Source: Candidatus Eiseniibacteriota bacterium
GTDB taxonomy: Bacteria > Eisenbacteria > RBG-16-71-46 > JABDJR01
Assembly: GCA_963728475.1 (NCBI GenBank)
Contig: CAVSKL010000003.1
Span: 393,573-457,572, forward strand
Direction of reading: 5' to 3'
Length of the DNA: 64,000 nucleotides
Shown here one piece after another: positions 1 through 64,000 of the stretch. Within the stretch, counting starts at the first letter, position 1, and the number at the start of each line of letters is the position of its first letter. The translations under genes and the position numbers were made by a program. The notes under the pieces are model-generated. The model was given only the letters and a program-made list of their open reading frames with translations, searched no databases and was not told the DNA's origin.

Positions 1-679
1 CACGTCGGACTGCACCCGGAGTTCCAGGTTCGCGGGGAGCTGGATGGGGGCCCCGGTGGCGGTGTCGAAGAAGTAGTCGAGCACCAACTGGTTGGTGCCG
101 TCCTCGATCAGGACCGGAAGCCCGGGGGCCGGAAAGCGGAGCGGCGCCCCCTCGGTGTCGGAGAGGAAGTCCATGGAGATGTGGGCGTTGCCGCCCCCAT
201 CGACCGAGAACTGGACGTGGATCTCGTCGCTGATCGCGCCGGCGTCGGGACTGCTCGCGGGCTCGATCATGTACATGGTGGCGTCGCCGGCGTAGCCGGG
301 CTGGCTGTTGGTGAACCAGCACGCGTTGACCTGGGCGGTCTCGCCGGAGGCGAAGGCGTCGATGCCGCACTCGAAGAAGTTGTCGTACACGACGGTCGTG
401 CTGTCCCCCTGCTCCACGAAGGCCAAATAGGCCGCCGAGGCGGGGGCGGAGGCCAGGAACCCGGACAGCACCAGCAATCCGAACGGGGCCACATAGCGCT
501 TGAGCATGGTGTCTCCTGAGGGATGCAGAGTGAAGCCGCGGAAGGAGGGTCCCCCCACGGCCTGATGGGAGTCGGGAATGATGTCCTTTCCTGGTCTGGA
601 AGTCAATCAAATTGGAGAAAGTTGGAATTCCTGTAGAACAACGCCGTCAAGTGTCGCGTGATCCACCCACCCCCGGCGG

Positions 680-3600
680 TCAACTCATGCCGAGCTTCCC
701 CTCCGGATCCATCCACCGGTAGAGAGCGGGCAGCAACAGGAGCACGATCGGCCCCGAAAGCACGAACCCCCCGATCACCGCGACGGCCAGGGGCTGCATG
801 AGCTGCGAACCCTGACCGAGCGCCACCGCCAGCGGCGCGAGCGCGAGCGAGGTGGCGAGCACGGTCATGGCCACCGGGCGGAGCCGGCGGCGAGAGGCCC
901 CCGCCCAGGCCTCGCGGACGCCGCGGCCGGCCTCGAGTTCGCGCTTGGCCTCGTGGATCACGAAGATCGCGTTCTCGCCCACGATCCCCACCATCATGAT
1001 CGCCCCCACGTAGCTCGAGATGTTGAGGGTGGTGCCGGTGAGGAGGAGCGCCGCCAGCACCCCGGCCAGAACCGCCGCCGCGCAGATCGCGGTGACCACC
1101 GGCGCCCGCCAGTCGCCGAACTCGAACAGGAGCACCACCGCCACCAGGCCGAGCCCCGCCAGCAGCACGTAGAGGAGCGCGCGGAAGGACTGCTGTTGCT
1201 GCTGGTAGAGACCGCCGAAACGGAGGCTCATGCCCGGGGGGAGCCGGAGCTTGCGGTCCAGCTCACGGCGGATGCGGGCGATTCCGGCGCCGAGGTTCTG
1301 CCCCGAAAGCCGCGCCGTCACCCCGAGGTAGGTGCGGAGGTCCTCGCGATCGATCTCGGCCTCGGGGGGGCCGGTGTCGATCGTGGCCAGCTCGCTAAGC
1401 GGCACCAGGGCGGAAGGGGGATCGTTGGCGCGCAGGCGCAGTTCCCTGATCGGATGGTCCCCGTTGGCCAGGACCCGCAGATCGTAGACCCGGTCGCCGA
1501 CCCGGACCTGGTCCACCACGGTGCCGGTCACCGCCGGTTCCAGCGCCGCCTCCACCTCCTGGGTGGTCAGTCCGTAGCGGGCGGCGGCGCGGGAGTCCAC
1601 CCGGACGTCCAGGGCCGGCCCGGCGATGGTGATCCCGTCGAAGACGTCCTCGATCCCGGGGATGGCCGAGATGATGTCCGCCACCCGGCGGGCCTGGTCC
1701 TGCAACACCCCGAAATCGCTCCCGAAGATCTTGATGTCGATGGGCTGCGGGCTCCCTCCGGTGAGGTCTCCGATGTTGTCCTCCAGGAGCTGCCCGAAAT
1801 CGGTGTTGATGGCGGGCTCCACTGCGGCGATCCGCGCCCGCAGATCGTCGATCACCTCGTCCACCGGACGGCGGCGGCCCCGCGGCTTGAGGTTGATCAC
1901 GTAATCCCCGGAGTTGGGCTCGGTGATGAAGAACCCGAGCTGGGTCCCGGTCCGCCGCGAGTAGCTCTCCACGTCCGGAACCGACTGGATCACCCGCTCC
2001 GCCTCGCGGAGCATGCGGTCGGTCTCGGTGAGCGAGGTCCCCGGCGGCGTCCAGTAGTCGAGGATGATCGAGCCCTCGTCCATGCTGGGGAGGAAATCGG
2101 TGCCGATGTGCCGGTAGGCGTAGGCGGCCCCGCCGATGAGCGCCGCCGCCACCAGCGCTGCGACCCAGGGCCGGTCGAGGAGGAACCCCACGAATCGGTC
2201 GTAGCCGCGGGACAGGGCGGCGGGGAGCGCGCGCCATCCCCGGGACGGCGCCGCGTCCCCCTCCGAGGCCTCGGATGGGGACGCGGGGGGATGGGGTTCG
2301 CGCCGGAGCCCGAACCGCCCCAGCGCCGCCGGCACCCAGAGCCAGGCCAGGAAGAACGACACGGTGAGCGCCACCGCCATGGTCAACGCCAGGGGGCGGA
2401 AGAATGCGCCCACCACCCCGGTGAGGAGCGCGAAGGGGAGGAGGATCAGGGTGGTGGAGAGGCTGGAGCCGACCAGCGCGGGGAGGATCTCGTCCAGGCC
2501 GCGTTCGGCGGGATCGCCGGGCCGGTGGAGCGACGCCTCGCGTTCGACGTTCTCGACCACCACGATGGCGTCGTCGGCAATGAGCCCGATCGCCGCCGCC
2601 ACCCCGGCCAGGGTCATGAGGTTCACGGTCTGGTGGAGCGCCCCCAGGGCGAGTCCCACGATGGCCACGGTGAAAGGAATGGTGAGCACCGCGATCAGGG
2701 TCAGCCGGAACTTGCGGAGGAACACCAGGAGCACCAGCGCCGCCAGCACCACCCCGATCAGGATGGCGTCGCGGGTGCCGTTCACCGAGGCCGACACGAA
2801 CCGCGCCTGGTCGTAGAACGTGGTCCAGCGGACGTCCTTCGGCAATAGGTCCGGGTTCTCGTGGAATAGCTTCCGGACCCCGTTCGCGATGGCCACGGTG
2901 TTGGCCGAGGGCTGGCGGATGAGGTTCACCAGCACCGCGGAGTCGCCGTCGGCGGTGGTGCGGATGTAGGAGACCTCGTTCGCGACCTCCACCGTGCCCA
3001 GCTCGGAAAGCGTGGCCGGCTGCCCGCCCGGAACCGCCACCGCCACCTTCCCGAGCGCGTCCAGCCCGTGCACCCGGCCGTCCACCAGGGTCAGGTAGAG
3101 CTCGTGGTTCTGTTCGGCGAGGCCGGCGGAGAGGACGTCGTTGTTGTCGCGGATGGCCTTGACCACGTCGCCCACCGAAAGCCCCCGCCCCTCCACCGCC
3201 CCCGGGTCCAGCCGGACCTGGAACTCGCGCTTCCGCCCCCCCTGGACCTCCACCCGCGACACCCCGGGGATCCGGCCCAGTTCCGGCTTGAGCGTGAACT
3301 CGGCCAGGCGCAGGAGGTCGGCCTGGGACTCCCGGTCCGAGGTGAGCGCGTATCCCTGGATGGGGAACGAGGCCGGATTCATCCACTCCACGTCGATCCG
3401 GGTGTCGGGGGGGAGGTCGGGCCGGATGCGCTGGGTCTCGGCCTGGACCCGCTGGAGCGCTACCTGCATATCGGTGCCCCACGCGAACTGCGCGCTCAGC
3501 TCAGAGGATCCGCGCGAGGTGGTGGAGCGCACCACCTGGATCCCGGGAACCCGGTGGATGGCCTCCTCCAGCGGCCGGGTCACCGTCGGCATCATCCGCG

Positions 3601-3769
3601 CCGCCGGCTCCTCGCCCACGTCCACGATCACCTTCACGATGGGGAAGGTCACCGCGGGGAAGATGGAGGAAGGGAGCCCGCGGGCGAGGAACGCCCCCGC
3701 GCCGGCCAGGATGAACACCAGCGCGAACAGCGCGGGCCAGCGCCGCCGCACCGAGGTGAGAACGGTCAC
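680..3769 (-). CDS. RND efflux transporter permease (AcrB/CzcA/CusA superfamily, ~1030 aa). The ~190-aa N-terminal extension of the 1222-aa track ORF is Arg/Gly-rich and judged non-coding. Proposed GTG start overlaps the MFP stop as GTGA.
   Basis: 12-TM RND architecture with two large periplasmic loops. N-terminus ...RRRWPALFALVFILAGAGAF... is typical of RND pumps. It is last in an OMF-MFP-RND operon. Confidence 0.85.
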   Translation of the reverse strand: MTVLTSVRRRWPALFALVFILAGAGAFLARGLPSSIFPAVTFPIVKVIVDVGEEPAARMMPTVTRPLEEAIHRVPGIQVVRSTTSRGSSELSAQFAWGTDMQVALQRVQAETQRIRPDLPPDTRIDVEWMNPASFPIQGYALTSDRESQADLLRLAEFTLKPELGRIPGVSRVEVQGGRKREFQVRLDPGAVEGRGLSVGDVVKAIRDNNDVLSAGLAEQNHELYLTLVDGRVHGLDALGKVAVAVPGGQPATLSELGTVEVANEVSYIRTTADGDSAVLVNLIRQPSANTVAIANGVRKLFHENPDLLPKDVRWTTFYDQARFVSASVNGTRDAILIGVVLAALVLLVFLRKFRLTLIAVLTIPFTVAIVGLALGALHQTVNLMTLAGVAAAIGLIADDAIVVVENVEREASLHRPGDPAERGLDEILPALVGSSLSTTLILLPFALLTGVVGAFFRPLALTMAVALTVSFFLAWLWVPAALGRFGLRREPHPPASPSEASEGDAAPSRGWRALPAALSRGYDRFVGFLLDRPWVAALVAAALIGGAAYAYRHIGTDFLPSMDEGSIILDYWTPPGTSLTETDRMLREAERVIQSVPDVESYSRRTGTQLGFFITEPNSGDYVINLKPRGRRRPVDEVIDDLRARIAAVEPAINTDFGQLLEDNIGDLTGGSPQPIDIKIFGSDFGVLQDQARRVADIISAIPGIEDVFDGITIAGPALDVRVDSRAAARYGLTTQEVEAALEPAVTGTVVDQVRVGDRVYDLRVLANGDHPIRELRLRANDPPSALVPLSELATIDTGPPEAEIDREDLRTYLGVTARLSGQNLGAGIARIRRELDRKLRLPPGMSLRFGGLYQQQQQSFRALLYVLLAGLGLVAVVLLFEFGDWRAPVVTAICAAAVLAGVLAALLLTGTTLNISSYVGAIMMVGIVGENAIFVIHEAKRELEAGRGVREAWAGASRRRLRPVAMTVLATSLALAPLAVALGQGSQLMQPLAVAVIGGFVLSGPIVLLLLPALYRWMDPEGKLGMS

Positions 3770-4764
3770 GACCGGGCCCGGACCGCGGCGCTGTCGGGAA
3801 GCCCCACCTGGCCGTTCACGATGACCGTTTCTCCGGCGGACACGCCGGGTCCGGTGATCTCGACCCGGCCCCGGTCGGCGACCCCGGTGCGCACGGTGTC
3901 CCACACCGCGATGCCCCCCCGCACCGCCGCGACTCGTGAAATGCCGGTCACGTCGTCGGTGATCACCGCCTCCGCGGGAGCCGAGAGGACGCCCCGCCGC
4001 TCGCCGACCACGATGGTGGCGGTTCCGAAGAGCCCCACCGCAGGGACGTCGAGGCCGTTGACGAGGTCGATCCGCACCGGGGCGCTGAACGCGTCGCCGG
4101 CGGCGGTGGGAAGCACACCGTGCACCGCGCCGAGGAGGCTGTCGGCCCGAGCGGAAAGCCGGACCCACGCCCGCTGGCCCGGCTTCACCCGGGCCAGGTC
4201 GCTCTGAGAGACCTCGGCCTGGAACACCGCCGATCCCGCGGCTGCGAGCTTGACGATCTCGTCCCCCTCGCCCAGCCGGTCCCCTTCGGTCGCGGCGTGG
4301 GAGAGGACCACCCCCGCCGCGGGCGCCTTGAGCACCCGCTCCACCCACTCGCGCCGGGCCAGGGCCAGCGCCGCCTTTGCGTCGGCCGAATCGGCCGCGT
4401 CCCGGGCCGAGGCCAGCATCGCCTGCGCCCCCTCCATCGCCGCCTCGCTGCTTCGCGCCACCAACCGTCCCAGCAGGTCGCCTTCCCGTACCCGGTCGCC
4501 GTCGGTCACCCGGAGTTCGGTGAGGGTGCCGGCGAAGGGTGCGCGCACCGTTTCCTCACGGAGGACCTGGGTGCGTCCGGACGCGGTCACGATGACCCGC
4601 AGGGTGTCGCGAACGATCCGCCCCAGGTCCACCGGGACCGCCGCCGCGGTGTCGCCCGCGGGCGGCGATCCGGACTCGTCGCCCTTCCCCGAGCCGCCCC
4701 CCGAGCACGCGGCCAGCGCCATCAGGAGCGCCGCGGCCAGCGCGGTGCCGGCCGGGCGGTTCAC
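3766..4764 (-). CDS. Efflux RND periplasmic adaptor subunit (membrane fusion protein, HlyD family), lipoprotein
   Basis: Track ORF 3766..6030; the C-terminal ~330 aa show an MFP beta-barrel/lipoyl-like fold. Proposed GTG start gives MNRPAGTALAAALLMALAACSGG with a lipobox and overlaps the OMF stop as GTGA. Confidence 0.8.
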   Translation of the reverse strand: MNRPAGTALAAALLMALAACSGGGSGKGDESGSPPAGDTAAAVPVDLGRIVRDTLRVIVTASGRTQVLREETVRAPFAGTLTELRVTDGDRVREGDLLGRLVARSSEAAMEGAQAMLASARDAADSADAKAALALARREWVERVLKAPAAGVVLSHAATEGDRLGEGDEIVKLAAAGSAVFQAEVSQSDLARVKPGQRAWVRLSARADSLLGAVHGVLPTAAGDAFSAPVRIDLVNGLDVPAVGLFGTATIVVGERRGVLSAPAEAVITDDVTGISRVAAVRGGIAVWDTVRTGVADRGRVEITGPGVSAGETVIVNGQVGLPDSAAVRARS

Positions 4765-6044
4765 GGCGTCCCCCAGCGGAGGGCCCGCGCTTCCGCTTCG
4801 CGATAGGAGTAGACGGCCTGGGCGGCGCTCCGGCCCGCCTGGACCCATTGATCGAAGGCGTCCAGCACGTCCAGAACCGACCCCTCGCCCCCGCGGTAAG
4901 AACTTTCGGCTTGCAAGTAGGCCTCCTCGGCGGCGGGCACCGCGTGATTCCAGGTCGCCACCTGGCGGTAGAGGTGCTCCATGTCGCTCCGGGCGCGGGT
5001 CCAGTCGAGGCGGACCGCGCGGCGCGTCGCTTCCGTGCTCAGGCCGGCCTGCCGGGCGCTCAGCTCGGCCCGGCGCAGACGGCCCCGGTACGCCCCGAAG
5101 TCCAGGAGCGGCCAGCTGAAGTTGAGGACGAACTCGGCTCCGCTCCCGGTTCCGGTGTTGAGGTTGGCGGGGGCCTCGGCGCCCAGGGTCGGCTCGGTAC
5201 CCACGTCGGCCTCCAGGTCCAGGTGCGGCCGGCGCTCGGCCCGCACCTCGTCGATCCGGGCCAGCTCGCGCCGGTGGGTGAGCCGCGCCTCCTCCAGATC
5301 CGGCGCCGACTCCCACGAGCCCGCCGCGGGAGCCGGCGGCGGCGCCGGCGGAGGAAGCGGAGCCAGGGCGAGGCTGTCGGCGGGGGTCCGCCCCAGAAGG
5401 TCGTTCATCTCCAGGCGCCGTCCCTCCAGGCGCTGCGCGATGTCCTCCAGGTCGGCGGTCTCGCCGTCCAGGCGCACCCGCGCCCGGAGCAGGTCCCCGG
5501 CCACCGGATCGCCGGACCGGCGGCGCGCCTCGATCAGCTCCACGTAGCGCTCCAGCCGGGCCACGCCCTGCTCCGCCAAGCGCCGCTCCTCCTCCAGCCC
5601 GAGGATTCCCGCGAACCGGGTGCGCACCTCCAGATCCAGATCCGCGGCCGCCATGCGGTAGCGCGCCGTGCTCAGCATGACCTCCGCGCGGGCTCCCGAG
5701 ACCCCGGCGCGGAGCCGCCCGCCGTCGTAGATGGGAAGGCCGGCGACGAGCTGGAGACGGGCGTCGCCGGAGGCGTACTTCCGGGGCGCGCCGTCGTGAA
5801 GATCGCCGTCCAGCCTCAGCGACGGCCCGAGCGCCCCCCGCGCCTCCTCCAGCCCCGCGCGCGCGACCAGGGTATCGGCGGCGGCCACCGGGAGTCCCGC
5901 GTTGGCCCGCCGCGCTTCCCGGAGCGCCTCGTCCAGGGTGAGGGGAGGTCCCGCGGACACGGTTCGCGAAGAGCAGAGCCCGAGCAGGAGAAGCGCTGCG
6001 CCTGCCACGGTTCCCGACCCGCGCATCCATTCGAGGTCGATCAT
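4761..6044 (-). CDS. Outer-membrane efflux protein (TolC/CzcC/OprM family outer membrane factor)
   Basis: Track ORF 4761..6122. Signal peptide MIDLEWMRGSGTVAGAALLLLGLCSS, two coiled-coil/beta-barrel repeats, first gene of the efflux operon. Alternative ATG at 6026. Confidence 0.8.
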   Translation of the reverse strand: MIDLEWMRGSGTVAGAALLLLGLCSSRTVSAGPPLTLDEALREARRANAGLPVAAADTLVARAGLEEARGALGPSLRLDGDLHDGAPRKYASGDARLQLVAGLPIYDGGRLRAGVSGARAEVMLSTARYRMAAADLDLEVRTRFAGILGLEEERRLAEQGVARLERYVELIEARRRSGDPVAGDLLRARVRLDGETADLEDIAQRLEGRRLEMNDLLGRTPADSLALAPLPPPAPPPAPAAGSWESAPDLEEARLTHRRELARIDEVRAERRPHLDLEADVGTEPTLGAEAPANLNTGTGSGAEFVLNFSWPLLDFGAYRGRLRRAELSARQAGLSTEATRRAVRLDWTRARSDMEHLYRQVATWNHAVPAAEEAYLQAESSYRGGEGSVLDVLDAFDQWVQAGRSAAQAVYSYREAEARALRWGTP

Positions 6045-6218
6045 GTTGCTGACGTACTTCTCCTCACGAACGGGTATGAGATGATCTAGCAGCGGATCCG
6101 CGAACCCGCCCGGACCGGACACGGATTCGCGAGCAATTGGAGCCCTCGTAAACCATACAACTCTATCAAGTGCCTATCGGGCTCGCAAGAAAGTGGCTGG
6201 AACGGGGAGGGCTCCCAG

Positions 6219-6713
6219 TCAATCCTTCTCGTCCGCTTCCTCATTGTTCCTCAACCTACCCTCCGCGGTGAAGACCAGCTCGTGACCCCCCCCGTTCAAC
6301 GTAACGTGGAGTTCGTAGGTCGGCTCTTCCTTGCTTCCGGGGACCAGATGACGCTCCGCGCTCTTGATCTTGGCTCCGGCGTACTCGGACTTGCCCAGGC
6401 TCGTGAGTACCGCCGCCGGCAACTCGCTTGCCGCCAGCGTGGTCTCTTCCTCTCTCACCACGCCCACCGTGTCCAGGAGCGCATCCACGTGACGCCCGTC
6501 AATCTTCATTTCGGCCTCGAAGAAGGTCGAGCTGTTTTCAGTTTCCTTGGAAAATCCAATAAATGTCGCCGCGTGATAATGGGTATTCAGGCTGTCCATA
6601 ACCGCCGCCGGGACTTCGCCGGGCTTGACCCTTACTTCCTTGGCCTGGGCGACGGGGATCAGAATCAGAGAAACGGCAGCCGCGAACAGGGCGCCGCGAA
6701 GCTTCATGCGCAT
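6219..6713 (-). CDS. Secreted PepSY-like (DUF2874-type) two-repeat periplasmic protein
   Basis: Signal peptide MRMKLRGALFAAAVSLILIPVAQA. Two internal ~55-aa repeats (VPAAVMDSL.../LPAAVLTSL...). Strong GGAGG RBS 5 nt before the ATG. Lies between a TCS and the efflux operon. Local GC is visibly lower than its surroundings. Confidence 0.55.
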   Translation of the reverse strand: MRMKLRGALFAAAVSLILIPVAQAKEVRVKPGEVPAAVMDSLNTHYHAATFIGFSKETENSSTFFEAEMKIDGRHVDALLDTVGVVREEETTLAASELPAAVLTSLGKSEYAGAKIKSAERHLVPGSKEEPTYELHVTLNGGGHELVFTAEGRLRNNEEADEKD

Positions 6714-6801
6714 TGCATCCTCCTCGGTAGCGGGATGAGATATGACCCCCTCATGGTCGGAACGCGAGAGGACACCTTAACAACCGAGCCCGAACTGAAC
6801 C

Positions 6802-8232
6802 TTAACGGGGCGATTCGGGCCCCAATTCGGCCACCGGAACCTGGAGATCCCAGGTTGGATTCGACAGGGCGGGGAGCCCGAGCACGAAGCAGGCGCCGCC
6901 GGAGGGAGCCGGCCGGTAGACCACGTCGCCCCGGTGCGCCCGCGCCACCTGGCGCAGGATGGGGAGCCCCAACCCGAACCCATGGGTCTTGGCCCGGGCC
7001 TCAGAGCCTCGGAAGAAGGGATCAAAGAGGCGGTCCACTTCCTCCGGCGCCACCCCCGGCCCATGGTCCGCCACCGTGGCCTGCACTTGGGCGCCTACCA
7101 ATTCGATGGTCACCTCCACCGCGTCGCCGCGCTGGGAGAATTTCAGAGCGTTGTCCACAAGATTGGTCATGGCGGAGGTAAGCAGGCTCGGGTGACCAAG
7201 GACAAGCACCTCGTCGGGCGCGGAGAGCCGCACGTCCTCGGCCCGGTCCGGCCGCGCGGCGACCTGCGCGCGGTGGACGTCACGCGCCACGTCGGCCAGG
7301 TTCACCGTCTCGAATTCTCCGGGGGGTCGGGCTCCCCCCTCGTTCAGGCGGCGCAGGAGGAGCAATGCATCGACGAGATCGTTCATGCGCTGGGCCTGAG
7401 CTCGGGCCGCGGCGATGCTCTCCGCCGCCGGGGTTCCGGGAGGTGTCGAGGAGCCGGCAAGCTCAAGTTCTCCAAGAAGGACGGTGAGGGGGGTGCGAAG
7501 CTCATGGGAGGCATCCGCAGCAAAGCGCCGCTCTCGTTGTCGCGCGTCGTCCAGTCCGGCCAAGAGCCGGTTGAACGCTGCGGTAAGCCGGTCTACCTCG
7601 TCGATGCCCGCGGGTTTGCCCAGGGAGCGCACCCCCGCCTCGGCGGACGCCGACCCGGCGCGACTGGTCATCTCCTCCAGCGGCCGCAACCCCCGGGTGG
7701 TGATGAGCCGCTCGGCCAGGACCACGAGAACGAGGAGAGGCAGGCCGGTCAGCACCAATGCCCGGATCAACGCGGCCATGTTTCGTCTGCGCCTCACGAC
7801 CGAGATCGACGTTTCGACCGTGAAGCCCCTGGTCGACACGTATCGCCCATAGTGTCTCGGATCTTGCCGGCCCTTGCTTGCCATGGGGGTACCGGCGGCC
7901 GAAGAGTCCACCGCGCCGGCTACCCCCGCCCCCGCGGGCCCGGTCGTTCCAAGCACTCTCCCCTGCGAATCGTAAACAGTGAGGCGGACTCCGGCGGGGG
8001 CATCCTCCTTTACCGCATCCCAGACCGCCTCCTGCGGGCTGCTCCCGCGGGAGAGGTCCTCATCGATGTCGGCGCCGACGCCGTGAGCGGTCTGTTCCAG
8101 CTCGCGCGCTTCCTCCAGCAGCAGGACGTGGCCGGTTACCAAGACCGCGGACGCAGCGAAGATCACCATGGACGCGCCGATCGCCGCCCCGTGCAGAAGC
8201 GTGAGTCGGCTGCGGAGGGAGCGCCCGGTCAC
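6802..8232 (-). CDS. Sensor histidine kinase (TM-HAMP-HisKA-HATPase_c), partner of the OmpR-type regulator
   Basis: H-box SHELRTPLTVLLGELE, with G1/G2 ATP-binding boxes downstream. Two TM segments flank a periplasmic loop. Start overlaps the RR stop by 4 nt. Confidence 0.85.
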   Translation of the reverse strand: MTGRSLRSRLTLLHGAAIGASMVIFAASAVLVTGHVLLLEEARELEQTAHGVGADIDEDLSRGSSPQEAVWDAVKEDAPAGVRLTVYDSQGRVLGTTGPAGAGVAGAVDSSAAGTPMASKGRQDPRHYGRYVSTRGFTVETSISVVRRRRNMAALIRALVLTGLPLLVLVVLAERLITTRGLRPLEEMTSRAGSASAEAGVRSLGKPAGIDEVDRLTAAFNRLLAGLDDARQRERRFAADASHELRTPLTVLLGELELAGSSTPPGTPAAESIAAARAQAQRMNDLVDALLLLRRLNEGGARPPGEFETVNLADVARDVHRAQVAARPDRAEDVRLSAPDEVLVLGHPSLLTSAMTNLVDNALKFSQRGDAVEVTIELVGAQVQATVADHGPGVAPEEVDRLFDPFFRGSEARAKTHGFGLGLPILRQVARAHRGDVVYRPAPSGGACFVLGLPALSNPTWDLQVPVAELGPESPR

Positions 8233-8903
8233 CGGGCAAGCTCCAGCACGTATCCTTCGCCGCGGACGGTCCGGATGAGGCCCGGGCCGCCCGCCCGACC
8301 CAGCTTCCGCCGGATTCGGCTCATGATCACGTCCAGGCTCTCCGAGGCCGACGAGGCGGCGTCACCCCAGGCGAGGGACAAGAGCTCGTCGCGACGCACC
8401 ACGCGGCCGGCCCGGGAGGCGAGGATTTCCAGCACGCGCCACTCGCGAGCGGTCATCGGGACCTGGGCCCCGTCCCGGCGCAGAACCCGGGCGGCGAAGT
8501 CGATCTCCAAGCCGTCCGTCACCAGGCGCGTCGGCGGAGCCGTTCCCTGGCGGCGGCCGAGTGCCCGCACCCGTGCGTCGAGTTCGGCGAGGGCAAAGGG
8601 CTTGCGAAGATAATCGTCGGCCCCAGCGTCGAGGCCTGCCACCCGGTCTCCCACCGCGCCGCGAGCGGTAAGGAAGAGGATGGGTACCCGCACCCCGTCC
8701 AGTCGGAGCTGGCGACAGATCTCGAGGCCGTCACCATCCGGAAGCTGGATGTCGATGATGAGAACGTCGAAGTCCTCGGTTCGCGCCAACTCGTCTCCGG
8801 TGGCGGCCCGGTCCGCTTCCCGGACCGAATGGCCGCGGACGGTGAGGGAGCGGCGGATCAGCGAGCGAGTGGGCTCGTCGTCTTCGATAAGCAGAATTCT
8901 CAT
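8229..8903 (-). CDS. OmpR-family two-component response regulator (REC + winged-helix)
   Basis: MRILLIEDDEPTRSLIRRSL...DVLIIDIQLPDGDGLEICRQLR...RKPFALAELDARVRALGRR plus a C-terminal trans_reg_C domain. The track ORF (to 9281) has a 126-aa non-homologous N-terminal extension, so the start is placed at the MRILL ATG. Confidence 0.85.
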   Translation of the reverse strand: MRILLIEDDEPTRSLIRRSLTVRGHSVREADRAATGDELARTEDFDVLIIDIQLPDGDGLEICRQLRLDGVRVPILFLTARGAVGDRVAGLDAGADDYLRKPFALAELDARVRALGRRQGTAPPTRLVTDGLEIDFAARVLRRDGAQVPMTAREWRVLEILASRAGRVVRRDELLSLAWGDAASSASESLDVIMSRIRRKLGRAGGPGLIRTVRGEGYVLELAR

Positions 8904-9277
8904 TTTCGGTTTCCGCTGCAGTCTCGAGCCGGCCGGCGCCGGCCCCGCCTCGTCCGGATGGGAGGGGCAGCGCGAACCACGGGTTCGACCGGCCCCGGAG
9001 CGTGCCGAGAGTATCCGGCCGGTCGCCGGTCCGGACAACCGGGTCTTTCCGGACGGGGTCTCGATGCCGGCGCCGACGCAAGCCTCCCCGTCCGGGGTGC
9101 TCCGGCGATCGATCCCTGAGAGGCTCCGCGGGGAGAGGGCCATGCCGAGGAGTAGGAGTTTGGTGCCGAGCAGATGCCTCCAGAGTTTCTCCCAGGCGAA
9201 TTGGCCGGCCCACTGGATCGTCACCGCGACGACCGCGACGACCACCAGCCAGGCGAGGAGAAAACGGATACGGCGGC

Positions 9278-9450
9278 TCACCCCTCGAGCAGCTCGGTCA
9301 GGGAACCGAGGTCGTAGCCCGCGTCCCGGAGGTCCCGGATGATGCCGGGAAGCGCTTCGGCGGTCTGCGAGCGATCGCCGGGGAGATCGTAGCCCTAGCC
9401 GTCGTGAAGCAGCACGGTCGCGCCCGGTCGGCCGACACCAAGAAGAATGA
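9278..9450 (-). pseudogene. Remnant of a CE4 polysaccharide deacetylase C-terminus with an in-frame stop (…GATVLLHDG*GYDLPGDRSQTAEALPGIIRDLRDAGYDLGSLTELLEG)
   Basis: Translation is colinear with the C-terminus of the downstream GT2-CE4 protein (ARPGAIILLHDG...ALPKIIHRLRAEGYSFVTIPELLG) but interrupted by TAG at ~9395-9397. Upstream sequence lacks homology. Confidence 0.4.
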
Positions 9451-9950
9451 TTATCTCCGCCCGCGACGTCCTGCTGTCAATCGTCGGTCTCCGGGGGGAA
9501 GGGGAGGTGGTTAGGGGCCAGTTAAGGTTCGAACCCCGCGGCGGTCGCGGCCGCTTCGAGGCCCCGCCGCTCGTGATCCGACGAGTTTGGTCCGGCACTT
9601 GGGCTTGGCCGGGCGGCCCGATCCGCCCGGCATCTCGCCCCCTTCACCTCGCCGGCCGGATCCCGGCAGCGGCCGGCCCTCGACCTTCGGGGTTTCCAGG
9701 AACTTTTCCGGCCATTTTGCCTACCATGGGTTGAACCGCCGACCGGCACCGGTTCCCACGGGCCCCTCTCTCGGGCACGGCCGAGTGCCGTGTGCGATCG
9801 GATCGGACCGATCACCGGAGCGTGCATGCTTCATGGCTCTCGCATACCCGGCGCCGGGGGGGCGGGTCCCTGCTTCGGCGGCGCTCGGACCCCGCGGACG
9901 GGCGGTCACGATAATCGGTACCGATCTCAAATGAATTTCCGGGGGGGCAC

Positions 9951-11594
9951 GTGGTCGCCATGAAGCTGCGTCGTTACGGTTCCGCCTTGCACAACCGCTT
10001 CCGCCACGGGAATGGACAGGGAACCGTACCGCCGCCGGTGACCAGCCTGCGCCCGCGGCGCGTCTCGGTGGTCATTCCCGCACGCAACGAAGAACACCTG
10101 ATCCGCACCTGCATCGACTCCGTCCTCGCCCAGGACTATCCCGGCGACCTTGAGGTCATAGTCGTGGACAATGGGAGCTCCGACCGCACCGCGGAGCACG
10201 CCTACCGTTCCGGCGTGCGGGTGGTGGGCGAACCCCGCCCCGGGTACGTCGTCGCGCTCATGGCCGGGTTCCGGGAAGCCAGCGGGGACATCGTCGCGAC
10301 AACCGACGCCGACACCGTCGTCCCGGCGAACTGGATCTCGCGAATCGCCTGGGAGTACGAGAACAATCCGGATGTAGTGGCAGTCGGCGGGGCCATTCAT
10401 TTTCACGACCCGAACTGGCGGGGCTGGCTGTTCACCCGGCTGCTGCTCCCGGTGCTTACGCGTCTCGATGCGACCAGCCCTGCCGGAGCGCATCTCTGGG
10501 GAGCCAACTTCTCCGTCCGCCGCGACGTGTTTCAAAGCGCCGGCGGCTGGAGCACCGACTTCAATCTCCAGGCGGACACGGAGCTTTCGGAACGCCTTCG
10601 CCGCTACGGGCGCGTGGTGCGTGTTGAGGACCTTCGAGTCTCGTCTTCCTGTCGCCGGTGGAACCACTCGCTCCTCCACAGCATGTTCCTCTATGCATCC
10701 AATTTCGTGTGGTTCCGGATCACCCGACGGCCGCTATGGCATGAATTTCCGGAGATCCGGGAACTGCGGAACCTCATTCCCGCCGGGAGACCGCGCAGGA
10801 GATTCACCGTGCGGACCGGCGCCATTGCCGCGGTCGGCTTGATCCTGTTGGGGCTCGTCGGCTACGTGGCGTGCACCCCCTGGTCGAGCGCGTTCGGGAA
10901 GACCTATTGGCAGACCGCGGACACCGGCCGCGTCCTTGCGCTCACGTTTGACGATGGCCCCAACGGACCCTACACGAACGAGGTGCTCGACATCCTGCAG
11001 CGCGAGCAGGTACGGGCCACCTTCTTCCTGATCGGGGAGAACGTCCGTCTCTACCCGGACGTGGCCGCCCGTATCGCCAGGGAAGGCCACGCGATTGGTA
11101 ATCACTCCGACACGCACCCCTTCGCCTTCGGGCTAGATCCTGTCCCCCTCCTGCGAGCACAGCTGGACCGGGCCGAAGAGACGATCCACTCCGCGACTGG
11201 GATCTACCCGCGGCTGTTCCGCCCGCCGCAGGGGATTCGCTCCCCCTGGCTGATGGAGACGCTGAAACGGGACTCGCTGGTCACTGTGACCTGGGACGAT
11301 GCACCGAGGGATTGGTTGCATTATCCGGCGTCGCGCCTGGTGGAATCAACGGTTCGGCGCGCCCGCCCGGGAGCGATCATCCTTCTTCACGACGGGCTCA
11401 ATTTGGACCATCCTGCCGATCGGAGCGCCACCGTCTCCGCGCTGCCCAAGATCATTCATCGGCTGCGCGCGGAGGGGTATTCGTTCGTGACCATTCCGGA
11501 GCTGCTCGGGTGCGAGTCGTCGTTGGCCGACTGGCCGGTGGCGGCGCCGAAGCGCGCAGGGTCGACGGGCGGCCGCGGGGGCGGTCGCCGGTGA
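9951..11594 (+). CDS. Bifunctional family-2 glycosyltransferase / polysaccharide deacetylase (GT2 - TM - CE4 NodB-domain fusion)
   Basis: N-terminal VSVVIPARNEEHLIRTCIDSVLAQDYPGDLEVIVVDNGSSDRT...TTDADTVV (GT2 DxD). Central TM helix AIAAVGLILLGLVGYVA. C-terminal LALTFDDGPNGPYT...HSDTHP...LLHDG (NodB motifs). Confidence 0.8.
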   Translation: MVAMKLRRYGSALHNRFRHGNGQGTVPPPVTSLRPRRVSVVIPARNEEHLIRTCIDSVLAQDYPGDLEVIVVDNGSSDRTAEHAYRSGVRVVGEPRPGYVVALMAGFREASGDIVATTDADTVVPANWISRIAWEYENNPDVVAVGGAIHFHDPNWRGWLFTRLLLPVLTRLDATSPAGAHLWGANFSVRRDVFQSAGGWSTDFNLQADTELSERLRRYGRVVRVEDLRVSSSCRRWNHSLLHSMFLYASNFVWFRITRRPLWHEFPEIRELRNLIPAGRPRRRFTVRTGAIAAVGLILLGLVGYVACTPWSSAFGKTYWQTADTGRVLALTFDDGPNGPYTNEVLDILQREQVRATFFLIGENVRLYPDVAARIAREGHAIGNHSDTHPFAFGLDPVPLLRAQLDRAEETIHSATGIYPRLFRPPQGIRSPWLMETLKRDSLVTVTWDDAPRDWLHYPASRLVESTVRRARPGAIILLHDGLNLDHPADRSATVSALPKIIHRLRAEGYSFVTIPELLGCESSLADWPVAAPKRAGSTGGRGGGRR

Positions 11595-11655
11595 GGTGAG
11601 ACCCTTCGGGTTCCCACCGGGCGGCCCGGCGTGGGCGCCGGGGAAGGACGGATCC

Positions 11656-13044
11656 CTACTTCCAGACCTTCCCCAGGAACTCCCGGATCTCGGGGACGCC
11701 GCCCTGGAGCACGAGGTAACCGTCGTGGGGCTCCCTCGGGGTCATGTCGGAGGCGATGGGCGTGGTCATGAGGGTGCGGGCGGCGTCGGGGTCGCCGGGG
11801 TGGAGCCCCAGCGCCCAGCCGAGCTTGATGTAGGCGGTCTCGGGGAGCATGTTGGCCAGCGGCACCACCCCCAGCCCCAGGATCTCGCGTCCGGTCTCGT
11901 AGACGTGCATCTGCACGAAGCCCCACAGGGTCTGGAGCGTCATGAACACCAGCACTCCCGCCTCGCGCGCGCGCTCGAGCGCCGGGTACACCTTGCGATT
12001 CACGTGGCCGAGGCCGGTCCCGGCGATGATGATCCCCTGGTAGCCGCGCTCGATCAGGGCGTCGATCACGTCGGGCTGCATGTTGGGATAGTAATAGAGG
12101 AGGGTAACCTTCTCCTCGAACGCCGCCCGCACCGTGACCTCGCGGTCGGTGCGGCGCGGGGCGTAGTCCTGCTTGAGCGGCACGATCCGCCCGTCCTCCA
12201 CCATGGCCAGCGGAATGTCGCCGATGGTGCGGAAGGTGCTCCTATACGAACTGTGCATCTTCCGCACCCGGGTCCCCCGGTGGAGGAGGTTGTACCGGTC
12301 CGAGGTCGGGCCGAACATGCAGACCATGACCTCGGCGATCCCCCCGCGGGCCGCGGCCCAGGTGGCGTTGATGAGGTTCTGGGCCGCGTCCGAGGACGGA
12401 CGGTCCGAGGAGCGCTGGCTTCCCACCATCACGATCGGAACCGGCGGATTCTGGACCATGAAGCTCAGGGCGGCGGAGGTGTGGTGCATGGTGTCGGTGC
12501 CGTGGCCGATCACGATCCCGTCGTAGCCGTCCCGGATCGCCTCGCCGATCTTCCCGGCGAGAACGAGGTACTGCTCCGGGCCCATGTTCTCGGAGAAGAC
12601 CCCGAAGAGCTTCTCGGTCTCCAGGTTGCAGATCTCGGCCAGCTCGGGCACCGAGCCGTAGAGTTCGCCGGGGCTGAACGCGGGGATCACCGCTCCCGTC
12701 CGGTAGTCGAGCCGCGAGGCGATGGTGCCGCCGGTTCCCAGGAGCTTCACCCTGGGCTTGTCCGGGCTCACCGGGAACTCCTTCTCCGGGATCTTGTAGT
12801 GGGCCTCCTTGAAGCCCTCCACGGTGAAGGAGCGGATGGTGTCGTGGCGGAGGCCCACGTTGTATCCGGTGTTGAGCTTGAGGACCAGGTGATACGGGTC
12901 CGAGGTCTCCGAGCGCGGGAGCACCAGCCCCCGGAAATCGCCGCGGTCGGTGTGCACGGTCACGATCGACCACACCGCGACCTCGAACCTCCGCATGAGG
13001 CTCACCAGGGGCTCGCGGTACCCCTTCATCCGGTCATCGCTCAC
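11656..13044 (-). CDS. gatD: Glutamyl-tRNA(Gln) amidotransferase subunit D (archaeal-type GatD; asparaginase-like domain with an N-terminal extension)
   Basis: LLGTGGTIASRLDYRTG asparaginase motif preceded by a ~95-aa GatD-type N-terminal domain (...LKLNTGYNVGLRH...). Overlaps the stop of the upstream gatE-like gene. Confidence 0.75.
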   Translation of the reverse strand: MSDDRMKGYREPLVSLMRRFEVAVWSIVTVHTDRGDFRGLVLPRSETSDPYHLVLKLNTGYNVGLRHDTIRSFTVEGFKEAHYKIPEKEFPVSPDKPRVKLLGTGGTIASRLDYRTGAVIPAFSPGELYGSVPELAEICNLETEKLFGVFSENMGPEQYLVLAGKIGEAIRDGYDGIVIGHGTDTMHHTSAALSFMVQNPPVPIVMVGSQRSSDRPSSDAAQNLINATWAAARGGIAEVMVCMFGPTSDRYNLLHRGTRVRKMHSSYRSTFRTIGDIPLAMVEDGRIVPLKQDYAPRRTDREVTVRAAFEEKVTLLYYYPNMQPDVIDALIERGYQGIIIAGTGLGHVNRKVYPALERAREAGVLVFMTLQTLWGFVQMHVYETGREILGLGVVPLANMLPETAYIKLGWALGLHPGDPDAARTLMTTPIASDMTPREPHDGYLVLQGGVPEIREFLGKVWK

Positions 13045-15118
13045 CGGCGTCCTCCTTCCACGTCCCGGAAAGCGTTTCGGCCAGCCGCGCCTCCACCCGG
13101 AGGGGGTCCATCCGCCCCAGGAGCGCCGGCATCACCCGGCCCATCGCCCACCGGAGCACGGTTTCCCGGCTCTTTCCCGCCAGGCCCGGGGCCCGCTCCG
13201 CGGTGCCGGCCACCAGCGCCGCCAGCTCGTGCGCCTCGGTTCCGCGCGGCCGGTAGGCATCCAGGATGCGTTCGGCGGGGACCTCGGGTTCGGTGGCGAC
13301 TCGCGCCAGGACCGCGTCGAGCGCCTCCGGCCGGAACTCGCCCCGCTCCAGCGCCCGGACCGCCGGGGCCAGCCGCTCCGCCGGGGGGAGGGCGGCCGGG
13401 CGCAGGTCCCGGCGGAGCCTCGGTCCCAGCTTCGCCAGCCCCGCGGCCAGGCGACGGGCCGGCGTCCCCGCTTGCGGCGCCGCCTCGGCAAACAGGCCGG
13501 CCCAGGGCGCGTCCACCAGCCGCCGCGCCGCCGCCGGATCCAGGCCCGCCCGCACCAGCTCCGCCTCGCGCTCGAACGGCCGCCGGGGGAGCCGCTCCCG
13601 GATCTCTGTCACCCAGGCGTCGGGGATCGGAACCGGCGGGGTGTCGGTGTCGGGGTACATGCGGTCGGCCCCGGGGAGGATCCGCTCGAAACCGGTGGTG
13701 CCGTCGGGGAATGCCTGCCGGGTCTCCGCCGGCACGCCCACCAGCGCCTCCCGGGCCCGGATCAGGATCTCCCGCACCGCGGTGTCCACGTCCCGCTCCG
13801 GCCCCCACACCGCCACCACCACGTCCTCGGGGCGGGCCCGGAGCGCGGTCCGGAGCTGCTTCCACTCCGCGCTCCCCAGCCCATAGCCGGGGATGTCGGA
13901 GTGGATCAGGAACGGGCGGGCGGTGAGGCAGGCGATCACCCGCGCCCGGCCCGCGAACTCGCCGGCGAAGGTCACTCCGGGCTGGGTGCGGTGGGTGAGG
14001 AGCCCGCCGAAACCGGGGAGCCGTACCGCCGCCGCGAACTCGCCGCGGTCGAGGACGTCGCGGACCGGGGCGAAGTCGGAACGGCGGAGCACCGCGGTGG
14101 CGTCGGTCACCAGCGCCGAGGTCTCCCACGCCTTGCCCGGATCGGGAAGGGGGAGCGCGCCGGCGGTGACTCCGCGGCGGGCCAGCTCCGCCCGGATCCT
14201 CAGGAGGTTGAGCTGGCGGAAGCCCTCGATGTGCACCAGGCGGGGAAGGTGGCGGTGGTTGTCGACTCCCTTGATCTCGGTCCGGCGGCCGCCGGCCACC
14301 GACACGTTCACGTCCTGGCGGGCCGCGCCGGGGCCTCGGCGCACCCTGTCCGAGGCCCGGGTGATCCGGGCAATGAGGCGCGCCCCCGCCTGCAGCTCCA
14401 GCGGGGTCAGGAGTTCGGGCTCGGTCACCACCTCGGTGAGGGGCATGCCCAGCCGGTCGGTGCGGAAGACGACGCGGTGCCCCACGTCCGAGACCTCGCG
14501 GCAGGCGTCCTCCTCCAGGGAGAGTTGGCGGATCGTGAGTTCCCGGTCCACTCCCAGGGCGGGTTCGCGGAAGGGGATGGTGCCGGCCAGGCCCATCATC
14601 GCGGTGCGCTGGAAGCCGGTGGGGATGGAGCCGTCCAGGTATTGCTTGCGCATCACGTGGAGTTCGGAGACCAGGTTCAGGTTGAAGAGCATGGAGATCT
14701 CGAGGGCGACCCGGACCGCTTCCTCGTCGATCACGAAGGGAGGGGTGTCGTCGATCTCGTAGGTGCAGACGGTACCCCGCTCCAGGAGGTAGACGATCTC
14801 CTTGTGGGTCTTGAACTCCATGAGGGCGGTGCCGTCGTACTCGCCCAGCTCACTCAAGGTGGGGCGCATGTGCCGCAGCACCTCGGCGTCGTAGTGGTCC
14901 ACGTAGACCCCGGCCGGGCAACGGCAGAAGAGCTTGGTGCGGGTGCGGAGCTGCTGATGCACCTCCAGCCCCGACATGAACCCGATCGCCCGGTAGTCGC
15001 CGGCGGACAGGGTTCCGAAGTCGCGGTCGGGGAAGTCCAGCGCCGGCTCCCGGCAGGGGTTCACGTCGCTCGGCGGCTCGAGGCCGGGCGCGGGATCTTG
15101 GGGCTCGACGGCGCTCAT
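13034..15118 (-). CDS. gatE: Glutamyl-tRNA(Gln) amidotransferase subunit E (archaeal-type GatE, GatB/E family with AspRS-like insertion)
   Basis: N-terminal GFMSGLEVHQQLRTRTKLFCRCP (GatE signature). The ~690-aa length exceeds GatB. Start placed at MSAVEPQD..., since the upstream 222 aa of the 916-aa track ORF belong to a different gene and frame. Confidence 0.75.
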   Translation of the reverse strand: MSAVEPQDPAPGLEPPSDVNPCREPALDFPDRDFGTLSAGDYRAIGFMSGLEVHQQLRTRTKLFCRCPAGVYVDHYDAEVLRHMRPTLSELGEYDGTALMEFKTHKEIVYLLERGTVCTYEIDDTPPFVIDEEAVRVALEISMLFNLNLVSELHVMRKQYLDGSIPTGFQRTAMMGLAGTIPFREPALGVDRELTIRQLSLEEDACREVSDVGHRVVFRTDRLGMPLTEVVTEPELLTPLELQAGARLIARITRASDRVRRGPGAARQDVNVSVAGGRRTEIKGVDNHRHLPRLVHIEGFRQLNLLRIRAELARRGVTAGALPLPDPGKAWETSALVTDATAVLRRSDFAPVRDVLDRGEFAAAVRLPGFGGLLTHRTQPGVTFAGEFAGRARVIACLTARPFLIHSDIPGYGLGSAEWKQLRTALRARPEDVVVAVWGPERDVDTAVREILIRAREALVGVPAETRQAFPDGTTGFERILPGADRMYPDTDTPPVPIPDAWVTEIRERLPRRPFEREAELVRAGLDPAAARRLVDAPWAGLFAEAAPQAGTPARRLAAGLAKLGPRLRRDLRPAALPPAERLAPAVRALERGEFRPEALDAVLARVATEPEVPAERILDAYRPRGTEAHELAALVAGTAERAPGLAGKSRETVLRWAMGRVMPALLGRMDPLRVEARLAETLSGTWKEDAGER

Positions 15119-15191
15119 GAACGGGTTCCTCCAGGCGAGACGGGCATGAACTATAGGGCCTGGGGGGCGGGGCCAGAAGGGGAAAAGGGGA

Positions 15192-15784
15192 TCAGTCGTC
15201 GTCTTCCAGCTCGATCGTGGGAAGGGGGGCGAGGACGTGGGAGTAAGCCAACCGGTGACCGCGGGACGGGTCGCGGGCGCCGTGAATGATCCCGATGACC
15301 CGGGTGATGAGGCGGTTGACCTCCTCCAGGTCCTCCGTCGAGAGCCAACCGGTGGCGCGTCCCCCCACAGGTTCCGGCGGGGCCCGTTGGGGAGAACGTC
15401 CACCGCCGCGAAGCCGGTCTCGAAATCCCGCTGGGCCATACGGATCGCTCCCCGGAGCACCCGGACGGTGGCCTGGCGCTTGGCCGGATCGTCGTGGTCG
15501 TAGAGGAGCCGCAGGCGGGGGTGAACGACCTGGAAGAGCGCCTCCTCGCGGCGGGCGGTCCGGCGGGTCCCCCCCTCGACCAGGAGGCCCACCTCGACGA
15601 GCTTTCTCACGTGGTAGTAGAGCGAGTCGGGGGTGCGCCCCACGATCCGGGCCAACTCCCGCATCGACAGGGGAGGGGCCCCGAGGAGGACGTCCACGAT
15701 CTCCTGCCGGACCTGCGAGACCAGGGCCTCGATCTGTTCGAGCCGCTTGATGGTGTAGAAGCCGTCATCTTTCTGGTGGCTCAT
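15192..15784 (-). CDS. Winged-helix (ArsR/MarR-like) transcriptional regulator. Its reading frame appears shifted at a C6 run (~15361-15367), so the C-terminal part is read in another frame ending ...LEEVNRLITRVIGIIHGARDPSRGHRLAYSHVLAPLPTIELEDDD*. As given, the N-terminal frame runs unbroken into gatE.
   Basis: N-terminal 125 aa (…EIVDVLLGAPPLSMRELARIVGRTPDSLYYHVRKLVEVGLLVEGG…) is a clean wHTH. After ~15370 the same frame turns Ser/Pro/Thr-rich, while a second frame gives a plausible helical C-terminus with a TGA at ~15192. Confidence 0.45.
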
Positions 15785-15807
15785 GGGACCTCGGCCTTGA
15801 CTCTATT

Positions 15808-15831
15808 GAAAATCGGGGGTAAATTTCAACA
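15808..15831. promoter_or_regulatory. Inverted repeat TTGAAA-N12-TTTCAA in a comparatively AT-rich stretch upstream of the wHTH regulator gene. Candidate operator or promoter element.
   Basis: Read directly from the sequence (ttgaaaatcgggggtaaatttcaa). Lies 25-50 nt upstream of the regulator start codon on the minus strand. Confidence 0.25.
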
Positions 15832-15965
15832 GCGGACCTCGAGATTCCCGGCCCGAGGACACCACGGTACACACCCGCCGGGGGGGGCTTCCCCCAGTCC
15901 CCCGGCGGGCGGTTTCCGAGGGTCGGGGTTTGAACGGGTTCGGGCCCAACGACTTGGGCCGCTAG

Positions 15966-16003
15966 TGAAGGGGCGGCGGTACCGTTGAGGTGCCGCCGCC
16001 CTT
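15966..16003 (-). terminator. GC-rich hairpin (13-bp stem, gggcggcggtacc / ggtgccgccgccc) just downstream of the M13 peptidase gene
   Basis: Near-perfect inverted repeat read in sequence. No U-tract follows, so confidence is low. Confidence 0.25.
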
Positions 16004-16101
16004 CCCTTGAGCTTCCGCCCGGAGAGCGGGGTCCGGCGCTCCCCGGGCTCCCAGCGCCGGGTCTTCATCCCCGGGCCTTTGTCCCTACCGGCCGGACCGC
16101 G

Positions 16102-18150
16102 CTACCAGATCACGCAGCGGCCTTCCCTGGCCATGGGTTCCCCCGGCTTCACCCCGAACGCGCGGGCGAACTCCGGAACGTTGGTCACGGTGCCGTCGAC
16201 CCGGAACCTTGCCGGGGGATGCGGGTCGGAGGTGACCTGCATCCGCAGGTACTGGGGGCGGGAGTCGGTGGCCCAGACCCGGGCGAAACCCAGGAAGAAG
16301 GTCTGGTCGGGGGTGAATCCCTTGAACATCGGTTCTTCCCCTCCGCCGGCCTCGGACATCCTGTAGGCGGTATAGGCCAGCTTGACCCCGCCCAGGTCCG
16401 CGATCGCCTCGCCAGTCACGAGCTTGCCCTGGACGTGGGCGTCGCCGTCCACCACGTAACCCGAGAACTGGTCGGCCACGCACTCGGTCGCCTTGTCGAA
16501 CCGGGCCCGGTCATCCTTGGTCCACCAGTTCTCCAGGTTCCCGAGGGCGTCGAACTGGCTCCCCTGGTCGTCGAATCCGTGGGTGATCTCGTGGCCCATC
16601 ACCGTGCCCACCGCGCCGTAGTTCCAGGCTTCCGGGGCCTGGGGATCGAAGAAGGGCGGCTGGAGTATCCCTGCCGGGAACACGATCTCGTTCATCGAGG
16701 GATTGTAGTAGGCGTTGACCGTCTGGGGGACCATGCCCCACTCGGTGCGGTCGACGGGCTTGCCGATCTTGTCCAGGTCGCGCTGGTTTTCGAACTCGCG
16801 CGAACGCATCACGTTGAGCACGTACGGCCCGCGGTCGATCTGGAGCTTGGAGTAGTCGCGCCACTTGTCCGGATACCCGATCTTCTGGTTCATCTTGGCC
16901 AGCTTTTCCTTGGCCTTGGTCCGCGTCTCCGGCCCCATCCAGCTCAACGTGTCCAGGTCGGCGGACAGCGCCCCGCGGATGGAGCGGAGGATCGCCTCCA
17001 CCCGGGACTTGGACTCCGGGGGGAAGTACTCCTTCACGAACTCCTTCCCCACCGCGAAACCCAGCACCCGGTTCTCGGTCCGCACCACGCGCTTCCACCG
17101 CTCTTGCTGCTTCTCCATCCCCATGAGCTGGCTGGCGAAGTTGAAGTCCTCATCCACGAACTTCTGGGTGAGGTAGGGCGACACCGAGGCGATGAAGTGC
17201 CACCGGAGATAGGTCTTCCAGTCCGGGAGGGCGGTGTCCTGGAGCATGGCGTTCACCGTCTTGAAGAAGTCGGGCGTACCCATGTTGACCTTGTCCGGGG
17301 TCCCCAGACCCATCCCCTGCAGGTAGGAGGTCCAGTCGAATTCGGGGGTGAGGTCGATGAGCTGCTTCACCGTCATCGGGTGGTAGGTCGCGTGGGGATC
17401 GCGCATCTCGACCGGGCGCAGGGACGAGAGGGCGAGCCGGGTCTCGATCGCCATCACCGTGTCCGCGTGCGCCCCGGCCGAGGCCTCGTCGTCCCCCAGG
17501 AGCTGGAACATCGCCGCGACGTGCTTGACGTAGTTGTCGCGGATCTCCTTGGACTTGGGGTCGTCCTTGGTGTAGTAGTCGCGGTTGCGCAGGCCCAGGC
17601 CTCCCTGGAACGCGCCGCCGATCACCTCTTCGCTGTTCTTGAAGTCCTGCATCGACCCGAAGTTGAAGGGAGCGCGCACCCCGATCATCTGGAGGTGCAG
17701 GATCTCGGCCTGGAGGTCCTTGGCGGACTTCATCGCGTCGATCCGGTCGAGTTCGGGACGCACCGGATCGAGTCCGGCGGCCTCGATGGCGGCGGAGTCC
17801 ATGCCGCTGGCATAGAAGTCGCCGATCTTCCGGGCCTCGCTCCCGGCGGCGGCGCCCCCGTTGGCGGCGGCGTCCTCGAGGATCCGGTGCACGCGCACGG
17901 TGTTGAGCTCGTTCAGCTCGGTGAACGTGCCGAAGGACGGGAATTCGGGGGGGGTGGGATGGTTCCGGATCCAGCCTCCGTCGGCGAATTGATAGAAGCT
18001 CTCGGCGGGGGAGACGGTGGTGTCCAGGTCGGCGCGGCTGAACGCGTCGGCGGAGAGATCCTTCGGTGCATCCCCGGCGGCGAAGGCCCGGGTGCCGGCG
18101 ACGAGCGCGGCACCCAGAAGGGCGAGCAAGGCAAGGTACGGTCGCTTCAT
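16102..18150 (-). CDS. M13-family zinc metallopeptidase (neprilysin/PepO-like endopeptidase), secreted
   Basis: HEITHGFDD (HExxH) and GEAIADLGG (ExxxD) motifs. Signal peptide MKRPYLALLALLGAALVAG. The track ORF extends 42 aa further upstream, without homology. Confidence 0.85.
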   Translation of the reverse strand: MKRPYLALLALLGAALVAGTRAFAAGDAPKDLSADAFSRADLDTTVSPAESFYQFADGGWIRNHPTPPEFPSFGTFTELNELNTVRVHRILEDAAANGGAAAGSEARKIGDFYASGMDSAAIEAAGLDPVRPELDRIDAMKSAKDLQAEILHLQMIGVRAPFNFGSMQDFKNSEEVIGGAFQGGLGLRNRDYYTKDDPKSKEIRDNYVKHVAAMFQLLGDDEASAGAHADTVMAIETRLALSSLRPVEMRDPHATYHPMTVKQLIDLTPEFDWTSYLQGMGLGTPDKVNMGTPDFFKTVNAMLQDTALPDWKTYLRWHFIASVSPYLTQKFVDEDFNFASQLMGMEKQQERWKRVVRTENRVLGFAVGKEFVKEYFPPESKSRVEAILRSIRGALSADLDTLSWMGPETRTKAKEKLAKMNQKIGYPDKWRDYSKLQIDRGPYVLNVMRSREFENQRDLDKIGKPVDRTEWGMVPQTVNAYYNPSMNEIVFPAGILQPPFFDPQAPEAWNYGAVGTVMGHEITHGFDDQGSQFDALGNLENWWTKDDRARFDKATECVADQFSGYVVDGDAHVQGKLVTGEAIADLGGVKLAYTAYRMSEAGGGEEPMFKGFTPDQTFFLGFARVWATDSRPQYLRMQVTSDPHPPARFRVDGTVTNVPEFARAFGVKPGEPMAREGRCVIW

Positions 18151-18320
18151 GATCTCCTCGTCGGGTGAGAGGGGGCCCCGTAGGGCTTGAGGACCAGGAG
18201 GGGAAGGCCAATAATGCCCCAGATCCCTCGGGCATGGGTATGGAAATCCGAGTCGATGCACCGGGGCCGCTTCCATGGAAGGTATGTTACGAGTTCACCG
18301 CGTAACCGGGAGGATTCGCA

Positions 18321-21300
18321 TTGAATCGAACTATGCTCGCATTTCTCTTCGCGTCGGCGGTAGCGGCCGCTCCGAACGCCGCCGCGGGAAAGGCTCCCGA
18401 GAAGGGGAAGGCGGAGGAGACCGGCCCCTGGAAGGCGGCGACCTTCACCGGCCTCGCCTTCCGGTCGATCGGCCCCGCCTTGACCTCGGGCCGTATCAGC
18501 GACCTCGCGGTGGATCCCACCAACCACGACGTCCGCTACGCCGCCGCCGCCTCGGGGGGGGTCTGGAAGACCGGGGACGCCGGCGTGACCTGGACCCCGG
18601 TCTTCGACCATGAAGGCTCCTATTCCATCGGTTGCGTGACCGTGGATCCGAACCGGCACCTCACGGTATGGGTGGGGTCGGGGGAGAACAACAGCCAGCG
18701 AAGCGTCGCCTACGGCGACGGCGTCTACCGGTCGGTGGACGGCGGGGCGAGCTGGGAGAACATGGGGCTCAAGAACTCCGAGCACATCGGAATGATCGTG
18801 GTGGACCCGCGTGGTTCCGACACGGTGTACGTGGCCGCCCAGGGCCCCCTGTGGGGACCGGGGGGCGACCGCGGCCTCTACAAGACCGTCGACGGGGGGA
18901 AGACCTGGAAGCAGGCGCTGAAGGTCGACGAGAACACCGGGGTGAGCGACATCGCGCTCGATCCGCGCGATCCCGACGTGATCTACGCCACCTCCTATCA
19001 GCGCCGGCGGCGGGTATGGACCCTGATCGACGGCGGGCCCGGCTCGGCCGTCTACAAGTCCACCGACGGCGGGGCGACCTGGAACAAGATCGACCGGGGG
19101 CTCCCCGCCGTGGATCTGGGCCGGATCGGGCTGGCGGTCTCTCCGGTGAACCCCGACGTGGTCTACGCCCTGGTCGAGGCCTCGGACGGGAAGAGCGGGT
19201 TCTACCGCTCCGAGGACGCCGGCTCCCACTGGAAGAAGCGCTCCGACTACTCCTCCTCCAGCCCGCAGTATTACCAGGAGATCGTGGCCGACCCGGTGGA
19301 CGTGGACAAGGTCTACTCCATGGACACCTTCATCATGGTGACCGAGGACGGCGGCAAGAGCTTCCACCGGATGTCCGCCCGCAACAAGCACGTGGACAAC
19401 CACCTGCTCTGGATCGATCCCACCCGTCCCGCGCACATGATCAACGGCTGCGATGGAGGGCTCTACGAGACCCGGGACGGCGGGGAGAACTGGCTCTTCT
19501 TCGCCAACCTGCCGGTGACCCAGTTCTACAAGCTGGACGTCGACAACGACCAGCCCTACTACAACGTCTACGGCGGCACCCAGGACAACAACACCCTGGG
19601 CGGCCCCTCCCGGACCGCCAGCGCCTCGGGCATCGTCAACTCCGACTGGTTCGTGACCACCGGCGGCGACGGCTTTCAGTCGCGGGTCGACCCCGCCGAT
19701 CCGGACATCGTCTACTCGGAGTCGCAGTACGGCGGCCTGGTCCGTTACGACCGCAAGAACGGGGAGCGGGTCGACATCCAGCCCCAGCCCGCGCCGGGGA
19801 AGCCCCCGCTCCGCTGGAACTGGGACTCCCCGCTCATCGTGAGCCCCCACGCCCACACCCGGATCTACTTCGCCGCCAACCGTCTGTTCCGGAGCGACGA
19901 CCGGGGCGATCACTGGACCGCGGTGAGCCCGGACCTCACCCGGCAGATCGACCGCAACCGGCTCACCGTGATGGGAAAGGTATGGACCCCGGAAGCGGTG
20001 GCCAAGGACGCCTCGACCTCGTTCTACGGCACCGTGGTCTCGCTCAGCGAGTCGCCGGCGGCCGAAGGGGTGCTCTACGCGGGCTGCGACGACGGGCTCA
20101 TCCAGGTCACCGAGGACGGCGGAAAGAACTGGCGGAAGATCGAGCGCGTGGACGGGGTCCCCGACGGGACCTACGTGAGCTATCTGGCCGCTTCCCGATT
20201 CGACGGCAACACCGTCTACGCGACCTTCGACAATCACAAGAACGCCGACTTCAAGCCCTACGTGGCCAGGAGCGCGGACCTCGGCCGTAGCTGGACCTCG
20301 ATCTCCGGCGACCTGCCCGCGCGCGGTTCCGCCTACTGTCTGGCCGAAGACTCCAAGGACCCGAACCTCCTCTTCGTGGGGACCGAGTTCGGGGTCTTCT
20401 TCACCGGCGACGGCGGCAAGCACTGGGTCCAGCTCAAGGGCGGGCTTCCGGTGATCGCGGTCCGGGACCTGGCGGTGCAGGCGCGCGAGAACGACCTGGT
20501 CCTGGCCACCTTCGGCCGCGGGTTCTACGTGCTCGACGACTACACCCCCCTCCGGGGGCTCACGCCGGCTCAGCTCGAGGCCGGCCCCGCCCTCTTCCCG
20601 GTGAAGCCGGCCTGGACCTACGTGGAGCGGCGCCCCCTGGGCGGCCGGGGGAAGGCGTCCCAGGGGGACGCGTTCTACACCGCGCCCAACCCGCCCTTCG
20701 GCGCGACCCTCACCTACTACCTGAAGGAGAAGCTCCAGACCCTCAAGGAGAAGCGCCAGGCGGAGGAGAAGAAGGCGGAGAAAGCGAAGAGCAAGGCGGA
20801 GAGCGCGCCTCCGTATCCGGGGTGGGACGAGCTGACCGCCGAGGCCCGCGAGCCGAAACCGGAGGTGCTCCTCACCGTGACCGATGAGGACAGGAACGTG
20901 GTGCGCCGGCTCACCGGGGCCACCGACTCCGGCTTCCACCGGGTGAGCTGGGATCTGCGGTATCCGCCCTCGACCCCGGTCCGCGAACCGCACGGGGGCG
21001 GCGAGGAGGAGGAATTCGGGCGCGGGCCCACCGGGCCCATGGCCGCTCCCGGACGCTACACGGTGTCCCTGGCCCGGCGGGTCGAAGGGAAGGAAACCCC
21101 GCTCGGCGAGCCGCGAACCTTCGAGGTCCGGCCGCTGGGGACCTCGACCCTGCCCCCGGCGGACCGGGATTCCCTCCTCGCGTTCGAGCGCCGGACGGCG
21201 CGCCTCCAGCGCGCGGTCCTGGGAGCGGTGCGCGCCGCCTCCGAGGCCTCGGCGCGGATCGGCGCGTTGCAACAGGCCTGGCTGGAGACCCCGAACGCCG

Positions 21301-21638
21301 ATCCCGCGCTCCGGGACCGGGCGCAGGCGCTGATGAACCGGCTCGAGGACATCCAGGTCAAGCTCACCGGGGACCCGGTGCGCTCCGCGCACAACGCCCC
21401 TCAGCCTCCCTCGATCAGCGGGCGGGTGTCGGACCTGGTTTACGGCGGATGGAACTCGACCGGAGCGCCCACCGGAACCCAGCGCGACGCCTACTGCTAC
21501 GCCGCCCAGGAGTTCGCGCCGGTTCTGGGTGATCTGCGCACGCTGGTCGAGACCGATCTGAGGGGGCTCGAGAACGAGATGGAGGCGGCGGGGGCCCCCT
21601 GGACTCCGGGCCGGGTTCCGGTCTGGAAGCCGGAGTAG
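18321..21638 (+). CDS. Secreted BNR/Asp-box repeat protein with sortilin/Vps10-like multi-propeller architecture (1105 aa)
   Basis: Repeated S-x-D-x-G-x-T-W motifs (SVDGGASW, TVDGGKTW, STDGGATW, SEDAGSHW...). Signal peptide. TTG start preceded by a GGGAGGA RBS. Confidence 0.75.
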   Translation: MNRTMLAFLFASAVAAAPNAAAGKAPEKGKAEETGPWKAATFTGLAFRSIGPALTSGRISDLAVDPTNHDVRYAAAASGGVWKTGDAGVTWTPVFDHEGSYSIGCVTVDPNRHLTVWVGSGENNSQRSVAYGDGVYRSVDGGASWENMGLKNSEHIGMIVVDPRGSDTVYVAAQGPLWGPGGDRGLYKTVDGGKTWKQALKVDENTGVSDIALDPRDPDVIYATSYQRRRRVWTLIDGGPGSAVYKSTDGGATWNKIDRGLPAVDLGRIGLAVSPVNPDVVYALVEASDGKSGFYRSEDAGSHWKKRSDYSSSSPQYYQEIVADPVDVDKVYSMDTFIMVTEDGGKSFHRMSARNKHVDNHLLWIDPTRPAHMINGCDGGLYETRDGGENWLFFANLPVTQFYKLDVDNDQPYYNVYGGTQDNNTLGGPSRTASASGIVNSDWFVTTGGDGFQSRVDPADPDIVYSESQYGGLVRYDRKNGERVDIQPQPAPGKPPLRWNWDSPLIVSPHAHTRIYFAANRLFRSDDRGDHWTAVSPDLTRQIDRNRLTVMGKVWTPEAVAKDASTSFYGTVVSLSESPAAEGVLYAGCDDGLIQVTEDGGKNWRKIERVDGVPDGTYVSYLAASRFDGNTVYATFDNHKNADFKPYVARSADLGRSWTSISGDLPARGSAYCLAEDSKDPNLLFVGTEFGVFFTGDGGKHWVQLKGGLPVIAVRDLAVQARENDLVLATFGRGFYVLDDYTPLRGLTPAQLEAGPALFPVKPAWTYVERRPLGGRGKASQGDAFYTAPNPPFGATLTYYLKEKLQTLKEKRQAEEKKAEKAKSKAESAPPYPGWDELTAEAREPKPEVLLTVTDEDRNVVRRLTGATDSGFHRVSWDLRYPPSTPVREPHGGGEEEEFGRGPTGPMAAPGRYTVSLARRVEGKETPLGEPRTFEVRPLGTSTLPPADRDSLLAFERRTARLQRAVLGAVRAASEASARIGALQQAWLETPNADPALRDRAQALMNRLEDIQVKLTGDPVRSAHNAPQPPSISGRVSDLVYGGWNSTGAPTGTQRDAYCYAAQEFAPVLGDLRTLVETDLRGLENEMEAAGAPWTPGRVPVWKPE

Positions 21639-21677
21639 CCGCGGGAACGGGTGGCGGCCCCCCGGGACCGCGGGCTC

Positions 21678-21700
21678 CGGGCGGGGAGCCGCCCGGCCCG
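21678..21700 (+). terminator. Hairpin ccgggcgg-ggag-ccgcccgg downstream of the BNR protein gene
   Basis: Perfect 8-bp stem read in sequence. Only a weak T-tract follows. Confidence 0.25.
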
Positions 21701-21809
21701 GGGCCCGGATTTGCTAGAGTTGTCCGCTCCGGAGGTGAGGCCGGCGGAAGGACCCCGACCACGGTCCCCGTCGCGATCCCCCTCCGGGTTTGCATGGAGG
21801 AACCTGCTC

Positions 21810-22274
21810 TTGCGTCGTCATCCGCTCATTCTCGTTTCTCTCGGTCTGGCCGCGGTGCTGGCGGCCGGCGCCCTGGGTACCGGCTGCTCCCGGGGGGGCA
21901 AGGACTCCGGCTCCGGCGAGAGCCTCATGGGAACGGTGCCCGGCTACTACAAGGCCTCGGGGTTGACCAAGCTCCCGCGGATCGCCTCCTCGGACCCGCT
22001 GGTCTATCCCGACGCCGTCCGGAGGAAGGGAGTCCAGGGCCGGGTCCTCATCCGGATGCTCGTTTCCGCCAGCGGCTCCATCGACTCCGTGCAGGTGATG
22101 GACGAGGTCCAAGGATACCCATCCCTGACCCAGGCCGCTCTCGAAGCCGCCCACAGTTGGAAGCTGGAGCCGGGGGAGCTGAACGGGAAGCCGGTCCCCA
22201 CCGAACTCATCGTGCCGTTCGACTTCAAGATCAACGGACCGATTCCTCCGGACTCGCTGGACACCGATCCCTGA
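21810..22274 (+). CDS. TonB C-terminal domain protein (energy transducer TonB family), lipoprotein-like N-terminus
   Basis: C-terminus LVYPDAVRRKGVQGRVLIRMLVSASGSIDSVQVMD...GKPVPTELIVPFDFK matches the TonB_C fold. Proposed TTG start gives MRRHPLILVSLGLAAVLAAGALGTGCS. The upstream part of the track ORF (from 21651) is low-complexity. Confidence 0.6.
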   Translation: MRRHPLILVSLGLAAVLAAGALGTGCSRGGKDSGSGESLMGTVPGYYKASGLTKLPRIASSDPLVYPDAVRRKGVQGRVLIRMLVSASGSIDSVQVMDEVQGYPSLTQAALEAAHSWKLEPGELNGKPVPTELIVPFDFKINGPIPPDSLDTDP

Positions 22275-22394
22275 CCGCGCGAGGAAGAGCCGGCCGCGAT
22301 CGCGCCGGCCGGCTCCTGCGGACAGGTCCGGGAACGAGGTATCTCCGGGTAGCGCGGGGCGCACGATCCCGAAGCGGGACCCGGGTCCCGATGT

Positions 22395-23438
22395 TCAGCC
22401 CGGATTGAACGCAGCCTCGGCCTCCGCCCGCACCAGGTCCTCGCGATCCTCGTAACGCGGCGAGAAGTGGATCGGCTCCAGCACCCTCACCCCCGCCGCC
22501 CGCGCGATCTCGCCGGCGGCCCGGGCGGTGAGGTGGTTCTTGCGCTCGGCGTGGCCGCGGTCGGCGTGGAGGAACGCGGCCTCGGCGAAGAGCACGTCCA
22601 CCCCCCGGACCAGCTCCGTGATGCGCCCGCGATTGGCCGGGGTGTCCCGCACGTCCACCACGTATCCCAGCCCCTGGCCGGGCACGATCCGGACCGCCCG
22701 CTCCACCAGGTCTCCCAGCCGCACCTCGCGCCCGGTGAACCCGGCGCCGTCCCGCCATCGCGCGCGAAGCACGGTGCCGGCGCCCGCCCCGGCCAGGATC
22801 GCCGCGCGCGCCTCGCGCAGCCAGGGCCCGACGCTCAGCCCCATCTCCTCCAGCCGGCTCTTCCAGAAATTCACGTGCTCGCGCTCCCGCACCGCGAACC
22901 CCAGGCAGGGGATGTCGTGATCGAGAAGGGCCGCCCGGGCTTCGAGCGCGCCGCGATTGAAGAGCACTCCCCCGGGCAACGCGACCTCCTCCGAGGCCTC
23001 GGCGGGGAAGCCGGCCCGGAGGCGGAACACGGCGCGGCGACCGGCCGGATCCATCCCGGCGCCGCCGCCCGGGCCGACTTCGGTCACCGTGAAGGTGAGA
23101 TCCTCCTCGTAGCGGTGGGCCACGTTCCAGGTGTAGGCGGCGAGCTTGTGGCCGACCTTCTCGATCATCCCCGGCGGCCCGAACACCCGGAGCGAACGGC
23201 CCCGGCCCAGGGCCAGCCGCAGGAGCCAGTCGAAGTCCTGGAAGTGGTCCATGTGGGGGTGGGTGACGAAGATCTCGGTCACCCGGAGGAGCTTGCGGGG
23301 TGGAAGGCGGCGGAGATTCCCCAGGTCGAAGAGGAGCGCCCGTCTCTCGTACTGAACGTCCACGTAGAGGACCGGATCCTCGAACGGGCCGTTGACCAGG
23401 TGGGGATGAAGAAGAGGTTTCATGCGCGGTGCCTTCAT
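22395..23438 (-). CDS. MBL-fold metallo-hydrolase (RNase Z / ElaC-like)
   Basis: VTHPHMDHFQD (HxHxDH) motif. ~340 aa. Alternative start at 23423. Confidence 0.7.
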   Translation of the reverse strand: MKAPRMKPLLHPHLVNGPFEDPVLYVDVQYERRALLFDLGNLRRLPPRKLLRVTEIFVTHPHMDHFQDFDWLLRLALGRGRSLRVFGPPGMIEKVGHKLAAYTWNVAHRYEEDLTFTVTEVGPGGGAGMDPAGRRAVFRLRAGFPAEASEEVALPGGVLFNRGALEARAALLDHDIPCLGFAVREREHVNFWKSRLEEMGLSVGPWLREARAAILAGAGAGTVLRARWRDGAGFTGREVRLGDLVERAVRIVPGQGLGYVVDVRDTPANRGRITELVRGVDVLFAEAAFLHADRGHAERKNHLTARAAGEIARAAGVRVLEPIHFSPRYEDREDLVRAEAEAAFNPG

Positions 23439-23519
23439 CCCATGATCGCACGCCGGGAGCGGGGAGGGGACCGGGTCCCGGAACCCGGAAGCGCGCAGTC
23501 ACTTGTGGCGCACGGGCTT

Positions 23520-23541
23520 GGGTCAAATAACCCCTTGACCC
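23520..23541. promoter_or_regulatory. Perfect 7-bp inverted repeat GGGTCAA-N8-TTGACCC overlapping a TTGACC(-35)...TATAAA(-10) promoter-like element upstream of the marR-ablAB cluster. Candidate MarR operator.
   Basis: Read in sequence (gggtcaaataaccccttgaccc ... ggtataaac). Lies ~110-130 nt upstream of the MarR start. Confidence 0.3.
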
Positions 23542-23670
23542 GGCCTCGGTCGTTTGTGGTATAAACATCAGGACACGAATGATTCTGACTGAAATGGCAT
23601 CGGCCCCGGGGTGGGGCGGAGCGGCGCGCGCTCCCCGCGGGGGGCGAGCGAATCGGGGGGAGCCACGGAG

Positions 23671-24201
23671 ATGGAGGATGCGGCGGTGAAACCCAGGGGC
23701 GAGTCCCCCGCCGGTTCGCGCTACGACGTGCGCATTCTCCAGGCGCTCCGGCGGATCATGCGCGCGGTGGAGATCCACTCGCACAAGCTTTCCGCCACCT
23801 ACCGGGTGACCGCTCCCCAGCTCGTCTGCCTCCTGGCCCTGCGGGACGACGGCCCCCTCACTCCCACCTCCATCGCGCGCCGGGTGTCGCTCAGCGCGAG
23901 CACGGTGGTGGGGATTCTCGACCGCCTGGACGAGAAGGGGCTGGTGCGGCGCGTGCGCGACACCCACGACCGCCGCCTGGTCCTGGTCTCGGTGACCCCG
24001 GAAGGGGAGCGGGTGTGCCGCGAGGCCCCCTTGCCCCTTCAGGGAACCCTTGCCGAGGCGCTCACGAACCTGTCCGTCGACGAGCAGGCGCTGATCGCCC
24101 GGTCGCTGGAACGCGTGGTGGACCTCATGGAAGTGGGACATCTTCCCGCCGCGCCGTTCCTGGAGAGCGGCCCCATCGACGCCGATTCCGGCGACAGGTA
24201 A
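23671..24201 (+). CDS. MarR-family transcriptional regulator
   Basis: wHTH core ...LTPTSIARRVSLSASTVVGILDRLDEKGLVRRVRDTHDRRLVLVSVTPEG... is a typical MarR. Start placed at MEDAAVK (track ORF begins 20 aa upstream). Confidence 0.8.
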   Translation: MEDAAVKPRGESPAGSRYDVRILQALRRIMRAVEIHSHKLSATYRVTAPQLVCLLALRDDGPLTPTSIARRVSLSASTVVGILDRLDEKGLVRRVRDTHDRRLVLVSVTPEGERVCREAPLPLQGTLAEALTNLSVDEQALIARSLERVVDLMEVGHLPAAPFLESGPIDADSGDR

Positions 24202-24222
24202 GACCGAGAGGAGAAGAGATCG

Positions 24223-25713
24223 ATGAACGCCAAGGACGCCGGTGCCCTCGTGGACGCCGCCGAAATCACCGCGCCCGTGACCGTGGCCGAGGTCCTGGAA
24301 TCGGCGGACCGGGTGCCGCAGCTCCAGGCCATCGCCGGGGTGGAGGTCCCCGAGCCGCTCAAGGAACCGGTGGAAGCCGCCGACCTGGCCCACCGCCGGC
24401 TGGACGAGAGCGAGTTCTGGAGGCGGATCCCCGCGTTCCGGAAGGTCTCCCGCGAGGAGTTCCTGGACCACCGGTTCCAGAACCGGCACAGCGTGACCCG
24501 GGTGGAGGATCTGGCCAAGCTCGTCCGCGACCTGGTGAGCGGGGAGTTCCTGGACGACGTGCGGCGGGGGATGGCGGCGGCGCCCATGAACATGCGCCTC
24601 TCGCCGTATCTGATGAGCCTGGTCGACTGGAGCGCGCCCTACGAGGATCCGCTCCGCATCCAGTTCATTCCGGTGGCCTCGACCCGGCTCCCCAACCATC
24701 CCAAGCTGGAGCTGGACTCGCTCCACGAGCAGGACGATTCGCCCACCCCGGGCCTGGTTCACCGCTACCCGGACAAGGCGCTCTTCCTCCCCCTCGACGT
24801 GTGCCCGGTCTACTGCCGCTTCTGCACCCGGAGCTACGCCATCGGCGGCGACACCGACACCGTGGACAAGGTGAACTACCGCCCGGTGGAGGCGCGCTGG
24901 GAGAAGGCGTTCGCGTATCTCGCCTCCCGCCCCGAGGTCGAGGACGTGGTGGTCTCGGGCGGGGACGCCTACCACCTGCCGCCGGCGCGGCTCAGGAAGA
25001 TCGGCAAGACGCTGCTCTCCATTCCCCACATCCGGCGCATCCGCTTCGCCACCAAGGGTCCGGCGGTGATGCCGATGAAGATCCTCACCGACCGGGCCTG
25101 GACCGAGGCCCTGGTGGAGGTGGTGGACTTCGGCCGCCACCGCTCCAAGGAGGTCGCCCTCCACACCCACTTCAACAGCCCCCGCGAGATCACCGCGATC
25201 ACCCGCGAGGCCATGGACCTGCTCTTCCGGCGCGGGGTCAAGGTGCGGAACCAGAGCGTTTGCATCCGCGGGGTGAACGACAGCCCCGGGGCCATGATCT
25301 CCCTGGTCAAGCGGCTCTCCTACCTGAACGTCCAGCCCTACTACGTCTACCAGCACGACATGGTGAAGGGGGTGGAGGACCTGCGCACCCGCGTCGCCGA
25401 CACCGTGGAGGTGGAGCGCCACGTCCGAGGCGCCACCGCCGGTTTCAACACCCCGACCTTCGTCACCGACGTGCCGGGCGGCGGGGGGAAGCGCGACGTC
25501 CACAGCTACGACCACTACGACGAGACCACCGGGGTGAGCGTGTACCGGAGCCCGTCGGTGGACGAGGAGAAGGTCTACCTCTACTACGATCCGATTCCGC
25601 TCCTCCCCGATGAGGGGCGCCGCCGCTGGGCCGATCCCGCCGAGCACGAGAAGATCGTGGGCGAGGCGCTGGCCGCGGCCGGCCTCGGGGACCTGACGCG
25701 GGCGGTGGAGTGA
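24223..25713 (+). CDS. ablA: Lysine 2,3-aminomutase (KamA family radical SAM enzyme, AblA-like)
   Basis: CPVYCRFCTRSYAIG radical-SAM CxxxCxxC motif characteristic of KamA. ~40-aa N-terminal extension. Stop abuts the start of the GNAT gene. Confidence 0.85.
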   Translation: MNAKDAGALVDAAEITAPVTVAEVLESADRVPQLQAIAGVEVPEPLKEPVEAADLAHRRLDESEFWRRIPAFRKVSREEFLDHRFQNRHSVTRVEDLAKLVRDLVSGEFLDDVRRGMAAAPMNMRLSPYLMSLVDWSAPYEDPLRIQFIPVASTRLPNHPKLELDSLHEQDDSPTPGLVHRYPDKALFLPLDVCPVYCRFCTRSYAIGGDTDTVDKVNYRPVEARWEKAFAYLASRPEVEDVVVSGGDAYHLPPARLRKIGKTLLSIPHIRRIRFATKGPAVMPMKILTDRAWTEALVEVVDFGRHRSKEVALHTHFNSPREITAITREAMDLLFRRGVKVRNQSVCIRGVNDSPGAMISLVKRLSYLNVQPYYVYQHDMVKGVEDLRTRVADTVEVERHVRGATAGFNTPTFVTDVPGGGGKRDVHSYDHYDETTGVSVYRSPSVDEEKVYLYYDPIPLLPDEGRRRWADPAEHEKIVGEALAAAGLGDLTRAVE

Positions 25714-26610
25714 ATGGGAGCCCGGCGACGACGGACCGCGGTCCCCACCCGGCGGTTCACCCTGGATCTCCCCTCGGGGGAACGCGACGCGGTGGCCGAC
25801 CCCCACAACCGCCGCCTCAAGGTCTACGGCCTGATCGACAAGGACGCCCAGGGGTTGAAGCCCAAGTCGCTCCTCGAGGCCGCCTCGGAGGGGGACGCGC
25901 TCACCAAGCTCACCCTCTACGCCCGCCCCGGCGAGCCCGTCGTCTGGAGCGACCACGGCTTCCGGGAAGAGGCCCGGATCCGCGGGTTCTTCGGCGACGA
26001 CGCCGACGCGGTGCTCTGGGCCGCCTACACCGACTCCGCCCGCGCCCGGGCGGGTGACGCCGGGGAACTCGACCGCGTGGTGGAGACCGCGCGGGGGAAG
26101 GGTCCCGCCCGGCCCGCGCTTCCCGAGGGGTGGCGGAGCGAGCCGGCCTCGGAGAACGACGCCGGGGAGCTGAGCGACCTCCTCGCCTTCGTCTTTCCCG
26201 ACTACCCGAGTTCGATCGACCCCGGCCACCTCGCCCGGCAGATCCGGATGCGGGCGAATCTCTTCCGCTGGGTGCGGGACGGCGACGGGGAGATGGTGGC
26301 GGCGGCCTCGGCCGAGATCGACCACCGGCGGCGGTCGGCGGAGATGACCGACTGCGCCACCCGCCCCGAGGCGCGCGGCCGCGGGCTCATGGTGTACCTC
26401 CTGCGCGCGCTCGAGGACGATCTCGCCGCCGGCCCCGGCATCACCGGTCTCTACACCCTGGCCCGGGCGGGGGAGGTGGGGATGAACTGCGCGTTCGCCA
26501 AGCTCGGCTACGACTACACCGGGCGCCTGGTCAACAACTGCCGCATGCCCGGCGGATGGGAGTCCATGAACGTGTGGTGCCGGTCCGGCGTTGCCTGGGA
26601 GCGGAACTGA
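25714..26610 (+). CDS. ablB: Beta-lysine N6-acetyltransferase-like GNAT protein (AblB-like)
   Basis: ~300 aa with a C-terminal GNAT acetyl-CoA motif (TRPEARGRGLMVYLLRALE). Immediately follows the KamA gene (TGAATG junction). The pairing is known from ablAB operons. Confidence 0.65.
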   Translation: MGARRRRTAVPTRRFTLDLPSGERDAVADPHNRRLKVYGLIDKDAQGLKPKSLLEAASEGDALTKLTLYARPGEPVVWSDHGFREEARIRGFFGDDADAVLWAAYTDSARARAGDAGELDRVVETARGKGPARPALPEGWRSEPASENDAGELSDLLAFVFPDYPSSIDPGHLARQIRMRANLFRWVRDGDGEMVAAASAEIDHRRRSAEMTDCATRPEARGRGLMVYLLRALEDDLAAGPGITGLYTLARAGEVGMNCAFAKLGYDYTGRLVNNCRMPGGWESMNVWCRSGVAWERN

Positions 26611-26614
26611 GCCG

Positions 26615-28147
26615 ATGACGCGCGGGCTCCGGGCGGTGCTGGCGCTGGCGGTCGCGATTCCGGGGCTCGTCCTGGGGGCGCCGGCGTCCCGCGCCGAAGC
26701 CCCGCTCCGGCTCGCCATGTCCGGCGCGTTCCGGCCCTTCTCCAGCACCGATCGCGAAGGGACCCTGGTCGGGTTCGACGCCGACGTCTCCCGCGAGGTG
26801 GCGCGCCGGCTCCACCGCGAGCCGGTCCTGGTCCAGACCGACTGGGCGGGGATCCAGGCCGGCCTGCACGCCGGGAAGTACGAGCTCATTTGCGGCTCCA
26901 TGGCCATCACCCCCGCGCGGCTCACCACCATGGACTTTTCGCTCCCGTACTACGTGAGCGGGGCGCAGGTGTTCGTGCGCCGGGGGATGACGTCCTTGCA
27001 GGGGGCCAGGATCGGGGTTACCGAGGACTCCACCTACGAGCGCTGGATCCACGACCACCCCGCCGACTTCCCCGCCGCGGAGGTGCTGCGGTTCGGGAGC
27101 GAGGCCGGGATCGTGGCCGCCATGAACGCGGACAAGATCGACGCCTTCGTGTCGGACCGGATCGTGGGCGGTTTCTACGTCCAGCAGGGGAGCGCCGGCG
27201 GCATCGTCCCCCTGGGCGGCCTGCTCTACCGCGAGGCGTGCGGGATCGCCGCGCGGCAGGACGAGGGAGCGCTGGTGCGCCGGGTCAACGCCGCGCTCTT
27301 CGCCATGATCCAGGACGGCACCTACGCCCGGATCTACCGGAAGTGGGTGGGGAGCCCCCCCGACCTGGACGTGCTGCTGGGCGCCTGGGGCAGGTTCGCC
27401 CCCATCGTCCCCGCGGTGGGTGCGGACGGGACCGAGGCTCCCGCGAGCGCGAAGCCGGCCTTCGCCGAGCGGGTGCGGGGCATCGTGCCGCTGCTGGCCC
27501 GGGGAGCGGTGCTGACCCTGGAACTCTCGCTCTCGACCGCGGTGCTGGCGCTGGTGCTCGGCTCGCTGGTGGGGGTGGGGACGGTCTCGGGGACGGGCTG
27601 GATCCGCGCCGTCGCCAACGCCTACGTCTGGGTGATCCGGGGGACGCCGCTCCTGGTCCAGCTCTTCATCAGCTACTTCGCGGCGGCCACCGCGGTCAAT
27701 CGCCTGGCCGGGACCGAGGTGGTGGGGGCGTTCGGGGCGGCGTTGATCGCGCTGGTGGTGAACACCGCCGCCTACAACGCCGAGACCCTGCGGGGCGGGA
27801 TCAATGCGGTGCCGCGCGGCCAGTGGGACGCGGCGGCGTCGCTGGGCATGAACCGGGGCAAGATCCTTCGCCGGGTGGTGCTCCCCCAGGCCTTCCGCGA
27901 TTCGCTCCCCTCGCTCGGCAACAACCTGGTGGTCCTGATCAAGGACACCTCCCTGGTCGGCGCCATCACCCTGATCGAACTCACCTACGCCGCCCGGAAC
28001 GTGGTCTTCCAGACCGGGCAGCCGTTGCTGCCGTTTTTGCTCGCCGCGGGGTTCTACCTGGTCATCATCTCCGGGCTGACCCTCGCGGTGAACGCCTGGG
28101 AGCGGCGGCTGGGCCGCTCGCGGCAAGCGGTGGGGAGTAACCTGTGA
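26615..28147 (+). CDS. Polar amino-acid ABC transporter, fused periplasmic substrate-binding domain + permease
   Basis: Signal peptide, then an SBP_bac_3-like domain (RLAMSGAFRPFSSTDREGTLVGFDADV...). C-terminal half carries the His/Glu/Gln/Arg permease motif (NTAAYNAETLRGGINAVPRGQWDAA). Confidence 0.8.
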   Translation: MTRGLRAVLALAVAIPGLVLGAPASRAEAPLRLAMSGAFRPFSSTDREGTLVGFDADVSREVARRLHREPVLVQTDWAGIQAGLHAGKYELICGSMAITPARLTTMDFSLPYYVSGAQVFVRRGMTSLQGARIGVTEDSTYERWIHDHPADFPAAEVLRFGSEAGIVAAMNADKIDAFVSDRIVGGFYVQQGSAGGIVPLGGLLYREACGIAARQDEGALVRRVNAALFAMIQDGTYARIYRKWVGSPPDLDVLLGAWGRFAPIVPAVGADGTEAPASAKPAFAERVRGIVPLLARGAVLTLELSLSTAVLALVLGSLVGVGTVSGTGWIRAVANAYVWVIRGTPLLVQLFISYFAAATAVNRLAGTEVVGAFGAALIALVVNTAAYNAETLRGGINAVPRGQWDAAASLGMNRGKILRRVVLPQAFRDSLPSLGNNLVVLIKDTSLVGAITLIELTYAARNVVFQTGQPLLPFLLAAGFYLVIISGLTLAVNAWERRLGRSRQAVGSNL

Positions 28148-28920
28148 GCGAGCCTGCCGTGCCCGCGACCCCGCCCGAGATCGAGGTGCGCGGGCTCCGG
28201 AAGCGCTTCGGCGCCCTGGAGGTGCTCCGGGGGGTGGACTTCGAGGTCGCCCCTCACGAGGTGGTGGCGCTGGTGGGGCCGTCGGGCTCGGGCAAGAGCA
28301 CGCTCTTGCGCTGCATGAACCTGCTCGAGATCCCCGACGGCGGCGTCCTGCGCTTCGAGGGGGGCCCGGTGGAGTACGGCACCATGTCCTCGAGGGCGAT
28401 GGCCGCCCACCGCACCCGCATGGGGATGGTGTTCCAGCACTTCAACCTCTTTCCCCACCGCACCGCGCTCCAGAACGTGATCGAGGGGCCGGTGCACGTG
28501 CTGGGGCGGCCGCGCCGCGAGTCCGAGGCCCGCGGGCGCCGGCTCCTGGACGAGGTCGGCCTCGGCGACAAGGTCGACGCCTGGCCGTCGCGGCTCTCCG
28601 GCGGCCAGAAGCAGCGGGTGGCCATTGCGCGGGCCCTGGCCATGGAGCCGGCGGCGCTGCTGCTGGACGAGGTGACCAGCGCCCTCGACGTGGAGATGAT
28701 CTCCGGGGTGAACGACCTCCTGGCCAAGCTCGCCGCCGGCGGGATGACCATGGTGGTGGTCACCCACGACCTCGCCTTCGCCCGCGGGGTGGCGCGGCGG
28801 ATCTGCTTCATGGACGAAGGGCGGCTCCTGGAGACGGGGACGCCGGAGGAGGTGCTGGACCGCCCGCGCCACCGGCGGCTCCGCGACTTCCTGGGCTCGG
28901 TGCTCTCGCTCCGGGGGTGA
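28144..28920 (+). CDS. Polar amino-acid ABC transporter ATP-binding protein
   Basis: Walker A GPSGSGKST, signature LSGGQKQRVAIARAL, Walker B LLLDEVTSALD. GTG start overlaps the upstream gene. Confidence 0.9.
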   Translation: MSEPAVPATPPEIEVRGLRKRFGALEVLRGVDFEVAPHEVVALVGPSGSGKSTLLRCMNLLEIPDGGVLRFEGGPVEYGTMSSRAMAAHRTRMGMVFQHFNLFPHRTALQNVIEGPVHVLGRPRRESEARGRRLLDEVGLGDKVDAWPSRLSGGQKQRVAIARALAMEPAALLLDEVTSALDVEMISGVNDLLAKLAAGGMTMVVVTHDLAFARGVARRICFMDEGRLLETGTPEEVLDRPRHRRLRDFLGSVLSLRG

Positions 28921-28938
28921 CCGGGGTCCGGACGCCGG

Positions 28939-30672
28939 TCAGGATTCCTCCGGTGCCCGGGGTGCCCGGCCCCGGAACGTCCGCGAGGCGAGCATGAGCG
29001 CGATCCCGTAGGCGGCCAGCCCCACGAAGAGCGTCACCGGCCGGCCTCGGGGGAGATCCTCCACCACCAGCTTGATCCCTCCGAGCGCGATCACCGGATA
29101 CACCAGCCACGCCAGCTCCCGGAGCCGGGTCCGCCGGCCCGCGACCACCAGGGCCACCGCGCACCCGGTGAGCACCACGGAACGGATCGCGGCCATCACG
29201 TGGGGCGCGGGCGCGGGGAGGATCGTCCGTCCCAGCCGGACTCCCAGCGCCGCCGCGGCCAGGAGCACCAGCGCTCCCAGGACCAGTCGGGGAAGGAGGC
29301 GCGGCCAGGGAAGGGCGGGAGCGCGCCGGTCCGACGCACAGATCGCCCACGCGATCGCCGCCGCCCCCGCGGCCAGGGCCGCGGACAGGCCGAACGGCGG
29401 CCACGCATTCCTTCCCGAGGCCCCGAACGCGGTCCCCGCGGCGGAGAAGAGACCCCCCTGCGCCGCCGCCGCCGCCAGGTAGACCGCGCCGTGGGCGCGC
29501 AGGGTGTGCCGCCGGAGGAGGGCGGCGGCCAGCGCCGAGATGACTCCGAGCCCGCCCCAGAGCGCGGTGAGGACGGGGCCCCCGGCCACCAGGGCGCAGC
29601 CGGCCAGCGCGAACAGGAGCCCCAGCCACCCGTAGAAGTAGAAGTTCCGGCGGGTCTCCGAACGCCGCTCCACGAACGCGAAGGCGAGAGCGTAGGCGGC
29701 GGCGGCCGCGGCCAGGGCGACCCCTCCCAGGACCCCCGCCCCTTCGCCGCTCGCGCGGACGATCCGCACCGAGCCGCCGAACCCCAGCACCAGCGCGGCC
29801 ACCGCCTGGACTACCTCGAACGGCGCCACCTCCCGGCGGCGGGCCAGGGTGCGGAGCCCGATGCTTCCCAGGTACACCGCGAGCAACGCCACCGCCACGA
29901 GCTCCACCGAGGCGGGGCCCAGATCGGGGTAGGCGCGCCGCGCGGCCGCGGGGCCGGTGAGAAGGAAGACGGCCAGGAGCACCATGAGGTCGGAGGCGAC
30001 CGCGGCCGGCCAGCGCAGGAGCCGCCAGTCGCGCCGGTACGAGACCCAGAGCGTGCCCAGGCCCAGCGCGATGGTGAAGCCGGTGAAGGGGATGAGCGCG
30101 CGGGTGGAAACCGCCAGCGCCCACGCGGCGCCCACCGAGGCCCCGGTGAAGATCCAGGCCGCGCCCCGGAGCCCCCGGCGGTCGGCGATCAGGAGCCCTA
30201 GTCCGGCGACGGCCGCGATCCCCGCCGCCGCCGCCCACGGGCCCAGGAGCCGGAAGCGCGCGGTGGTTTCCCAGAGCAGGGGAAAGGCCACCAGCGCGCC
30301 GGTGAGCGCGAAGAAGGAAGCGCTCAGCCGCCGGGTCGTCGCCGCCGGCCGGGCGGCGAGCCCGATCCAGACCAGGGAGTAGAGGAGTCCGAGCGCCACC
30401 CCCAGCTCCCGGGAGATCAGGCCTTCATCGGTGACCGCCCGGAGCAGGAAGGCGCCGCCCAGGCCGAGCACGGTCCGGCCGGTCACGGTAAGCGCGGAGG
30501 CGAGCCCACCCTCGCCGCCGGCCACCGCCGGAAGGACGCCGGCGGGGTCCGGGGTCCGGACGGAGGCGGGGCGGGCTCCCCGCTCCAGGGCCTCCAACCG
30601 GGCTTCGAGCGCCGCCACCGTCCGGGCAAGGCCGGCGACCGTCGACTCCAGGCGATCGAACTCGTCGTTCAT
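28939..30672 (-). CDS. DUF2339-type multi-pass membrane protein with N-terminal coiled-coil
   Basis: N-terminal MNDEFDRLESTVAGLARTVAALEARLEALE followed by a Pro-rich linker and >12 predicted TM helices. Confidence 0.55.
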   Translation of the reverse strand: MNDEFDRLESTVAGLARTVAALEARLEALERGARPASVRTPDPAGVLPAVAGGEGGLASALTVTGRTVLGLGGAFLLRAVTDEGLISRELGVALGLLYSLVWIGLAARPAATTRRLSASFFALTGALVAFPLLWETTARFRLLGPWAAAAGIAAVAGLGLLIADRRGLRGAAWIFTGASVGAAWALAVSTRALIPFTGFTIALGLGTLWVSYRRDWRLLRWPAAVASDLMVLLAVFLLTGPAAARRAYPDLGPASVELVAVALLAVYLGSIGLRTLARRREVAPFEVVQAVAALVLGFGGSVRIVRASGEGAGVLGGVALAAAAAAYALAFAFVERRSETRRNFYFYGWLGLLFALAGCALVAGGPVLTALWGGLGVISALAAALLRRHTLRAHGAVYLAAAAAQGGLFSAAGTAFGASGRNAWPPFGLSAALAAGAAAIAWAICASDRRAPALPWPRLLPRLVLGALVLLAAAALGVRLGRTILPAPAPHVMAAIRSVVLTGCAVALVVAGRRTRLRELAWLVYPVIALGGIKLVVEDLPRGRPVTLFVGLAAYGIALMLASRTFRGRAPRAPEES

Positions 30673-31100
30673 GGGGAGGGCTCGCGGCGTCCGGCCGCGG
30701 CCGGCCGGCGCCCGGAAAGAGGACCCCCGCACACGGGAAGGCTTCCACCCACCCCGGATTCATAGCAGGTTCCCTTATCGGTAAGCACAAGAAAAATGCA
30801 TGCAAAGCGACAAAGAAGGTGCGTTGTGTCGTGATTTCGGATACTGGATAAACGCCGTGGCGGCAACGGAATATGGCGGCTGTGCATGAACGGATGGATT
30901 CGGTCTTGTTATCCTTGAAGTTGGTTATCGTTTTTGTGTACTTCCCCCATCGCCCCCATCCGGATATTTCATTCTTTTTGTCTGTTGTCCGTCCGCGCGC
31001 GCCCGGACGCGCCGGAGAAGCGGTTCATACCGCGCCCCGCCGGAGCGGGCGTCCGCCGCCTCTTCGATGGGGTCACCACCTCCGGGAAGGGAGGGTTTGC

Positions 31101-31475
31101 GTGAACGACGGCCGCGTCCGGCTCGTGGAGTTCCTCCGCTGGCTGACGGCGCCGGAGAGCCCGCCGCCGGAGTCCCGGGCCGCCTCTCCCGCCCGGGCCA
31201 CTCCCGGGGAGCGATCCTTCCCCGGGTGGCTCCTCGGAAACGACCCGCCCGATCCCGCTCCCAAGGCGGCCGCCGTCCCCCCGCCGGCCGGACCCGGTTT
31301 CTGGGCCTGGCTTCTCCGCCCCGAGCGGCCCGGAACGGCGAGTCCCGGTCCCCGCCCCGGCGGACCCGGTTTCTTCTCCTGGCTCTTTCTTCCCGAGAAC
31401 CCCGACCGGGCGGGGGACCGCCCCCGCCCCGGCGCTTCGGACCCTCAACGACGAGGTGGTCATGAGACCCGATAG
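31101..31475 (+). CDS. Hypothetical Pro-rich protein with three FxxWLxxPE repeats
   Basis: GTG start 5 nt after a GGGAAGGGAGGG RBS. Three repeats: RLVEFLRWLTAPESPP / GFWAWLLRPERPG / GFFSWLFLPENPD. Its 3' end overlaps the cytochrome gene start. The upstream track ORF (from 30873) uses AT-rich codons and is probably non-coding. Confidence 0.35.
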   Translation: MNDGRVRLVEFLRWLTAPESPPPESRAASPARATPGERSFPGWLLGNDPPDPAPKAAAVPPPAGPGFWAWLLRPERPGTASPGPRPGGPGFFSWLFLPENPDRAGDRPRPGASDPQRRGGHETR

Positions 31476-31947
31476 CCCCCTCTTCCACGCCAAGCACGTC
31501 TTCCGCGCGCTCATCCTCTTCCTGCTGGGCGTGGTCGCCCTGATCGTGGTGCGGTCGCTCTTGGTGCCGCCCTCCTGGGGCGCCTACGGCCACTACCGGG
31601 GGGACAGCCCCGCGGAATACAGCGCGCTCCCGGTGAGCTACCAGGGGCCCGCCTCCTGCGCCGCCTGCCACGACGAGGAGTCCAAGGCCCGCGACGCGGG
31701 CGTCCACCACACGGTGAGCTGCGAGGTCTGCCACGCCCCCCTCGCCCGGCACGTGAAGGACGGCGACGTGATCGCGGAGATGCCGGTGGCCAAGACCGAC
31801 GCCCTCTGCCTGCGCTGCCACCTCGAGCTGGATGCGCGGCCCGCCACCTTTCCGCAGGTGCAGCCCAGGAAACACATCGAGGAGCAGGGCGGCACCGACG
31901 GCCCCACCGCCTGCTTCGACTGCCACAACCCCCATTCGCCGCTTTGA
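31462..31947 (+). CDS. Membrane-anchored tetraheme cytochrome c (NapC/NirT/NrfH-like)
   Basis: One N-terminal TM helix (ALILFLLGVVALIVV) and four CxxCH motifs (CAACH, CEVCH, CLRCH, CFDCH) within ~110 aa. GAGG RBS before the ATG. Confidence 0.8.
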   Translation: MRPDSPLFHAKHVFRALILFLLGVVALIVVRSLLVPPSWGAYGHYRGDSPAEYSALPVSYQGPASCAACHDEESKARDAGVHHTVSCEVCHAPLARHVKDGDVIAEMPVAKTDALCLRCHLELDARPATFPQVQPRKHIEEQGGTDGPTACFDCHNPHSPL

Positions 31948-31976
31948 GCGAGGCCACTCCGATGGAGGATCGCACC

Positions 31977-32774
31977 ATGTCCGATGAATGCAACCGGATT
32001 GGAACCGAGGCTCCGGCGGCCCCTCCCTCCCGGCGGGATTTCCTGAGACGGGCGGCGGCGGCCGCGGCCACCATGGCCGCCTACGGGGTGGTGGGACTCA
32101 TTCTCCCCGACGACGCGGCCGGGCTCGAGACCGCCGGCTACGACTGGAACCAGCACACCTGGGTCTACCTCATCGACACCACCAAGTGCATCGGCTGCGG
32201 CTCGTGCGTGCGGGCGTGCCGGGAGGAGAACGACGTTCCCGAGGGCATGTTCCGCACCTGGGTCGAGCGCTACGAGATCCCGGTGAACGGCGAGACGAGG
32301 GTGGACTCGCCCGACGGCGCCGCCGAGGGATTCGGCCCCGACGCCTCCGGCAACGCGGTGCGCAAGGCCTTCTTCGTGCCCAAGATGTGCAACCACTGCC
32401 GCGAGACCCCCTGCATCCAGGTCTGCCCGGTGGGCGCCTCCTATCGCACCCGGGACGGAGTGGTGCTGGTGGACAAGACCCACTGCATCGGCTGCGGCTA
32501 CTGCGTGCAGGCCTGCCCCTACGGGAGCCGGTTCCTGGATCCGCGCACCCGCACCGCCGACAAGTGCACCTGGTGCTACCACCGGATCACCAAGGGGCTG
32601 AAGCCGGCCTGCGTGGAGGTCTGCCCGGTGGGAGCGCGCATGTTCGGCGACCGCCGGAACCCCGACGATCCCATCAACGACATCCTGGCCACCAAGCGCG
32701 TGATGGTCCTGCAGCCCGAGCTCTTGACCAAGCCGCAGTGCTTCTACCTGGGTCTGGACATGGAGGTCCGGTGA
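31977..32774 (+). CDS. Tat-exported 4Fe-4S ferredoxin-type subunit (NrfC/PsrB/HybA family)
   Basis: Twin-arginine signal SRRDFLRRAAAAAATMAAYG. Four Cys clusters (CIGCGSCVRACREEN, CNHCRETPCIQVCPVGA, CIGCGYCVQACPYG, CTWCYHRITKGLKPACVEVCPVGA). Alternative starts at 31944 and 31962. Confidence 0.85.
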   Translation: MSDECNRIGTEAPAAPPSRRDFLRRAAAAAATMAAYGVVGLILPDDAAGLETAGYDWNQHTWVYLIDTTKCIGCGSCVRACREENDVPEGMFRTWVERYEIPVNGETRVDSPDGAAEGFGPDASGNAVRKAFFVPKMCNHCRETPCIQVCPVGASYRTRDGVVLVDKTHCIGCGYCVQACPYGSRFLDPRTRTADKCTWCYHRITKGLKPACVEVCPVGARMFGDRRNPDDPINDILATKRVMVLQPELLTKPQCFYLGLDMEVR

Positions 32775-33961
32775 TGATTCCCGAGCTGACCGGTTATCTC
32801 TTTCCCAACGACATCCACATCCAGTGGAGCCTGATGATCGTGCTCTACCCCTACATCACCGGGCTGGTGGCGGGCGCGTTCTTGGTCTCCTCGCTCTACC
32901 ACGTGTTCGGAAAGAAGGAGTTCGAGCCCCTGGGCCGGTTCGCCCTGGCCACCGCCTTCTGCTTCCTGCTCGTGGCCACCTTTCCCCTCCTCAACCACCT
33001 TGGGCATCCGGAACGGGCGTTCAACGTGGTGGTCACCCCCAACTTCTCCTCGGCCATGGCCGGGTTCGGAATCCTCTACACCAGCTACTTCCTGCTGCTG
33101 CTGCTGGAAATCTGGTTCGTGTTCCGGGGGGACATTGTGGCGCGGGCGGTGGAGGGGCGCGGTCTCAAGCGGGCGTTCTACTCGGTGCTCGCCCTCGGGG
33201 TCTACGACGTTTCGCCCAAGGCTCGGGACCTGGACCGCCGGATCATCCGGGTGCTGGCCGCGGTGGGGATCCCCGCCGCCTGCCTGCTCCACGGCTACGT
33301 GGGCTTCATCTTCGGCGCGCTCAAGGCCAACCCCTGGTGGTCCACCCCGCTCATGCCGGTGATCTTCCTGTTCTCGGCCATGGTCTCGGGGATCGCGCTC
33401 CTTATCGTGCTCTACCAGGTGGCGATGAGGCTCAAGGGCTGGCCCATCGACCAGGCCGCGATCTCGGCCCTGGCTCGGTGGCTATGGCTCTTCCTCATCA
33501 TGACCGTGACCCTGGAACTCCTCGAGATCATGACCCTGAGCTACATGAAGGCGGAATCGTGGGAGGTGATCAGCCACCTTCTCACCCACCAGCTCTCGAT
33601 CTCGTTCATCGCCATCCAGATGGTACTGGGTGGGCTTATCCCGCTGATCCTGCTCATGTTCGTGGTGCTCCTGGACCGCTACATGCATCCGACGATCCGG
33701 AACACGCTCACCTTCATCTCGTCCTCGATCCTCCTGGTCCAGGTGATCTCCATGCGCTGGAACGTGGTGATCGGCGGCCAGATGTTCTCCAAGAGCATGC
33801 GCGGCTTCCGCGAGGCCTACGTGCCCGGCCTTTTCGACAAGGAGGGGATCGCGGCGGCGGTGGTCATCCTCATCCTGCCCTTCATCCTGCTCCTGGTGTT
33901 CGAACGGGTGCTGCCGACTTTTTCGCACCTCAACCCGCCGGCCGGAGCCCCGGAAGCCTGA
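32774..33961 (+). CDS. NrfD/PsrC-family integral membrane quinone-interacting subunit
   Basis: ~395 aa, 8-10 TM helices, the N-terminal MIPELTGYLFPNDIHIQWSLMIVLYPYITGLVAG is typical of NrfD/PsrC. ATG overlaps the upstream stop (TGATG). Confidence 0.85.
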   Translation: MIPELTGYLFPNDIHIQWSLMIVLYPYITGLVAGAFLVSSLYHVFGKKEFEPLGRFALATAFCFLLVATFPLLNHLGHPERAFNVVVTPNFSSAMAGFGILYTSYFLLLLLEIWFVFRGDIVARAVEGRGLKRAFYSVLALGVYDVSPKARDLDRRIIRVLAAVGIPAACLLHGYVGFIFGALKANPWWSTPLMPVIFLFSAMVSGIALLIVLYQVAMRLKGWPIDQAAISALARWLWLFLIMTVTLELLEIMTLSYMKAESWEVISHLLTHQLSISFIAIQMVLGGLIPLILLMFVVLLDRYMHPTIRNTLTFISSSILLVQVISMRWNVVIGGQMFSKSMRGFREAYVPGLFDKEGIAAAVVILILPFILLLVFERVLPTFSHLNPPAGAPEA

Positions 33962-34058
33962 GCTCCCGGCAGCCCGTCGAACAGCCGGTCCCGGCCGCGC
34001 CGGCCGGCTCTTGCGAGCAGATCCAGCGACGAGGAGGAGGCGATGCCCCCGCACATCG

Positions 34059-35450
34059 CTAGCGCGCGGCCCCCGTCGGGGGGCCGCCCACCCGTCCCCC
34101 CCGGGCCCGGAAGTAGGCCCGGGTCTCCCGGGCCACCAACCCGCTCAGGAGAAGGAGCCCGATCAGGTTCGGAAGCGCCATGAGCCCGTTCATGACGTCG
34201 GAGAGCGTCCACACGAACTCCAGGCTTCGCACCGTGCCCACGAAGGCCGCGATCACGAAGAGCACCCGGTAGGGAACCACCGTCCATGATCCCAGCAGGT
34301 ACTCGATGCTCTTCTCGCCGTAGTAGCTCCACCCCAGGAGGGTGGAGAAGGCGAAGGTGGCGAGCCCCACCGCCACCAGCCAGCCTCCCCAGCTGCCGGG
34401 AAGCCCGTCCCGGAAGGCGAGCTGGGTGAGGTTCGCTCCGTCCAGCCCCGACCGCCAGGCCCCGGTGGCCACGATGGTGAGCCCGGTGAAGGAGCAGACC
34501 ACGATGGTGTCGATGAAGGTCTGGGTCATGGATACCAGGGCCTGGGTGGCGGGTTCGCTGGTCTGGGCGGCGGCGGCGGCGATGCCCGCCGAGCCCAGGC
34601 CGGACTCGTTGGAGAAGATGCCTCGGGCCACCCCGAACCGGATCGCCCGGGCCACCGCCACCCCCGCGAACCCCCCGGCGGCGGCGGCGGGGGTGAAGGC
34701 GTCGCGCAGGATGAGCGCGATCGCGCCGGGGATCGCCCCGGCATGGAGCGCGAGGGCCACCCCGGAGCCGGCCATGTAGAGCACGATCATGATCGGCACG
34801 AAGAAGCCGGTGAAGCGGCCGATGGACTTGATCCCGCCCAGGATCACCGCCCCGGCGGCCAGCGCGATCACCACCCCGGTGAGCCACATGGGGATGTGGA
34901 AGGAGTGCTCGAGAGCGGAGGCCACCGAGTTCGACTGCACCATGTTGCCGATCCCGAACGCGGCCACCGCCGCGAAGAGCGCGAACAGGATGCCGAGGGC
35001 CTTGCCCAGCGGCCCGCGGATCCCCTGGGTGAGGTAGTACATGGGACCGCCCGCCTGCTCGCCCCGCCGGTCCACCGTCCGGAATCTTACGGAGAGGAAT
35101 GCCTCGGAGTACTTGGTGGCCATCCCGACCAGTCCGGTCATCCACATCCAGAACATGGCTCCGGGGCCGCCGGCGGAGATCGCGGTGGCCACCCCCACGA
35201 TGTTCCCGGTCCCGACCGTGGCCGCGAGCGCGGTCATGAGCGCTTGGAAGTGGGAGATGTCCCCCTCGGCGCCCGGCTCCCGGCGCACCACCAATCCCAA
35301 GTAGAGCGCGCCCCAGAGCTTGGAGAACTGCACCCCGCGAAGCCGCAGGGTGAGAAAGAGTCCGGTCAGGAGCAGGAGCGGGATGAGCAGCCACGGTCCC
35401 CAGATGAAGCCCGAGGCCTGGTTGAGGAGTTCGGTGAGCCGGGTGAACAC
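34059..35450 (-). CDS. Alanine/glycine:cation symporter (AGCS family)
   Basis: ...[55 protein letters not shown]... is a conserved AGCS signature. ~460 aa, 11 TM helices. Confidence 0.9.
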
Positions 35451-35623
35451 GCGCGCGCCCTCCTTGCGGTGACGGTCGACCCTCGGCGTCCGCGGTGGGG
35501 CGCCCCGATCGGGGGATATCCTAATATCGGCCGAGTAAAATGGCTAACCCGGAGCGAGAGCGGAATCGGAAGGGGGAGACGGCCTCTCGGAGGGGGGAGG
35601 AGCATGCGCCCGCGTGGACCGGC

Positions 35624-35670
35624 GCCTTTGAAGGTGCTAGTCTAACAAACTACTCATAGGCAAATATAAT
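35624..35670 (+). promoter_or_regulatory. AT-rich promoter-like region with a perfect TATAAT hexamer (~35665-35670) upstream of kaiC
   Basis: Read in sequence (ctactcataggcaaatataatcttatcc). Local AT-richness stands out against ~70 % GC. Confidence 0.25.
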
Positions 35671-35680
35671 CTTATCCGGG

Positions 35681-37177
35681 GTGCGCCAAAAGATTGGGGG
35701 AACCGTGAAACGAACACAGGGGAACTCCACTTCGGTGCCCGTCGCGGTCCAGCCCATCGTGAAGATCCCGACCGGCATCCGGGGGCTCGACGCCATTCTT
35801 GACGGAGGGCTCCCCCGTGGACGGATGACCGTGCTGGCCGGGGGACCGGGAAGCGGCAAGACCGTACTTGCCCTGGAGTTCCTCTATCGCGGGGCCCTGG
35901 CCGGGGAGCCGGGGATCTTCATCACCTTCGAGGAAGCGGCCGAGGATCTCCGTGCCAACGCCGCCGCGATGGGCATGGACGTGGCGCCCCTCGAAGCTTC
36001 CGGAATGCTCCGGATCATGCATGCCAAGGTCCCCCACCAGGCGATCCATGCCGGTGAGTTCGACCTCCAGGGCCTGCTGGCGATCCTGGACGGACAATTC
36101 CGGTCCGTGGAGTCCGGGCGGATCGTCCTGGATGCCGTCGACGTTCTCATGCGGATCTTCGGCGATCCGAGGCGGGAACGGGTGGAACTGCATGTTCTGA
36201 ACGACTGGCTGCGCGCACGCGGAGCGACCTCGGTGGTGACCGCCAAGGCCGGGCGGGAGGGAAGGCAGATCTATCCCTTTCTCGACTTCATGTCCGACTG
36301 CGTTCTCCTCATCGATCAGCGCATGGAAGGGCAGGTCCGGACGCGCCGGTTGAGCGTGATGAAATACCGGGGATCGGGCTTCCTCGAGAACGAGCACCCG
36401 TTCGCCATCTCCCCCCGGGGGGTGGTCCTGCTGCCGGTCGCCTCGACGGCGCTCTCCGATCGAAGGATCGACCGGCGCATCTCGAGCGGCCACGAGCAGC
36501 TGGACGTGCTCCTCGGGGGAGGGTATCTCCAGGGATCCTGCATTCTGCTGGCGGGTCCGAGCGGCGCCGGAAAGACGACTCTCGCCTGCACCTTTGTCGA
36601 GCGCGCTTGCCGGAGGGGTGAGCGGGTCCTTTATCTGTGCCTGGACGAGGCCCATCAATCGCTCCTGGTGGAAATGAAGAACGAGGGAATCGATCTGGAG
36701 CCGGCGGCCCACGCCGGAACGATCGCGTTCCAGGACATCATGCCCGAGACGGACGGCGTGGAGCAGCATCTGCTGAAGATTCTCGATGCGATCGAGGAAT
36801 TCGAACCGCACCACGTCATCGTCGATTCCATCTCGGCGGTCCAGCGGATGGGTACCCGGTCGGCGGCCTTCGACTTTCTGCTTCGCCTTCTCGCCGAATC
36901 CAAGCGGCGGGGGATCACCTGCTTCTTCACCAATCAGATTCTGGACCTGGAGCGGGTCACCGGGGACGGCGGAGAGGGGGTTTCTTCCCTGGTGGACACC
37001 ATGGTGGGCCTCCAGTACGAGGACGACGGCCGGAGGTTGCGGCGGCGGCTGCTGGTGATCAAGTCGCGCGGCACCGGCCATTCCATGCTCTATCACCGGT
37101 TTGAAATCACCGGTCACGGCATCGAACTGGCCGACGACGATCGGTCTCGGAAAGGCGAGGAGGACGGTGATCGGTGA
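35681..37177 (+). CDS. kaiC: KaiC-family double RecA-like ATPase/autokinase
   Basis: Two RecA-like domains, with Walker A GGPGSGKT and AGPSGAGKT. The KaiC-typical N-terminus is IPTGIRGLDAILDGGLPRG. Alternative GTG start at ~35705 after a GGGGGA RBS. Confidence 0.85.
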   Translation: MRQKIGGTVKRTQGNSTSVPVAVQPIVKIPTGIRGLDAILDGGLPRGRMTVLAGGPGSGKTVLALEFLYRGALAGEPGIFITFEEAAEDLRANAAAMGMDVAPLEASGMLRIMHAKVPHQAIHAGEFDLQGLLAILDGQFRSVESGRIVLDAVDVLMRIFGDPRRERVELHVLNDWLRARGATSVVTAKAGREGRQIYPFLDFMSDCVLLIDQRMEGQVRTRRLSVMKYRGSGFLENEHPFAISPRGVVLLPVASTALSDRRIDRRISSGHEQLDVLLGGGYLQGSCILLAGPSGAGKTTLACTFVERACRRGERVLYLCLDEAHQSLLVEMKNEGIDLEPAAHAGTIAFQDIMPETDGVEQHLLKILDAIEEFEPHHVIVDSISAVQRMGTRSAAFDFLLRLLAESKRRGITCFFTNQILDLERVTGDGGEGVSSLVDTMVGLQYEDDGRRLRRRLLVIKSRGTGHSMLYHRFEITGHGIELADDDRSRKGEEDGDR

Positions 37178-37491
37178 TCGGTGACCAGGAACCGGCCTCG
37201 CCAGGTCCCGTAAAGGAGAGAGCCGTCGACCGGCTGGTCCTGTTCGTGGCCGGGGACGAGTTCAACAGCCGCCTGGCCAAACGGAACTTGGCGGAGATCT
37301 GCAGCGGAAGGCGGTGCGAGGACTTCGCGGTCGAGATCGTGGACGTCCTTACGGACTCCGCGCTTGCGATCGAACACAACATCCTGGTCACCCCGACCCT
37401 GCTGGTGCTGACCGGGGGCCGGGCGACGATGGTGATCGGAAACCTGAGCGACCGGCAGGAAGTCCGCTCGGCGTTGCGATGGAAAGAGTGA
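37174..37491 (+). CDS. kaiB: KaiB-like thioredoxin-fold protein
   Basis: 105 aa, ...LVLFVAGDEFNSRLAKRNLAEICSG...EIVDVLTDSALAIEHNILVTPTLLVL... GTG start overlaps the kaiC stop (GTGA). Confidence 0.8.
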   Translation: MIGDQEPASPGPVKERAVDRLVLFVAGDEFNSRLAKRNLAEICSGRRCEDFAVEIVDVLTDSALAIEHNILVTPTLLVLTGGRATMVIGNLSDRQEVRSALRWKE

Positions 37492-37492
37492 G

Positions 37493-39310
37493 ATGGGTGA
37501 AGACCTGAACCGGCTTCGTGAGCGGCTTGCCCGGGCCGAGGAAGTCCTGAGGGCGCTACGGGCGGACGAGATCGATGCCGTGATCGGAAATCGGGGCGTC
37601 GCGCTCCTCCGCCTGGGTGCCTTGGAACGGGCGCTGCGGGAGAGCGAGGAACGCCTCCACCTGGCGCTCGACGCGGCCGATCTCGCCACTTTCGAGATCG
37701 ATCTCGGGACGGGCAAGATCTCGAGCGCGACCGGGATCTGGAAGATGCTGGAACCCGGACCGGACCGGACGCCGGCGACGTTTGACGAATGGATCGGATT
37801 GATGCTTCCGGAGGACCGGGACCGGGTGAGAAAGGCTATCGAGCGTTCGTACGCCACCGGCGAGAAATACGAGATCGAGTACCGCATCCGCTGCGCGAAC
37901 GGAGAGGTCCGGTGGCGGCGCGGCAAGGGAGGCCCGGCTTCCGCGGACGGGAAGTCTCCCGACCGGGTAACCGGGGTCGTGGTGGACGTCACCGCGAAGA
38001 AACAGGCCGAGGCGGATCTGCGCAGGAGCCGCGACGAGCTGGAAAAGAGGGTGATGGAACGCACCGCCGAGCTCTCGGAGGTGGTGGCGGCCCTGAGGGA
38101 AGAGGCGGAACGCCGGATTGTCGCCGAGGAGGAGCTGCGCGAGCGCTCGGAGCGCTTGAGCGCCCTCTCCGCGTCGCTGACCCTCGCCGAGCAGCGGGAA
38201 AGGGAGAGACTGGCCCGGGTGCTCCACGACGGACTGCAACAGTACCTGGCCGCGGCCCGATATCACCTCGCCTCCCTGAAACACTCCACCGACCCCGTCG
38301 CTCTCGAGACCGAGAAGGAGGTGGATGGCCTCCTCTCCGAAGCCATCGAGACCGGACGCCTTCTGACCGCGGAGCTGAGCCCGCCGGTCCTCATCGAGGG
38401 AGGACTCGGGAGCGCGATGGAGTGGCTGGCGGCCTGGATGGAGGACAAGCACGGCCTCGCCGTGGATCTGGAGATCGAAGGCCGCCTCGACGGCGTCCGC
38501 AGGGACGTCGCCGTCCTCCTCTTCGAGAGCGTCCGCGAGCTTCTCTTCAACGTGGTGAAGCACGCCGGGGTCAAGACGGCCCACGTCCGGGCCTCTTCGC
38601 AGGGACCACAGCTCAGGATCGAGGTTTCGGACCGGGGGGTGGGCTACGATCCCCGGAAACTCATGGCCGGTAACCGGGGCTCGACAAGGTTCGGACTTCT
38701 CAGCATCGCGGAGCGCCTCGCCCTGCTCGGCGGGGAGATGGAGGTCGAGGGCTCGCCGGGCGAAGGGACGCGATTCACCCTGACCGTCCCTCTCGCCAAG
38801 TCGACCGAGGCGCCGGCAGCCAAAGCGGCCGGCCGGGGGCAGGAGCCGGCGCCCGCCGACGACACCGAAGCGGAATGCGACGACGCCCGGATCCGCCTGG
38901 TGCTGGTGGACGACCACACGGTGATGCGCCAGGGATTGGCGACGCTGTTGCGGGACGAACGGGACATGGTGGTGGTCGGAGAGGCCGCCGACGGCGAAAC
39001 CGCGGTCCGGGTGGTCTGCGAGGTTCACCCGGACGTCGTGCTCATGGATGTGTCCATGCCGGGCATGAACGGAGTCGAGGCGACCCGGCTCGTCCATGAG
39101 CGGTGCCCGGCGGCGCGGGTGATCGGTCTGTCGATGTTCGAGGATCCGGAGCACATGGCCTCGATGATCGCGGCCGGAGCCTGGGCCTACCTCGGCAAGA
39201 ACGGGCCGGCCGATAAGTTGCTGGACCACATCCGGAGGGCCGGCCGCACCATCCCCCGGAACCGCTCCGCCATCCGGCGCCCGCACCCCCCCAAAGAGCT
39301 TCGCTTCTGA
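37493..39310 (+). CDS. Hybrid sensor histidine kinase (PAS - HisKA_3 - HATPase_c - REC)
   Basis: PAS domain with ...EIEYRIRCANGEVRW.... NarL-type H-box LHDGLQQYLAAARYHL. G1/G2 boxes. C-terminal receiver IRLVLVDDH...VVLMDVSMPGMNG. Confidence 0.85.
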   Translation: MGEDLNRLRERLARAEEVLRALRADEIDAVIGNRGVALLRLGALERALRESEERLHLALDAADLATFEIDLGTGKISSATGIWKMLEPGPDRTPATFDEWIGLMLPEDRDRVRKAIERSYATGEKYEIEYRIRCANGEVRWRRGKGGPASADGKSPDRVTGVVVDVTAKKQAEADLRRSRDELEKRVMERTAELSEVVAALREEAERRIVAEEELRERSERLSALSASLTLAEQRERERLARVLHDGLQQYLAAARYHLASLKHSTDPVALETEKEVDGLLSEAIETGRLLTAELSPPVLIEGGLGSAMEWLAAWMEDKHGLAVDLEIEGRLDGVRRDVAVLLFESVRELLFNVVKHAGVKTAHVRASSQGPQLRIEVSDRGVGYDPRKLMAGNRGSTRFGLLSIAERLALLGGEMEVEGSPGEGTRFTLTVPLAKSTEAPAAKAAGRGQEPAPADDTEAECDDARIRLVLVDDHTVMRQGLATLLRDERDMVVVGEAADGETAVRVVCEVHPDVVLMDVSMPGMNGVEATRLVHERCPAARVIGLSMFEDPEHMASMIAAGAWAYLGKNGPADKLLDHIRRAGRTIPRNRSAIRRPHPPKELRF

Positions 39311-39451
39311 CCCCACTTTCAGCAACCGGGAGCGGGGGCCGGACGCGGTATACTTTCCGGACCTGAGCTGCATTGAAGGGCTTGGGCCGGTCCACCGGGG
39401 CTGAGCCCAATGCGATCGACGACCGGGGCCCCGGTCCAGCCCGAGGACACG

Positions 39452-42400
39452 ATGACACGCCGATTCCTCCCGGCCGCTGCCTTGATGCTCGCCGCCCTCG
39501 CCTTCGCCCCCGCCCGGGCCGGCGAGACCGCCAATCCGCCCATCTACATCGCCTTCCTCTGGCACATGCACCAGCCCATCTACTGGCCGTATGAATCGGT
39601 GGTCGCGACCGACGCCAACCAGCGCTACGGCTACTCGGTCACCGACATCCACAATCAGCGGCTGGGGCCGTACACCTCGTGGCCCAAGGACGCGGTCTCG
39701 GCCGGGGTCGCCGCCGGTATGCCGCACTTCGGCGCCCAGGTGAGCTTCTCGGGCTCGCTCATGGAAAACCTGAACTCCCTGGAAGCCGCCGGGAACGGCA
39801 ACTTCCAGAACTGGAAGTCGTCCTGGGATTGGATCAAGACCCAGACCACCTCGCTCGGCAATCCCCGGCTCGACATGGTGGGCTTCGGTTACCACCACCC
39901 GCTCATGGGGCTCCTGGGCACCCTCGACATCGAGCGGCAGATCGAGGCCCACCGGAGCATGATGGCCTCGAACTTCAGCGGGTCGTACTCGAAGGGCATC
40001 TTCCCGCCCGAGGACGCCTTCTCGGCCCGGATGATCCCGGCGCTGGCCGCCGAGGGGCTCCGGTGGGTGCTGGTGGACAACCTCCACTTCGACCGCGCCG
40101 CGGCGGGCTACCCGTACAACACCGGCGGGAACGTCGTGGAGCCCAACCGAGCCGACCAGCGGAATCCGGATCCGGGCGACTGGGTCCAGCTCACCGATCT
40201 CTGGGCGCCCACCAGGATCTCCGGCGGTTGGGGCCACCGGCCGCACGTTGCCGAATACGTGGATCCGGCCTCCGGCCAGGTGTCGCGGATCGTCGCCGTT
40301 CCCGCCGACCGCTACATGGGGAACGAGGACGCCCGCGGGGGGTTCGGGGCGCTCCAGTACGACGACGTGATGAGCCAGCTCGAGCCCTACAACACCGACC
40401 CCGCGCATCCGCTCCTGGTGGTGCTCCACCACGACGGGGACAACTACGGGGGCGGGACCGACAGCTACTACCACTCCAACTTCGACGCCTTCGTGAGCTG
40501 GCTCCAGGCCAGCCCCTCGCGGTTCGTGTGCACCACCGTCCAGGACTACCTGGACCGGTTCCCCCCGGACACGAGCGACGTCATCCACGTGGAGGACGGG
40601 AGCTGGAGCGGCGCCGACAACGGCGACCCCGAATTCAAGAAGTGGCTGGGCGACCCCGCCGCCGACGGCTACAGCCCCGACCGGAACAGCTGGGCGGTGG
40701 TGACCGCGGCCCGGAACATCGTGTCCACCGCGGACGAGGTGGCGCCGGGGTCGCCGGAGACCGCGCTGGCCTGGCACTACCTGCTGAACGCCGAGGCCAG
40801 CGATTACTGGTACTGGGACGGGTCTCAGGGGGGCGTCTGGGATTCGCATCCGACGCGCGCGTCCAATCTGGCGGTGCCGCACGCGTTGAACGCGATCGGG
40901 AGCGGCGCCGACCTCACCGGGCCCACCATCTTTCTCCCCCAGCGCGAGCCCTACAACCCGGGCGGCACCGAGTGGGGGATCGCCCAGCCCCGCGACTTCC
41001 AGGTCTGGACGTTCGCGTTCGACCTTGACGGGTTGTCGTCGGTCAGCCTGAAGATCCGCGGGGACCGGGACGGGGCGCTTCCGGCCGGGTCGTCGGACAA
41101 CGATACCTATCTTGGGGGCCCCGCGGTGACCGCGTGGACCTCGATCCCCATGACCGCGAGCGACATGGCGTCGCGGACCGATCCATTGCCGCTCTATCGC
41201 GCTTCGCAGTACGCGGCCACCGTCACCGGTGTCACCGACTCGCTCCTGGATTACTACGTGGAGGCGGTGGACGGGCACGGGAACGTGTCGAGTTCGCCCA
41301 TCCGCCATGTGTGGGTGGGAACCGGCACCAGCGGCGGGGGAGGGGGGAGCGCCGGGGTGAGCTGGACGCCGCCGTCGCCGGCGGCCGAGGACTCGGTCAC
41401 CCTCACCGTGGCCGGCGCCGGGAAGGGCGGCAAGCTCCACTGGGGGGTGAACGGGTGGGGCGCTCCGGCGACGGGCTACCAGCCGGCGGGGACGGTGCCG
41501 TATAGCGGTGGTTCGGCAGTGGAGACGCCGATGGCACTCTCCGGGGGCGACCTCGCGCTCACCCTGGGGCCGTTCGACGATCCCGCCCAGCCGGTGCGAA
41601 CGCTCGACTTCGTCATCCACTACGACGACGACACCTGGGACAACAACGGGGGACAGGACTACCACGTGACGGTCACCGGCGCCGCCGCGGCGAAGACGTT
41701 CACCGTGGACGGCGCGCTCGACGCGTCGGCGGTCAAGGTGGCGTCGGCGGGCGGGGTGGACCTGTACCTGGACTACAACGGGAGCGATCTCTACGTGGCC
41801 ACTCAGGCTGCGGGAGGGAGCCAGAGCGACGCCTTCGTGTTCGTGACCGGCCCGCCCCCCGGGGCGATGGCCGCTTCGCCGTGGGCCAAGGCCGGCCAGG
41901 TGGCGGGGTGGTCCTTGTTCCTGGGGAACGAGAGCGGGAACAACTGGTGCGGCTGGACCGGCCAGGCCGGAACGGTGGCGCAGGCCGCCGGAACGTACCT
42001 AGAGGGGACGGTGAACCTGTCCTCGGAGTTTGGCTCGGTGCCGCCGGTGGTCTACGTGGCGGTCGGTCGCTACCAGACCGCCGACGGGGGGGCGCTGGTT
42101 GCGCAGGCCCCCGCGGGGAACGGAAACGGCGACCTCGAGGCCTCGGAGTACTACGCCTACGACCTCAGCGCCACTGGGGTGCCGGATGGAGCGGTCCTGG
42201 ACCCGGGTCCGCTTCTGCGGAGCTATCCCAACCCGTTTCGCGGAGCGGCCACGGTGTCGTTCCGGCTTTCGACGCGGGGCGCGGTGCGGTTGTCGATGTA
42301 CGACCTGAGCGGGCGGCTGGTGCGCGTCTTGGCCGCGCGTGAGTTCGACGGGGGGGAGCACCGGGTCGCCGTCGACGGTGCGGGCCTGGCCGGCGGGATC

Positions 42401-42463
42401 TACTTCGTGGAGCTTCGCGCGCCCGGCGTCCGCGCGTCGCAGCGGCTGGTGCTGTTGCGGTAG
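39452..42463 (+). CDS. Secreted glycoside hydrolase family 57 enzyme (alpha-amylase / alpha-glucan-acting) with middle beta-sandwich/CBM-like domains and a T9SS (Por) C-terminal sorting domain
   Basis: GH57 signature IAFLWHMHQPIYW. Signal peptide MTRRFLPAAALMLAALAFAPARA. C-terminal ~80 aa (LLRSYPNPFRGAATVSFRL...GGIYFVELRAPG...) match the T9SS CTD consensus. GAGGA RBS. Confidence 0.8.
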   Translation: MTRRFLPAAALMLAALAFAPARAGETANPPIYIAFLWHMHQPIYWPYESVVATDANQRYGYSVTDIHNQRLGPYTSWPKDAVSAGVAAGMPHFGAQVSFSGSLMENLNSLEAAGNGNFQNWKSSWDWIKTQTTSLGNPRLDMVGFGYHHPLMGLLGTLDIERQIEAHRSMMASNFSGSYSKGIFPPEDAFSARMIPALAAEGLRWVLVDNLHFDRAAAGYPYNTGGNVVEPNRADQRNPDPGDWVQLTDLWAPTRISGGWGHRPHVAEYVDPASGQVSRIVAVPADRYMGNEDARGGFGALQYDDVMSQLEPYNTDPAHPLLVVLHHDGDNYGGGTDSYYHSNFDAFVSWLQASPSRFVCTTVQDYLDRFPPDTSDVIHVEDGSWSGADNGDPEFKKWLGDPAADGYSPDRNSWAVVTAARNIVSTADEVAPGSPETALAWHYLLNAEASDYWYWDGSQGGVWDSHPTRASNLAVPHALNAIGSGADLTGPTIFLPQREPYNPGGTEWGIAQPRDFQVWTFAFDLDGLSSVSLKIRGDRDGALPAGSSDNDTYLGGPAVTAWTSIPMTASDMASRTDPLPLYRASQYAATVTGVTDSLLDYYVEAVDGHGNVSSSPIRHVWVGTGTSGGGGGSAGVSWTPPSPAAEDSVTLTVAGAGKGGKLHWGVNGWGAPATGYQPAGTVPYSGGSAVETPMALSGGDLALTLGPFDDPAQPVRTLDFVIHYDDDTWDNNGGQDYHVTVTGAAAAKTFTVDGALDASAVKVASAGGVDLYLDYNGSDLYVATQAAGGSQSDAFVFVTGPPPGAMAASPWAKAGQVAGWSLFLGNESGNNWCGWTGQAGTVAQAAGTYLEGTVNLSSEFGSVPPVVYVAVGRYQTADGGALVAQAPAGNGNGDLEASEYYAYDLSATGVPDGAVLDPGPLLRSYPNPFRGAATVSFRLSTRGAVRLSMYDLSGRLVRVLAAREFDGGEHRVAVDGAGLAGGIYFVELRAPGVRASQRLVLLR

Positions 42464-42625
42464 CGCAGGCGAGGCGAGAGACTTCTCTACCCACTCCCAC
42501 GCATCCCCGCGTCGCGTGGCGGCCGATGGCACGAGCCGCCTCTCCGGCCGGCCGCGCGTCGTCGCCCCCTAGCACGCAATGGCGCGAACCTTCTGCGCAC
42601 CCGGGTGCGCATGGCGCGCTCGGCA

Positions 42626-42639
42626 TTTCCCCGGGGAAA
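42626..42639. repeat. Perfect 14-bp palindrome TTTCCCCGGGGAAA (copy 1 of 2; second copy at ~57126-57139)
   Basis: Read in sequence. Intergenic, between the convergent GH57 gene and the decayed lipoprotein gene. A separate palindrome gcgcacccgggtgcgc lies ~25 nt upstream. Confidence 0.3.
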
Positions 42640-42679
42640 CGGGGCTCGATCGGGGACCCTCGGCTGGTTCGCGGGGCGG

Positions 42680-44359
42680 TCAGGGTGAGCAGCCGGGGGT
42701 GGTGAAGGCGCCGATCTTCAGGGCGTCGGACAGGGCGGGGGAATCGCTCCGCACGTGGAAGTCATCGTTGGCGGGATCACAGAAGAGGGGATCGGCGAAG
42801 AGATTCGCGGACTGCCAATTAGGAAAGCAGCCGAGGGGATCATCCACATCTGAGGGAGTGTTGAACCAGAAGATGTTCTTGGTAAGTCGCACATTAGGGT
42901 TTAGCCAGAATCGACATACCACGCCGCATCCTTGACCGAGAGCGAACACGTTTTGGGTGATGGTGATTGCCTTGGGGTCAAGGGTGCTGACGAGGACTTG
43001 TCCCCCGCTGCAACTTGAGATCCCTGTCCCTATGTTGCCGACAAATGTGTTGTTGGCTATGACCCCCGACCAGCCCCGCATGGAGATCGCGCCCCCAGTA
43101 TCCGGACCTTGAGGTGTGTCTTGTCCATGGGCCTCGTTTCTCACGAACAAATTCTTCCGGATAGTGAGTGGAGGGGACTGGTAACCTTGCTGGCCCGCCT
43201 CAATCCCGCCTCCATGGTCTCCGGCGATATTCCCCCAGAACTCGCTATTGGAAATACGGGCCGTACCCGGCTCGCTCATAAAGACATAGATTGCTCCACC
43301 GTCATATTGGCATTGGTTTTCACGAGAACCAGCTGCTCGGCTTCGCCAGACAGCTTGGGGGTGAGCGAGACACCTACCGTGGCAGCCTGAACCCAGGTGG
43401 CATCAGTGATGGCGGCCTCGGCGTAGCGGACCAGGTAGGCGGCCGCTCGCCCTTCCTCCCCATCATCGCCCGGCGCCGTCCAGGACAGGGTTGCCGTGAA
43501 AGGACTGGTCGTCGCAACCGCGAGATCGGTGATGGCGGCGGGAGGGACCGTATCCGGCGGAAGAGCCACCACGGCATCGTTAAAGATAGGACCGAGTAGG
43601 CCCGCGTCGTCGACCGCTCGGACCGCGAAGTGAAGGGTTTCGCCGGGATCGAGCCCCGCGACCTGAATCGTCTCCGCAGCCCCGGCTGTCAGGGGCACTT
43701 GGGTCACCTCGAAGGGTGTCGCCGTGTCCCAGGTGGCCTCGGTGATCGCGGTAGCGGCGTAGCGAACCAAGTAAGCAGCCGCCCGCCCCAGGTTGCCGTT
43801 GTCCCCGGGCGCAGTGAACGCCAGGGTGACGGCATGGGGGGTCGGATTCTCCGTGTGGAGATCAGCAACCCGCCCCGGCGGGGTCAGGTCGCCGGTCTCG
43901 GCCTCGACGACGTTCGAGAGCCCCGACACGTTCCCCGCCTCGTCCAACGTCTCCAGCGCGAAGTAGTAGGGCACCAGCCGGGCCAGCGGGCCAACCCTCA
44001 CGGAATCCCCCGGCCGGCGGGCTGCGGAGACGGCAAACCCGTGACCACCGTGGCCGAGTCCCAACCGGTGGCAAGCGGCTGCAACGAGTAGCGAAGGTCG
44101 TAGCGGGCGGCTGGCCCTGCGAGCCGTCATCCCCCGGAGCGGTCCACGTGAGGGTGACGGTGCTGTCGGTGGCCGCGGCTACGGTTAGGTCGGTCACCGC
44201 CGCGGGTGGGGTCGCGTCCGGCGCGGCCGACTTGCCGCAGCCCGCGATCCACAGAACGCCGATCGCCAACGCGAAGCAAAGCGGAAGCGCGGCCCACGCG
44301 AAACGGCGCACCGATCGCGTTCGTGCCGTCGCAACTGTCCATCGTCGGTCCGCGGCCAT
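42680..44359 (-). pseudogene. Decayed gene for a lipoprotein with three Fn3-like repeats followed by a right-handed parallel beta-helix (pectate-lyase-fold) domain, broken by at least three frameshifts and one internal stop
   Basis: Lipobox MAADRRW...LWIAGCGK. Repeat units TLTWTAPGDDG / TLAFTAPGDNG / TLSWTAPGDDG ... AAAYLVRYA ... YYFALETLDEAGNVS are spread over three reading frames (track ORFs 43862..44512, 43276..44130, 42680..43279). The beta-helix part reads ...DGGAIYVF... The region is ~10 % lower in GC than the flanks. Confidence 0.5.
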
Positions 44360-44640
44360 CCCCACAATCCCCCCCCGCGCCTCGATCCCGCCGCCCAACC
44401 GCAGCGGGAACGGGCACCGCCGGGGCATGATACCAGCCAGGCCCGGTCGGCAACGGGGGCGCCCCCGGCCGGCCGCGCCCTGTCCGGTCTGCCGCGTACT
44501 CGGGTAGTTCATTGTTACACATCACTATACGTGGACAGGCGGCCCGGTCCCGCTGGTTCGTCCAACCGGCCACGATTCATCTCTAAACGGCCACACTCTG
44601 TGGTAGTATGGCCACATACTGTGGCCCTGGAGGCGAGCCC

Positions 44641-44979
44641 ATGACCCCGATGCTGATCGCGCTTTTCGGCAGCAAGTCCGCTGCCCAGACCCTCCTCTTC
44701 CTTCAGAACTACGGCGAGGGACACGCGCGCCGGATCGCCGCCACCTTCGGCGTCTCCCATATGGGGATCCAGCGGCAGTTGAGGCGGCTCGAAGCCGACG
44801 GCATCCTGGTCTGCCGCCTTGTCGGGAACACCCGGGTGTTCACCTGGAATCCGCGAAGCGCGACGGTCACGAACCTGCGCGCGTTTCTGGAGGCCGAATT
44901 GGATCGTTTGCCGCCCGAGGTGACGCGGGCGTACTTCCGGCAGCGACAGCGCCCGCGCCGGAGCGGCAAGGCCGGATAG
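44641..44979 (+). CDS. Small winged-helix DNA-binding protein (putative antitoxin / AbiEi-like partner of the downstream nucleotidyltransferase)
   Basis: 112 aa with wHTH core ...RRIAATFGVSHMGIQRQLRRLEADGILV.... GGAGG RBS 7 nt before the ATG. 4-nt gap to the next gene. Confidence 0.45.
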   Translation: MTPMLIALFGSKSAAQTLLFLQNYGEGHARRIAATFGVSHMGIQRQLRRLEADGILVCRLVGNTRVFTWNPRSATVTNLRAFLEAELDRLPPEVTRAYFRQRQRPRRSGKAG

Positions 44980-44982
44980 CCG

Positions 44983-45525
44983 ATGTCCATCAACCGGAAC
45001 ACCACGATCATCGAGCTGGCGGCCCGCGTCAGCCAGAGTCTCCAGGACGCGGGCATCAGGGCGACGCTCTCCGGCGGCGGTGCCGTGTGTGTGTACACCG
45101 ACAACGAGTATCAATCCAGCGATCTGGATTTCGTCACCGCGGCGTCGCGAGACCGCTTGTCCGCAGCCTTGGCGCCTCTCGGCTTCGCCCTGGCACGCGG
45201 CCGGCGCCACTTCACCCATCCGGACACCGACCTGTTCCTGGAGTTTCCGGCGGGCCCTCCCCAGTTCGGGGATCGGGTCGTGCCGCACGACGAAATCCCC
45301 GTGCTCGAAACCCGGTGGGGTCCGCTTCGCGTTATCACCCCGACCCAGTGCGTGATGGACCGGCTCGCCGCATTCTGGCACTGGAGCGATCGCCAGTCCT
45401 GGGATCAGGCCGTCCTGGTGGCGCGCCACCGGGATGTGGACTACGAATCGCTCGCCGAATACGCTCATGAAGAAGGAGCCGACCCTAGAGACATCGACCG
45501 ACTGCGCCGGAAGGCCGGCCGGTGA
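44983..45525 (+). CDS. Nucleotidyltransferase-fold protein (putative toxin of an AbiEii / type IV TA-like pair)
   Basis: NTase motifs LSGGGAVCVY and SSDLDFV (hG[GS] ... DxD). 180 aa. Immediately downstream of the small wHTH gene, inside the lower-GC island. Confidence 0.45.
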   Translation: MSINRNTTIIELAARVSQSLQDAGIRATLSGGGAVCVYTDNEYQSSDLDFVTAASRDRLSAALAPLGFALARGRRHFTHPDTDLFLEFPAGPPQFGDRVVPHDEIPVLETRWGPLRVITPTQCVMDRLAAFWHWSDRQSWDQAVLVARHRDVDYESLAEYAHEEGADPRDIDRLRRKAGR

Positions 45526-45671
45526 GGCAGGGCCCCCCGTGGCGGGGGCCTCCGTCCAGCTCGCCGGGGGTCGAGCGATTCCGCGCCCTCCTCTAGACTG
45601 AAACCTTCCGGCGCGCCGATCGAAGGTGGCGGCTTGCCGTTCACCCGCGCCCGCCGCACGGAAAGGAACCG

Positions 45672-46337
45672 ATGGCCGACCGCACCGCCTACTGGCCGCG
45701 ACTCACCTGGCTCGCGCTCTTCGGCGCCGCCTTCGGCTTCGTTGAAGCCGCGGTGGTGATCTACCTCCACCGCATCTATTACCCGGCCGGCTTCGGTTTC
45801 CCCCTCATCCTCCCCGAGCTGCCGCTCCTCAAGGTGGAACTCGCCCGCGAGCTCTGCACCCTGGTCATGCTGCTCGCGGTGGCCATGCTCGCCGAGCGCC
45901 GTGCGTGGGCGCGCTTCGGCGTCTTCTGCTTCCTCTTCGGGGTATGGGACCTGGTCTACTACCTGGGCCTGTGGTGGGCGATCGGGTGGCCGCCCAGCCT
46001 CTGGACCTGGGACGCGCTCTTCCTGCTTCCCACCCTGTGGGTCGGCCCGGTGTTCACCGCGGTGGCGGTGGCGGCCAGCCTCACCGTGGCCGGCGCGATC
46101 ATCGTCCGCAAGAGCGCCGACCGCCGTCCCTACACCCCATGGTGGGTGTGGCTGGGGTCGGCGGGCGCTTTCGCGCTCCTCCTGGTCGCGTTCATGGGCG
46201 ACGAGGCCTCGGTGCGGGCCACGGGGACGCCCCACGACTTTCCGTGGGCGCCGTATCTCATCGGGCTCGTGCTGGGCTGGGCGATGTTCGGGACGGCGTT
46301 CCTCTCGCTCCGGACGGAGTATTCGCCGGAACCGTGA
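45672..46337 (+). CDS. Hypothetical polytopic membrane protein (6 predicted TM helices, Trp-rich)
   Basis: Track ORF with an AAGGAA RBS. Hydrophobic segments throughout; no recognisable catalytic motif. Confidence 0.55.
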   Translation: MADRTAYWPRLTWLALFGAAFGFVEAAVVIYLHRIYYPAGFGFPLILPELPLLKVELARELCTLVMLLAVAMLAERRAWARFGVFCFLFGVWDLVYYLGLWWAIGWPPSLWTWDALFLLPTLWVGPVFTAVAVAASLTVAGAIIVRKSADRRPYTPWWVWLGSAGAFALLLVAFMGDEASVRATGTPHDFPWAPYLIGLVLGWAMFGTAFLSLRTEYSPEP

Positions 46338-46347
46338 GCGAAAGCGC

Positions 46348-47046
46348 TCAGTCCTCCCCCGGCGCCGGAGGCGGCGACCCGAGGATCCACAAGAGCTCGG
46401 CCAGGACCATGGCGGTGGCGCCCCAGAGCTTCTCGCCCTCCAGGTCGAAGTAGGGGATGCGCACCTGGCGGTCCTGGAGGATCCGGATCTCGGATCGGAG
46501 CCGCTCGCGGCCGATGAGGTGGGAGAGAGGAATCATGAGAATCCGCTCCACCTCGGCCGGGTTGGGGCGCACCTCGGGGGTGAACGGGCTCACCCCGACG
46601 AAGGGATGAAGCAGGAACCCGCTCACCGGAATGTAGACCGGGGAGAGCGCGCCCAGGAGTCTCACTTTGGCGGTGTCGAGCCCGACCTCCTCCCGCGCCT
46701 CGCGTAAGGCGGCCTGGTTCAGCGCTTCGCCCGGCTCCACCACGCCGCCGGGGAGCGAGAGCTGCCCGCGATGGCTGGGCAGATCGCGGCTCCGCACCGT
46801 GAGCAGGAGGTACGGTACCTCGCCCCGGGGATAGAGGAGCAGGAGCGCGGCCGCGGGGCGGACCGTTTCGTCCGAAGGGGGAAAGACGGGGCGGGGCCTC
46901 GGGCGCATCCGCTCGTGGGCCCGGGGGCCGGGGAGGGGCGCGCGAAGGGCGTCCTCCAGCCCGTGAACGATGTGCTGAAAGGGCTCGCGTCCCGGCGACG
47001 GGCTCCGTTCGGCGGGGTTTTTCCCTGGCGGCATGAAAACGAGCAT
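46348..47046 (-). CDS. NUDIX hydrolase (CoA pyrophosphatase-like)
   Basis: Nudix box GQLSLPGGVVEPGEALNQAALREAREEVGL. Start placed at MLVFM (GGGGGG RBS); alternative at 46908. The remainder of the 551-aa track ORF overlaps a plus-strand esterase gene and is judged spurious. Confidence 0.7.
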   Translation of the reverse strand: MLVFMPPGKNPAERSPSPGREPFQHIVHGLEDALRAPLPGPRAHERMRPRPRPVFPPSDETVRPAAALLLLYPRGEVPYLLLTVRSRDLPSHRGQLSLPGGVVEPGEALNQAALREAREEVGLDTAKVRLLGALSPVYIPVSGFLLHPFVGVSPFTPEVRPNPAEVERILMIPLSHLIGRERLRSEIRILQDRQVRIPYFDLEGEKLWGATAMVLAELLWILGSPPPAPGED

Positions 47047-47244
47047 AGCCCAATCCCCCCGCGCGGGGTGAGACGGATCGGATCGCGCCCCGGGGCTTGG
47101 CGAGGCGGGTGACGCCGGCGCCGCCCAAGTAACCGCAGGGGCCTTGTCCCCCCGCGCGGCGCGAGGCGGATGACGCCGGCGCCGCCGATGGGCTATGGTC
47201 GGCCCCTCGTAGGACGCCGGGAGGGACCGCAGGTGGCCGAACCG

Positions 47245-47931
47245 ATGCTCGACTGCGTGGAAATCGAACCCGAGGCTCCGGCCGGCGCCTCGGTGCTGTG
47301 GCTCCACGGCCTGGGGGCCGACGGCCACGACTTCGTGCCCATCGTACCGCTCCTGGGTCTCCCCCCGGAGCTGAGGGTGCGCTTCGTGTTCCCGCACGCG
47401 CCCAGGATGCCGGTCACCATCAACATGGGGATGGTGATGCGGGCCTGGTACGACATCTCGGCGCTGGACCTGCGCGAGGAGCAGGATGAAGCGGGGGTCC
47501 GCCGCTCCGCGGAGCAAGTCGAGCGGCTCCTGGACCGCGAAGCCGAACGTGGGGTGGCTCCGGAGCGCACGGTGCTGGCCGGCTTTTCGCAGGGCGGGGT
47601 GATCGCGCTGCACGCCGGGCTCCGCCGGCCGCAACCCCTGGCCGGGATCCTGGCGCTGTCCACCTACCTGGCCCTGGACGCGGCGCTGGAGGCCGAGGGC
47701 GCCCCCGCCGGCCGGTCCACCCCGGTCTTCATGGGCCACGGCCGCTACGATCCGGTGGTCCCCCTCGAGCGGGGGCGGGCGTCGCGGGACCGGCTTCTGG
47801 AGGCCGGCCACCGGGTGGAGTGGCGCGAGTACGACGTGGAGCACGGGGTGGCGCCGGACGAGATCGCCGACGTGGGGGCCTGGCTCGTCCGGGTGCTGAA
47901 TATCGGAACCCCGGGGGCGGGTTCTTCGTAG
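47245..47931 (+). CDS. Alpha/beta-hydrolase carboxylesterase/phospholipase family protein
   Basis: ...VLWLHGLGADGHDF... and nucleophile elbow GFSQGG. ~228 aa from MLDCVEIEP. Confidence 0.8.
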   Translation: MLDCVEIEPEAPAGASVLWLHGLGADGHDFVPIVPLLGLPPELRVRFVFPHAPRMPVTINMGMVMRAWYDISALDLREEQDEAGVRRSAEQVERLLDREAERGVAPERTVLAGFSQGGVIALHAGLRRPQPLAGILALSTYLALDAALEAEGAPAGRSTPVFMGHGRYDPVVPLERGRASRDRLLEAGHRVEWREYDVEHGVAPDEIADVGAWLVRVLNIGTPGAGSS

Positions 47932-47978
47932 TCCGGAGCACGAACGGGCCGAAGTCCGGCCCGCGGGAGGATTCGCGC

Positions 47979-48722
47979 TTGGTCCAGGAAGCAGGCATCG
48001 CACTCCGCACCTATCTCGCCCCGCTCTCGTCGTTCCGGGGACTGAGGAAGGGGAGCTTGGTGGCCGGGATCGCGGTGTTCCTCACCGCGGCCGCGTTCGT
48101 CCTCAGCAAGCTTCTCCCCTCGGTGTTCGGCGGTCTTCTCGGGGCGCTCCGGGGGTCGGTGATCGTCCCGGGGGTGCCCCTGGCCGCGGTCCTGGTGAGC
48201 GAGATGGCGCTCCGGGAGGGGATCACCCATCGCACCCTCCTGTACCCGCTTCTCGGCCCGGTGTCCCGGCCGATGACCGCAGTGGTGCGGACGATCGCCA
48301 CCGGACTCCTGCTCGCGCTGGGGACGTCGTTGTTCCTGGTGCTGGTGGTGGCGCTCGACGGCGAACCCTGGACGGCGGTTCCCCGGGATCTGGCCGCGAT
48401 CCTCTGCGGCTCGCTCGCCTACACCGCGCTTTTCGGGTTCCTGCACCTGGTCTCCCGCCGGGGGTTGGTGGTGGGGCTGGTGGTCTATTTCCTGGGCGAC
48501 CAGCCCCTGGCCCAGCTCCCCTTCCTGCTCCGGCGGCTCTCTCCGTCCTATCACCTGAGCGTGATGGCCGACCGGGTGATCGAGATGCGCCTCCCGGTGA
48601 GCTTCCCCCCTCCCGAACCGCACAAGTTCGCCTCGGGGCTGGTGCTGGTGGCGGTGGCGGCGGCGCTGACCGCGCTCACCGCCTGGCTCTTCCGCCGGAA
48701 GGCGCTGGGAGAGCTCTGCTGA
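47979..48722 (+). CDS. ABC-2-type transporter permease (first half-transporter)
   Basis: Six predicted TM helices. TTG start 7 nt after a GGGAGGA RBS. Its stop overlaps the ATG of the following ABC ATPase. Confidence 0.5.
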   Translation: MVQEAGIALRTYLAPLSSFRGLRKGSLVAGIAVFLTAAAFVLSKLLPSVFGGLLGALRGSVIVPGVPLAAVLVSEMALREGITHRTLLYPLLGPVSRPMTAVVRTIATGLLLALGTSLFLVLVVALDGEPWTAVPRDLAAILCGSLAYTALFGFLHLVSRRGLVVGLVVYFLGDQPLAQLPFLLRRLSPSYHLSVMADRVIEMRLPVSFPPPEPHKFASGLVLVAVAAALTALTAWLFRRKALGELC

Positions 48723-49678
48723 TGGATGCGACCGCCCTCCGGGGCCCGAACCAAAACGGCGCCTGGATCGAGATGGATTCGGTCACGTTGTACCGAGGCG
48801 GCCGGCTGGTCCTCGACGACGTCACCGCCCACCTCGGCGGGCGCGCGGTCGGGCTGGTGGGAGCCAACGGCGCCGGCAAGTCGAGCCTGATCGGCACGCT
48901 TCTGGGCGTGCTCAAGCCGCGGTCGGGAAGGGTCCGGGTGCTCGGGCTCGAACTGCCGGGGAGCGCCATGGAGGTGCGGGCGCGGACCGGGGTCATGGCC
49001 GAGCAGGCGGGCATCTTTCCCGGCGGCTCCGGGGTGGAGGCGGTGGCTTTCGCCGGCATGCTGAGCGGGCTCTCCCGCCGCGAAGCGCTCCGGCGGGCCC
49101 ACCGCGCCCTGGACGCCCTGGACGTGGGGGAGGAGCGCTACCGGCGGACCAAGGGGTATTCCACCGGCATGCGGCAGCGGACCAAGCTCGCCATGAGCCT
49201 GGTTCACGATCCCCAGACCCTGATTCTCGACGAGCCCACCGTGGGCCTGGATCCGCCGGGACGGATGCAGCTTCTCCACCTCATCCGCGACCTGCGCGAC
49301 GAGGGGCGGCGGATCCTGGTCAGCACCCACATCCTTCACGACGCCGAGTTCCTCTGCGACGAGCTGTTGCTGCTGGAGGGGGGCGGGGTGGCCTACTACG
49401 GCCCGGTGGCCGACCTCATGGGGAAGGGCTCGGAGCTGCTGGTCGCGCGCGGAGAGGGCCTGGACGAGGCCTTCGCGGCGCGGCTCGAGGCCGCCGGTTT
49501 TGCCGTCCGCAAGCGCGACCCCGGCGAGCTGGTGTTCGAGGCGGGCCCGAACGCCGATCTCATGGACTTCTGGCGGCTGGCCGCGGAGCGCGGGGCGGCG
49601 GTGCGCCACCTGGGAACCGACATCCCCACCCTCGAGGACGCGGTGGTCTCGGTCATGGAGCGCGGCCGTGCCGGTTGA
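48722..49678 (+). CDS. ABC transporter ATP-binding protein
   Basis: Walker A GANGAGKSSL, signature YSTGMRQRTKLAMSL, Walker B LILDEPTVGLD. Confidence 0.85.
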   Translation: MDATALRGPNQNGAWIEMDSVTLYRGGRLVLDDVTAHLGGRAVGLVGANGAGKSSLIGTLLGVLKPRSGRVRVLGLELPGSAMEVRARTGVMAEQAGIFPGGSGVEAVAFAGMLSGLSRREALRRAHRALDALDVGEERYRRTKGYSTGMRQRTKLAMSLVHDPQTLILDEPTVGLDPPGRMQLLHLIRDLRDEGRRILVSTHILHDAEFLCDELLLLEGGGVAYYGPVADLMGKGSELLVARGEGLDEAFAARLEAAGFAVRKRDPGELVFEAGPNADLMDFWRLAAERGAAVRHLGTDIPTLEDAVVSVMERGRAG

Positions 49679-50462
49679 ACGAATCTCCCCGTCCCACTGG
49701 CACGTGATCCGCGCCATCGCCCGGCGCGAGATGGGGATCGCTTCCCGGCGGAAGCTGGTGAGGTTGCTCTTCCTGTTCAGCATCCTCCCGCCCCTGATCC
49801 TGGGGGTGCTCCTGGTGGTGCGGGTGATGGCCAAGAAATCGATGGGGGTGGACCTGGGGTGGGACCCGGTGCTGCGATTCCTGATCGCGCAATCGTTGCC
49901 GGTGGCGCTCCTGAGCCTGGGGCTGGGGACGCCGCTGGTGGCGCGGGATCGTTCCGAGGACGTGCTCTACCTCTACGCGGTGCGGCCGGTGCTCCCCTGG
50001 CACTACACGGTGGGGAAGATGCTCGCGGTGGCCGCGCCCGCGCTCCTGTTGCTCTTCCTTCCCGGGGTCCTGATCGCGGTGCTCCGGCAGGGGGTGATGC
50101 CGGAGATGGTGACCACCGGCCAGTCGCTGGCGCTCACCGCCAAGATCGCCCTCGCTTCCGTCTTCCTCGCCGCGGGATTCGCGGGGGTGACGGTGGGCCC
50201 GAGCGCGGCCACCAAGCGCGCGCGGTGGGCGATCCTCCTCGCCGCCGCGTTCCTGATCATCCCCGACACCGTGGTCCAGGCGATCTGGCACGACGGTGCC
50301 TGGGCGCTCAGCCCGATCTCCGCGGGCAGGGATCTCCTCACCTCGCTTCTCGGCGACCTGGGCTTCACCCGTGGGCTGGTGGCGGCGGTGGTGCTGGTGC
50401 TCTATGCGGCGGCGGGGTCGCTGGTGACCATGGCCTCGGTGCGCCGCGAGATGATTCCATGA
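49668..50462 (+). CDS. ABC-2-type transporter permease (second half-transporter)
   Basis: N-terminal HWHVIRAIARREMG... matches the usual ABC-2 permease start. Six TM helices. GTG start overlaps the upstream ATPase stop by 11 nt. Confidence 0.55.
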   Translation: MPVERISPSHWHVIRAIARREMGIASRRKLVRLLFLFSILPPLILGVLLVVRVMAKKSMGVDLGWDPVLRFLIAQSLPVALLSLGLGTPLVARDRSEDVLYLYAVRPVLPWHYTVGKMLAVAAPALLLLFLPGVLIAVLRQGVMPEMVTTGQSLALTAKIALASVFLAAGFAGVTVGPSAATKRARWAILLAAAFLIIPDTVVQAIWHDGAWALSPISAGRDLLTSLLGDLGFTRGLVAAVVLVLYAAAGSLVTMASVRREMIP

Positions 50463-51439
50463 CCGGCGCGGCAGCCTCTTTTCGCGACGACCGCGCCCCC
50501 GCGGCCCCGATCGTACTCGCCGGGGTGAGCGTGTTCTACGGCGAGGTGGTGGGGCTGAGCAACATGACCCTGGACATCGCCCCCGGTATCACCGGGGTGG
50601 TGGGGCCGAACGGGAGCGGCAAGACCACCCTCATGCGGGTCCTCACCGGCCTGGTCACTCCGGTCGAGGGGACGGTGCGGGTCCTGGGGGGCGATCCCTT
50701 CACGCACGCGGCGGTGCGGACGCGGACCCGGCTCGTGCCCGCCACCGAGTGCTTCCACACCGGGCTCTCGGGGCGGAGGAACCTGGAGATCGCGTTCCTG
50801 GCTCGCGGGGCGGCGCGGAGCCCGGCGCGCGAGCTGGCCGCGATCGCCCTCGAACGGGTGCGGCTCGTCCCCGACGGCGACCGGAAGGTCGGCACCTACT
50901 CGCGGGGCATGCGGCAGCGGCTGAAGCTGGGGCTGGCGCTGGCCGACGAGTCCGACCTGGTGCTCCTCGACGAGCCCTTCCTGGGGGTGGACCCGCCCAG
51001 CCGGCGCCAGCTTCGCGACCTGATCCTGCATCTGGGGGAGAGCGGGCGCACCGTGCTCGTGTCCTCCCATGTCCTCCACGAGGTCGAGTCGCTCACCGAC
51101 CGGGTGGGGATCCTGGCCCACGGCCGGCTTCTGGGCTTTGGGAGGGTGGCCGAACTCCTGGTGGAACTCCGCGACCGGCACCCCCACCGGGTGCAGCTCA
51201 CCGGACCCGACCCGCGCGCCCTGGCCGCCGCGCTGGTGGCCGCTCCCCACGTGCGCGAGGTGCGGATCACCGGGCCCGAGCGGGTGGAGTTCGTGACCGA
51301 GCGCCCGGAGACCGCCTACCGCGAGATCGCCGCCCTGGTGGCGGGAACCGGGGTGCCGGTGCGCCGGCTGGAGACCCTGGACAACACGCTCGAGGCGGTC
51401 TTCCGCCACGTCACCGCCGCCGGCACCCGCCGGCTCTAG
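50459..51439 (+). CDS. ABC transporter ATP-binding protein
   Basis: Walker A GPNGSGKTTL, signature YSRGMRQRLKLGLAL, Walker B LVLLDEPFLGVD. ATGA overlap with the upstream permease. Confidence 0.85.
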   Translation: MTGAAASFRDDRAPAAPIVLAGVSVFYGEVVGLSNMTLDIAPGITGVVGPNGSGKTTLMRVLTGLVTPVEGTVRVLGGDPFTHAAVRTRTRLVPATECFHTGLSGRRNLEIAFLARGAARSPARELAAIALERVRLVPDGDRKVGTYSRGMRQRLKLGLALADESDLVLLDEPFLGVDPPSRRQLRDLILHLGESGRTVLVSSHVLHEVESLTDRVGILAHGRLLGFGRVAELLVELRDRHPHRVQLTGPDPRALAAALVAAPHVREVRITGPERVEFVTERPETAYREIAALVAGTGVPVRRLETLDNTLEAVFRHVTAAGTRRL

Positions 51440-51560
51440 CCAGGCCCACCCGGACGCGGCCGCTCCGGTGCGCCCGAAGGGACCGCGAGGGGCGGCCGAA
51501 AAGAGACGGGGCGCCGGCCCCTCGGACCGGCGCCCCCGGCGTTCACGGCGAGCCGCGAGC

Positions 51561-52634
51561 TTACGGCCTCGCCTCCAGGATCAGGTTGAAGGGCGTCTCC
51601 GCCGCCCGGCGCACCGAGCGGAATCCCCCCTCCCGGATCACCGCTTGCAGGCGCTCCGGGCCCGCCTGCGCCCCCAGCGCCGCGCCCACCTCCTGGGCCA
51701 GCGACGCGGGCGTGCAGACCAGGGTCGAGGCGGCGTAGAAGAGCCGCCCCACCGGGTTCAGGTTGTCCTCGACCTTGTCCCCGGCCCGCGGCTCCACGAT
51801 CATCCACGTCCCGTCGGAGGCCAGCGACCGGTGGACGTGGGCCGCCGCCCCCACCGGGTCGCCCATGTCGTGGAGGCAGTCGAAGCACGCCACCAGGTCG
51901 TAGGGGCCGCCGGTGAAGGTCTTGCTGGTCGCGACCTCGAAGCGGACGTTGCCGTCGAGCCCGGCCGCCCGGGCTCGCTCCCGGGCCCGGGCCACCGAGT
52001 GCTCGTGGTAGTCGAAGCCGGTGAAGCGCGATTCGGGATAGGCCTTGGCCATGAGGATGGTCGAGGCCCCGAACCCGCAGCCCACGTCGGCCACGTTCGC
52101 CCCCGCGCGGAGCCGCGCCTCCACCTCGTCCAGGGCGGGAATCCACTCCGGAACCAGGTGGGCGGCGTAGCCGGCGCGGAAGAACCGCTCCGTGCCCTCG
52201 TAGAGTTCCGAGTCGTGCTCGTGCCACCCAACTCCCTTGCCGGACTTGAAGGCCTGCGTGATGGCCTCCTGGTCCCGGGTGGCGGCCAGCGCCACCTGGA
52301 AGAGGCCCGGGAGGTAGACCGGGCTCCCCTCGTCGGCCAGGGCGAACGCCTGCTCCGGGCTCAGCGAGTACCGCCCGGTGCCGGCGTCGTAGGTCACGTA
52401 ACCTCCGGCGGCCTGGGCATTCAACCACTCGCGCACGTAGCGCTCGCTGGCGCCGGCGCGCCGGGCCAGGCCCTCGGAGGTGGTGGGCCCGCCCGCGGCC
52501 AGTCCCTTGTAGAGGCCGGCCTTCTCTCCGATCAGGACCAGCGCCGTGTTGAGCGTCCCGCCGGCGTCCACCACCACCTTGCCCAGGAACGCCTCCAGCT
52601 TGCCGTGGTCCACCGCGTTGACTTCGGGATTCAT
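51561..52634 (-). CDS. Class I SAM-dependent methyltransferase with N-terminal winged-helix/dimerisation-like domain
   Basis: Motif I VADVGCGFGASTILMA. Acidic motif II DLVACFDCLHDMGDP. Strong GGGAGGGAG RBS. The 518-aa track ORF is trimmed to the ATG that follows the RBS. Confidence 0.8.
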   Translation of the reverse strand: MNPEVNAVDHGKLEAFLGKVVVDAGGTLNTALVLIGEKAGLYKGLAAGGPTTSEGLARRAGASERYVREWLNAQAAGGYVTYDAGTGRYSLSPEQAFALADEGSPVYLPGLFQVALAATRDQEAITQAFKSGKGVGWHEHDSELYEGTERFFRAGYAAHLVPEWIPALDEVEARLRAGANVADVGCGFGASTILMAKAYPESRFTGFDYHEHSVARARERARAAGLDGNVRFEVATSKTFTGGPYDLVACFDCLHDMGDPVGAAAHVHRSLASDGTWMIVEPRAGDKVEDNLNPVGRLFYAASTLVCTPASLAQEVGAALGAQAGPERLQAVIREGGFRSVRRAAETPFNLILEARP

Positions 52635-52648
52635 GGGTTCTCCCTCCC

Positions 52649-53077
52649 TCAGGGCAGCAGCATGCCGGTGAAGGACTCGGTCATCGTCTTGCCGTCCTTG
52701 TCCGTCCAGGTGAACTGCCCGGTGACGGCTTCGTTCTTCACCGTGCCCGACCAGGCCATGGTGCCGTCGGTGGGGCTCTGGGCGGTGCACTCGAACAGGG
52801 TTCCGCCGGCGCCGGCGTGGGCGGTGTACTTCTCCTTGGAGAAGTGGTACGGACGGCACTCGGTGGAGAGGAAGTAGCCGCGGCCGAAGACCAGGATGTC
52901 GGGATGGTCCGGGGTGCCGTCGGGCTTGGTGCCGGTGACCTCGAAGGTCATCCCGTCCAGGGCGGCCTTCATCGCCGGCATGGACGGCTTCTTGTCCGCC
53001 CCTCCCTTGGCCAGCGCGGTGCCGGCCAGCGCCGCCAAGGCGAGAGGAAGGGCCAGGAAACGAATCGCGCGATGCAT
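52649..53077 (-). CDS. Small secreted protein of unknown function, co-oriented 14 nt upstream of the methyltransferase
   Basis: Signal peptide MHRAIRFLALPLALAALAGTALA. 142 aa. No recognisable domain. Confidence 0.55.
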   Translation of the reverse strand: MHRAIRFLALPLALAALAGTALAKGGADKKPSMPAMKAALDGMTFEVTGTKPDGTPDHPDILVFGRGYFLSTECRPYHFSKEKYTAHAGAGGTLFECTAQSPTDGTMAWSGTVKNEAVTGQFTWTDKDGKTMTESFTGMLLP

Positions 53078-53223
53078 GGGGATCTCCTTTCGTCGGGGTA
53101 CGAGGGGACCGCACCACTACACCTCATCCGGGACGGGGGAATGAAGCCGCATGTTCATGCGGGGCCCGGGCCGGCGGCCCGATCCGGCGTCGTGCGCCCC
53201 GTGCGGGGTCTCGGGCGGGAGGC

Positions 53224-53868
53224 TCAGCGGAAGAGGCCGCTCCGGATCGCCTTCGCCACCGCTTCCGACTTCGAGTGGACGTGGAGCTTCTCGTAGATCC
53301 CGCGGATATGGAAGCGCACGGTGTCCTGGCTCAGCACCAGCTCGGCGGCGGCGGTCTTGTAGCTGTGGCCGTCGGCCAGAAGCTTGAGCACCTGGAGCTC
53401 GCGGGGGGAGAGGCGGCGGCCGGGGTCGCGCGGAGGAGCCGCGCGCTGGAACATGGCGACCACTTTGCGGGCGACATCCGGGGACATGGGGGCGCCTCCG
53501 GCGTGGACCTCGCGCACCGCCTCCAGGAGCCGCGCCGGCGGCGTGTCCTTCAACAGGTAGCCGCACGCCCCCGCGCAGATCGCCTCGAAGATCCGTTCGT
53601 TGTCCGAGAACACGGTGAGCATGAGGATCTGGAGTTCGGGACGCCGGTCCTTGAGCCGTCCCACCCCCTCCAGGCCGGACATCCCGGGGAGCCCGATGTC
53701 CACCAGGGCGACGTCGGAGCCGGCCGGCGCCTCCGAGGCGAGGGCGGCCTCCATGGAGTCGAAGCTCCCGCTCACCCGGAGCCCGGGGGCGGCGGCGACG
53801 AGCGCGGCCAGACCCTCGCGCACCGGGGCCACGTCCTCGATCATCAGCACCCGGATCGATCTGGGCAT
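53224..53868 (-). CDS. NarL/FixJ-family response regulator (REC + LuxR-type HTH)
   Basis: IRVLMIEDVAPVREGL...DVALVDIGLPGMSG... plus C-terminal LSPRELQVLKLLADGHSYKTAAAELVLSQDTVRFHIRGIYEKL. Confidence 0.85.
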   Translation of the reverse strand: MPRSIRVLMIEDVAPVREGLAALVAAAPGLRVSGSFDSMEAALASEAPAGSDVALVDIGLPGMSGLEGVGRLKDRRPELQILMLTVFSDNERIFEAICAGACGYLLKDTPPARLLEAVREVHAGGAPMSPDVARKVVAMFQRAAPPRDPGRRLSPRELQVLKLLADGHSYKTAAAELVLSQDTVRFHIRGIYEKLHVHSKSEAVAKAIRSGLFR

Positions 53869-53953
53869 GCTCACCTCGCCGGCGGGAAGGGTGGAGGAAG
53901 GCGGACCGCGCGAGAACCATGCCTCATCCGTCCGGTCCCGCGCCACCGCCCGT

Positions 53954-56900
53954 TCATGCGGGGGGCCTCGGGCGGGATCGCCGGATGCCGGGGATGCGGC
54001 GGCGGAAACCCGGCCACCGGCCCCTCCCCAGGGGCGCCTCCAGCCGCACCGCGGCTCCCTCCCCCGGGGCGGACTCCACCGTGCAGCGGCCGCCCAGGGC
54101 CGCCGCCCGGGCTTCCAGGTTCCCCAGGCCGTTGCCGGAGAGCCGCGCGGCGGCGGGGTCGAAGCCCCGGCCGTCGTCCCGGACCGTGAGATCGAGCCGG
54201 TTCCCCTCGACCCGGAGGCAAACCGCCATCCGGCGCGCTCCGGCGTGGCGGGCCACGTTGGTCACCGTCTCCTGGAAGAAGAGGAGCAGGTGCCGGCGGC
54301 GGTCGGGGCCGAGCCCGATCCCCCGCAATTCGCGGTCGAGAGGGACGTCGAAGTCGGTCTCCACCCCGGCCGCCCGGAGCAGGTTGAACGCGGTCTGCCG
54401 CATGCGCCGGACCAGGTCCAGGAGCCGGTCCCGGCGCGGGTCCACCGACCACACGATGTCGTTCATGGACTGGCGCAGCGCCCGCGCCCGTCCCGCGGTG
54501 TGGTCGAGGAGCGCGTCGGAAGCCTGGGTCGCGTCGCCGCGGGCCACCTCGCTCAGGATCGCGATCTCGGCCAAGCCCGACCCGACCTCGTCGTGGAGAT
54601 CGAGGGCGATCCGGCGACGGATCCCTTCCAGGGCCAGGATCCGGCGCACCCGGGCCCGGTGCCAGGCGAGGGCGGCCAGGAGGACCCTTAGGGCCGCCAG
54701 GGTCAGGAACCACGCGCGCTGGTAGAGCGGAGGGAGCACGGTGAAGGACACCGAGGCCTCGGCGGGGCCGGAAGGCGACCGGAGATCCAGCGCCTGCACC
54801 CGGAACCGGTACCGGCCGGGCGCGAGATGGGCGAAGTTCACCGAACGCTCGCCCCCGGTGTCGTGGAACCCGGAGTCGGCCCCCTCCAGCCGGTAGCGAT
54901 AGCGGAGCGGTGTCCCGGGCCGGTAACGGAGCCCCACGAACTCCACCGCGAGGTGGTCGTGGGCGGGGGAGAGGACCAAGCCGCCGAGCGCGGTGGTGCC
55001 CCGCCCGCTCAGCATCGCTTCGCGGTCGTCCACCCGCACCCGGCTCAGGTACACCCGCGGGGCCGGGGGAGGAGGCGGGTCGCCGGCCGGGTCGAGCCGG
55101 GAGAGCCCGCCCGAGGTGGCGATCCAGATCCGCCCCTGGCGGTCGGCCAGGCCGTGGTTCACCACCTCCCCGGCCAAGCCGTCGGCGGTGGTGAAGTGGA
55201 CCACCCCGCCGTGGAGGGGGTCGAGGCGGTCCAGCCCGCGCCCGGTGGCGAGATAGATCCGCCCCGCCCGGTCCTCGGCCACCCACCACACCGTCTCGCT
55301 GGCCAGTCCCTGCGGGGTGGAGTAGTTCTCGAACTCCGGGCGGTCGGCGTCCGGATCGCGGGTCATCGACACCCCGCGGTTGCGGAGGCCCAGCCACAGC
55401 CGCCCGCGAGAGTCCTGGAACAGGCAGCGGGCCTCGGTCTCGGGAAGGCCGGGGCCGGGGGCGAGCGTTTCCGCCCGCCCCTCCCGGAGGCGCACGATCC
55501 CCTGGAAGCCGGCCACCCACACCGTGCCTCCGCGGTCCTCGAAGATCTGTCGCGGCGCGAAGCCCGGGATGGAGGGAAGCGCGACCGGCTCCAGCCGGGG
55601 CGCCCCGCCCCCGTCCACCCGGCCGCAGAACAGCCCGCCGTCGCCCATCCCCACCCACAGGCGTCCGGCGACGCGGTCCACCCAGAGCCCGAGCACCAGG
55701 CGCCCGGCCGCGGGGCCCGGCACCGCCCGTGCGCGGGTGAAGTCCAGATCGGGCCCCGGGATCCGGTAGAGGCCCCGGTCGGTCCCCGCCCACCAGTCCC
55801 CGGCGGCGTCCCGGTCCAGCCGGTAGTTGAGGTTGGCGAAGCGCGGGTCGCTGGACCCCGGGACCGGGATGGCGCCGTCGCCGGACACTTCCACCACCCC
55901 GAGGCTGCCGGTGGCGTAGATGCGCCCGTCCACCCCTTCCGCGGTCAGGGTGCGCTCCAGCCCGCCGGTCTCCTCCCCGGCCAGGCTCACGATGCGCTCC
56001 CCCGAGTACTCGCACACCCCCACCGCGTTGGTGCCGATCCAGAGATTCCCCTCGTCGTCCTCGAGAAGCGTGCGCACGTAGCTGTCGGGAAGCCCCTCGC
56101 GGACGGTGTAGACCCGGGTGCGCCCGCCCGCATAGCGCACCAGCCCCCGCCTGGTGCCCACCCACAGGTCCCCGGCGCGGCCGGCGAGGAGGCAGCGGAT
56201 CTCCCCGGGATGGAGCAGCTTGACCGGGAGGGGGCTCCATCCGGCCGCCGGCTCCCGCCCGCCGCCGTCCCGGCTCACCCACACGCCGGTGGAGTCGGCG
56301 AGGTAGAGCGCCCCGTCCGAGGCCTCGGCCAGCGCGATCACCGAGGCCGGGCGCGGGCGGCCCGGCCACAGGACCGGCTCCGGCCGGTTCCCGGCCATCC
56401 GGTACAGGGCTCCCCCGGCGGCGAGCCATACCGAACCGTCCCGGCGGCAGAGGCCGGCCTCGGGTAAGGCGGGAAGGGGGATGGGGGCGAAGCGCAGGCT
56501 GTCCCCGGCCGGATCGCCGCGGAAGACCCCGGCCAGGGTGAGGCACCAGAGCGAGCCGGGGCGGTCGAAGAACAGGTTGAACACCTCGCCGGCGCGGCGG
56601 GCGGTGTCGGGGCGGAAGGCGCGGAAACGGGGGAGGCCGGCGGGGCCGGGATCGTCGAGCCGCGCCACCCCCGCCCCCCAGTCCGCCGCCCACATGCGGC
56701 CGGCGGAGTCCTCGGCCACCGCGAACAACGCCGGGCGCTCGAGCCCGGCCTCGAACCCGTAGTTCACGAACCGGTAGCCGTCGAAGCGGCTCAATCCTTC
56801 CCAGGTGCCGAACCAGAGGTAGCCCCAGCGATCCTGGTGAATGGAGGTGACGCGGCTGTGGGCGAGCCCGTCGCGCACGTCCAAGCGGCGGAGCGGCACT

Positions 56901-56989
56901 TCCTGGGCAAGGCCGGCTCCGGCGGACCACGTGGAGGCGATGAGAAGGAGGGCGGCGCCGGCGAGGGCGCGCCCCCGGCGGGGATGCAT
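53954..56989 (-). CDS. Sensor histidine kinase with periplasmic two-component-regulator beta-propeller repeats + Y_Y_Y domain, TM, HisKA_3, HATPase_c
   Basis: Repeated ...G.LW.GT..GL..Y/F... propeller blades across ~700 aa. H-box LHDEVGSGLAEIAIL. ATPase G-boxes. Signal peptide after MHPRRGRALAGAALLLIASTWSAGAGLA. Confidence 0.85.
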   Translation of the reverse strand: MHPRRGRALAGAALLLIASTWSAGAGLAQEVPLRRLDVRDGLAHSRVTSIHQDRWGYLWFGTWEGLSRFDGYRFVNYGFEAGLERPALFAVAEDSAGRMWAADWGAGVARLDDPGPAGLPRFRAFRPDTARRAGEVFNLFFDRPGSLWCLTLAGVFRGDPAGDSLRFAPIPLPALPEAGLCRRDGSVWLAAGGALYRMAGNRPEPVLWPGRPRPASVIALAEASDGALYLADSTGVWVSRDGGGREPAAGWSPLPVKLLHPGEIRCLLAGRAGDLWVGTRRGLVRYAGGRTRVYTVREGLPDSYVRTLLEDDEGNLWIGTNAVGVCEYSGERIVSLAGEETGGLERTLTAEGVDGRIYATGSLGVVEVSGDGAIPVPGSSDPRFANLNYRLDRDAAGDWWAGTDRGLYRIPGPDLDFTRARAVPGPAAGRLVLGLWVDRVAGRLWVGMGDGGLFCGRVDGGGAPRLEPVALPSIPGFAPRQIFEDRGGTVWVAGFQGIVRLREGRAETLAPGPGLPETEARCLFQDSRGRLWLGLRNRGVSMTRDPDADRPEFENYSTPQGLASETVWWVAEDRAGRIYLATGRGLDRLDPLHGGVVHFTTADGLAGEVVNHGLADRQGRIWIATSGGLSRLDPAGDPPPPPAPRVYLSRVRVDDREAMLSGRGTTALGGLVLSPAHDHLAVEFVGLRYRPGTPLRYRYRLEGADSGFHDTGGERSVNFAHLAPGRYRFRVQALDLRSPSGPAEASVSFTVLPPLYQRAWFLTLAALRVLLAALAWHRARVRRILALEGIRRRIALDLHDEVGSGLAEIAILSEVARGDATQASDALLDHTAGRARALRQSMNDIVWSVDPRRDRLLDLVRRMRQTAFNLLRAAGVETDFDVPLDRELRGIGLGPDRRRHLLLFFQETVTNVARHAGARRMAVCLRVEGNRLDLTVRDDGRGFDPAAARLSGNGLGNLEARAAALGGRCTVESAPGEGAAVRLEAPLGRGRWPGFRRRIPGIRRSRPRPPA

Positions 56990-57125
56990 CGTGTTCGGGT
57001 CCGGTCGTCGGGCGCGGAGGCGGTCCCCGCGCCGAGCGGAATCATAGCCGACCCCCATCCGCCGGATGAGCGGGGCTCGTCGCCGGTCGTCTTAACCATT
57101 TGTGGCCCTGACGGTTGCCCGGCCG

Positions 57126-57139
57126 GTTTCCCCGGGGAA
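57126..57139. repeat. Second copy of the TTTCCCCGGGGAAA palindrome, in the divergent region between the propeller HK and the M16 peptidase gene
   Basis: Read in sequence (ccggtttccccggggaaaacgccc). 16/17 identity with the copy at ~42626 when flanks are included. Confidence 0.3.
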
Positions 57140-57228
57140 AACGCCCTCGTGGGCTCCGGCCGGAGGCGGTACAATGCCAGCCCCTCATCCATCCGACGCT
57201 TCCCTTTCCGAACAGTCCGGAGGATTTC

Positions 57229-58727
57229 ATGAGATTCCGTTCGCTGGCCGCCCTCGTCCTGGTGACGATCCTCGTCGCCGTCAGCTCCGCGGGCGCGGCC
57301 GAATTCGACGAGCTGAAGTCGGAGATCAAGAGCTTCACCCTTCCCAACGGGTTGACCTTCGTGGTCCTGGAGCGGCACGACGCCCCCGTGTTCTCCTTCC
57401 GGACCTACGTGAACGCCGGCGGGGTGGACGAGGTGACGGGGATCACCGGCGTGGCCCACATGTTCGAGCACATGGCCTTCAAGGGCACGCAGACCGTGGG
57501 CACCACCGACTACAAGGGTGAGAAGAAGGCCATGGACGCGGTGGACGCGGCGTGGCAGAAGGTGTCGGACGAGCTGGACAAGGGAGCCGCGGCCGACACC
57601 GTCAAGCTCGCCGGGCTCCGCGCCGATTTCAAGGATGCCCAGGCCGAGGCGCGGAAGTACGTGGTCTCGAACGCCTACAGCAAGACCCTGGAGGAGAACG
57701 GCGCGGTGGGGCTCAACGCCTCCACCTTTACCGACTGGACCCAGTACTACTACAGCCTGCCCTCCAACCGGCTGGAGCTGTGGGCGCGGCTCGAGGGGAC
57801 CGCCTCACCAACCCGGTGCTGCGCGAGTACTACACCGAGCGCGACGTGGTCTACGAGGAGCGCCGGCTCCAGGAGTCCAGCCCCACCGGCCGGCTCTTCC
57901 TGAACTGGATCTCCTCGGCCTACTTCGCCCACCCCTACGGCGTGGGCGGGGTAATCGGCATCGCCTCGGACCTCAAGCGCATCACCCGGGACGACGCCCG
58001 GACGTTCTTCGCCCGCAACTACGTGGCCTCCAACATCTCGGTCGCGGTGGTGGGAGACGTCAAGTTCGACGACGTCAAGCGGTACGCCGAGAAGTATTTC
58101 TCGGGGGTTCACTCCGGGCCCAAACCGCCGCCCCTGCGGTCGGTGGAGCCGCGCCACGAGGCCGAGGTGCGGGTGATCCGCCACGACGACGCCCAGCCCC
58201 TGCTCCTGGTGGGCTACCACATCTGCAGCCGCAAGGACCCGGACTGGTACGCCACCGAGCTTCTCGCCGACATCGCCGGCGGCGGGCGCTCCAGCCGTCT
58301 CTACGACCGGCTGGTGAAGAAGGACAAGATCGCGGCCCAGGCCGGTTCCGGAGCCGGCTTCCTGGGCAATAAGTACCCGGCGCTGCTGGTGGTGCAGGCA
58401 CTGGTGGCCAAGGGCTCCACCACCGATCAGGTGGAGGACGCGACCTACGAGGAGTTGAAGCGGCTGGCCGACGAGGGTCCGACCCAGGCCGAACTCGACA
58501 AGGTGAAGACCGAGGACCGGGCATCCTTCATTCGCGGGCTCCGCTCCAACATGGGATTGGCCGGACAGCTCGCCGAGGCCCAGGGCAAGCTCGGTGACTG
58601 GCATGCCATGTTCGAGTACCTGGACGGCATCAACGCGGTCACCGTCGAGGACGTCCAGCGCGTGGCCGCCGAGACCTTCCGTCCCGGGAACCGGGTGGTC
58701 GGCCTCATCGAGAAGCCCCAGTCATGA
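57229..58727 (+). CDS. M16-family (pitrilysin/insulinase-like) zinc peptidase. The reading frame shifts at a G4 run (~57795-57798), splitting it into track ORFs 57115..57903 and 57552..58727.
   Basis: Signal peptide MRFRSLAALVLVTILVAVSSAGAA. Inverted zinc motif HMFEHMAFKG (HxxEH). Translation continues colinearly in the +1 frame (...LELWARLEG | DRLTNPVLREYYTERDVVYEERRL...). Confidence 0.7.
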
Positions 58728-58777
58728 GCCGCGCAACGACTTCGATCCTGAATTCGCTCCGCAGGGAGGTGGACAGT

Positions 58778-60928
58778 ATGCGTTCGATTCGAATGGGTAA
58801 GGGCTCCGCGGTGCTCCTCGCCGCCGTGGCCTGCCTCTTCCTGGCCGGAAACGTCCTGGCCGCCGGCCCCTTCGGTGATCCGGCCAAGGTCCCGGTTCCG
58901 CCCCTGGGCCAGATCCAGGTGCCGACGCCGGAACGGTACGTGATGGACAACGGGATGGTGGTCTACCTGCTCGAGGACCACGAGTTCCCGCTGGTGGACG
59001 CCCGCGCCCTGGTGCGGGCGGGCTCGATCTACGACCCCACCGACAAGGTGGGGCTGGCTTCGGTGACCGGCACCGTGATGCGGAGCGGGGGCACCAAGAG
59101 CATCTCCGGCGACGACCTCGACGAGAAGCTGGAGTCCATGGGCGCCTCGGTGGAGGTGGACCTGGGCCAGACCCAGGGGACGGCCTCGATGTCGGTGCTG
59201 AGCAAGGACACCCCCGTCGGGATCTCGCTCCTCGCCGACGTGCTCCGCAATCCCGCCTTCCCCCAGGACAAGATCGACCTGGCCAAGAAGCAGGAGAAGA
59301 CGGACATCGCGGGACGGAACGACGAGCCGCTCAACATTCTCATGCGGGAGTTCCCCAAGCTCATCTACGGGCGCGAGCATCCCTACTCGCGCAACACCGA
59401 GTACGCCACCATCGACGCGATCTCCCGCGACGATCTGGTGAAGTACCACCAGGACTTCTTCCACCCCGACCGGATCATCCTCACCGTCTACGGCGACTTC
59501 GATCCGGCCAAGGTGAAGCAGCTCCTGCAGGATTCGTTCGGGGACTGGGCCAAGGCCTCGGCGCCGGTTCCGCCCGATCCCCAGGTGAATCCGAACCCCG
59601 TCACCGGCATGTTCGTGATCAACAAGGAGGGGATGACCAACTCGATGGTGGTGCTGGGCCAGATCGGGATCAAGATGGACGACCCCGACTACCCGGCCCT
59701 GGACGTGTACAACGAGGTGCTGGGCGGCGGCTCGTTCTCCAGCCGTCTGGTGAACGACATTCGCACTAAGCGGGGCCTGGCCTATGCCGCCGGGTCCTCG
59801 GTGGGGGCCGGCCTCCACCACCCGGGGGGAATGGTGTTCTACGCCATCACCCAGACCGATTCGACCGTGGTCACCCTGGGGCTGGTCAAGGACGAACTCG
59901 AGCGCTCGCTGGCCGAGCCTTTCACCGCCGGGGAGGTCCAGCGGGCCAAGGATCAGATCCTGAACGCGCTCGTCTTCGACCTGTCTTCCAAGCGCTCGGT
60001 GCTGAACCGGCTGGCCCAGTACGAGTACTACGGCTACCCGGCCGATTTCCTCCAGAAGTACCAGTCGGCGGTGAAGCAGATCACCCCCGCGGAGGTGCTG
60101 GCCGCGGCCAAGCGCCACGTGAAGTATCCCGAGATGGGCACCCTCATCATCGGGGAGAAGAAGAACTTCGCGGACGCGCTCGGTTCGGTGGGCCCGTATC
60201 AGGACATCGACATCACCATTCCCGAGCCGGCGGCGGAGCTGCCCGAGGCCACCGACGCCGACTTCCAGCGCGGCCAGGCGCTCATGTCCCAGGCGGCCAA
60301 GGCGATGGGCGCCTCCGCCCTGACCAAGGTCAAGGACATGACGGTGGACGAGTCGGGCAGCATCTCCATCCAGGGGATGGAGATCCAGATAGGCTCGACC
60401 ACGGTCAAGAAGCTCCCCGACTGCGAGCGAATGGAGCAGAAGACCCCGATGGGGCAGGTCGTGACCGCGATCTGCGGCGACTCGGGCTGGATGCAGAGCC
60501 CGCGGGGGGTGCAGGACATCCCCGGCCCCGCCCTCGCCGAGCAGAAGTCCGAGAACGAGCGGGACCTGCTCACCTTCCTCACCTCGTATCCGGACATGAA
60601 GATCCAGTCGCTTCCCGACCCCGAGCCGGTCGACGGAAAGCCCGCCGACGTGCTCTTCGTCCACAGCGACGCGGTGAAGCAGTGGAAGGTGTACCTGGAC
60701 AAGGACACCCATCGCATCGTCCGCATGGACTACCGCACCCGCAATCCCATGACCGGTTCCCCGGCCATGGCCCAGGAGACTCTCTCCGACTACCGGACGG
60801 TGTCCGGATTCCAGTGGCCCCACAAGCGGGTGGTGCTCCAGGACGGGGATCCCTTCGCCACCGTCACCGTGAACTCGGTGAAGGTGAATACCGGAGTGCA
60901 GGACTCGGTATTCAAGAAGCCGTCGTGA
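58778..60928 (+). CDS. M16-family peptidase-like protein (second, probably non-catalytic partner subunit, with a C-terminal extension)
   Basis: Two M16 half-domains with no HxxEH motif. Signal peptide MRSIRMGKGSAVLLAAVACLFLAG. GGGAGGTGG RBS. Confidence 0.8.
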   Translation: MRSIRMGKGSAVLLAAVACLFLAGNVLAAGPFGDPAKVPVPPLGQIQVPTPERYVMDNGMVVYLLEDHEFPLVDARALVRAGSIYDPTDKVGLASVTGTVMRSGGTKSISGDDLDEKLESMGASVEVDLGQTQGTASMSVLSKDTPVGISLLADVLRNPAFPQDKIDLAKKQEKTDIAGRNDEPLNILMREFPKLIYGREHPYSRNTEYATIDAISRDDLVKYHQDFFHPDRIILTVYGDFDPAKVKQLLQDSFGDWAKASAPVPPDPQVNPNPVTGMFVINKEGMTNSMVVLGQIGIKMDDPDYPALDVYNEVLGGGSFSSRLVNDIRTKRGLAYAAGSSVGAGLHHPGGMVFYAITQTDSTVVTLGLVKDELERSLAEPFTAGEVQRAKDQILNALVFDLSSKRSVLNRLAQYEYYGYPADFLQKYQSAVKQITPAEVLAAAKRHVKYPEMGTLIIGEKKNFADALGSVGPYQDIDITIPEPAAELPEATDADFQRGQALMSQAAKAMGASALTKVKDMTVDESGSISIQGMEIQIGSTTVKKLPDCERMEQKTPMGQVVTAICGDSGWMQSPRGVQDIPGPALAEQKSENERDLLTFLTSYPDMKIQSLPDPEPVDGKPADVLFVHSDAVKQWKVYLDKDTHRIVRMDYRTRNPMTGSPAMAQETLSDYRTVSGFQWPHKRVVLQDGDPFATVTVNSVKVNTGVQDSVFKKPS

Positions 60929-60984
60929 CCGGCACCCCGCTTTCCTGACGGGCTCCCAGCCCGCCGGAACCGGCCGGGATCCGG

Positions 60985-61021
60985 GGCCCGGGCCGCCGCG
61001 CGCGGCCCGGGCCCTTTTCTT
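60985..61021 (+). terminator. Intrinsic terminator: 12-bp GC stem (ggcccgggccgc / gcggcccgggcc), 5-nt loop, then CTTTTCTT
   Basis: Read in sequence, ~55 nt downstream of the M16 gene stop. Confidence 0.45.
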
Positions 61022-61148
61022 GGGTGGGGTGGGGCCTACGGTGAATCCCCGCGCGGCGCGGGCGGGACCGGACGAGGGCTTGTTCGCCAGGGGCCTCGGG
61101 GGTAGGCTCTCCGGACCCCTCGATACCCACCACCCCGGCCTTCATGCC

Positions 61149-64000
61149 ATGAGAGGAATCGACATGAGATCACGCTTCCCCCTCATCGTGTCGAGCCTGA
61201 CCGCGGTGATGCTCTCGACCGCGGCCCGCTGGACCGATGCGTCTCCCGCCTACTACCGCTATCCCGACATCCATGGCAACCAGATCGTCTTCACCGCGGA
61301 GGCGGATCTATGGGTGGTGCCGGATCAGGGCGGAGTGGCCAGGCGGCTGACCACTCACGTGGGCGACGAGTACTTCCCGCAGTTCTCTCCGGACGGCAAG
61401 TGGATCGCCTTCACCGGGCAATACGACGGGAACAGCGACGTCTACGTGATCCCGGTGGAAGGCGGCGAGCCCCACCGGCTGACCTGGCATCCCGCGACCG
61501 ACCAGGTGGTGGGATGGACCCCCGACGGCAAGGACGTCATCTTCCGCAGCCAGCGCTCCGATCCCAACAACGAATGGGACCTTTACGAGGTGCCGGCGCA
61601 GGGAGGCGATCCGGTGATGCTGCCCCTGGGCTGGGCGGCGCGCATCGACATCGACCCCCAGACCGGGATGTGGGCGTTCAACCGGAAGTCCACCGAGACC
61701 TTCACCTGGAAGCGGTACCGGGGCGGCACCGCCAGCGACATCTGGGTGGGGGATCCGGCCAAGGCCGACTTCAAGCAGGTGACCGACTTCGACGGCACCG
61801 ACGCTTTTCCCATGTGGCACGGGGGGATGATCTACTTCTTGAGCGACCGTGGCGGCACCATGAACATCTGGTCCATGAAGCCGGACGGGACCGGGCTCAA
61901 GCAGCATACCGACTTCAAGGACTTCGACGCCCGCTGGCCCGCCATGGGGGACGACGGCCGCATCGTCTACACCCTGGCCGCCGACATTTACGTTTTCGAC
62001 CCCAAGGACGACTCCGTCCGCAAGGTGAACGTGGATCTCCCCAGCGACCGGGTGCTGACCCGGGTCCGCTACCCCGATCCCGGGAGCTACATCAGCTACT
62101 TCGACCTCTCGCCCGGCGGCGACCGGCTGGCGGTGACCGCCCGGGGCGAGATCTTCTCGATCCCGGCCAAGGACGGGGTGACGCTGCCGGTGTCGCGGGG
62201 GAGCGGCGCCCGTGAGAGCTGGGCCAGCTACGGCCCCGAGGGGAAGAAGATCCTCTACGTGACCGACGCCGGGCACGAGGAGTCGATCCGGACCATCGAC
62301 GCCTGGGGCCGGGGCGAGGCCAAGACCGTGGTCCCGGCCGGCGACCACGGTTGGCACTTCGCGCCGGTGTTGTCCCCGGACGGGAAATGGGTGGCCTACG
62401 GGGACGAGACCCAGACCCTGTACGTGGTGCCCGCCTCCGGCGGGTCGCCCAAGAAGGTGGACAGCGCGCGCCAGGGGCCGATCGCGGACTACTCCTGGAG
62501 CCCCGACGGCCGCTGGCTCGCCTACGACAAGGCGCTCGACAACAACTACAGCTCGGTCTACATCTACGACACCGGTGACGGCAGCGTCCACGAGGTCACC
62601 GGGGCCATGACCAACGACTACGGCCCGAGCTGGGATCCCGACGGGCGCTACCTCTATTTTCTCAGCACCCGCGCCATCAACCCCATTCTCGGAACCCAGG
62701 ACTGGGACAACGTGGAGGCGAAGAACACCCGGCCCTACCTGGTGCTCCTTCGCAAGGACGTGAAGAACCCCCTGGCCGAGCTGGAAGGGATGCCCGCCTC
62801 CGACGACCAGGACCAGGGCAAGTCGGGGGACAAGGACAAGGACAAGAAGGACAAGAAGGACGACGACAAGAAGGGGGACGAGAAGGCGGCTCCCGCGCCG
62901 GTCAAGATCGACTTCGACGGACTCGAGGCGCGGGTGGTGGAGCTTCCCGTGCCGCGGGGCAACTACAACGGGATCTCCGCGACCTCGGACGACGTGTTCT
63001 ACGTCTCGAATCCCATCCACGGGTTCGCCGAGCAGCCGGGCCTGTTCCAGGAGAGCGGGCCGGAGGGGACGCTCATCTCCTTCAACCTGAAGAAGAAGGA
63101 GCCCAAGGACTTCATCACCGGCATCTCCGGATACTCGCTGGCCGCCAAGGCGGGGAAGATCGCGATCATGAAGCGCCCGGGCGAATTCTACGTGGTGGAC
63201 GCGGGCTCGCCTCCCGGCGATCTTTCCGACGCCAAGGTGAGCATGAAGGACGTGGTCATCGATCTGGATCCCCGCGAGGAGTGGGACCAGATGTACTACG
63301 AAGCCTGGCGCCACGAGCGGGACTTCTTCTGGGATGCCGGCATGGGCGGCCTGGACTGGAAGGGCATCCGCGACCGCTATGCGGCGCTCCTCCCCCGCCT
63401 GGCCACCCGGAGCGACCTCCAGGACCTGATCGGTCAGATGATCGGGGAACTCAACAATTCCCACACCTACGTGTTCGGCGGGGACCCGGGAGTCCAGGTG
63501 CCGCACGTCTCGGTGGGGCTCCTGGGGGCCGACGTCCAGAGGGAAGGGAGCGCCTACAAGATCGTGCGGATCTACCACGGGGACCCCGCCGACCGGGTGG
63601 CCGCGCCCCTGGCCGACCCGGGGGTGAACGTGTCGGAGGGCGACTACATCCTGGCCGTCAACCACCGGGCGTTCACCGGCGACCGCCCCTTCCTGGCCTA
63701 CTTCGAGGACATGGCGGGGAAGAACGTGGTCCTGACCGTGAACGGGAAGCCCACCATGGACGGCTCGCGCGAGGTCGTGGTCACCCCCGCCGGGAGCGAG
63801 CACGACCTGCGCTACTCGGACTGGGTGCGCCGGAACCGGGAGTACGTGGCCCGCAAGACCGGCGGCAAGATCGGCTACATCCACATCCCCGACATGTGGA
63901 AGAACGGGCTGATCCAGTTCAATACCTGGTTCTATCCGCAGCTCGACACGGAAGGGATGATCGTGGACAACCGCTGGAACGGCGGCGGCGCGGTCTCGCA
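61149..64000 (+). CDS. Tricorn-protease homolog (S41B family: N-terminal beta-propellers, PDZ, C-terminal catalytic domain). 3' partial, running off the window.
   Basis: Own translation of the plus strand (not in the track because no stop is reached): signal peptide MRSRFPLIVSSLTAVMLSTAARW, TolB-like propeller repeats (...FSPDGKWIAFTG..DVYVIP.EGG...). A K/D-rich linker KDKDKKDKKDDDKKGDEK lies at ~62.82-62.88 kb. Confidence 0.75.
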   Translation, partial: MRGIDMRSRFPLIVSSLTAVMLSTAARWTDASPAYYRYPDIHGNQIVFTAEADLWVVPDQGGVARRLTTHVGDEYFPQFSPDGKWIAFTGQYDGNSDVYVIPVEGGEPHRLTWHPATDQVVGWTPDGKDVIFRSQRSDPNNEWDLYEVPAQGGDPVMLPLGWAARIDIDPQTGMWAFNRKSTETFTWKRYRGGTASDIWVGDPAKADFKQVTDFDGTDAFPMWHGGMIYFLSDRGGTMNIWSMKPDGTGLKQHTDFKDFDARWPAMGDDGRIVYTLAADIYVFDPKDDSVRKVNVDLPSDRVLTRVRYPDPGSYISYFDLSPGGDRLAVTARGEIFSIPAKDGVTLPVSRGSGARESWASYGPEGKKILYVTDAGHEESIRTIDAWGRGEAKTVVPAGDHGWHFAPVLSPDGKWVAYGDETQTLYVVPASGGSPKKVDSARQGPIADYSWSPDGRWLAYDKALDNNYSSVYIYDTGDGSVHEVTGAMTNDYGPSWDPDGRYLYFLSTRAINPILGTQDWDNVEAKNTRPYLVLLRKDVKNPLAELEGMPASDDQDQGKSGDKDKDKKDKKDDDKKGDEKAAPAPVKIDFDGLEARVVELPVPRGNYNGISATSDDVFYVSNPIHGFAEQPGLFQESGPEGTLISFNLKKKEPKDFITGISGYSLAAKAGKIAIMKRPGEFYVVDAGSPPGDLSDAKVSMKDVVIDLDPREEWDQMYYEAWRHERDFFWDAGMGGLDWKGIRDRYAALLPRLATRSDLQDLIGQMIGELNNSHTYVFGGDPGVQVPHVSVGLLGADVQREGSAYKIVRIYHGDPADRVAAPLADPGVNVSEGDYILAVNHRAFTGDRPFLAYFEDMAGKNVVLTVNGKPTMDGSREVVVTPAGSEHDLRYSDWVRRNREYVARKTGGKIGYIHIPDMWKNGLIQFNTWFYPQLDTEGMIVDNRWNGGGAVS

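Follow-up and report, generated by a model that had tools for sequence, protein, structure and literature searches.

The closest described relatives of the locus examined here are the archaeal GatDE tRNA-dependent amidotransferases of M. thermautotrophicus (2D6F) and P. abyssi (1ZQ1), which consist of two subunits encoded by adjacent, coupled genes. GatD comprises a GatD_N domain and an asparaginase domain, while GatE is composed of a cradle, an AspRS-like insertion, a helical domain, and a YqeY-like tail. Reviews published up to 2022 describe GatDE as exclusively archaeal (PMC8762117, PMC9499178, PMC2811023), and our literature searches on bacterial GatDE returned no paper describing the bacterial clade reported below. 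Bacterial GatCAB performs the same overall reaction, GatB and GatE being paralogues with a common cradle and YqeY-like tail; its glutaminase is the amidase GatA together with GatC, whereas that of GatDE is the asparaginase-type GatD, and GatB, with a 3-10 turn and a tail motif rich in Lys, lacks the insertion domain. The occurrence of GlnRS beside an amidotransferase pathway likewise has a counterpart in Deinococcus, Thermus, and Bdellovibrio, which possess GlnRS, AsnRS, and GatCAB.

The 64-kb stretch of DNA that was analysed (hereafter, the window) harbors a gatE-gatD pair, the features of which are as follows:

11656 to 11735, minus strand: C-terminal extension of GatD (REPHDGYLVLQGGVPEIREFLGKVWK), common to Asgard GatD
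11656 to 13044, minus strand: gatD, 462 amino acids, GTG start at 13044, TAG stop at 11658-11656
13034 to 13057, minus strand: gatE/gatD junction, where the end of gatE overlaps the beginning of gatD by 11 nt, read from the sequence
13034 to 15118, minus strand: gatE, 694 amino acids, ATG start at 15118, TGA stop at 13036-13034
15116 to 15132, minus strand: gatE ribosome-binding site GGAGGA, 8-nt spacer, and ATG, read from the sequence
15192 to 15784, minus strand: HTH_20/ArsR-like gene (Pfam HTH_20), upstream of gatE, frameshifted

The two genes are adjacent and overlapping, with gatE upstream of gatD, in agreement with the original prediction, and are translationally coupled, the Shine-Dalgarno sequence of gatD (AAGGAGG, 13057-13051) being located within the 3′ end of gatE, 6 nt upstream of the GTG. 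A comparable spacing, from about −58 to +32 nt between the gatE stop and the gatD start, was observed in 54 of 59 related loci. The assigned gatE start is backed by an N-terminal motif, NP(R)xDPPLDFPD, that is conserved in close relatives; a start at the end of the open reading frame (15784) was rejected, as the first ~130 amino acids of that frame represent the separate HTH gene. The latter is frameshifted at a G6 run (15366-15361), where the GC3 signal switches frame, and terminates at 15194-15192. With a promoter-like site at 15829-15800, upstream of the HTH gene, it may be cotranscribed with gatED in the window; it is absent beside gatED in other loci and, as such, is no conserved part of the unit. 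Neither a tRNA nor a match to any Rfam family was detected in the window.

The gatD product scores 480 bits against TIGR02153 (cut-off 324) and 476 bits against NF003217 (cut-off 310); it also passes the type I asparaginase model TIGR00519 (cut-off 260.5), at 363 bits, below its GatD score. The GTGGTIAS motif and the GatD-specific N-terminal domain that had been reported for this protein were located at residue 103 and at residues 24-70 (GatD_N, PF18195), respectively, and are accompanied by Asparaginase (PF00710, residues 98-288) and Asparaginase_C (PF17763, residues 312-426) domains. The protein aligns end to end with P. abyssi 1zq1_A (E value of 1e-115). Residues T107, T183, D184, and K262 align with T101, T177, D178, and K254 of chain 2d6f_A, which we take to be the catalytic residues of M. 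thermautotrophicus GatD, and the same Thr and Thr-Asp-Lys residues are kept in the bacterial-clade consensus. GatD chemistry is known to involve a Thr nucleophile and a Thr-Lys-Asp triad (PMC2330236). A free-standing type I asparaginase was rejected as a candidate, given the presence of GatD_N, the higher score on the GatD model, and the coupling to gatE. The clade does include GatD paralogues that are catalytically dead, such as P0127, which carries AGGA for TGGT and TGVAT for HGTDT.

GatE scores 484 bits against NF003107 (cut-off 456) and 418 bits against TIGR00134 (cut-off 320), compared to 129 bits against the best GatB model (cut-off 338). The signature on which its assignment had been based was recovered (GLEVHQQL at residue 50 and CRCP at residue 65), as was its length, the 694 residues exceeding the approximately 480 of GatB. 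Pfam detects GatB_N and a borderline GAD domain (23.0 bits, just short of the gathering score of 23.4). Residues 41-674 align with P. abyssi 1zq1_C (E value of 1e-92) across the AspRS-like insertion domain, which is absent from GatB. An ordinary GatB was, therefore, rejected on the basis of this insertion, the protein length, and scores of at most 129 bits on GatB models whose equivalog cut-offs are at least 315. Residues H54, E202, and E229 correspond to the Mg ligands H15, E157, and E184 of M. thermautotrophicus and are kept at 80% or above in the bacterial-clade consensus. The positively charged loop V(R/K)RGxG, located at the first tRNA base pair according to the literature, is also retained. 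Purifying selection acts on both genes, with dN/dS values, relative to four relatives, of 0.26-0.40 for gatE and 0.16-0.27 for gatD.

The window proteins thus have in common with archaeal GatDE the catalytic Thr, the Thr-Asp-Lys set, and the His/Glu/Glu Mg ligands, and differ from it in their bacterial host and in overall sequence, with identities of about 45-48% for GatD and 33-35% for GatE. The C-terminal extension of bacterial GatD is about 25 amino acids longer than in the solved P. abyssi protein, while the window GatE carries an N-terminal extension of roughly 40 amino acids with NPxxDPPLDFPD, and members of a high-GC subclade an 11-amino-acid insert. The reported conserved feature of the YqeY-like tail, GXXAXGX (GMGAMGP in M. 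thermautotrophicus), which lies outside the HMM definition, is not conserved: the tail aligns, but the bacterial clade displays no consensus at this position and the window reads RETVLRW.

The host is a diderm bacterium. As had been claimed, the context is bacterial on both flanks, with AcrB, OEP/TolC, HisKA/OmpR, and TonB_C proteins and a type IX secretion sorting domain (T9SS Por_Secre_tail) on a GH57 protein of the window. Because the nearest related locus (87% identity) is labelled Eisenbacteria, the host is probably Candidatus Eisenbacteria. The GC3 values of the two genes, 0.95 and 0.93, fall within the range of neighboring genes, as does GC content. A chimeric contig, which had been named as a possible flaw, is not borne out, since GC3 fits the neighbors and the same pair recurs on the contigs of 80 bacterial metagenome-assembled genomes (MAGs), including five closed chromosomes.

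These 80 represent the best-matching species genomes and cover a minority of the candidate loci; all are bacterial MAGs, all carry the gatE-gatD pair, and their submitter labels span about a dozen phyla. In total, 160 bacterial contigs, independent of one another, carry the pair; among them are closed chromosomes (3.6-8.1 Mb) and contigs exceeding 1 Mb, such that the description of GatDE as archaea only does not hold for the window or for these loci. GatD is 66-87% identical across bacterial MAGs with many phylum labels, among them Eisenbacteria, Krumholzibacteriota, Gemmatimonadota, Acidobacteriota, Myxococcota, Planctomycetota, Bacteroidota, Ignavibacteria, Calditrichia, Zixibacteria, Fibrobacterota, and others. 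In about 70 of the 72 genome loci with room for gatE, this gene is located directly upstream of gatD. No GatD was detected among PLSDB plasmids, which yielded only asparaginases at about 30% identity, or among IMG/VR contigs. The M13 peptidase and GT2/deacetylase genes of the window are not found beside gatED in other loci, and related loci show no conserved gatED neighbor other than GlnRS. The window pair is, accordingly, part of a large, fully ameliorated, and probably old bacterial clade and not a recent import.

The origin of this clade was addressed by comparison with GatDE from Sigyn-, Heimdall-, Jord-, Thor-, and Odinarchaeia contigs (L081-L085), whose neighboring genes are archaeal or eukaryote-like (actin, Roadblock/LAMTOR, TFIIB) and whose flanks contain no GlnRS. 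Bacterial GatD appears closest to the Asgard version in both trees and signature columns. In distance-based (neighbor-joining, NJ) trees, the split separating bacteria plus Asgard archaea from other archaea plus the asparaginase outgroup was recovered in 200 of 200 bootstraps, and in 89-100 of 100 with other taxon samples, corrected distances, and exclusion of the C-terminal tail; under uncorrected distances, support was 35 of 100. Sixteen signature columns are common to bacteria and Asgard archaea, against 2 common to bacteria and other archaea, the outgroup displaying the other-archaea state at 4 of the 16. The tail beyond residue 415 measures 46-48 amino acids in bacteria. In Asgard-labelled sequences it measures 35-59, and almost all of these contain the core REP..GYL..QG of a shared extension (REP..GYL..QG..PE), whereas its median in 115 other archaeal representatives is 31 amino acids, without this core. 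The order E then D is likewise common to the bacterial loci and all five Asgard contigs, as opposed to D then E in P. abyssi. Identity to the Asgard proteins is, nevertheless, limited (GatD, 43-48%; GatE, 31-36%), and the bacterial GatD clade, which broadly tracks phyla, is joined by a long stem.

Bacterial and Asgard GatE share the motifs TPPF, YLDGS(I/V)P, and YPDTD; the Asgard affinity is not independently supported by GatE, which is as similar to the Asgard proteins as to those of Euryarchaeota (33-35% identity). A profile search with the P. abyssi and M. thermautotrophicus proteins matched only Thermococcales and Methanothermobacter, and the resulting GatE tree is silent on placement because it contains only three groups and no outgroup. 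Taken from GatD, the bacterial clade most likely derives from an ancient transfer out of an Asgard-related archaeon, after which the pair would have spread mainly vertically, with some transfer, in the FCB group, Gemmatimonadota, Planctomycetota, Myxococcota, and Acidobacteriota. Of the original proposal that this bacterium had acquired an archaeal module, the archaeal ultimate origin would consequently stand, while an individual acquisition does not, given the breadth of the clade.

GlnRS is the only function-specific recurrent neighbor of gatED. It was located beside the pair in 9 of the 160 bacterial loci, in three arrangements and in most cases abutting on the same strand; GluRS was found there twice, and neither AspRS nor AsnRS was present among the 25 most frequent families (at least 2 members each) of the 103 immediate neighbors. 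The adjoining GlnRS is canonical, with R30, Y211, C229, and Q255 conserved, and belongs to the NF011291 GlnRS/YqeY family, which also includes the GlnRS-YqeY fusion of Deinococcus; two copies carry the YqeY fusion. In contrast to Deinococcus, Thermus, and Bdellovibrio, the amidotransferase is GatDE rather than GatCAB and is encoded directly beside glnS. GatDE can therefore not be the sole route to Gln-tRNA(Gln) in those genomes, being encoded alongside, and not instead of, the direct route, and a Glu-specific amidotransferase looks redundant where GlnRS is present. Beyond GatE itself and the GlnRS fusions, 2.0 Mb of related flanks contained no gatB-like gene, YqeY domain, or tRNA-Gln, a result which equals chance expectation and carries no information on whole genomes. 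The tRNA(Gln) of the host presumably begins with U1-A72, unlike the A1-U72 of archaeal tRNA(Gln), which, with the D-loop, is a recognition element for GatE. According to the reviewed literature, bacterial tRNA(Gln) normally carries U1-A72, while archaeal GatDE reads A1-U72; recognition by bacterial GatDE must therefore differ or be relaxed.

We propose that gatED encodes a functional GatDE-type tRNA-dependent amidotransferase of Asgard-related origin in a bacterium, probably acting on Glu-tRNA(Gln). By analogy with the archaeal enzyme, GluRS would charge tRNA(Gln) with glutamate; the resulting Glu-tRNA(Gln) would be bound by GatE, and its side chain carboxyl group phosphorylated with ATP and Mg2+. 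GatD, as an asparaginase-type glutaminase switched on by the GatE-bound Glu-tRNA(Gln), would free ammonia from Gln or Asn, which would then move to the GatE site and convert the activated glutamate to glutamine, thus yielding Gln-tRNA(Gln).

The principal competitor to this proposal concerns the substrate. Bacterial GatDE may have a changed or broadened specificity, amidating Asp-tRNA(Asn), alone or with Glu-tRNA(Gln), and so performing the asparagine-related task of GatCAB in GlnRS-bearing bacteria. The canonical GlnRS in nine loci, by which Gln-tRNA(Gln) can be made directly, speaks for such a shift, as does the loss from the bacterial clade of the GXXAXGX motif, which has been implicated in Asp-tRNA(Asn) rejection. 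A precedent exists in bacteria with GlnRS and AsnRS, which reportedly keep GatCAB in connection with asparagine (PMC4206432). We nevertheless regard this alternative as rather unlikely, since it is GlnRS, and in two cases GluRS, that is linked to the pair, with no AspRS or AsnRS among the commonest neighbor families; the AspRS-like insertion of GatE, for which a clash with ND-AspRS has been modelled, is kept; and archaeal GatDE is, according to the literature, strictly a Glu amidotransferase.

The remaining alternatives concern the nature and history of the pair. Vertical inheritance from the last common ancestor, without archaeal transfer, would accord with the placement of GatDE in LUCA by Sheppard and Soll (as quoted in PMC9499178) and with the long stem and phylum-like structure of the bacterial clade; it is improbable, as archaea were monophyletic to the exclusion of bacteria in 0 of 200 GatD bootstraps with asparaginase outgroups, bacteria grouping instead with Asgard archaea, as bacteria share derived signature states, along with the C-terminal extension, with Asgard archaea alone, and as the pair occupies only a subset of bacterial phyla among the best 80 loci. 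Still less credence is given to a type I asparaginase next to a divergent GatB, or to a relic pair no longer active in tRNA amidation. While GatD passes the asparaginase subfamily model, GatE has a GatB_N fold, and dead GatD paralogues are represented by P0127, the equivalog models score the proteins far higher as GatD and GatE, confirming the pair as originally called; GatD_N is present, the GatE insertion and tail align with 1zq1_C, every catalytic residue of the window copy is intact, and both purifying selection and tight translational coupling have been maintained. An assembly or binning artefact that placed an archaeal fragment among bacterial DNA would be in keeping with reviews that confine GatDE to archaea, yet it can hardly be entertained in view of the bacterial genes on both flanks within the same 64 kb, the neighbor-like GC and GC3, the 160 independent bacterial contigs with their closed chromosomes, and the nine loci in which GlnRS adjoins the pair, all archaea lacking GlnRS according to the reviewed literature.

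Extending our proposal of a functional GatDE of Asgard-related origin, we tentatively suggest that GatDE, rather than being an archaeal signature, could constitute a second widespread bacterial tRNA-dependent amidotransferase, obtained from an Asgard-related donor and retuned to U1-A72 tRNAs with an altered tail motif, which may partly or wholly have taken over the work of GatCAB (Gln, Asn, or both) in many lineages, with a new gatE-gatD-glnS operon coupling the direct and indirect routes in some genomes.

In the literature, GatDE serves as a marker to tell archaeal from bacterial translation and enters into arguments on what LUCA encoded. With a large bacterial clade placed beside the Asgard enzymes, the “archaea-only” statement needs correction, tempered by the fact that public annotation pipelines and databases already name these bacterial proteins GatD and GatE, the gap being one of literature and experiments. 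Bacterial GatDE would represent a tangible example of translation machinery transferred between domains, in this case from an Asgard-related lineage, and raises the question of how bacterial tRNAs are served by an enzyme adapted to the A1-U72 of archaeal tRNA(Gln). That GlnRS recurs beside gatED is surprising, since the two routes, direct and indirect, are generally regarded as alternatives; the linkage provides an entry point for asking why both are kept in one cell.

The gatE and gatD genes lie on the minus strand of the window and overlap by 11 nt, gatE preceding gatD, in agreement with the two adjacent, overlapping genes in E-D order of the original prediction. A GGAGGA sequence is located 8 nt 5' of the gatE ATG, and gatD is preceded by its own Shine-Dalgarno sequence.

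Gene layout at the window locus (window coordinates)
15784-15192, minus strand: HTH_20/ArsR-like gene, separate from gatE; frameshift at the G6 run 15366-15361, true stop at 15194-15192
15118-13034, minus strand: gatE, ATG at 15118, TGA at 13036-13034, 694 aa
13057-13051, minus strand: Shine-Dalgarno sequence of gatD, AAGGAGG, with 6-nt spacing to the gatD GTG
13044-11656, minus strand: gatD, GTG at 13044, TAG at 11658-11656, 462 aa

A gatE start at 15784 was rejected, as the upstream part of the 916-aa mechanical open reading frame (ORF) which extends to that position and swallows gatE belongs to the separate HTH_20/ArsR-like gene, the long ORF being an artefact of the frameshift in the latter. 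When joined across this 1-nt shift in the G6 homopolymer, the HTH gene is open to its stop, and the frameshift looks like a long-read assembly error and not the mark of a pseudogene. Because the sole promoter-like match in the region (15829-15800) precedes the HTH gene, this gene, gatE and gatD may, judging from sequence, be cotranscribed in the window; an HTH gene adjoining gatED was not found in any other locus compared. A 547-aa GT2 glycosyltransferase-polysaccharide deacetylase fusion (9951-11594, plus strand) is convergent with gatD, 61 nt apart.

The products of both genes were assigned to the GatDE family, as had been predicted. GatD scored 480 bits against TIGR02153 (cut-off, 324), compared to 363 bits against the type I asparaginase model, and carries the Pfam domains GatD_N, Asparaginase and Asparaginase_C, while GatE scored 484 bits against NF003107 (cut-off, 456) and 418 bits against TIGR00134 (cut-off, 320), with 129 bits against the best GatB model (cut-off, 338), and harbors GatB_N and a borderline GAD insertion. 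Approximately end-to-end alignments were obtained to the solved archaeal enzymes of Pyrococcus abyssi (1zq1; chain A for GatD, E value of 1e-115, and chain C for GatE, 1e-92) and Methanothermobacter thermautotrophicus (2d6f; 3e-107 and 8e-86, respectively). GatD residues T107, T183, D184 and K262 map onto the Thr nucleophile and the Thr-Asp-Lys residues, and GatE residues H54, E202 and E229 map onto His15, Glu157 and Glu184 of M. thermautotrophicus GatE, the Mg ligands whose mutation kills that enzyme (PMC2330236); these ligand positions are the consensus across approximately 60 bacterial GatE sequences. Since model scores, structure alignments and catalytic residues all fit GatDE, the pair cannot be read as a type I asparaginase accompanied by an ordinary GatB, both of which are outscored by the GatD and GatE models.

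The host of the pair is bacterial, as originally proposed. Between them, the two flanks encode AcrB, an OEP/TolC-type outer membrane factor, a HisKA kinase accompanied by an OmpR-type regulator, a GT2/polysaccharide deacetylase, an M13 peptidase, a TonB C-terminal domain and ABC transport components, as well as a GH57 protein whose C terminus is a T9SS Por_Secre_tail domain. The GC content of the window is 0.70, and the suggested comparison with the host placed the GC3 of gatD (0.95) and gatE (0.93) within the range of neighboring genes (0.81-0.97). Among the matches listed, the closest genome locus is that of a Candidatus Eisenbacteria metagenome-assembled genome (MAG), L001, with 87% identity in GatD and 72% in GatE; it has a few other genes in common with the window.

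Two further features of the window were observed. Downstream of the gene for a KaiC-like double-domain ATPase (35681-37177, plus strand) come a small ORF (37171-37491) and the gene for a PAS-HisKA_3-receiver hybrid kinase (37493-39310, plus strand), an arrangement which resembles a KaiC-based signaling module outside cyanobacteria. The GH57-family protein (1,017 aa; 39410-42463, plus strand) combines an Ig-like alpha-glucan-dikinase-type domain with its T9SS C-terminal sorting domain and, as an enzyme, would be secreted and act on starch or glycogen.

The pair was found to be widespread among bacteria. Among 5.8 billion protein clusters searched, at least 8,000 GatD candidates were obtained, the best 120 of which are all 78 to 100% identical, the named ones being from Gemmatimonadota, Acidobacteria, Eisenbacteria and Deltaproteobacteria/Myxococcota MAGs and already labeled GatD. 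When each GTDB species was represented by one genome, a scan yielded at least 600 candidate stretches, of which 592 passed a lenient tblastn check, a number to be read as an upper-end candidate count and not as confirmed species. The best 80 of these, which were inspected, are all bacterial MAGs (GatD identity of 66 to 87%), five of the loci being on the closed chromosomes CP070722.1, OY970178.1, OZ245006.1, OY820579.1 and OY760907.1, and bear the submitters' labels Eisenbacteria, Krumholzibacteriota, Gemmatimonadota, Acidobacteriota/Aminicenantes, Myxococcota, Planctomycetota/Phycisphaerae, Bacteroidota, Ignavibacteria, Calditrichia, Zixibacteria, Fibrobacterota, Zhuqueibacterota and Aegiribacteria; a metagenome scan added 80 loci. 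gatE is located directly 5' of gatD in approximately 70 of the 72 genome loci with upstream room, and the distance from gatE stop to gatD start is approximately -58 to +32 nt in 54 of 59 loci. Exceptions among bacterial loci are L060 and L067, where gatD has no gatE directly upstream despite 1.4 to 2.9 kb of room, and L035, L046 and L073, where the two genes are separated by another gene or a gap.

The pair is neither an assembly artefact nor a private acquisition by one bacterium, and the local acquisition of an archaeal module implied by the original prediction is contradicted; gatED may replace or supplement GatCAB. dN/dS values against four relatives were 0.16 to 0.27 for gatD and 0.26 to 0.40 for gatE, and are probably overestimated because GC3 is extreme. 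The GatD tree of bacteria broadly tracks phylum labels, with Planctomycetota and Krumholzibacteria each in two places, and neither PLSDB plasmids nor IMG/VR yielded a GatD copy. gatED is an old, ameliorated and selected bacterial gene pair.

The archaeal ancestry of the genes was upheld. In a library of representatives at 50% identity, the nearest nonbacterial GatD sequences are only 43 to 48% identical, the named one being from Sigynarchaeota, and a profile of this nearest group retrieves GatD labeled Loki-, Hod-, Heimdall-, Hermod-, Odin-, Thor-, Jord-, Frey- and Promethearchaeota. In a neighbor-joining GatD tree (313 core columns, 84 taxa, two type I asparaginase outgroups, 200 bootstraps), the bacterial clade and the split of bacteria plus Asgard archaea from all other archaeal representatives and the outgroup were each recovered in 200/200 replicates, and archaeal monophyly in 0/200. 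Support for bacteria plus Asgard was 89 to 100/100 with other taxon subsamples, with gamma or Kimura correction and with the C-terminal tail excluded, and dropped to 35/100 with raw p-distances. Characters other than the trees were compared as well. At 16 GatD columns, the bacterial and Asgard consensus coincide in a state which is rare in 115 other archaeal representatives (the outgroup has the other-archaea state at 4 of these), while the opposite pattern was observed at 2 columns, and a C-terminal extension, REP..GYL..QG..PE...F, is common to bacteria and Asgard and missing elsewhere. As in bacterial loci, the order of genes is E then D on all five Asgard contigs (L081 to L085), whereas P. 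abyssi has D then E; genes for actin, Roadblock/LAMTOR, TFIIB or L7Ae are also present on these Asgard contigs.

The GatE motifs TPPF, YLDGS(I/V)P and YPDTD are likewise common to bacteria and Asgard, and two euryarchaeal references differ; overall, bacterial GatE is no more identical to Asgard (31 to 36%) than to euryarchaeal sequences (33 to 35%). As this comparison was confined to bacterial, Asgard and euryarchaeal sequences, GatE neither supports nor opposes the GatD result. We propose, with moderate support that comes entirely from GatD, that bacterial GatDE goes back to one ancient transfer in which an Asgard-related archaeon was the donor.

Several unusual proteins were encountered. P0126 (943 aa, on a 12.8-kb Logan contig) is a natural GatE-GatD fusion within the bacterial clade, in which GatD is full and the GatE part (approximately 480 aa) retains the cradle and insertion and lacks the helical and YqeY tail domains. 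The GatD paralogues P0127 and P0164 group with the bacterial clade; P0127 has its catalytic residues swapped (TGGT to AGGA and HGTDT to TGVAT), and this protein looks, from its sequence, like an inactive subunit. In P0298 and P0322 (604 to 606 aa), which belong to the Asgard-type group, GatD is joined to an Archease domain (PF01951), a factor known elsewhere for its connection with tRNA ligase and methyltransferase function, while P0166 has a long extra C-terminal region on GatD.

No neighbor conserved across the whole gatED clade was found. Among 103 immediate neighbors, the class I Glu/Gln synthetase catalytic domain ranks first of the Pfam families (6 members), every other family being generic with at most 4 occurrences. 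The neighboring synthetases are GlnRS, scoring 660 to 755 bits against TIGR00440 (cut-off, 426) and 934 to 1,131 bits against the GlnRS/YqeY family model NF011291 (cut-off, 681). Their placement relative to gatED takes three different forms.

GlnRS genes near gatED in related genome and metagenome loci
L010, L011, L017, L089, L105: glnS directly 3' of gatD, same strand
L109: glnS 2.5 kb 3' of gatD
L102: glnS convergent, immediately 3' of gatD
L036: GlnRS-YqeY fusion 33 nt upstream of the GatE match
L019: GlnRS-YqeY fusion approximately 0.8 kb upstream of gatE

The L011 enzyme matches the GlnRS structures of Pseudomonas aeruginosa (E value of 1e-218) and E. coli (2e-204) and retains R30, Y211, C229 and Q255 of the latter, which GlnRS engineering work treats as glutamine-pocket residues. 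A bacterial-type GluRS gene (gltX) lies 3 to 6 kb away in L010 and L011, and a tRNA-Ser gene is close by in L010. No glnS was present within the 64-kb window, and neither a tRNA-Gln nor a GatB-like gene was found in 2.0 Mb of related flanks, an absence which equals chance expectation. Because GlnRS recurrently adjoins gatED, the pair is linked in function to the charging of glutamine/glutamate tRNA, in line with the canonical role of GatDE; since at least some carriers also possess the direct route, GatDE is not universally the sole source of Gln-tRNA(Gln).

No paper on bacterial GatDE was found in the full-text literature covered, mostly outside subscription journals, so that an earlier description may exist; the bacterial proteins are already named GatD and GatE in public annotation. 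Rejection of Asp-tRNA(Asn) by GatDE is reportedly aided by the GXXAXGX motif in the tail of GatE (PMC2811023); this motif is unconserved in the bacterial clade, which does conserve the positively charged GatE loop close to the first base pair. One study (PMC4206432) describes known GlnRS-bearing bacteria as keeping an amidotransferase in connection with asparagine. These two points bear on the substrate of bacterial GatDE, which is most probably Glu-tRNA(Gln) and may instead be Asp-tRNA(Asn). The window enzyme adds a new bacterial representative to the known GatDE family, marked by features of its clade and by an unexpected association with GlnRS.

Follow-up and report, generated by a model that had tools for sequence, protein, structure and literature searches.

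Related systems

The pathway leading to N-epsilon-acetyl-beta-lysine is already known. The gene pairs of methanogens such as Methanosarcina mazei (ablA-ablB) and of Bacillus (yodP-kamA) comprise, like the locus described here, a KamA-family aminomutase followed by an AblB-type GNAT protein. As cited in PMC9337991, the genetics of ablA/ablB in methanogens have been published (Pflueger 2003) and the solute occurs in some bacteria (Triado-Margarit 2011); kamA/ablB are widespread among bacteria (PMC11337218). The classical abl clusters, as described in the literature found, lack a dedicated importer and a MarR regulator; in the Methanoperedens operon, a gene for an MscS-like channel is present instead (PMC11337218). 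The new element here is a widespread bacterial version of the pathway with an unnamed aminomutase branch, in which an importer of its own and a regulator of the ectoine type are almost always included.

In comparison with ablA-ablB and yodP-kamA, the inferred chemistry and the catalytic and lysine-binding residues are the same. In contrast to classical AblA/KamA, the aminomutase studied here falls outside the equivalog family (262 vs 525 bits), lacks the zinc-site cysteines and has different N- and C-terminal parts. The same design of a MarR regulator, biosynthesis genes and an ABC or SSS importer is found in ectoine clusters (ectR; importers EhuABCD, TeaABC/UehABC and EctI), whose co-located importers take up the product, and these are the closest design analogue. 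In Planctomycetota, every ect cluster is accompanied by an ABC, TRAP or SSS importer for the product, and ectR is present in nearly all of them (PMC13342039). Our MarR protein is 36% identical to proteins in the EctR position, and the permease and ATPase lie near the Ehu models, although under their cutoffs. However, the solute and the enzymes differ, the regulator gene opens the operon and points the same way as the other genes instead of being divergent, and the importer is a fused binding-domain/permease protein. GlnPQ of Lactococcus lactis likewise consists of an N-terminal binding-domain/permease fusion with a separate ATPase, but the protein described here possesses one binding domain instead of two, with other pocket residues.

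Organization of the gene cluster

The window, i.e. the whole stretch of 64,000 nucleotides that was analysed (about 70% GC), contains five intact genes on the + strand, located where they were first predicted:

23671-24201, + strand: MarR-family regulator, putatively of the EctR/CosR type, 176 aa (PF01047, E 5.6e-15)
24223-25713, + strand: KamA-family radical-SAM/PLP aminomutase, 496 aa (TIGR00238, residue alignment to 2A5H)
25714-26610, + strand: AblB-type GNAT, 298 aa (TIGR03827, PF00583)
26615-28147, + strand: fused periplasmic binding domain and ABC permease of the polar-amino-acid family, GlnPQ-like, 510 aa (PF00497 and PF00528)
28144-28920, + strand: ABC ATPase subunit, 258 aa (PF00005, E 1.6e-32)

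Their third-position GC of 0.90-0.98 is that expected of real genes in such a window, and the HMM matches of the encoded proteins are far beyond chance. Since the genes abut or overlap, marR, kamA, ablB and the permease and ATPase genes look like a single operon. The ATG of the GNAT gene directly follows the kamA stop codon, giving the adjacent and co-directional arrangement of an abl operon, and the last 4 nt of the permease gene, with its stop codon, are also the first 4 nt of the ATPase gene. Alternative starts exist for marR (an upstream in-frame GTG at 23611, giving 196 aa; the ATG at 23671 was picked by comparison with locus L001) and for the fused permease (TTG at 26591).

We favour, with moderate confidence, the reading that this operon most likely directs N-epsilon-acetyl-beta-lysine synthesis, and probably uptake of this solute as well, under the control of an EctR-like MarR protein. 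In this pathway, the aminomutase would convert L-lysine into beta-lysine via radical-SAM/PLP chemistry. The AblB-type GNAT would then use acetyl-CoA to acetylate the epsilon-amino group, yielding N-epsilon-acetyl-beta-lysine, which may serve an osmotic role as a compatible (osmoprotective) solute. No sign of salt regulation was seen anywhere in the window.

Aminomutase

The only significant match of the aminomutase, in both sequence (E 2e-67, 39.8% identity) and fold (Foldseek E 6e-24), is lysine 2,3-aminomutase (LAM) of Clostridium subterminale (PDB ID: 2A5H), which is also the only match of the AF2 model. All active-site residues align between the two enzymes. Within residues 192-205 (DVCPVYCRFCTRSY), C194, C198 and C201 correspond to C125, C129 and C132 of the LAM CxxxCxxC iron-sulfur motif, and R203 to the carboxylate-binding R134. 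K423 corresponds to the PLP-binding K337, and D379 and D416 to D293 and D330, which hold the epsilon-amino group of lysine in 2A5H. The catalytic and lysine-binding residues are invariant in 20 members of the same clade. The enzyme thus carries the residues on which the mechanism of lysine 2,3-aminomutase depends in 2A5H, and a conversion of L-lysine to beta-lysine is predicted. In contrast to the clostridial enzyme, the inter-subunit zinc site (Cys268 and three C-terminal cysteines) is missing: the equivalent of Cys268 is a serine, and the 73-residue C-terminal tail contains no cysteine. Furthermore, lysine-fermentation genes are not found near our aminomutase.

The original prediction had expected the enzyme to match the KamA and AblA models. 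This was borne out for the KamA family, where it scores 226 bits with the subfamily model TIGR00238 (cutoff 199.2), but not for the AblA equivalog TIGR03820 (261.8 bits, cutoff 525.4), and the enzyme is placed instead in a distinct, unnamed KamA clade. Its relatives in this clade reach 248-285 bits with TIGR03820, while two classical representatives reach 638 (P0174) and 564 (P0198). The clade is well conserved, with proteins of about 490 aa, a 70-residue N-terminal extension and a C-terminal domain that is of another kind and has no zinc site. It was split from the classical lysine aminomutases in 100/100 bootstraps, and lies further from them than they do from the glutamate and arginine aminomutases. 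All named KamA-subfamily models (AblA, glutamate, arginine, EpmB and AblA_like_2) fail to recognise it; for our enzyme, the scores are 200.9 bits for glutamate 2,3-aminomutase (TIGR04368, cutoff 650), 202.4 bits for arginine 2,3-aminomutase (TIGR04468, cutoff 600) and 153.9 bits for EpmB (TIGR03821, cutoff 369.3). With a score of half the AblA cutoff and such a distance from the classical enzymes, the substrate is therefore unreadable from homology alone. The searched literature contained no experimentally tested member of the clade. Nevertheless, AblA is the best family model for this protein and the lysine-binding Asp pair is kept, in agreement with the predicted lysine type, and we infer from these features that it is a lysine 2,3-aminomutase whose 'long' clade stands apart from the classical enzymes.

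Membership of the KamA family would also be compatible with EF-P modification, as by EpmB, or with the supply of beta-lysine for an antibiotic. The family scores, together with the gene context, effectively refute this explanation: EpmB gives the lowest score of all models, identity to E. coli EpmB is 32%, efp and epmA are absent from the flanks of the cluster, no NRPS or other biosynthetic genes lie nearby, and the pairing with AblB is conserved.

Acetyltransferase

The assignment of the GNAT to the AblB type holds, if barely. With the equivalog model TIGR03827 the protein scores 209.3 bits against a cutoff of 205.1, a margin of only 4 bits, with residues 28-290 aligned to profile positions 6-264 of 266; PF00583 matches residues 172-266. 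Three close relatives fall just under the cutoff (L061, 190.8; L091, 191.8; L092, 200.1), and syntenic relatives span 190.8 to 339 bits. Among these, GNATs paired with aminomutases of this clade reach 273-339 bits in Bacteroidota, Phycisphaerae, Marinimicrobia, Gemmatimonadota, Calditrichota and Sumerlaeota. From its family membership, we infer that the protein is a beta-lysine N-epsilon-acetyltransferase. An unrelated GNAT or an EpmB/YjeK-like KamA protein had been named beforehand as findings that would contradict the prediction, and neither was encountered.

It is quite improbable, in our view, that the substrate of the aminomutase is a different amino acid (ornithine, arginine or some other basic one), or that of the GNAT another amine, to give a related but different acetylated beta-amino acid. 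Such an activity would be in line with the failure of all named KamA-subfamily models, the bootstrap separation, the altered termini without a zinc site and the marginal AblB score of our GNAT. However, the two Asp residues specific for a lysine side chain do not vary within the clade, and the partner GNATs are strong AblB matches in most phyla. According to Ruzicka and Frey in 2007, these Asp residues are reportedly replaced in glutamate 2,3-aminomutase.

Conservation across related loci

Synteny was counted in 46 related loci with adequate flanks, from about ten phyla. AblB adjoins a member of the KamA clade in 38 of them, and an importer is also present in 37 of these 38, while none of the 46 loci contains the importer without AblB. 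The loci display five gene orders and two unrelated importer classes, either ABC or SSS (sodium:solute symporter, PF00474). In a search seeded with the importer, 4/6 homologues were located beside an AblB-type GNAT, and several genomes contain importer and AblB without an adjacent kamA. The MarR regulator and the ABC importer, which had been proposed as members of the cluster, are both part of the same conserved cluster across related loci.

The nearly constant presence of an importer, with both classes being uptake systems, could also suit a catabolic or scavenging locus, in which degradation of imported lysine or beta-lysine starts with its acetylation. Pseudomonas B4 has such a beta-lysine pathway, in which the Barker laboratory is said to have found 6-N-acetyl-beta-lysine converted to 3-keto-6-acetamidohexanoate. 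We consider this explanation very improbable. Neither the operon nor its flanks encode a transaminase, a thiolase, a deacetylase or any further enzyme of downstream catabolism, and no catabolic gene recurs in the related loci examined. In addition, the regulator is of a type that controls solute synthesis, and many of 80 related loci come from lineages of marine or saline habitats, as judged by record titles.

Regulator and candidate promoter region

The MarR protein shares 36% identity over 154 aa (E 3e-25) with a MarR protein of Qingshengfaniella whose gene is divergent from ectABC-ask. Among its plasmid matches, three of the four examined, i.e. this one and two further ones, have this divergent arrangement. 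These relatives beside compatible-solute genes place the regulator, as far as homology can tell, in the EctR/CosR subgroup. Upstream of marR, three elements were considered:

23520-23541, no strand: perfect palindrome GGGTCAA-N8-TTGACCC (sequence reading)
23535-23565, + strand: candidate promoter with TTGACC, a 19-nt spacer and TG-N-TATAAA, of the extended -10 type (sequence, conservation with L001/L002)
23549-23586, no strand: candidate operator for the MarR protein, on either side of the -10 box and of the likely start of transcription (motif conservation)

The palindrome had been described as overlapping a -35/-10-like pair. It is indeed present and perfect, and its right arm forms the -35-like TTGACC (23535-23540), but it is neither above chance nor conserved. 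The window contains 177 perfect inverted repeats with 7-nt arms and spacers of 0-12 nt, and when the 173-nt intergenic region is shuffled, at least one such repeat arises in 13% of cases; by itself, the palindrome therefore does not exceed chance. Its arms were found in only 1/25 homologous upstream regions, and the left arm lies inside a window-specific 19-nt insertion relative to L001 and L002. Consequently, the palindrome is probably not a conserved operator.

Regarding the putative promoter, the Eisenbacteria loci L001 and L002 have TTGAC and GTGGTAnAAA in common with this region, and TG-N-TATAAA is located at 23557-23565. The 19-nt spacer and the final A explain why a consensus promoter scan reported no site here. 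A spacer of 19 nt is unusual for an element whose promoter function is presumed.

The candidate operator pairs a conserved element, ACACGAATGATT (23573-23584), with TCGTTTGTG (23550-23558), which is its imperfect inverted counterpart. In the regions upstream of marR, TTCGTG/CACGAA is present in 18/25 related loci and ATTCGTG/CACGAAT in 7/25, compared with 12.6% and 1.6%, respectively, of random same-locus controls, which are mostly coding sequence of higher GC. Longer palindromes of the CACGAAT type are present in L002, L049 and L074. A comparison with three ectR-ectA intergenic regions from alphaproteobacteria showed no obvious common motif. The -10 box is where EctR binds (PMC5924519), and the motif conservation suggests that the MarR protein may bind the CACGAAT-type motif beside the -10 box. 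As the product of the first gene, it would most likely repress its own promoter via this motif around the -10 box and transcription start, and the repression would be released under stress.

Importer and its substrate

The SBP_bac_3 (PF00497), BPD_transp_1 (PF00528) and ABC_tran (PF00005) domains identify a polar-amino-acid-type ABC importer. None of the substrate-specific NCBIfam models reaches its cutoff with the importer proteins; the nearest for the ATPase, which lacks an extra regulatory domain, are TcyN, EhuA and GlnQ. Among solved structures, the binding domain comes closest to AncQR, a Thermus binding protein, LAO-BP and the GlnP binding domains. Its head-group residues Arg77, Asp161, Ser70 and Thr121 (LAO numbering) are conserved, and this full ligand set for an alpha-amino-acid head group suits lysine or N-epsilon-acetyl-lysine no less well than a beta-amino acid, or even better. 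In contrast, Asp11, which binds the epsilon-ammonium group of lysine in LAO-BP, is replaced by Ser or Thr in 14/14 cluster-linked binding domains, and three pocket positions are aromatic (Phe/Tyr14, Trp52 and Tyr/Phe122). This pattern is common to two importer subfamilies that are only 31-35% identical to each other. The pocket residues argue weakly against lysine as the substrate.

The original prediction had the importer deliver the lysine precursor, which is not favoured by the replacement of Asp11. With the pathway itself unchanged, supply of L-lysine or N-epsilon-acetyl-L-lysine rather than recapture of the product is an unlikely though not negligible alternative. The polar/cationic amino-acid family of the binding domain, the presence of LAO-BP, HisJ and the Thermus protein among the best solved matches, and the retained Arg, Asp, Ser and Thr residues for an alpha-amino acid are consistent with it. 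Furthermore, a near-obligatory importer would be sensible if precursor supply is limiting, and AblB-importer pairs without an adjacent kamA fit uptake of the GNAT substrate. On the other hand, apart from the loss of Asp11 and the aromatic substitutions at positions 52 and 122, no lysine/arginine/ornithine or histidine model reaches its cutoff, and the importers of the best-studied analogue carry the product solute (PMC13342039). In the preferred reading of product uptake, the GlnPQ-type importer encoded at the end of the operon would most likely recapture or scavenge the same acetylated solute, as the importers of ectoine clusters do, although it may instead take up lysine.

More tentatively, the cluster-linked fused ABC and SSS transporters could be the first uptake systems dedicated to N-epsilon-acetyl-beta-lysine or a close acetylated diamino acid. 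Together with the 'long' KamA clade and the EctR-like repressor, they might constitute a self-contained module that both synthesises and recaptures the solute. This module, and not the classical AblA type, might then be the main route to the solute in FCB, PVC, Acidobacteriota and Gemmatimonadota. An identical 510-aa fused permease exists in a public collection.

The abl-type gene cluster

Five co-directional ORFs lie between 23.4 and 28.9 kb of the window, and their third-position GC of 0.90-0.98, in DNA with a GC content of about 70%, is typical of real genes.

Genes of the cluster, with the supporting model for each
23671-24201, plus strand: MarR regulator, with GTG at 23611 as alternative start (PF01047, E 5.6e-15)
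24223-25713, plus strand: KamA-family radical-SAM protein, 496 aa (TIGR00238, 226 against a cutoff of 199)
25714-26610, plus strand: GNAT, 298 aa (TIGR03827, 209.3 against a cutoff of 205.1 bits)
26615-28147, plus strand: binding domain fused to ABC permease (PF00497 and PF00528)
28144-28920, plus strand: ABC ATPase (PF00005, E 1.6e-32)

The successive genes are separated by 21, 0, about 4 and -4 nt, and the gene after the ATPase, which encodes a DUF2339 membrane protein, is convergent with the cluster. Given this spacing and the convergent neighbour, the five genes read as one operon. On the 5' side lies an RNase Z-like hydrolase gene on the opposite strand, and the flanking genes are unrelated to the cluster. 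The farther flanks encode a TonB C-terminal domain protein, a sortilin/BNR protein, an M13 peptidase and multihaem cytochrome/4Fe-4S proteins. The genes located 3' of the cluster at 31456-33961 and 34059-35450 (multihaem cytochrome c, 4Fe-4S dicluster protein, a long membrane-protein ORF and a sodium:alanine symporter, minus strand) likewise show no relation to it.

The two-enzyme route to N-epsilon-acetyl-beta-lysine has been established genetically in methanogens, and the compound is usually regarded as a solute of methanogens that occurs sporadically in bacteria, among them green sulfur bacteria shown to accumulate it. The five genes and the elements described in the original prediction were all found in the sequence, including the CPVYCRFCTR motif of the KamA-family protein, and the interpretation as an abl-type system proved right in its core. 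Based on sequence, structure prediction and genomic context, we infer that the cluster is a variant of this known osmolyte system.

The aminomutase represents an unnamed KamA subfamily

The aminomutase had been expected to match the AblA model. TIGR03820 is indeed its best model, yet the score of 261.8 bits falls far short of the cutoff of 525.4, and the KamA-family model is the only one passed. The lowest score was obtained with EpmB (153.9 against 369.3). Its only solved relative is the lysine 2,3-aminomutase of C. subterminale (PDB ID: 2A5H; E 2e-67, 39.8% identity over 362 residues), and the AlphaFold model (mean pLDDT 77) gave no other significant structural match. The cysteines of the iron-sulfur cluster, the lysine that binds PLP, the arginine that binds the carboxylate and the two aspartates contacting the lysine epsilon-amino group are aligned with those of 2A5H and are invariant across 20 clade members. 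The zinc-site cysteines of the classical enzyme are missing, and residues 423-485 form a confidently modelled beta-rich C-terminal domain in place of the classical zinc-binding tail. Clade members also share a conserved extension of about 70 residues at the N-terminus, in which P43, H57, R58 and W66 are invariant.

A large number of such proteins of about 490 aa, from many phyla and with 64-78% identity to the window aminomutase, are present in the public protein collection under no more specific label than 'KamA family radical SAM protein'. In a tree of representatives clustered at 50% identity, the window group and the classical aminomutases were split in 100 of 100 bootstraps, with low support (6-46%) for the exact clades. 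The classical representatives score 564-638 bits on TIGR03820, compared with 248-285 for the window group. Together, the split and the score gap place the window aminomutase in a distinct, unnamed KamA subfamily. Its specificity for lysine is suggested by the conserved aspartates and the AblB partner rather than by close homology.

The acetyltransferase

The only NCBIfam model matched by the window GNAT is AblB (TIGR03827), with nearly the whole profile covered. Although the cutoff is passed narrowly, the assignment is backed by the GNATs adjoining the same aminomutase clade in Bacteroidota, Phycisphaerae, Marinimicrobia, Gemmatimonadota, Calditrichota and Sumerlaeota, which score 273-339 bits; closer relatives score 191-219 bits. 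Among solved structures, none was found for the AblB-type GNAT family. In place of the two-part AblB, kamA is followed at two loci by a short GNAT of 164-170 aa (L064, 3066-3560; L067, 8438-8950), which may be an alternative acetyltransferase.

Synteny across phyla

A scan of one genome per species yielded 80 loci encoding the window aminomutase clade. The nearest are in Candidatus Eisenbacteria genome bins (KamA identity 78-79%), and further ones occur in Acidobacteriota, Gemmatimonadota, Planctomycetota, Bacteroidota, Calditrichota, Marinimicrobia, Krumholzibacteria, Fibrobacteraceae, Fimbriimonadaceae, Sumerlaeota and Thermithiobacillus. Gene content was counted for the 46 loci whose flanks extend at least 3.5 kb upstream and at least 4.5 kb downstream. 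An AblB-type gene is present in 38 of these 46, and 37 of the 38 also carry an importer gene, which is either an ABC importer with a fused binding-domain/permease (11 loci) or a sodium:solute symporter (SSS, PF00474; 26 loci), for which PutP is the nearest model, far under its cutoff. An importer without AblB was found at none of them, and marR lies upstream at 29 of the 46. Five gene orders occur, namely marR-kamA-ablB-ABC as in the window, marR-kamA-ABC-ablB, marR-kamA-SSS-ablB, marR-kamA-ablB-SSS and SSS-ablB-kamA. That one importer class replaces the other while the rest of the cluster stays constant speaks for the importer being a functional component of the system.

The sole well-flanked marR-kamA-ablB locus without an importer is that of the cultured Thermithiobacillus tepidarius DSM 3134, and no third importer class was seen within its flanks. 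Other cultured carriers are Reichenbachiella sp. MALMAid0571 (L068) and Planctomycetes bacterium syqfu (L031). A Marinimicrobia locus (L060, 2529-8425) carries both ABC and SSS importers upstream of ablB-kamA. Two complete kamA-ablB-ABC clusters lie on two contigs of one Acidobacteriota bin (L010 and L011; KamA 69% and 67% identical to that of the window), which reflects a genuine duplication or else a mixed bin.

Our literature search found no description of the long aminomutase clade or of an importer-containing abl cluster, nor of this clade as the aminomutase with which AblB usually pairs outside Firmicutes or of a near-obligatory importer and EctR-like regulator in abl clusters. If the module works as proposed, making this solute would be common among uncultured bacteria from soil, marine and saline habitats across many phyla, an ability that annotation misses because the aminomutase carries only its family label.

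The importer and its substrate

Six importer homologues with 58-70% identity to the window importer were checked for their neighbours. The full cluster was present in one, an AblB-type GNAT without adjacent kamA in three and neither gene in two; by these neighbour genes, the link of the importer to AblB is at least as close as that to the aminomutase. The three loci at which the importer directly adjoins the GNAT (L089, 5114-8240; L091, 5001-8215; L093, 5001-8291) encode GNATs scoring 192-281 bits on TIGR03827. Here, either kamA lies elsewhere in the genome or the GNAT-importer pair acts on an imported substrate. At L090 (1841-7310), the genes upstream of a 70%-identical importer are not kamA/ablB but encode a B12-binding radical-SAM protein and a TrpB-like PLP enzyme, an arrangement that may be a different amino-acid-modifying cluster with the same importer family. 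In a Geobacteraceae bin (L088, 6001-8330), the importer pair stands alone, with no kamA/ablB within 6 kb; for the related species Pelobacter carbinolicus, a predicted ablA/ablB pair has been reported.

The binding domain (about residues 30-255 of the 510-aa protein) is a member of the polar-amino-acid family, and among solved structures it is matched best by an ancestral Gln/Arg binder, a Thermus amino-acid ABC-transporter binding protein, the LAO-binding protein and the GlnP binding domains. Fourteen cluster-linked binding domains, which form two subfamilies with a mutual identity of only 31-35%, were aligned with E. coli ArgT and HisJ. The residues contacting the amino-acid head group (Arg77, Asp161, Ser70 and Thr121) are kept in the 14 domains. 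The position of Asp11, the partner of the lysine epsilon-ammonium, is Ser or Thr in all 14, and positions 14, 52 and 122 are Phe/Tyr, Trp and Tyr/Phe, respectively. Judged from these residues, the pocket would fit a ligand with an uncharged tail, e.g., an acetamide, better than lysine. In Planctomycetota, every ectoine cluster is accompanied by an ABC, TRAP or SSS importer that takes up the product, and ectR is present in nearly all of them (PMC13342039). By analogy, these clusters point the same way as the pocket residues. Lysine as the imported substrate, as originally proposed, thus finds no support in the Asp11 position or in the product-carrying importers of ectoine clusters.

To our knowledge, N-epsilon-acetyl-beta-lysine still lacks known transporters. 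If the module works as proposed, these importers would be concrete candidates for carrying the acetylated solute, which is one new testable hypothesis. The gain is this hypothesis and better annotation rather than a new principle, making this mainly an annotation and comparative-genomics result.

Regulator, promoter and leader

Three of four inspected plasmid-borne relatives of the window MarR lie divergent from ectABC-ask, the position of EctR, and the window protein shares 36% identity over 154 residues (E 3e-25) with an EctR-position relative. The repressor EctR binds over the -10 box (PMC5924519). If the module works as proposed, the EctR-type design of repressor, synthesis genes and importer would reach a second solute beyond ectoine.

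The palindrome GGGTCAA-N8-TTGACCC originally noted upstream of the cluster is present and perfect at 23520-23541. Its left arm (GGGTCAA, 23520-23526) falls within a 19-nt stretch (23520-23538) that is absent from the two closest loci, both from Eisenbacteria (L001 and L002), and the window has two CTTG copies (GGGCTTG...CCCCTTGAC), suggestive of a minor local insertion or duplication at the -35 box. Together with the occurrence of the arms in only 1 of 25 homologous upstream regions and of an equivalent repeat in 13% of shuffles, this argues against a conserved operator.

The conserved upstream element consists instead of a -35 TTGAC, a GTGGTAnAAA -10 region and an ATTCGTG/CACGAAT-type motif. 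Of the 25 upstream regions, 18 contain TTCGTG/CACGAA (controls, 12.6%) and 7 contain ATTCGTG/CACGAAT (controls, 1.6%); as the controls are mostly coding sequence of higher GC, the enrichment is only indicative. The window copy, ACACGAATGATT, occupies 23573-23584 (CACGAAT at 23574-23580), its imperfect inverted partner lies at 23550-23558, and longer palindromes of the CACGAAT type occur at L002, L049 and L074. No operator shared between the window and alphaproteobacterial ectR-ectA regions was seen.

An Rfam search of 22300-29200 at a permissive threshold revealed no known RNA element and no riboswitch, the Na+, c-di-AMP and lysine classes included, with two chance-level matches only, and the leader at 23572-23675 folds no better than shuffles (z = -0.07). 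A G-rich block in the marR leader, GGGGTGGGGCG (23608-23618), follows the likely transcription start, precedes the ATG at 23671 and is conserved in both Eisenbacteria loci.

Follow-up and report, generated by a model that had tools for sequence, protein, structure and literature searches.

In Geobacter sulfurreducens, the genes GSU0068-0070 encode the Cbc4 complex, which consists of a cytochrome (CbcS), a protein with four clusters of the [4Fe-4S] type (CbcT) and a subunit integral to the membrane (CbcU), encoded in this order. The published CbcS is a 160-aa protein with a membrane anchor at residues 1-29, the first haem Cys at position 64, four low-spin bis-His haems and a midpoint potential of -139 mV at pH 7. 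Deletion of cbcS in Geobacter gave no phenotype, and no member of the Cbc4-type family has a demonstrated physiological role. Clusters in the Methanoperedenaceae that encode NrfD, a 4Fe-4S protein and a multihaem cytochrome were read as MK:cytochrome c oxidoreductases (Leu et al. 2020, PMC7327174). In another type of small cytochrome, haem 1 itself serves the quinol: it is ligated by CxxCHxM/Asp in NrfH, where it is high-spin and forms the quinol site, and by His/water in CymA (bioRxiv 10.1101/2025.04.14.648717).

We analysed an operon in the middle of a 64-kb stretch of Candidatus Eiseniibacteriota DNA, hereafter the window. This operon probably encodes a Cbc4 (CbcSTU)-type complex of the "NrfCD plus cytochrome" kind, free of haem b, that would connect the (mena)quinone pool with electron carriers in the periplasm. 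The first-pass annotation had implied that a module of this composition was novel; the same three-subunit complex had already been named Cbc4 in Geobacter and equivalent clusters had been described in Methanoperedenaceae. The module of the window is an unremarkable representative of a family that is very widespread and already has a name, and its architecture is not new. What is new is limited to its company in the lineage of the window, where two uncharacterised partner genes travel with it.

Gene content of the operon

The segment 31101-33961 had been described as three genes. Reading of the ORFs and public gene calls identified four (Table 1). Position 31101 is not the start of the cytochrome gene but the GTG codon of a separate ORF, in another frame, that encodes a small repeat protein, is a called gene in public data and overlaps the ATG of the cytochrome gene by 14 nt. 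We also considered a programmed fusion of this small ORF to the cytochrome and rejected it: all relatives examined have two distinct ORFs that overlap. Overlapping start and stop codons had also been proposed for the three downstream genes. This holds at the junction between the FeS and NrfD-like genes (GTGATG), whereas the cytochrome and FeS genes would overlap only if translation of the latter started at TTG 31944; the ATG of the FeS gene follows a 29-nt spacer, is preceded by a GGAGGA motif and agrees with the public gene call.

A gene for a DUF2339-like protein is transcribed divergently from the operon; its ORF is open to 30732. Both promoters presumably lie in the divergent intergenic region. 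No sigma-70 consensus, Rfam family or convincing terminator was found in or around the operon.

Table 1. Features of the operon and its divergent neighbour (positions in the window)
Feature	Coordinates	Strand	Details
DUF2339-like polytopic membrane protein	28939..30672	-	577 aa (public gene call), ATG at 30672; hydropathy, Pfam
Divergent intergenic region, DUF2339-like gene / operon	30673..31100	.	lower G+C
Small Pro-rich repeat protein	31101..31475	+	124 aa; GTG start, GGAGGG 6 nt upstream
CbcS-like membrane-anchored tetrahaem cytochrome c	31462..31947	+	161 aa (163 aa from the alternative GTG start at 31456)
CbcT/NrfC/PsrB-like periplasmic FeS subunit	31977..32774	+	265 aa; alternative TTG start at 31944
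CbcU/ActC-like NrfD-family haem-less membrane subunit	32774..33961	+	395 aa (396 aa from the alternative GTG start at 32771)

Cofactors, folds and the proposed electron path

The cytochrome carries exactly four CxxCH motifs and a single N-terminal hydrophobic helix (residues 12-36), in agreement with its annotation as a membrane-anchored tetrahaem c. The first haem Cys is residue 68, and a conserved segment of about 30 residues lies between the helix and haem 1; a PxSFGxYGHYR segment is also conserved. The label "NrfH-like", in contrast, is not visible in the sequence. First, the search with the Pfam NapC/NirT profile (PF03264) gave no match at E <= 0.01 for the cytochrome of the window, and PF03264 is absent from all of its 55 database relatives. 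Second, a profile of the cytochrome family matched MtrA, OcwA, the N-terminus of octahaem nitrite reductase, MccA and NrfB (E 6e-5), and reached NrfH only with E 2.6e-3 over 33 residues. Third, the haem 1 motif is CAACHDE, in which position +2 is not Met, and there is no CxxCHxM. Eight His are invariant in the family, the four of the CxxCH motifs and H84, H99, H140 and H160. Because of these eight His and the lack of CxxCHxM, the four haems are predicted to be low-spin and bis-His ligated, and none would correspond to the high-spin quinol-site haem of NrfH. A search of the PDB with Foldseek, using an AF2 model of the cytochrome (pLDDT 90), found nothing significant; NrfH was the best, though marginal, fold match.

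These observations bear on the claim that an NrfH/NapC-type cytochrome is combined here with an NrfD-type protein, two kinds of quinone-reactive subunit that are normally alternatives. We consider this extremely unlikely: besides the absent family match, a conserved distal His is available for each of the four haems, so that no high-spin quinol-site haem is expected, the four haems of CbcS have been shown to be low-spin and bis-His, and the conserved segment of about 30 residues parts the helix from haem 1.

The FeS subunit was recognised as a Tat-exported four-cluster ferredoxin, and this was borne out: SRRDFLRR is a twin-arginine motif, and 16 Cys, arranged as in ferredoxins in four groups, would ligate four [4Fe-4S] clusters; the protein has no C-terminal anchor. 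It matched the Fer4_11 profile (E 1.7e-26), PsrB (2vpw_B, E 1.7e-48) and the C-terminal domain of ActB (E 5e-15). Its best named matches are TtrB, DsrO, NrfC and PsrB, as might be expected if the module were an orphan, the electron-transfer half of a conventional Nrf-, Psr- or Ttr-type reductase that has its catalytic subunit encoded elsewhere in the genome. The NCBIfam equivalogs of these systems, however, all scored far below their cutoffs, both for the FeS subunit (TtrB, 212.5 vs 416; NrfC, TIGR03149, 160 vs 377.6) and for the membrane subunit (NrfD, TIGR03148, 45.7 vs 347.6).

The membrane subunit belongs to the NrfD/PsrC type as annotated: it matched Pfam NrfD (PF03916) with 141.9 bits against a cutoff of 25.8, over profile positions 9-311 of 313, and has about 9-10 TM helices. 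Because it is full length and homologues cover 96-100% of it, it is not a truncated pseudogene. Sequence and profile searches of the PDB gave no match; matches came from the fold search only. With an AF2 model (pTM 0.81), Foldseek returned ActC (6btm_C) as the best match (E 7e-8, TM 0.72-0.73), ahead of PsrC (E 0.013, probability 1.00), and the modelled fold is a haem-less helical bundle like that of PsrC/ActC. The resemblance to Qrc/ACIII that had been proposed for the module thus holds for this subunit. Two invariant residues, H76 and S94, lie at the TMH2-TMH3 loop on the P side; they are 18 residues apart, as are His74 and Ser92, which are listed as a quinone-site pair of E. coli NrfD, and the comparison is one of spacing.

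Combined, these features suggest the following path. The NrfD-like subunit would bind quinol at a P-side site near the TMH2-TMH3 loop, where H76 and S94 are found. Electrons would pass to the four [4Fe-4S] clusters of the exported subunit, docked on the NrfD-like subunit, and from there to the four haems of the cytochrome, whose own N-terminal helix would keep it attached to the complex. The cytochrome may then reduce an acceptor in the periplasm, soluble or associated with the membrane, that would be encoded elsewhere. Against this reading, no candidate periplasmic acceptor cytochrome was found in the 64-kb window. Lacking a substrate-converting site of its own, the complex would act as a quinol dehydrogenase or electron distributor, in a role analogous to that of NrfBCD for NrfA, or of SirCD or CymA in Shewanella. 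The putative activity is that of a menaquinol:cytochrome c oxidoreductase, which might run towards quinol oxidation or towards Qrc-like quinone reduction, with or without proton coupling.

Conservation of the triad in related genomes

The first-pass annotation had stressed the absence of a catalytic gene close to the module. This absence extends to the whole 64 kb, in which no molybdopterin gene or other catalytic subunit, second c-type cytochrome or CxxCK haem motif was detected. To compare neighbourhoods we used related loci, of which there are at least 582 in species-representative genomes of Bacteria and Archaea, from Methanoperedens to Thermincola. The order cytochrome-FeS-NrfD was strictly colinear in 70 of the 73 loci with enough flank, or in 72 when two ORF run-ons are counted. 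The module is a stand-alone triad in these genomes and a catalytic gene is not a regular partner: a Mo-bisPGD gene was present within 9 kb in only 3 of about 83 loci and a CxxCK cytochrome in none. The NrfD proteins are 64-83% identical across phyla and the module, judged by sequence, forms a clade of its own that is highly conserved. Although the three loci with a Mo enzyme nearby favour a module that is half of a conventional reductase, the nearly constant association of the cytochrome with the FeS/NrfD pair, the rarity of catalytic neighbours and the conservation of the clade make that explanation very unlikely.

Neighbouring genes also inform the direction of electron flow. Multihaem cytochromes with 5-16 haems adjoin the module in about 35 of 85 loci, including those of Methanoperedens, Planctomycetota, Chloroflexota and Thermincola, and fit a role in feeding periplasmic or extracellular cytochrome chains. 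The same complex could in principle run in reverse, as an electrogenic, Qrc-like periplasmic cytochrome c:menaquinone reductase that passes electrons from periplasmic donors to the quinone pool. In keeping with this, the fold of the membrane subunit is closest to ActC, the NrfCD family includes the electrogenic QrcCD, the potential of CbcS is near enough to that of menaquinone for reversibility, and one locus, from a member of the Desulfarculaceae (L010), has a 1074-aa molybdopterin-like gene directly upstream of the module, as in Qrc/ACIII. On the other hand, a QrcB/ActB-like subunit is missing from the window, genes for a periplasmic hydrogenase or formate dehydrogenase are absent near its module, and the large multihaem cytochromes that adjoin many relatives are typical of outward electron transfer. 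We regard the reversed direction as unlikely and favour the Cbc4-type reading, with quinol as the donor.

Two additional genes in the clade of the window

The Cbc4-type reading leaves two conserved genes unaccounted for. The first encodes the small protein upstream of the cytochrome, identical to a protein of the public set (P0296). It contains four repeats of the form [FL]xxWL[LFT]xx[ED]xxP and has no signal peptide, TM helix, or match in Pfam or NCBIfam. Relatives have 3-9 repeats, and at least two copies of the motif were found directly upstream of the cytochrome gene in 18 of 67 loci, compared with 1 of 312 control windows.

The second encodes the DUF2339-like protein, which combines a coiled coil at its N-terminus with about 15 hydrophobic helices and has buried Arg, Glu and Asp residues that are invariant. 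Pfam DUF2339 (PF10101) matched it with E 3.2e-7 and 30.0 bits, just below the cutoff of 33.6, over positions 9-492 of the 659-position profile; a homologue from another locus (L088) scored 39.0 bits, above the cutoff. A profile of the family matched only coiled-coil peptides of the PDB, at the N-terminus, and nothing in NCBIfam. A role as a b-type cytochrome was discarded, only one His being conserved. Homologues of this gene adjoin the module in 24 non-redundant genome loci and, among the 19 metagenome loci in which each flank reaches at least 3 kb, in 15.

It is possible, though we hold it only tentatively, that the Cbc4-like module is really a four- or five-component machine in the clade of the window, which comprises Eisenbacteria, Acidobacteriota, Anaeromyxobacter, Fibrobacterota, Krumholzibacteria, and some Planctomycetota and Desulfobacterota. 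Its additional members would be the DUF2339-like protein and the repeat protein, which would be cytoplasmic, multivalent through its 3-9 copies of [FL]xxWL[LF]xxExLP, and translationally coupled to the cytochrome. If so, both would be subunits or assembly factors that had not been described, with the DUF2339-like protein perhaps serving as an extra ion-conducting or partner-docking membrane subunit, by analogy with ActF in ACIII, and DUF2339 would gain its first functional context.

A further proposal is that the repeat protein, cytochrome, FeS protein, NrfD-like protein and DUF2339-like protein form a membrane system that does not serve ordinary respiration and acts, for example, in redox-driven transport or in the handling of envelope or metal(loid) stress. 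The linkage of the genes holds from both sides, the commonest arrangement (27 of 36 loci) is cytochrome-FeS-NrfD-DUF2339 on one strand, and ArsR-type regulators or ars genes are found nearby in a few loci. However, 4 of the 19 well-flanked DUF2339-like loci lack the module, the majority of the distant module loci have neither extra gene, and the DUF2339-like protein has no redox motifs. A link to arsenic resistance, raised by ArsR, ArsC and Acr3 genes next to two loci, was rejected as the association is limited to about six loci. Such a non-respiratory system seems distinctly improbable compared with a respiratory complex of the Cbc4 type.

Among predicted connections of the quinone pool with the periplasm, modules of the Cbc4 type rank with the most widely distributed. 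With the window, a poorly known lineage that is uncultured contributes one more, and the current picture of respiratory-complex architecture is left unchanged; the two conserved, unannotated neighbours of the module could serve as leads for experiments in carriers that can be cultured, such as Anaeromyxobacter oryzae Red232 (L011), in which a DUF2339-like gene follows the cluster directly downstream.

Comparison with known systems

With the NrfBCD part of E. coli NrfABCD, the module shares a predicted NrfD-type quinol site, a four-cluster NrfC-like protein and a small multihaem relay cytochrome. It differs in having no NrfA, in NrfC and NrfD equivalog scores far under the NCBIfam cutoffs, and in a cytochrome that is tetrahaem and membrane-anchored where NrfB is pentahaem and soluble. 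Unlike the Psr/Phs/Ttr/Arr molybdoenzymes (CISM), no Mo-bisPGD subunit adjoins the FeS and anchor genes. ACIII (ActABCDEF) and QrcABCD are similar in the ActC-like membrane fold, in the match of the FeS subunit to the C-terminal domain of ActB and in the presence of a TM-anchored multihaem subunit, as ActA, whereas the window has no molybdopterin-like ActB/QrcB domain, no second NrfD homologue (ActF) and no ActD/E. NrfH and CymA (NapC/NirT) resemble the cytochrome as small tetrahaem proteins with one N-terminal helix, and NrfH is its marginal best fold match; the cytochrome of the window differs in the absent family profile match, in having no Met/Asp-ligated or open haem 1 and in always being accompanied by a dedicated NrfCD partner.

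The clusters of Methanoperedenaceae share the triad and its order. Methanoperedens NrfD proteins, recovered with the same peptide patterns as the other relatives, are about 51-53% identical to that of the window. Their cytochrome, however, carries CxxCH three times and has further cytochromes of 5 and 12 haems on its flanks, and these clusters lack the repeat ORF and the DUF2339-like gene.

Homology to GSU0068-0070 themselves is indirect, as it was traced through a subfamily of cytochromes (P0170/P0249). Scanning of genome contigs with the published cbcS primer sequences gave 0 matches. At the protein level, the peptides encoded by these primers (D30-FGVHE-35 and R59-TKAYC-64) fit P0249 in register (D30FGVHE35 and R59TAAYC64), and the colinear locus L087 belongs to the same subfamily. 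The cytochrome of the window is 31% identical to P0249 (E 7e-24), and the FeS and NrfD-like subunits are 49% (3e-91) and 40% (1e-93) identical to those of L087, which places the window in a distant subfamily. Further differences from Cbc4 are a linker without the DFGVHERGYMYGW-type insertion, a lineage outside the Desulfuromonadota with no PpcA-type partner nearby, and the repeat-protein and DUF2339-like genes added in the clade of the window. What is shared with Cbc4 is the three subunit types, their sizes and gene order, and the make-up of the cytochrome: a length of about 160 aa, an anchor at the N-terminus followed by about 30 residues of spacer, four CxxCH motifs and, as predicted here, four bis-His haems.

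Gene layout of the operon and the window

As the window has a G+C content of ~70%, third-position G+C served to tell genuine genes from spurious ORFs. Four ORFs on the + strand fill the range 31101-33961. The first-pass annotation had placed three genes back to back in this range; the genes and motifs it reported are real and the FeS stop does overlap the NrfD start (GTGATG), but position 31101 is the start of an additional small ORF and the cytochrome/FeS junction does not overlap. An overlap at this junction needs a TTG start at 31944; the ATG at 31977, which has a GGAGGA ribosome-binding site and is the public gene call, leaves a spacer of 29 nt. The small ORF overlaps the ATG of the cytochrome gene by 14 nt and is translationally coupled to it. 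The operon is flanked by functions unrelated to respiration, including a convergent Na+:alanine symporter and an ABC transporter, and neither a molybdopterin enzyme nor a second cytochrome c is encoded within the 64-kb window.

Coordinates and characteristics of features in the window
Feature	Coordinates	Strand	Characteristics
GatD-like protein beside 916-aa GatB/GatE ORF	11656-15784	-	asparaginase and GatD_N domains; GatB/GatE catalytic domain with N-terminal HTH_20 match
MarR regulator, lysine-2,3-aminomutase-like radical SAM enzyme, GNAT acetyltransferase, fused solute-binding/permease protein, ABC ATPase	23611-28920	+	
DUF2339-like membrane protein	28939-30672	-	divergent from operon
124-aa Pro-rich protein	31101-31475	+	GTG start, GGAGGG 6 nt upstream
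161-aa cytochrome	31462-31947 (alternative GTG 31456)	+	one N-terminal helix, four CxxCH
FeS protein	31977-32774	+	twin-arginine signal; 16 Cys in four ferredoxin-type groups
NrfD-like protein, 395 aa	32774-33961	+	Pfam NrfD, 141.9 bits
KaiC-KaiB pair, then PAS/HisKA_3 kinase	35681-39310	+	receiver domain in kinase
GH57 glycoside hydrolase, 1017 aa	39410-42463	+	Ig-like domain, type IX secretion C-terminal sorting domain

Among the other genes of the window, the Kai genes represent a Kai-type module outside the cyanobacteria and are syntenic in the related contig L001. The aminomutase-acetyltransferase pair resembles the ablAB genes for the osmolyte N-epsilon-acetyl-beta-lysine. The GatD-like protein and its neighbour make up a GatDE pair of the archaeal type, here in a bacterium; the 916-aa ORF may be over-called at its long N-terminus.

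Properties of the three subunits

The cytochrome is assigned by Pfam to c3/c7/paired-CxxCH families, and the NapC/NirT domain (PF03264) is absent from it and from all 55 database relatives. The family profile matches MtrA (6r2q_A, E 7e-16), OcwA, the N-terminal domain of octahaem nitrite reductase, MccA and NrfB (6e-5); the match to NrfH reaches only 2.6e-3 over 33 residues. The alignment contains no CxxCHxM. Because it contains eight invariant His (four in CxxCH motifs plus H84, H99, H140 and H160), the cytochrome is predicted to carry four bis-His haems. This pattern agrees with published Geobacter CbcS, whose haem core is described as NrfH/CymA-like, yet all four of its haems are low-spin bis-His; the overall shape of the window cytochrome may be NrfH-like. 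The window cytochrome was tested for the features by which NrfH and CymA act as quinol dehydrogenases, and it lacks them. The earlier proposal that an NrfH/NapC-type and an NrfD-type quinone-reactive subunit are combined is not supported by these results.

PsrB (2vpw_B, 1.7e-48) is the nearest match of the FeS protein, whose scores fall far under the NCBIfam equivalog cutoffs for TtrB, DsrO, NrfC, ArrB and QrcC. At the sequence level, the NrfD-like protein has no relative in the PDB. Its AF2 model (pTM 0.81) is best matched by ActC of alternative complex III (6btm_C, E 7e-8, TM 0.73), followed by ActF and then PsrC; this match and the lack of a molybdopterin enzyme bear out the description of the module as Qrc/ACIII-like without a catalytic subunit. 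The invariant residues H76 and S94 have the spacing of His74 and Ser92, listed quinone-site residues of E. coli NrfD, which is suggestive of a putative quinone-site pair.

We infer the assembly, direction and coupling of the complex together with its electron path: quinol would be oxidised at a P-side site of the NrfD subunit, and electrons would travel by way of the FeS subunit's four clusters to the four haems of the anchored cytochrome, leaving it for a periplasmic acceptor encoded elsewhere. As electroneutral, electrogenic and energy-driven forms of NrfCD modules are all known, operation of the same complex in reverse, in the Qrc-like direction, is kept as a reading, though an unlikely one.

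Relatives and accessory genes

Conservation of the NrfD-like protein is unusually high, with 64-83% identity to proteins of MAGs labelled Eisenbacteria, Acidobacteriota and Myxococcota. Top matches and common synteny indicate Candidatus Eisenbacteria as the origin of the window, and the GH57 protein with its type IX sorting domain is in keeping with such an FCB-group origin. Two family-specific peptides, scanned against a single representative genome for each species, gave at least 582 stretches with a relative; lineages among the best 80 include Anaeromyxobacter (with the cultured A. oryzae Red232), Spirochaetia, Desulfarculaceae, Planctomycetota, Krumholzibacteria, Chloroflexota/Dehalococcoidales, Thermincola and the archaeon Candidatus Methanoperedens. 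In a strict test on the 73 loci with enough upstream sequence, the order cytochrome, FeS, NrfD was colinear in 70; two others failed through ORF run-on only and L036 is the one true exception. Conserved gene order is established for the module, as are homology and cofactor content. Four CxxCH are present in the cytochrome of 44 loci, three in that of 11, and 5-15 in that of a further 15. In the closest long contig (L001:6688-8001), cytochrome and FeS protein are called as a single 437-aa product with three CxxCH, probably an assembly frameshift and not a true fusion.

That relatives might keep these genes beside a catalytic gene was examined and not found: only three loci (L002, L034 and L010) have a Mo-bisPGD gene within 9 kb, and no CxxCK cytochrome is present at any relative's locus examined. 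This confirms that the module is stand-alone. In a Desulfarculaceae MAG (L010), a repeat ORF and the cytochrome/FeS/NrfD genes are directly preceded by a 1074-aa molybdopterin-oxidoreductase-like gene (4155-7379, +); the variant seems to stand between the Cbc4 type and Qrc/ACIII. Extra multihaem cytochromes (5-16 haems) adjoin the module in about 35 of 85 loci and are absent from the window and its close relatives. The loci of Candidatus Methanoperedens and related archaeal MAGs (L052, L057, L059, L063, L064, L083) encode a homologous cytochrome with three CxxCH, not four, and, downstream of nrfD, cytochromes with 5 and 12 haems.

The small ORF and the DUF2339-like gene are conserved, previously undescribed neighbours of the module. 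The small ORF family has 3-9 repeats of [FL]xxWL[LF]xxExLP joined by Pro- and charge-rich linkers; the window copy has four [FL]xxWL[LF]xxExxP repeats, lacks both a signal peptide and a TM helix, and matches nothing in Pfam or NCBIfam. Two or more motif copies directly precede the cytochrome in 18 of 67 loci, compared to 1 of 312 control windows. Each of these 18 loci encodes an NrfD about 57% or more identical to that of the window. The ORF keeps its position in relatives of many phyla.

The DUF2339-like protein has about 15 helices, an N-terminal coiled coil and invariant residues R45, R98, Y118, E155 and D559; neither redox motifs nor a structural relative were found. A role as b-type cytochrome was rejected because only one His is conserved. 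The gene adjoins the module in 24 non-redundant genome loci, either divergently upstream, as in the window, or directly downstream of nrfD. In the reverse test, 80 metagenome loci with a DUF2339-like protein were found, and the module was present in 36 of them and in 15 of the 19 flanked by 3 kb or more on each side, usually in the order cytochrome-FeS-NrfD-DUF2339 on one strand. Linkage of the accessory genes to the module is strong, not universal. No link between DUF2339 and respiration was found in the literature searched, and these two genes are the sole part of the system that might repay more work.

Comparison with Cbc4 and Methanoperedenaceae clusters

In G. sulfurreducens, CbcS (GSU0068) is a 160-aa anchored tetrahaem c, CbcT (GSU0069) carries four [4Fe-4S] clusters and CbcU (GSU0070) is the integral membrane subunit; Cbc4 is a putative menaquinol:cytochrome c oxidoreductase and deletion of cbcS gave no phenotype. 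Published cbcS primers encode D30FGVHE35, R59TKAYC64 and a C-terminal KRY159E160, a numbering confirmed by Tyr63 and Tyr159 of the CbcS paper. The two internal peptides can be placed in register on one subfamily of the window's cytochrome family, of which P0249, a relative of the window cytochrome, has D30FGVHE35, R59TAAYC64 and a C-terminus unlike that of CbcS. With P0249 the window cytochrome shares 31% identity (E 7e-24), and the window FeS and NrfD proteins are 49% (E 3e-91) and 40% (E 1e-93) identical to those of L087, a colinear locus of the same primer-matching subfamily. Because the primer peptides fit this subfamily and the window proteins are homologous to those of P0249 and L087, the module is filed as a putative distant member of the Cbc4 type, Cbc4 itself being compared by its description and the cbcS primer peptides. 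In L087, the region ahead of the module (4462-5828, +) encodes a small membrane protein of the AtpI-like kind (ATPase_gene1) and a 324-aa multihaem cytochrome (11 CxxCH in the ORF census) with a real NapC/NirT match at its N-terminus.

The novelty implied by the first-pass annotation does not hold, as the architecture had already been named Cbc4 in G. sulfurreducens and like clusters occur in Methanoperedenaceae; the window module belongs to a known, widespread kind. The Methanoperedenaceae clusters of NrfD, FeS protein and multihaem cytochrome were described as putative MK:cytochrome c oxidoreductases (Leu et al. 2020, PMC7327174); they are among the relatives' loci analyzed here, and their NrfD is about 52% identical to that of the window.
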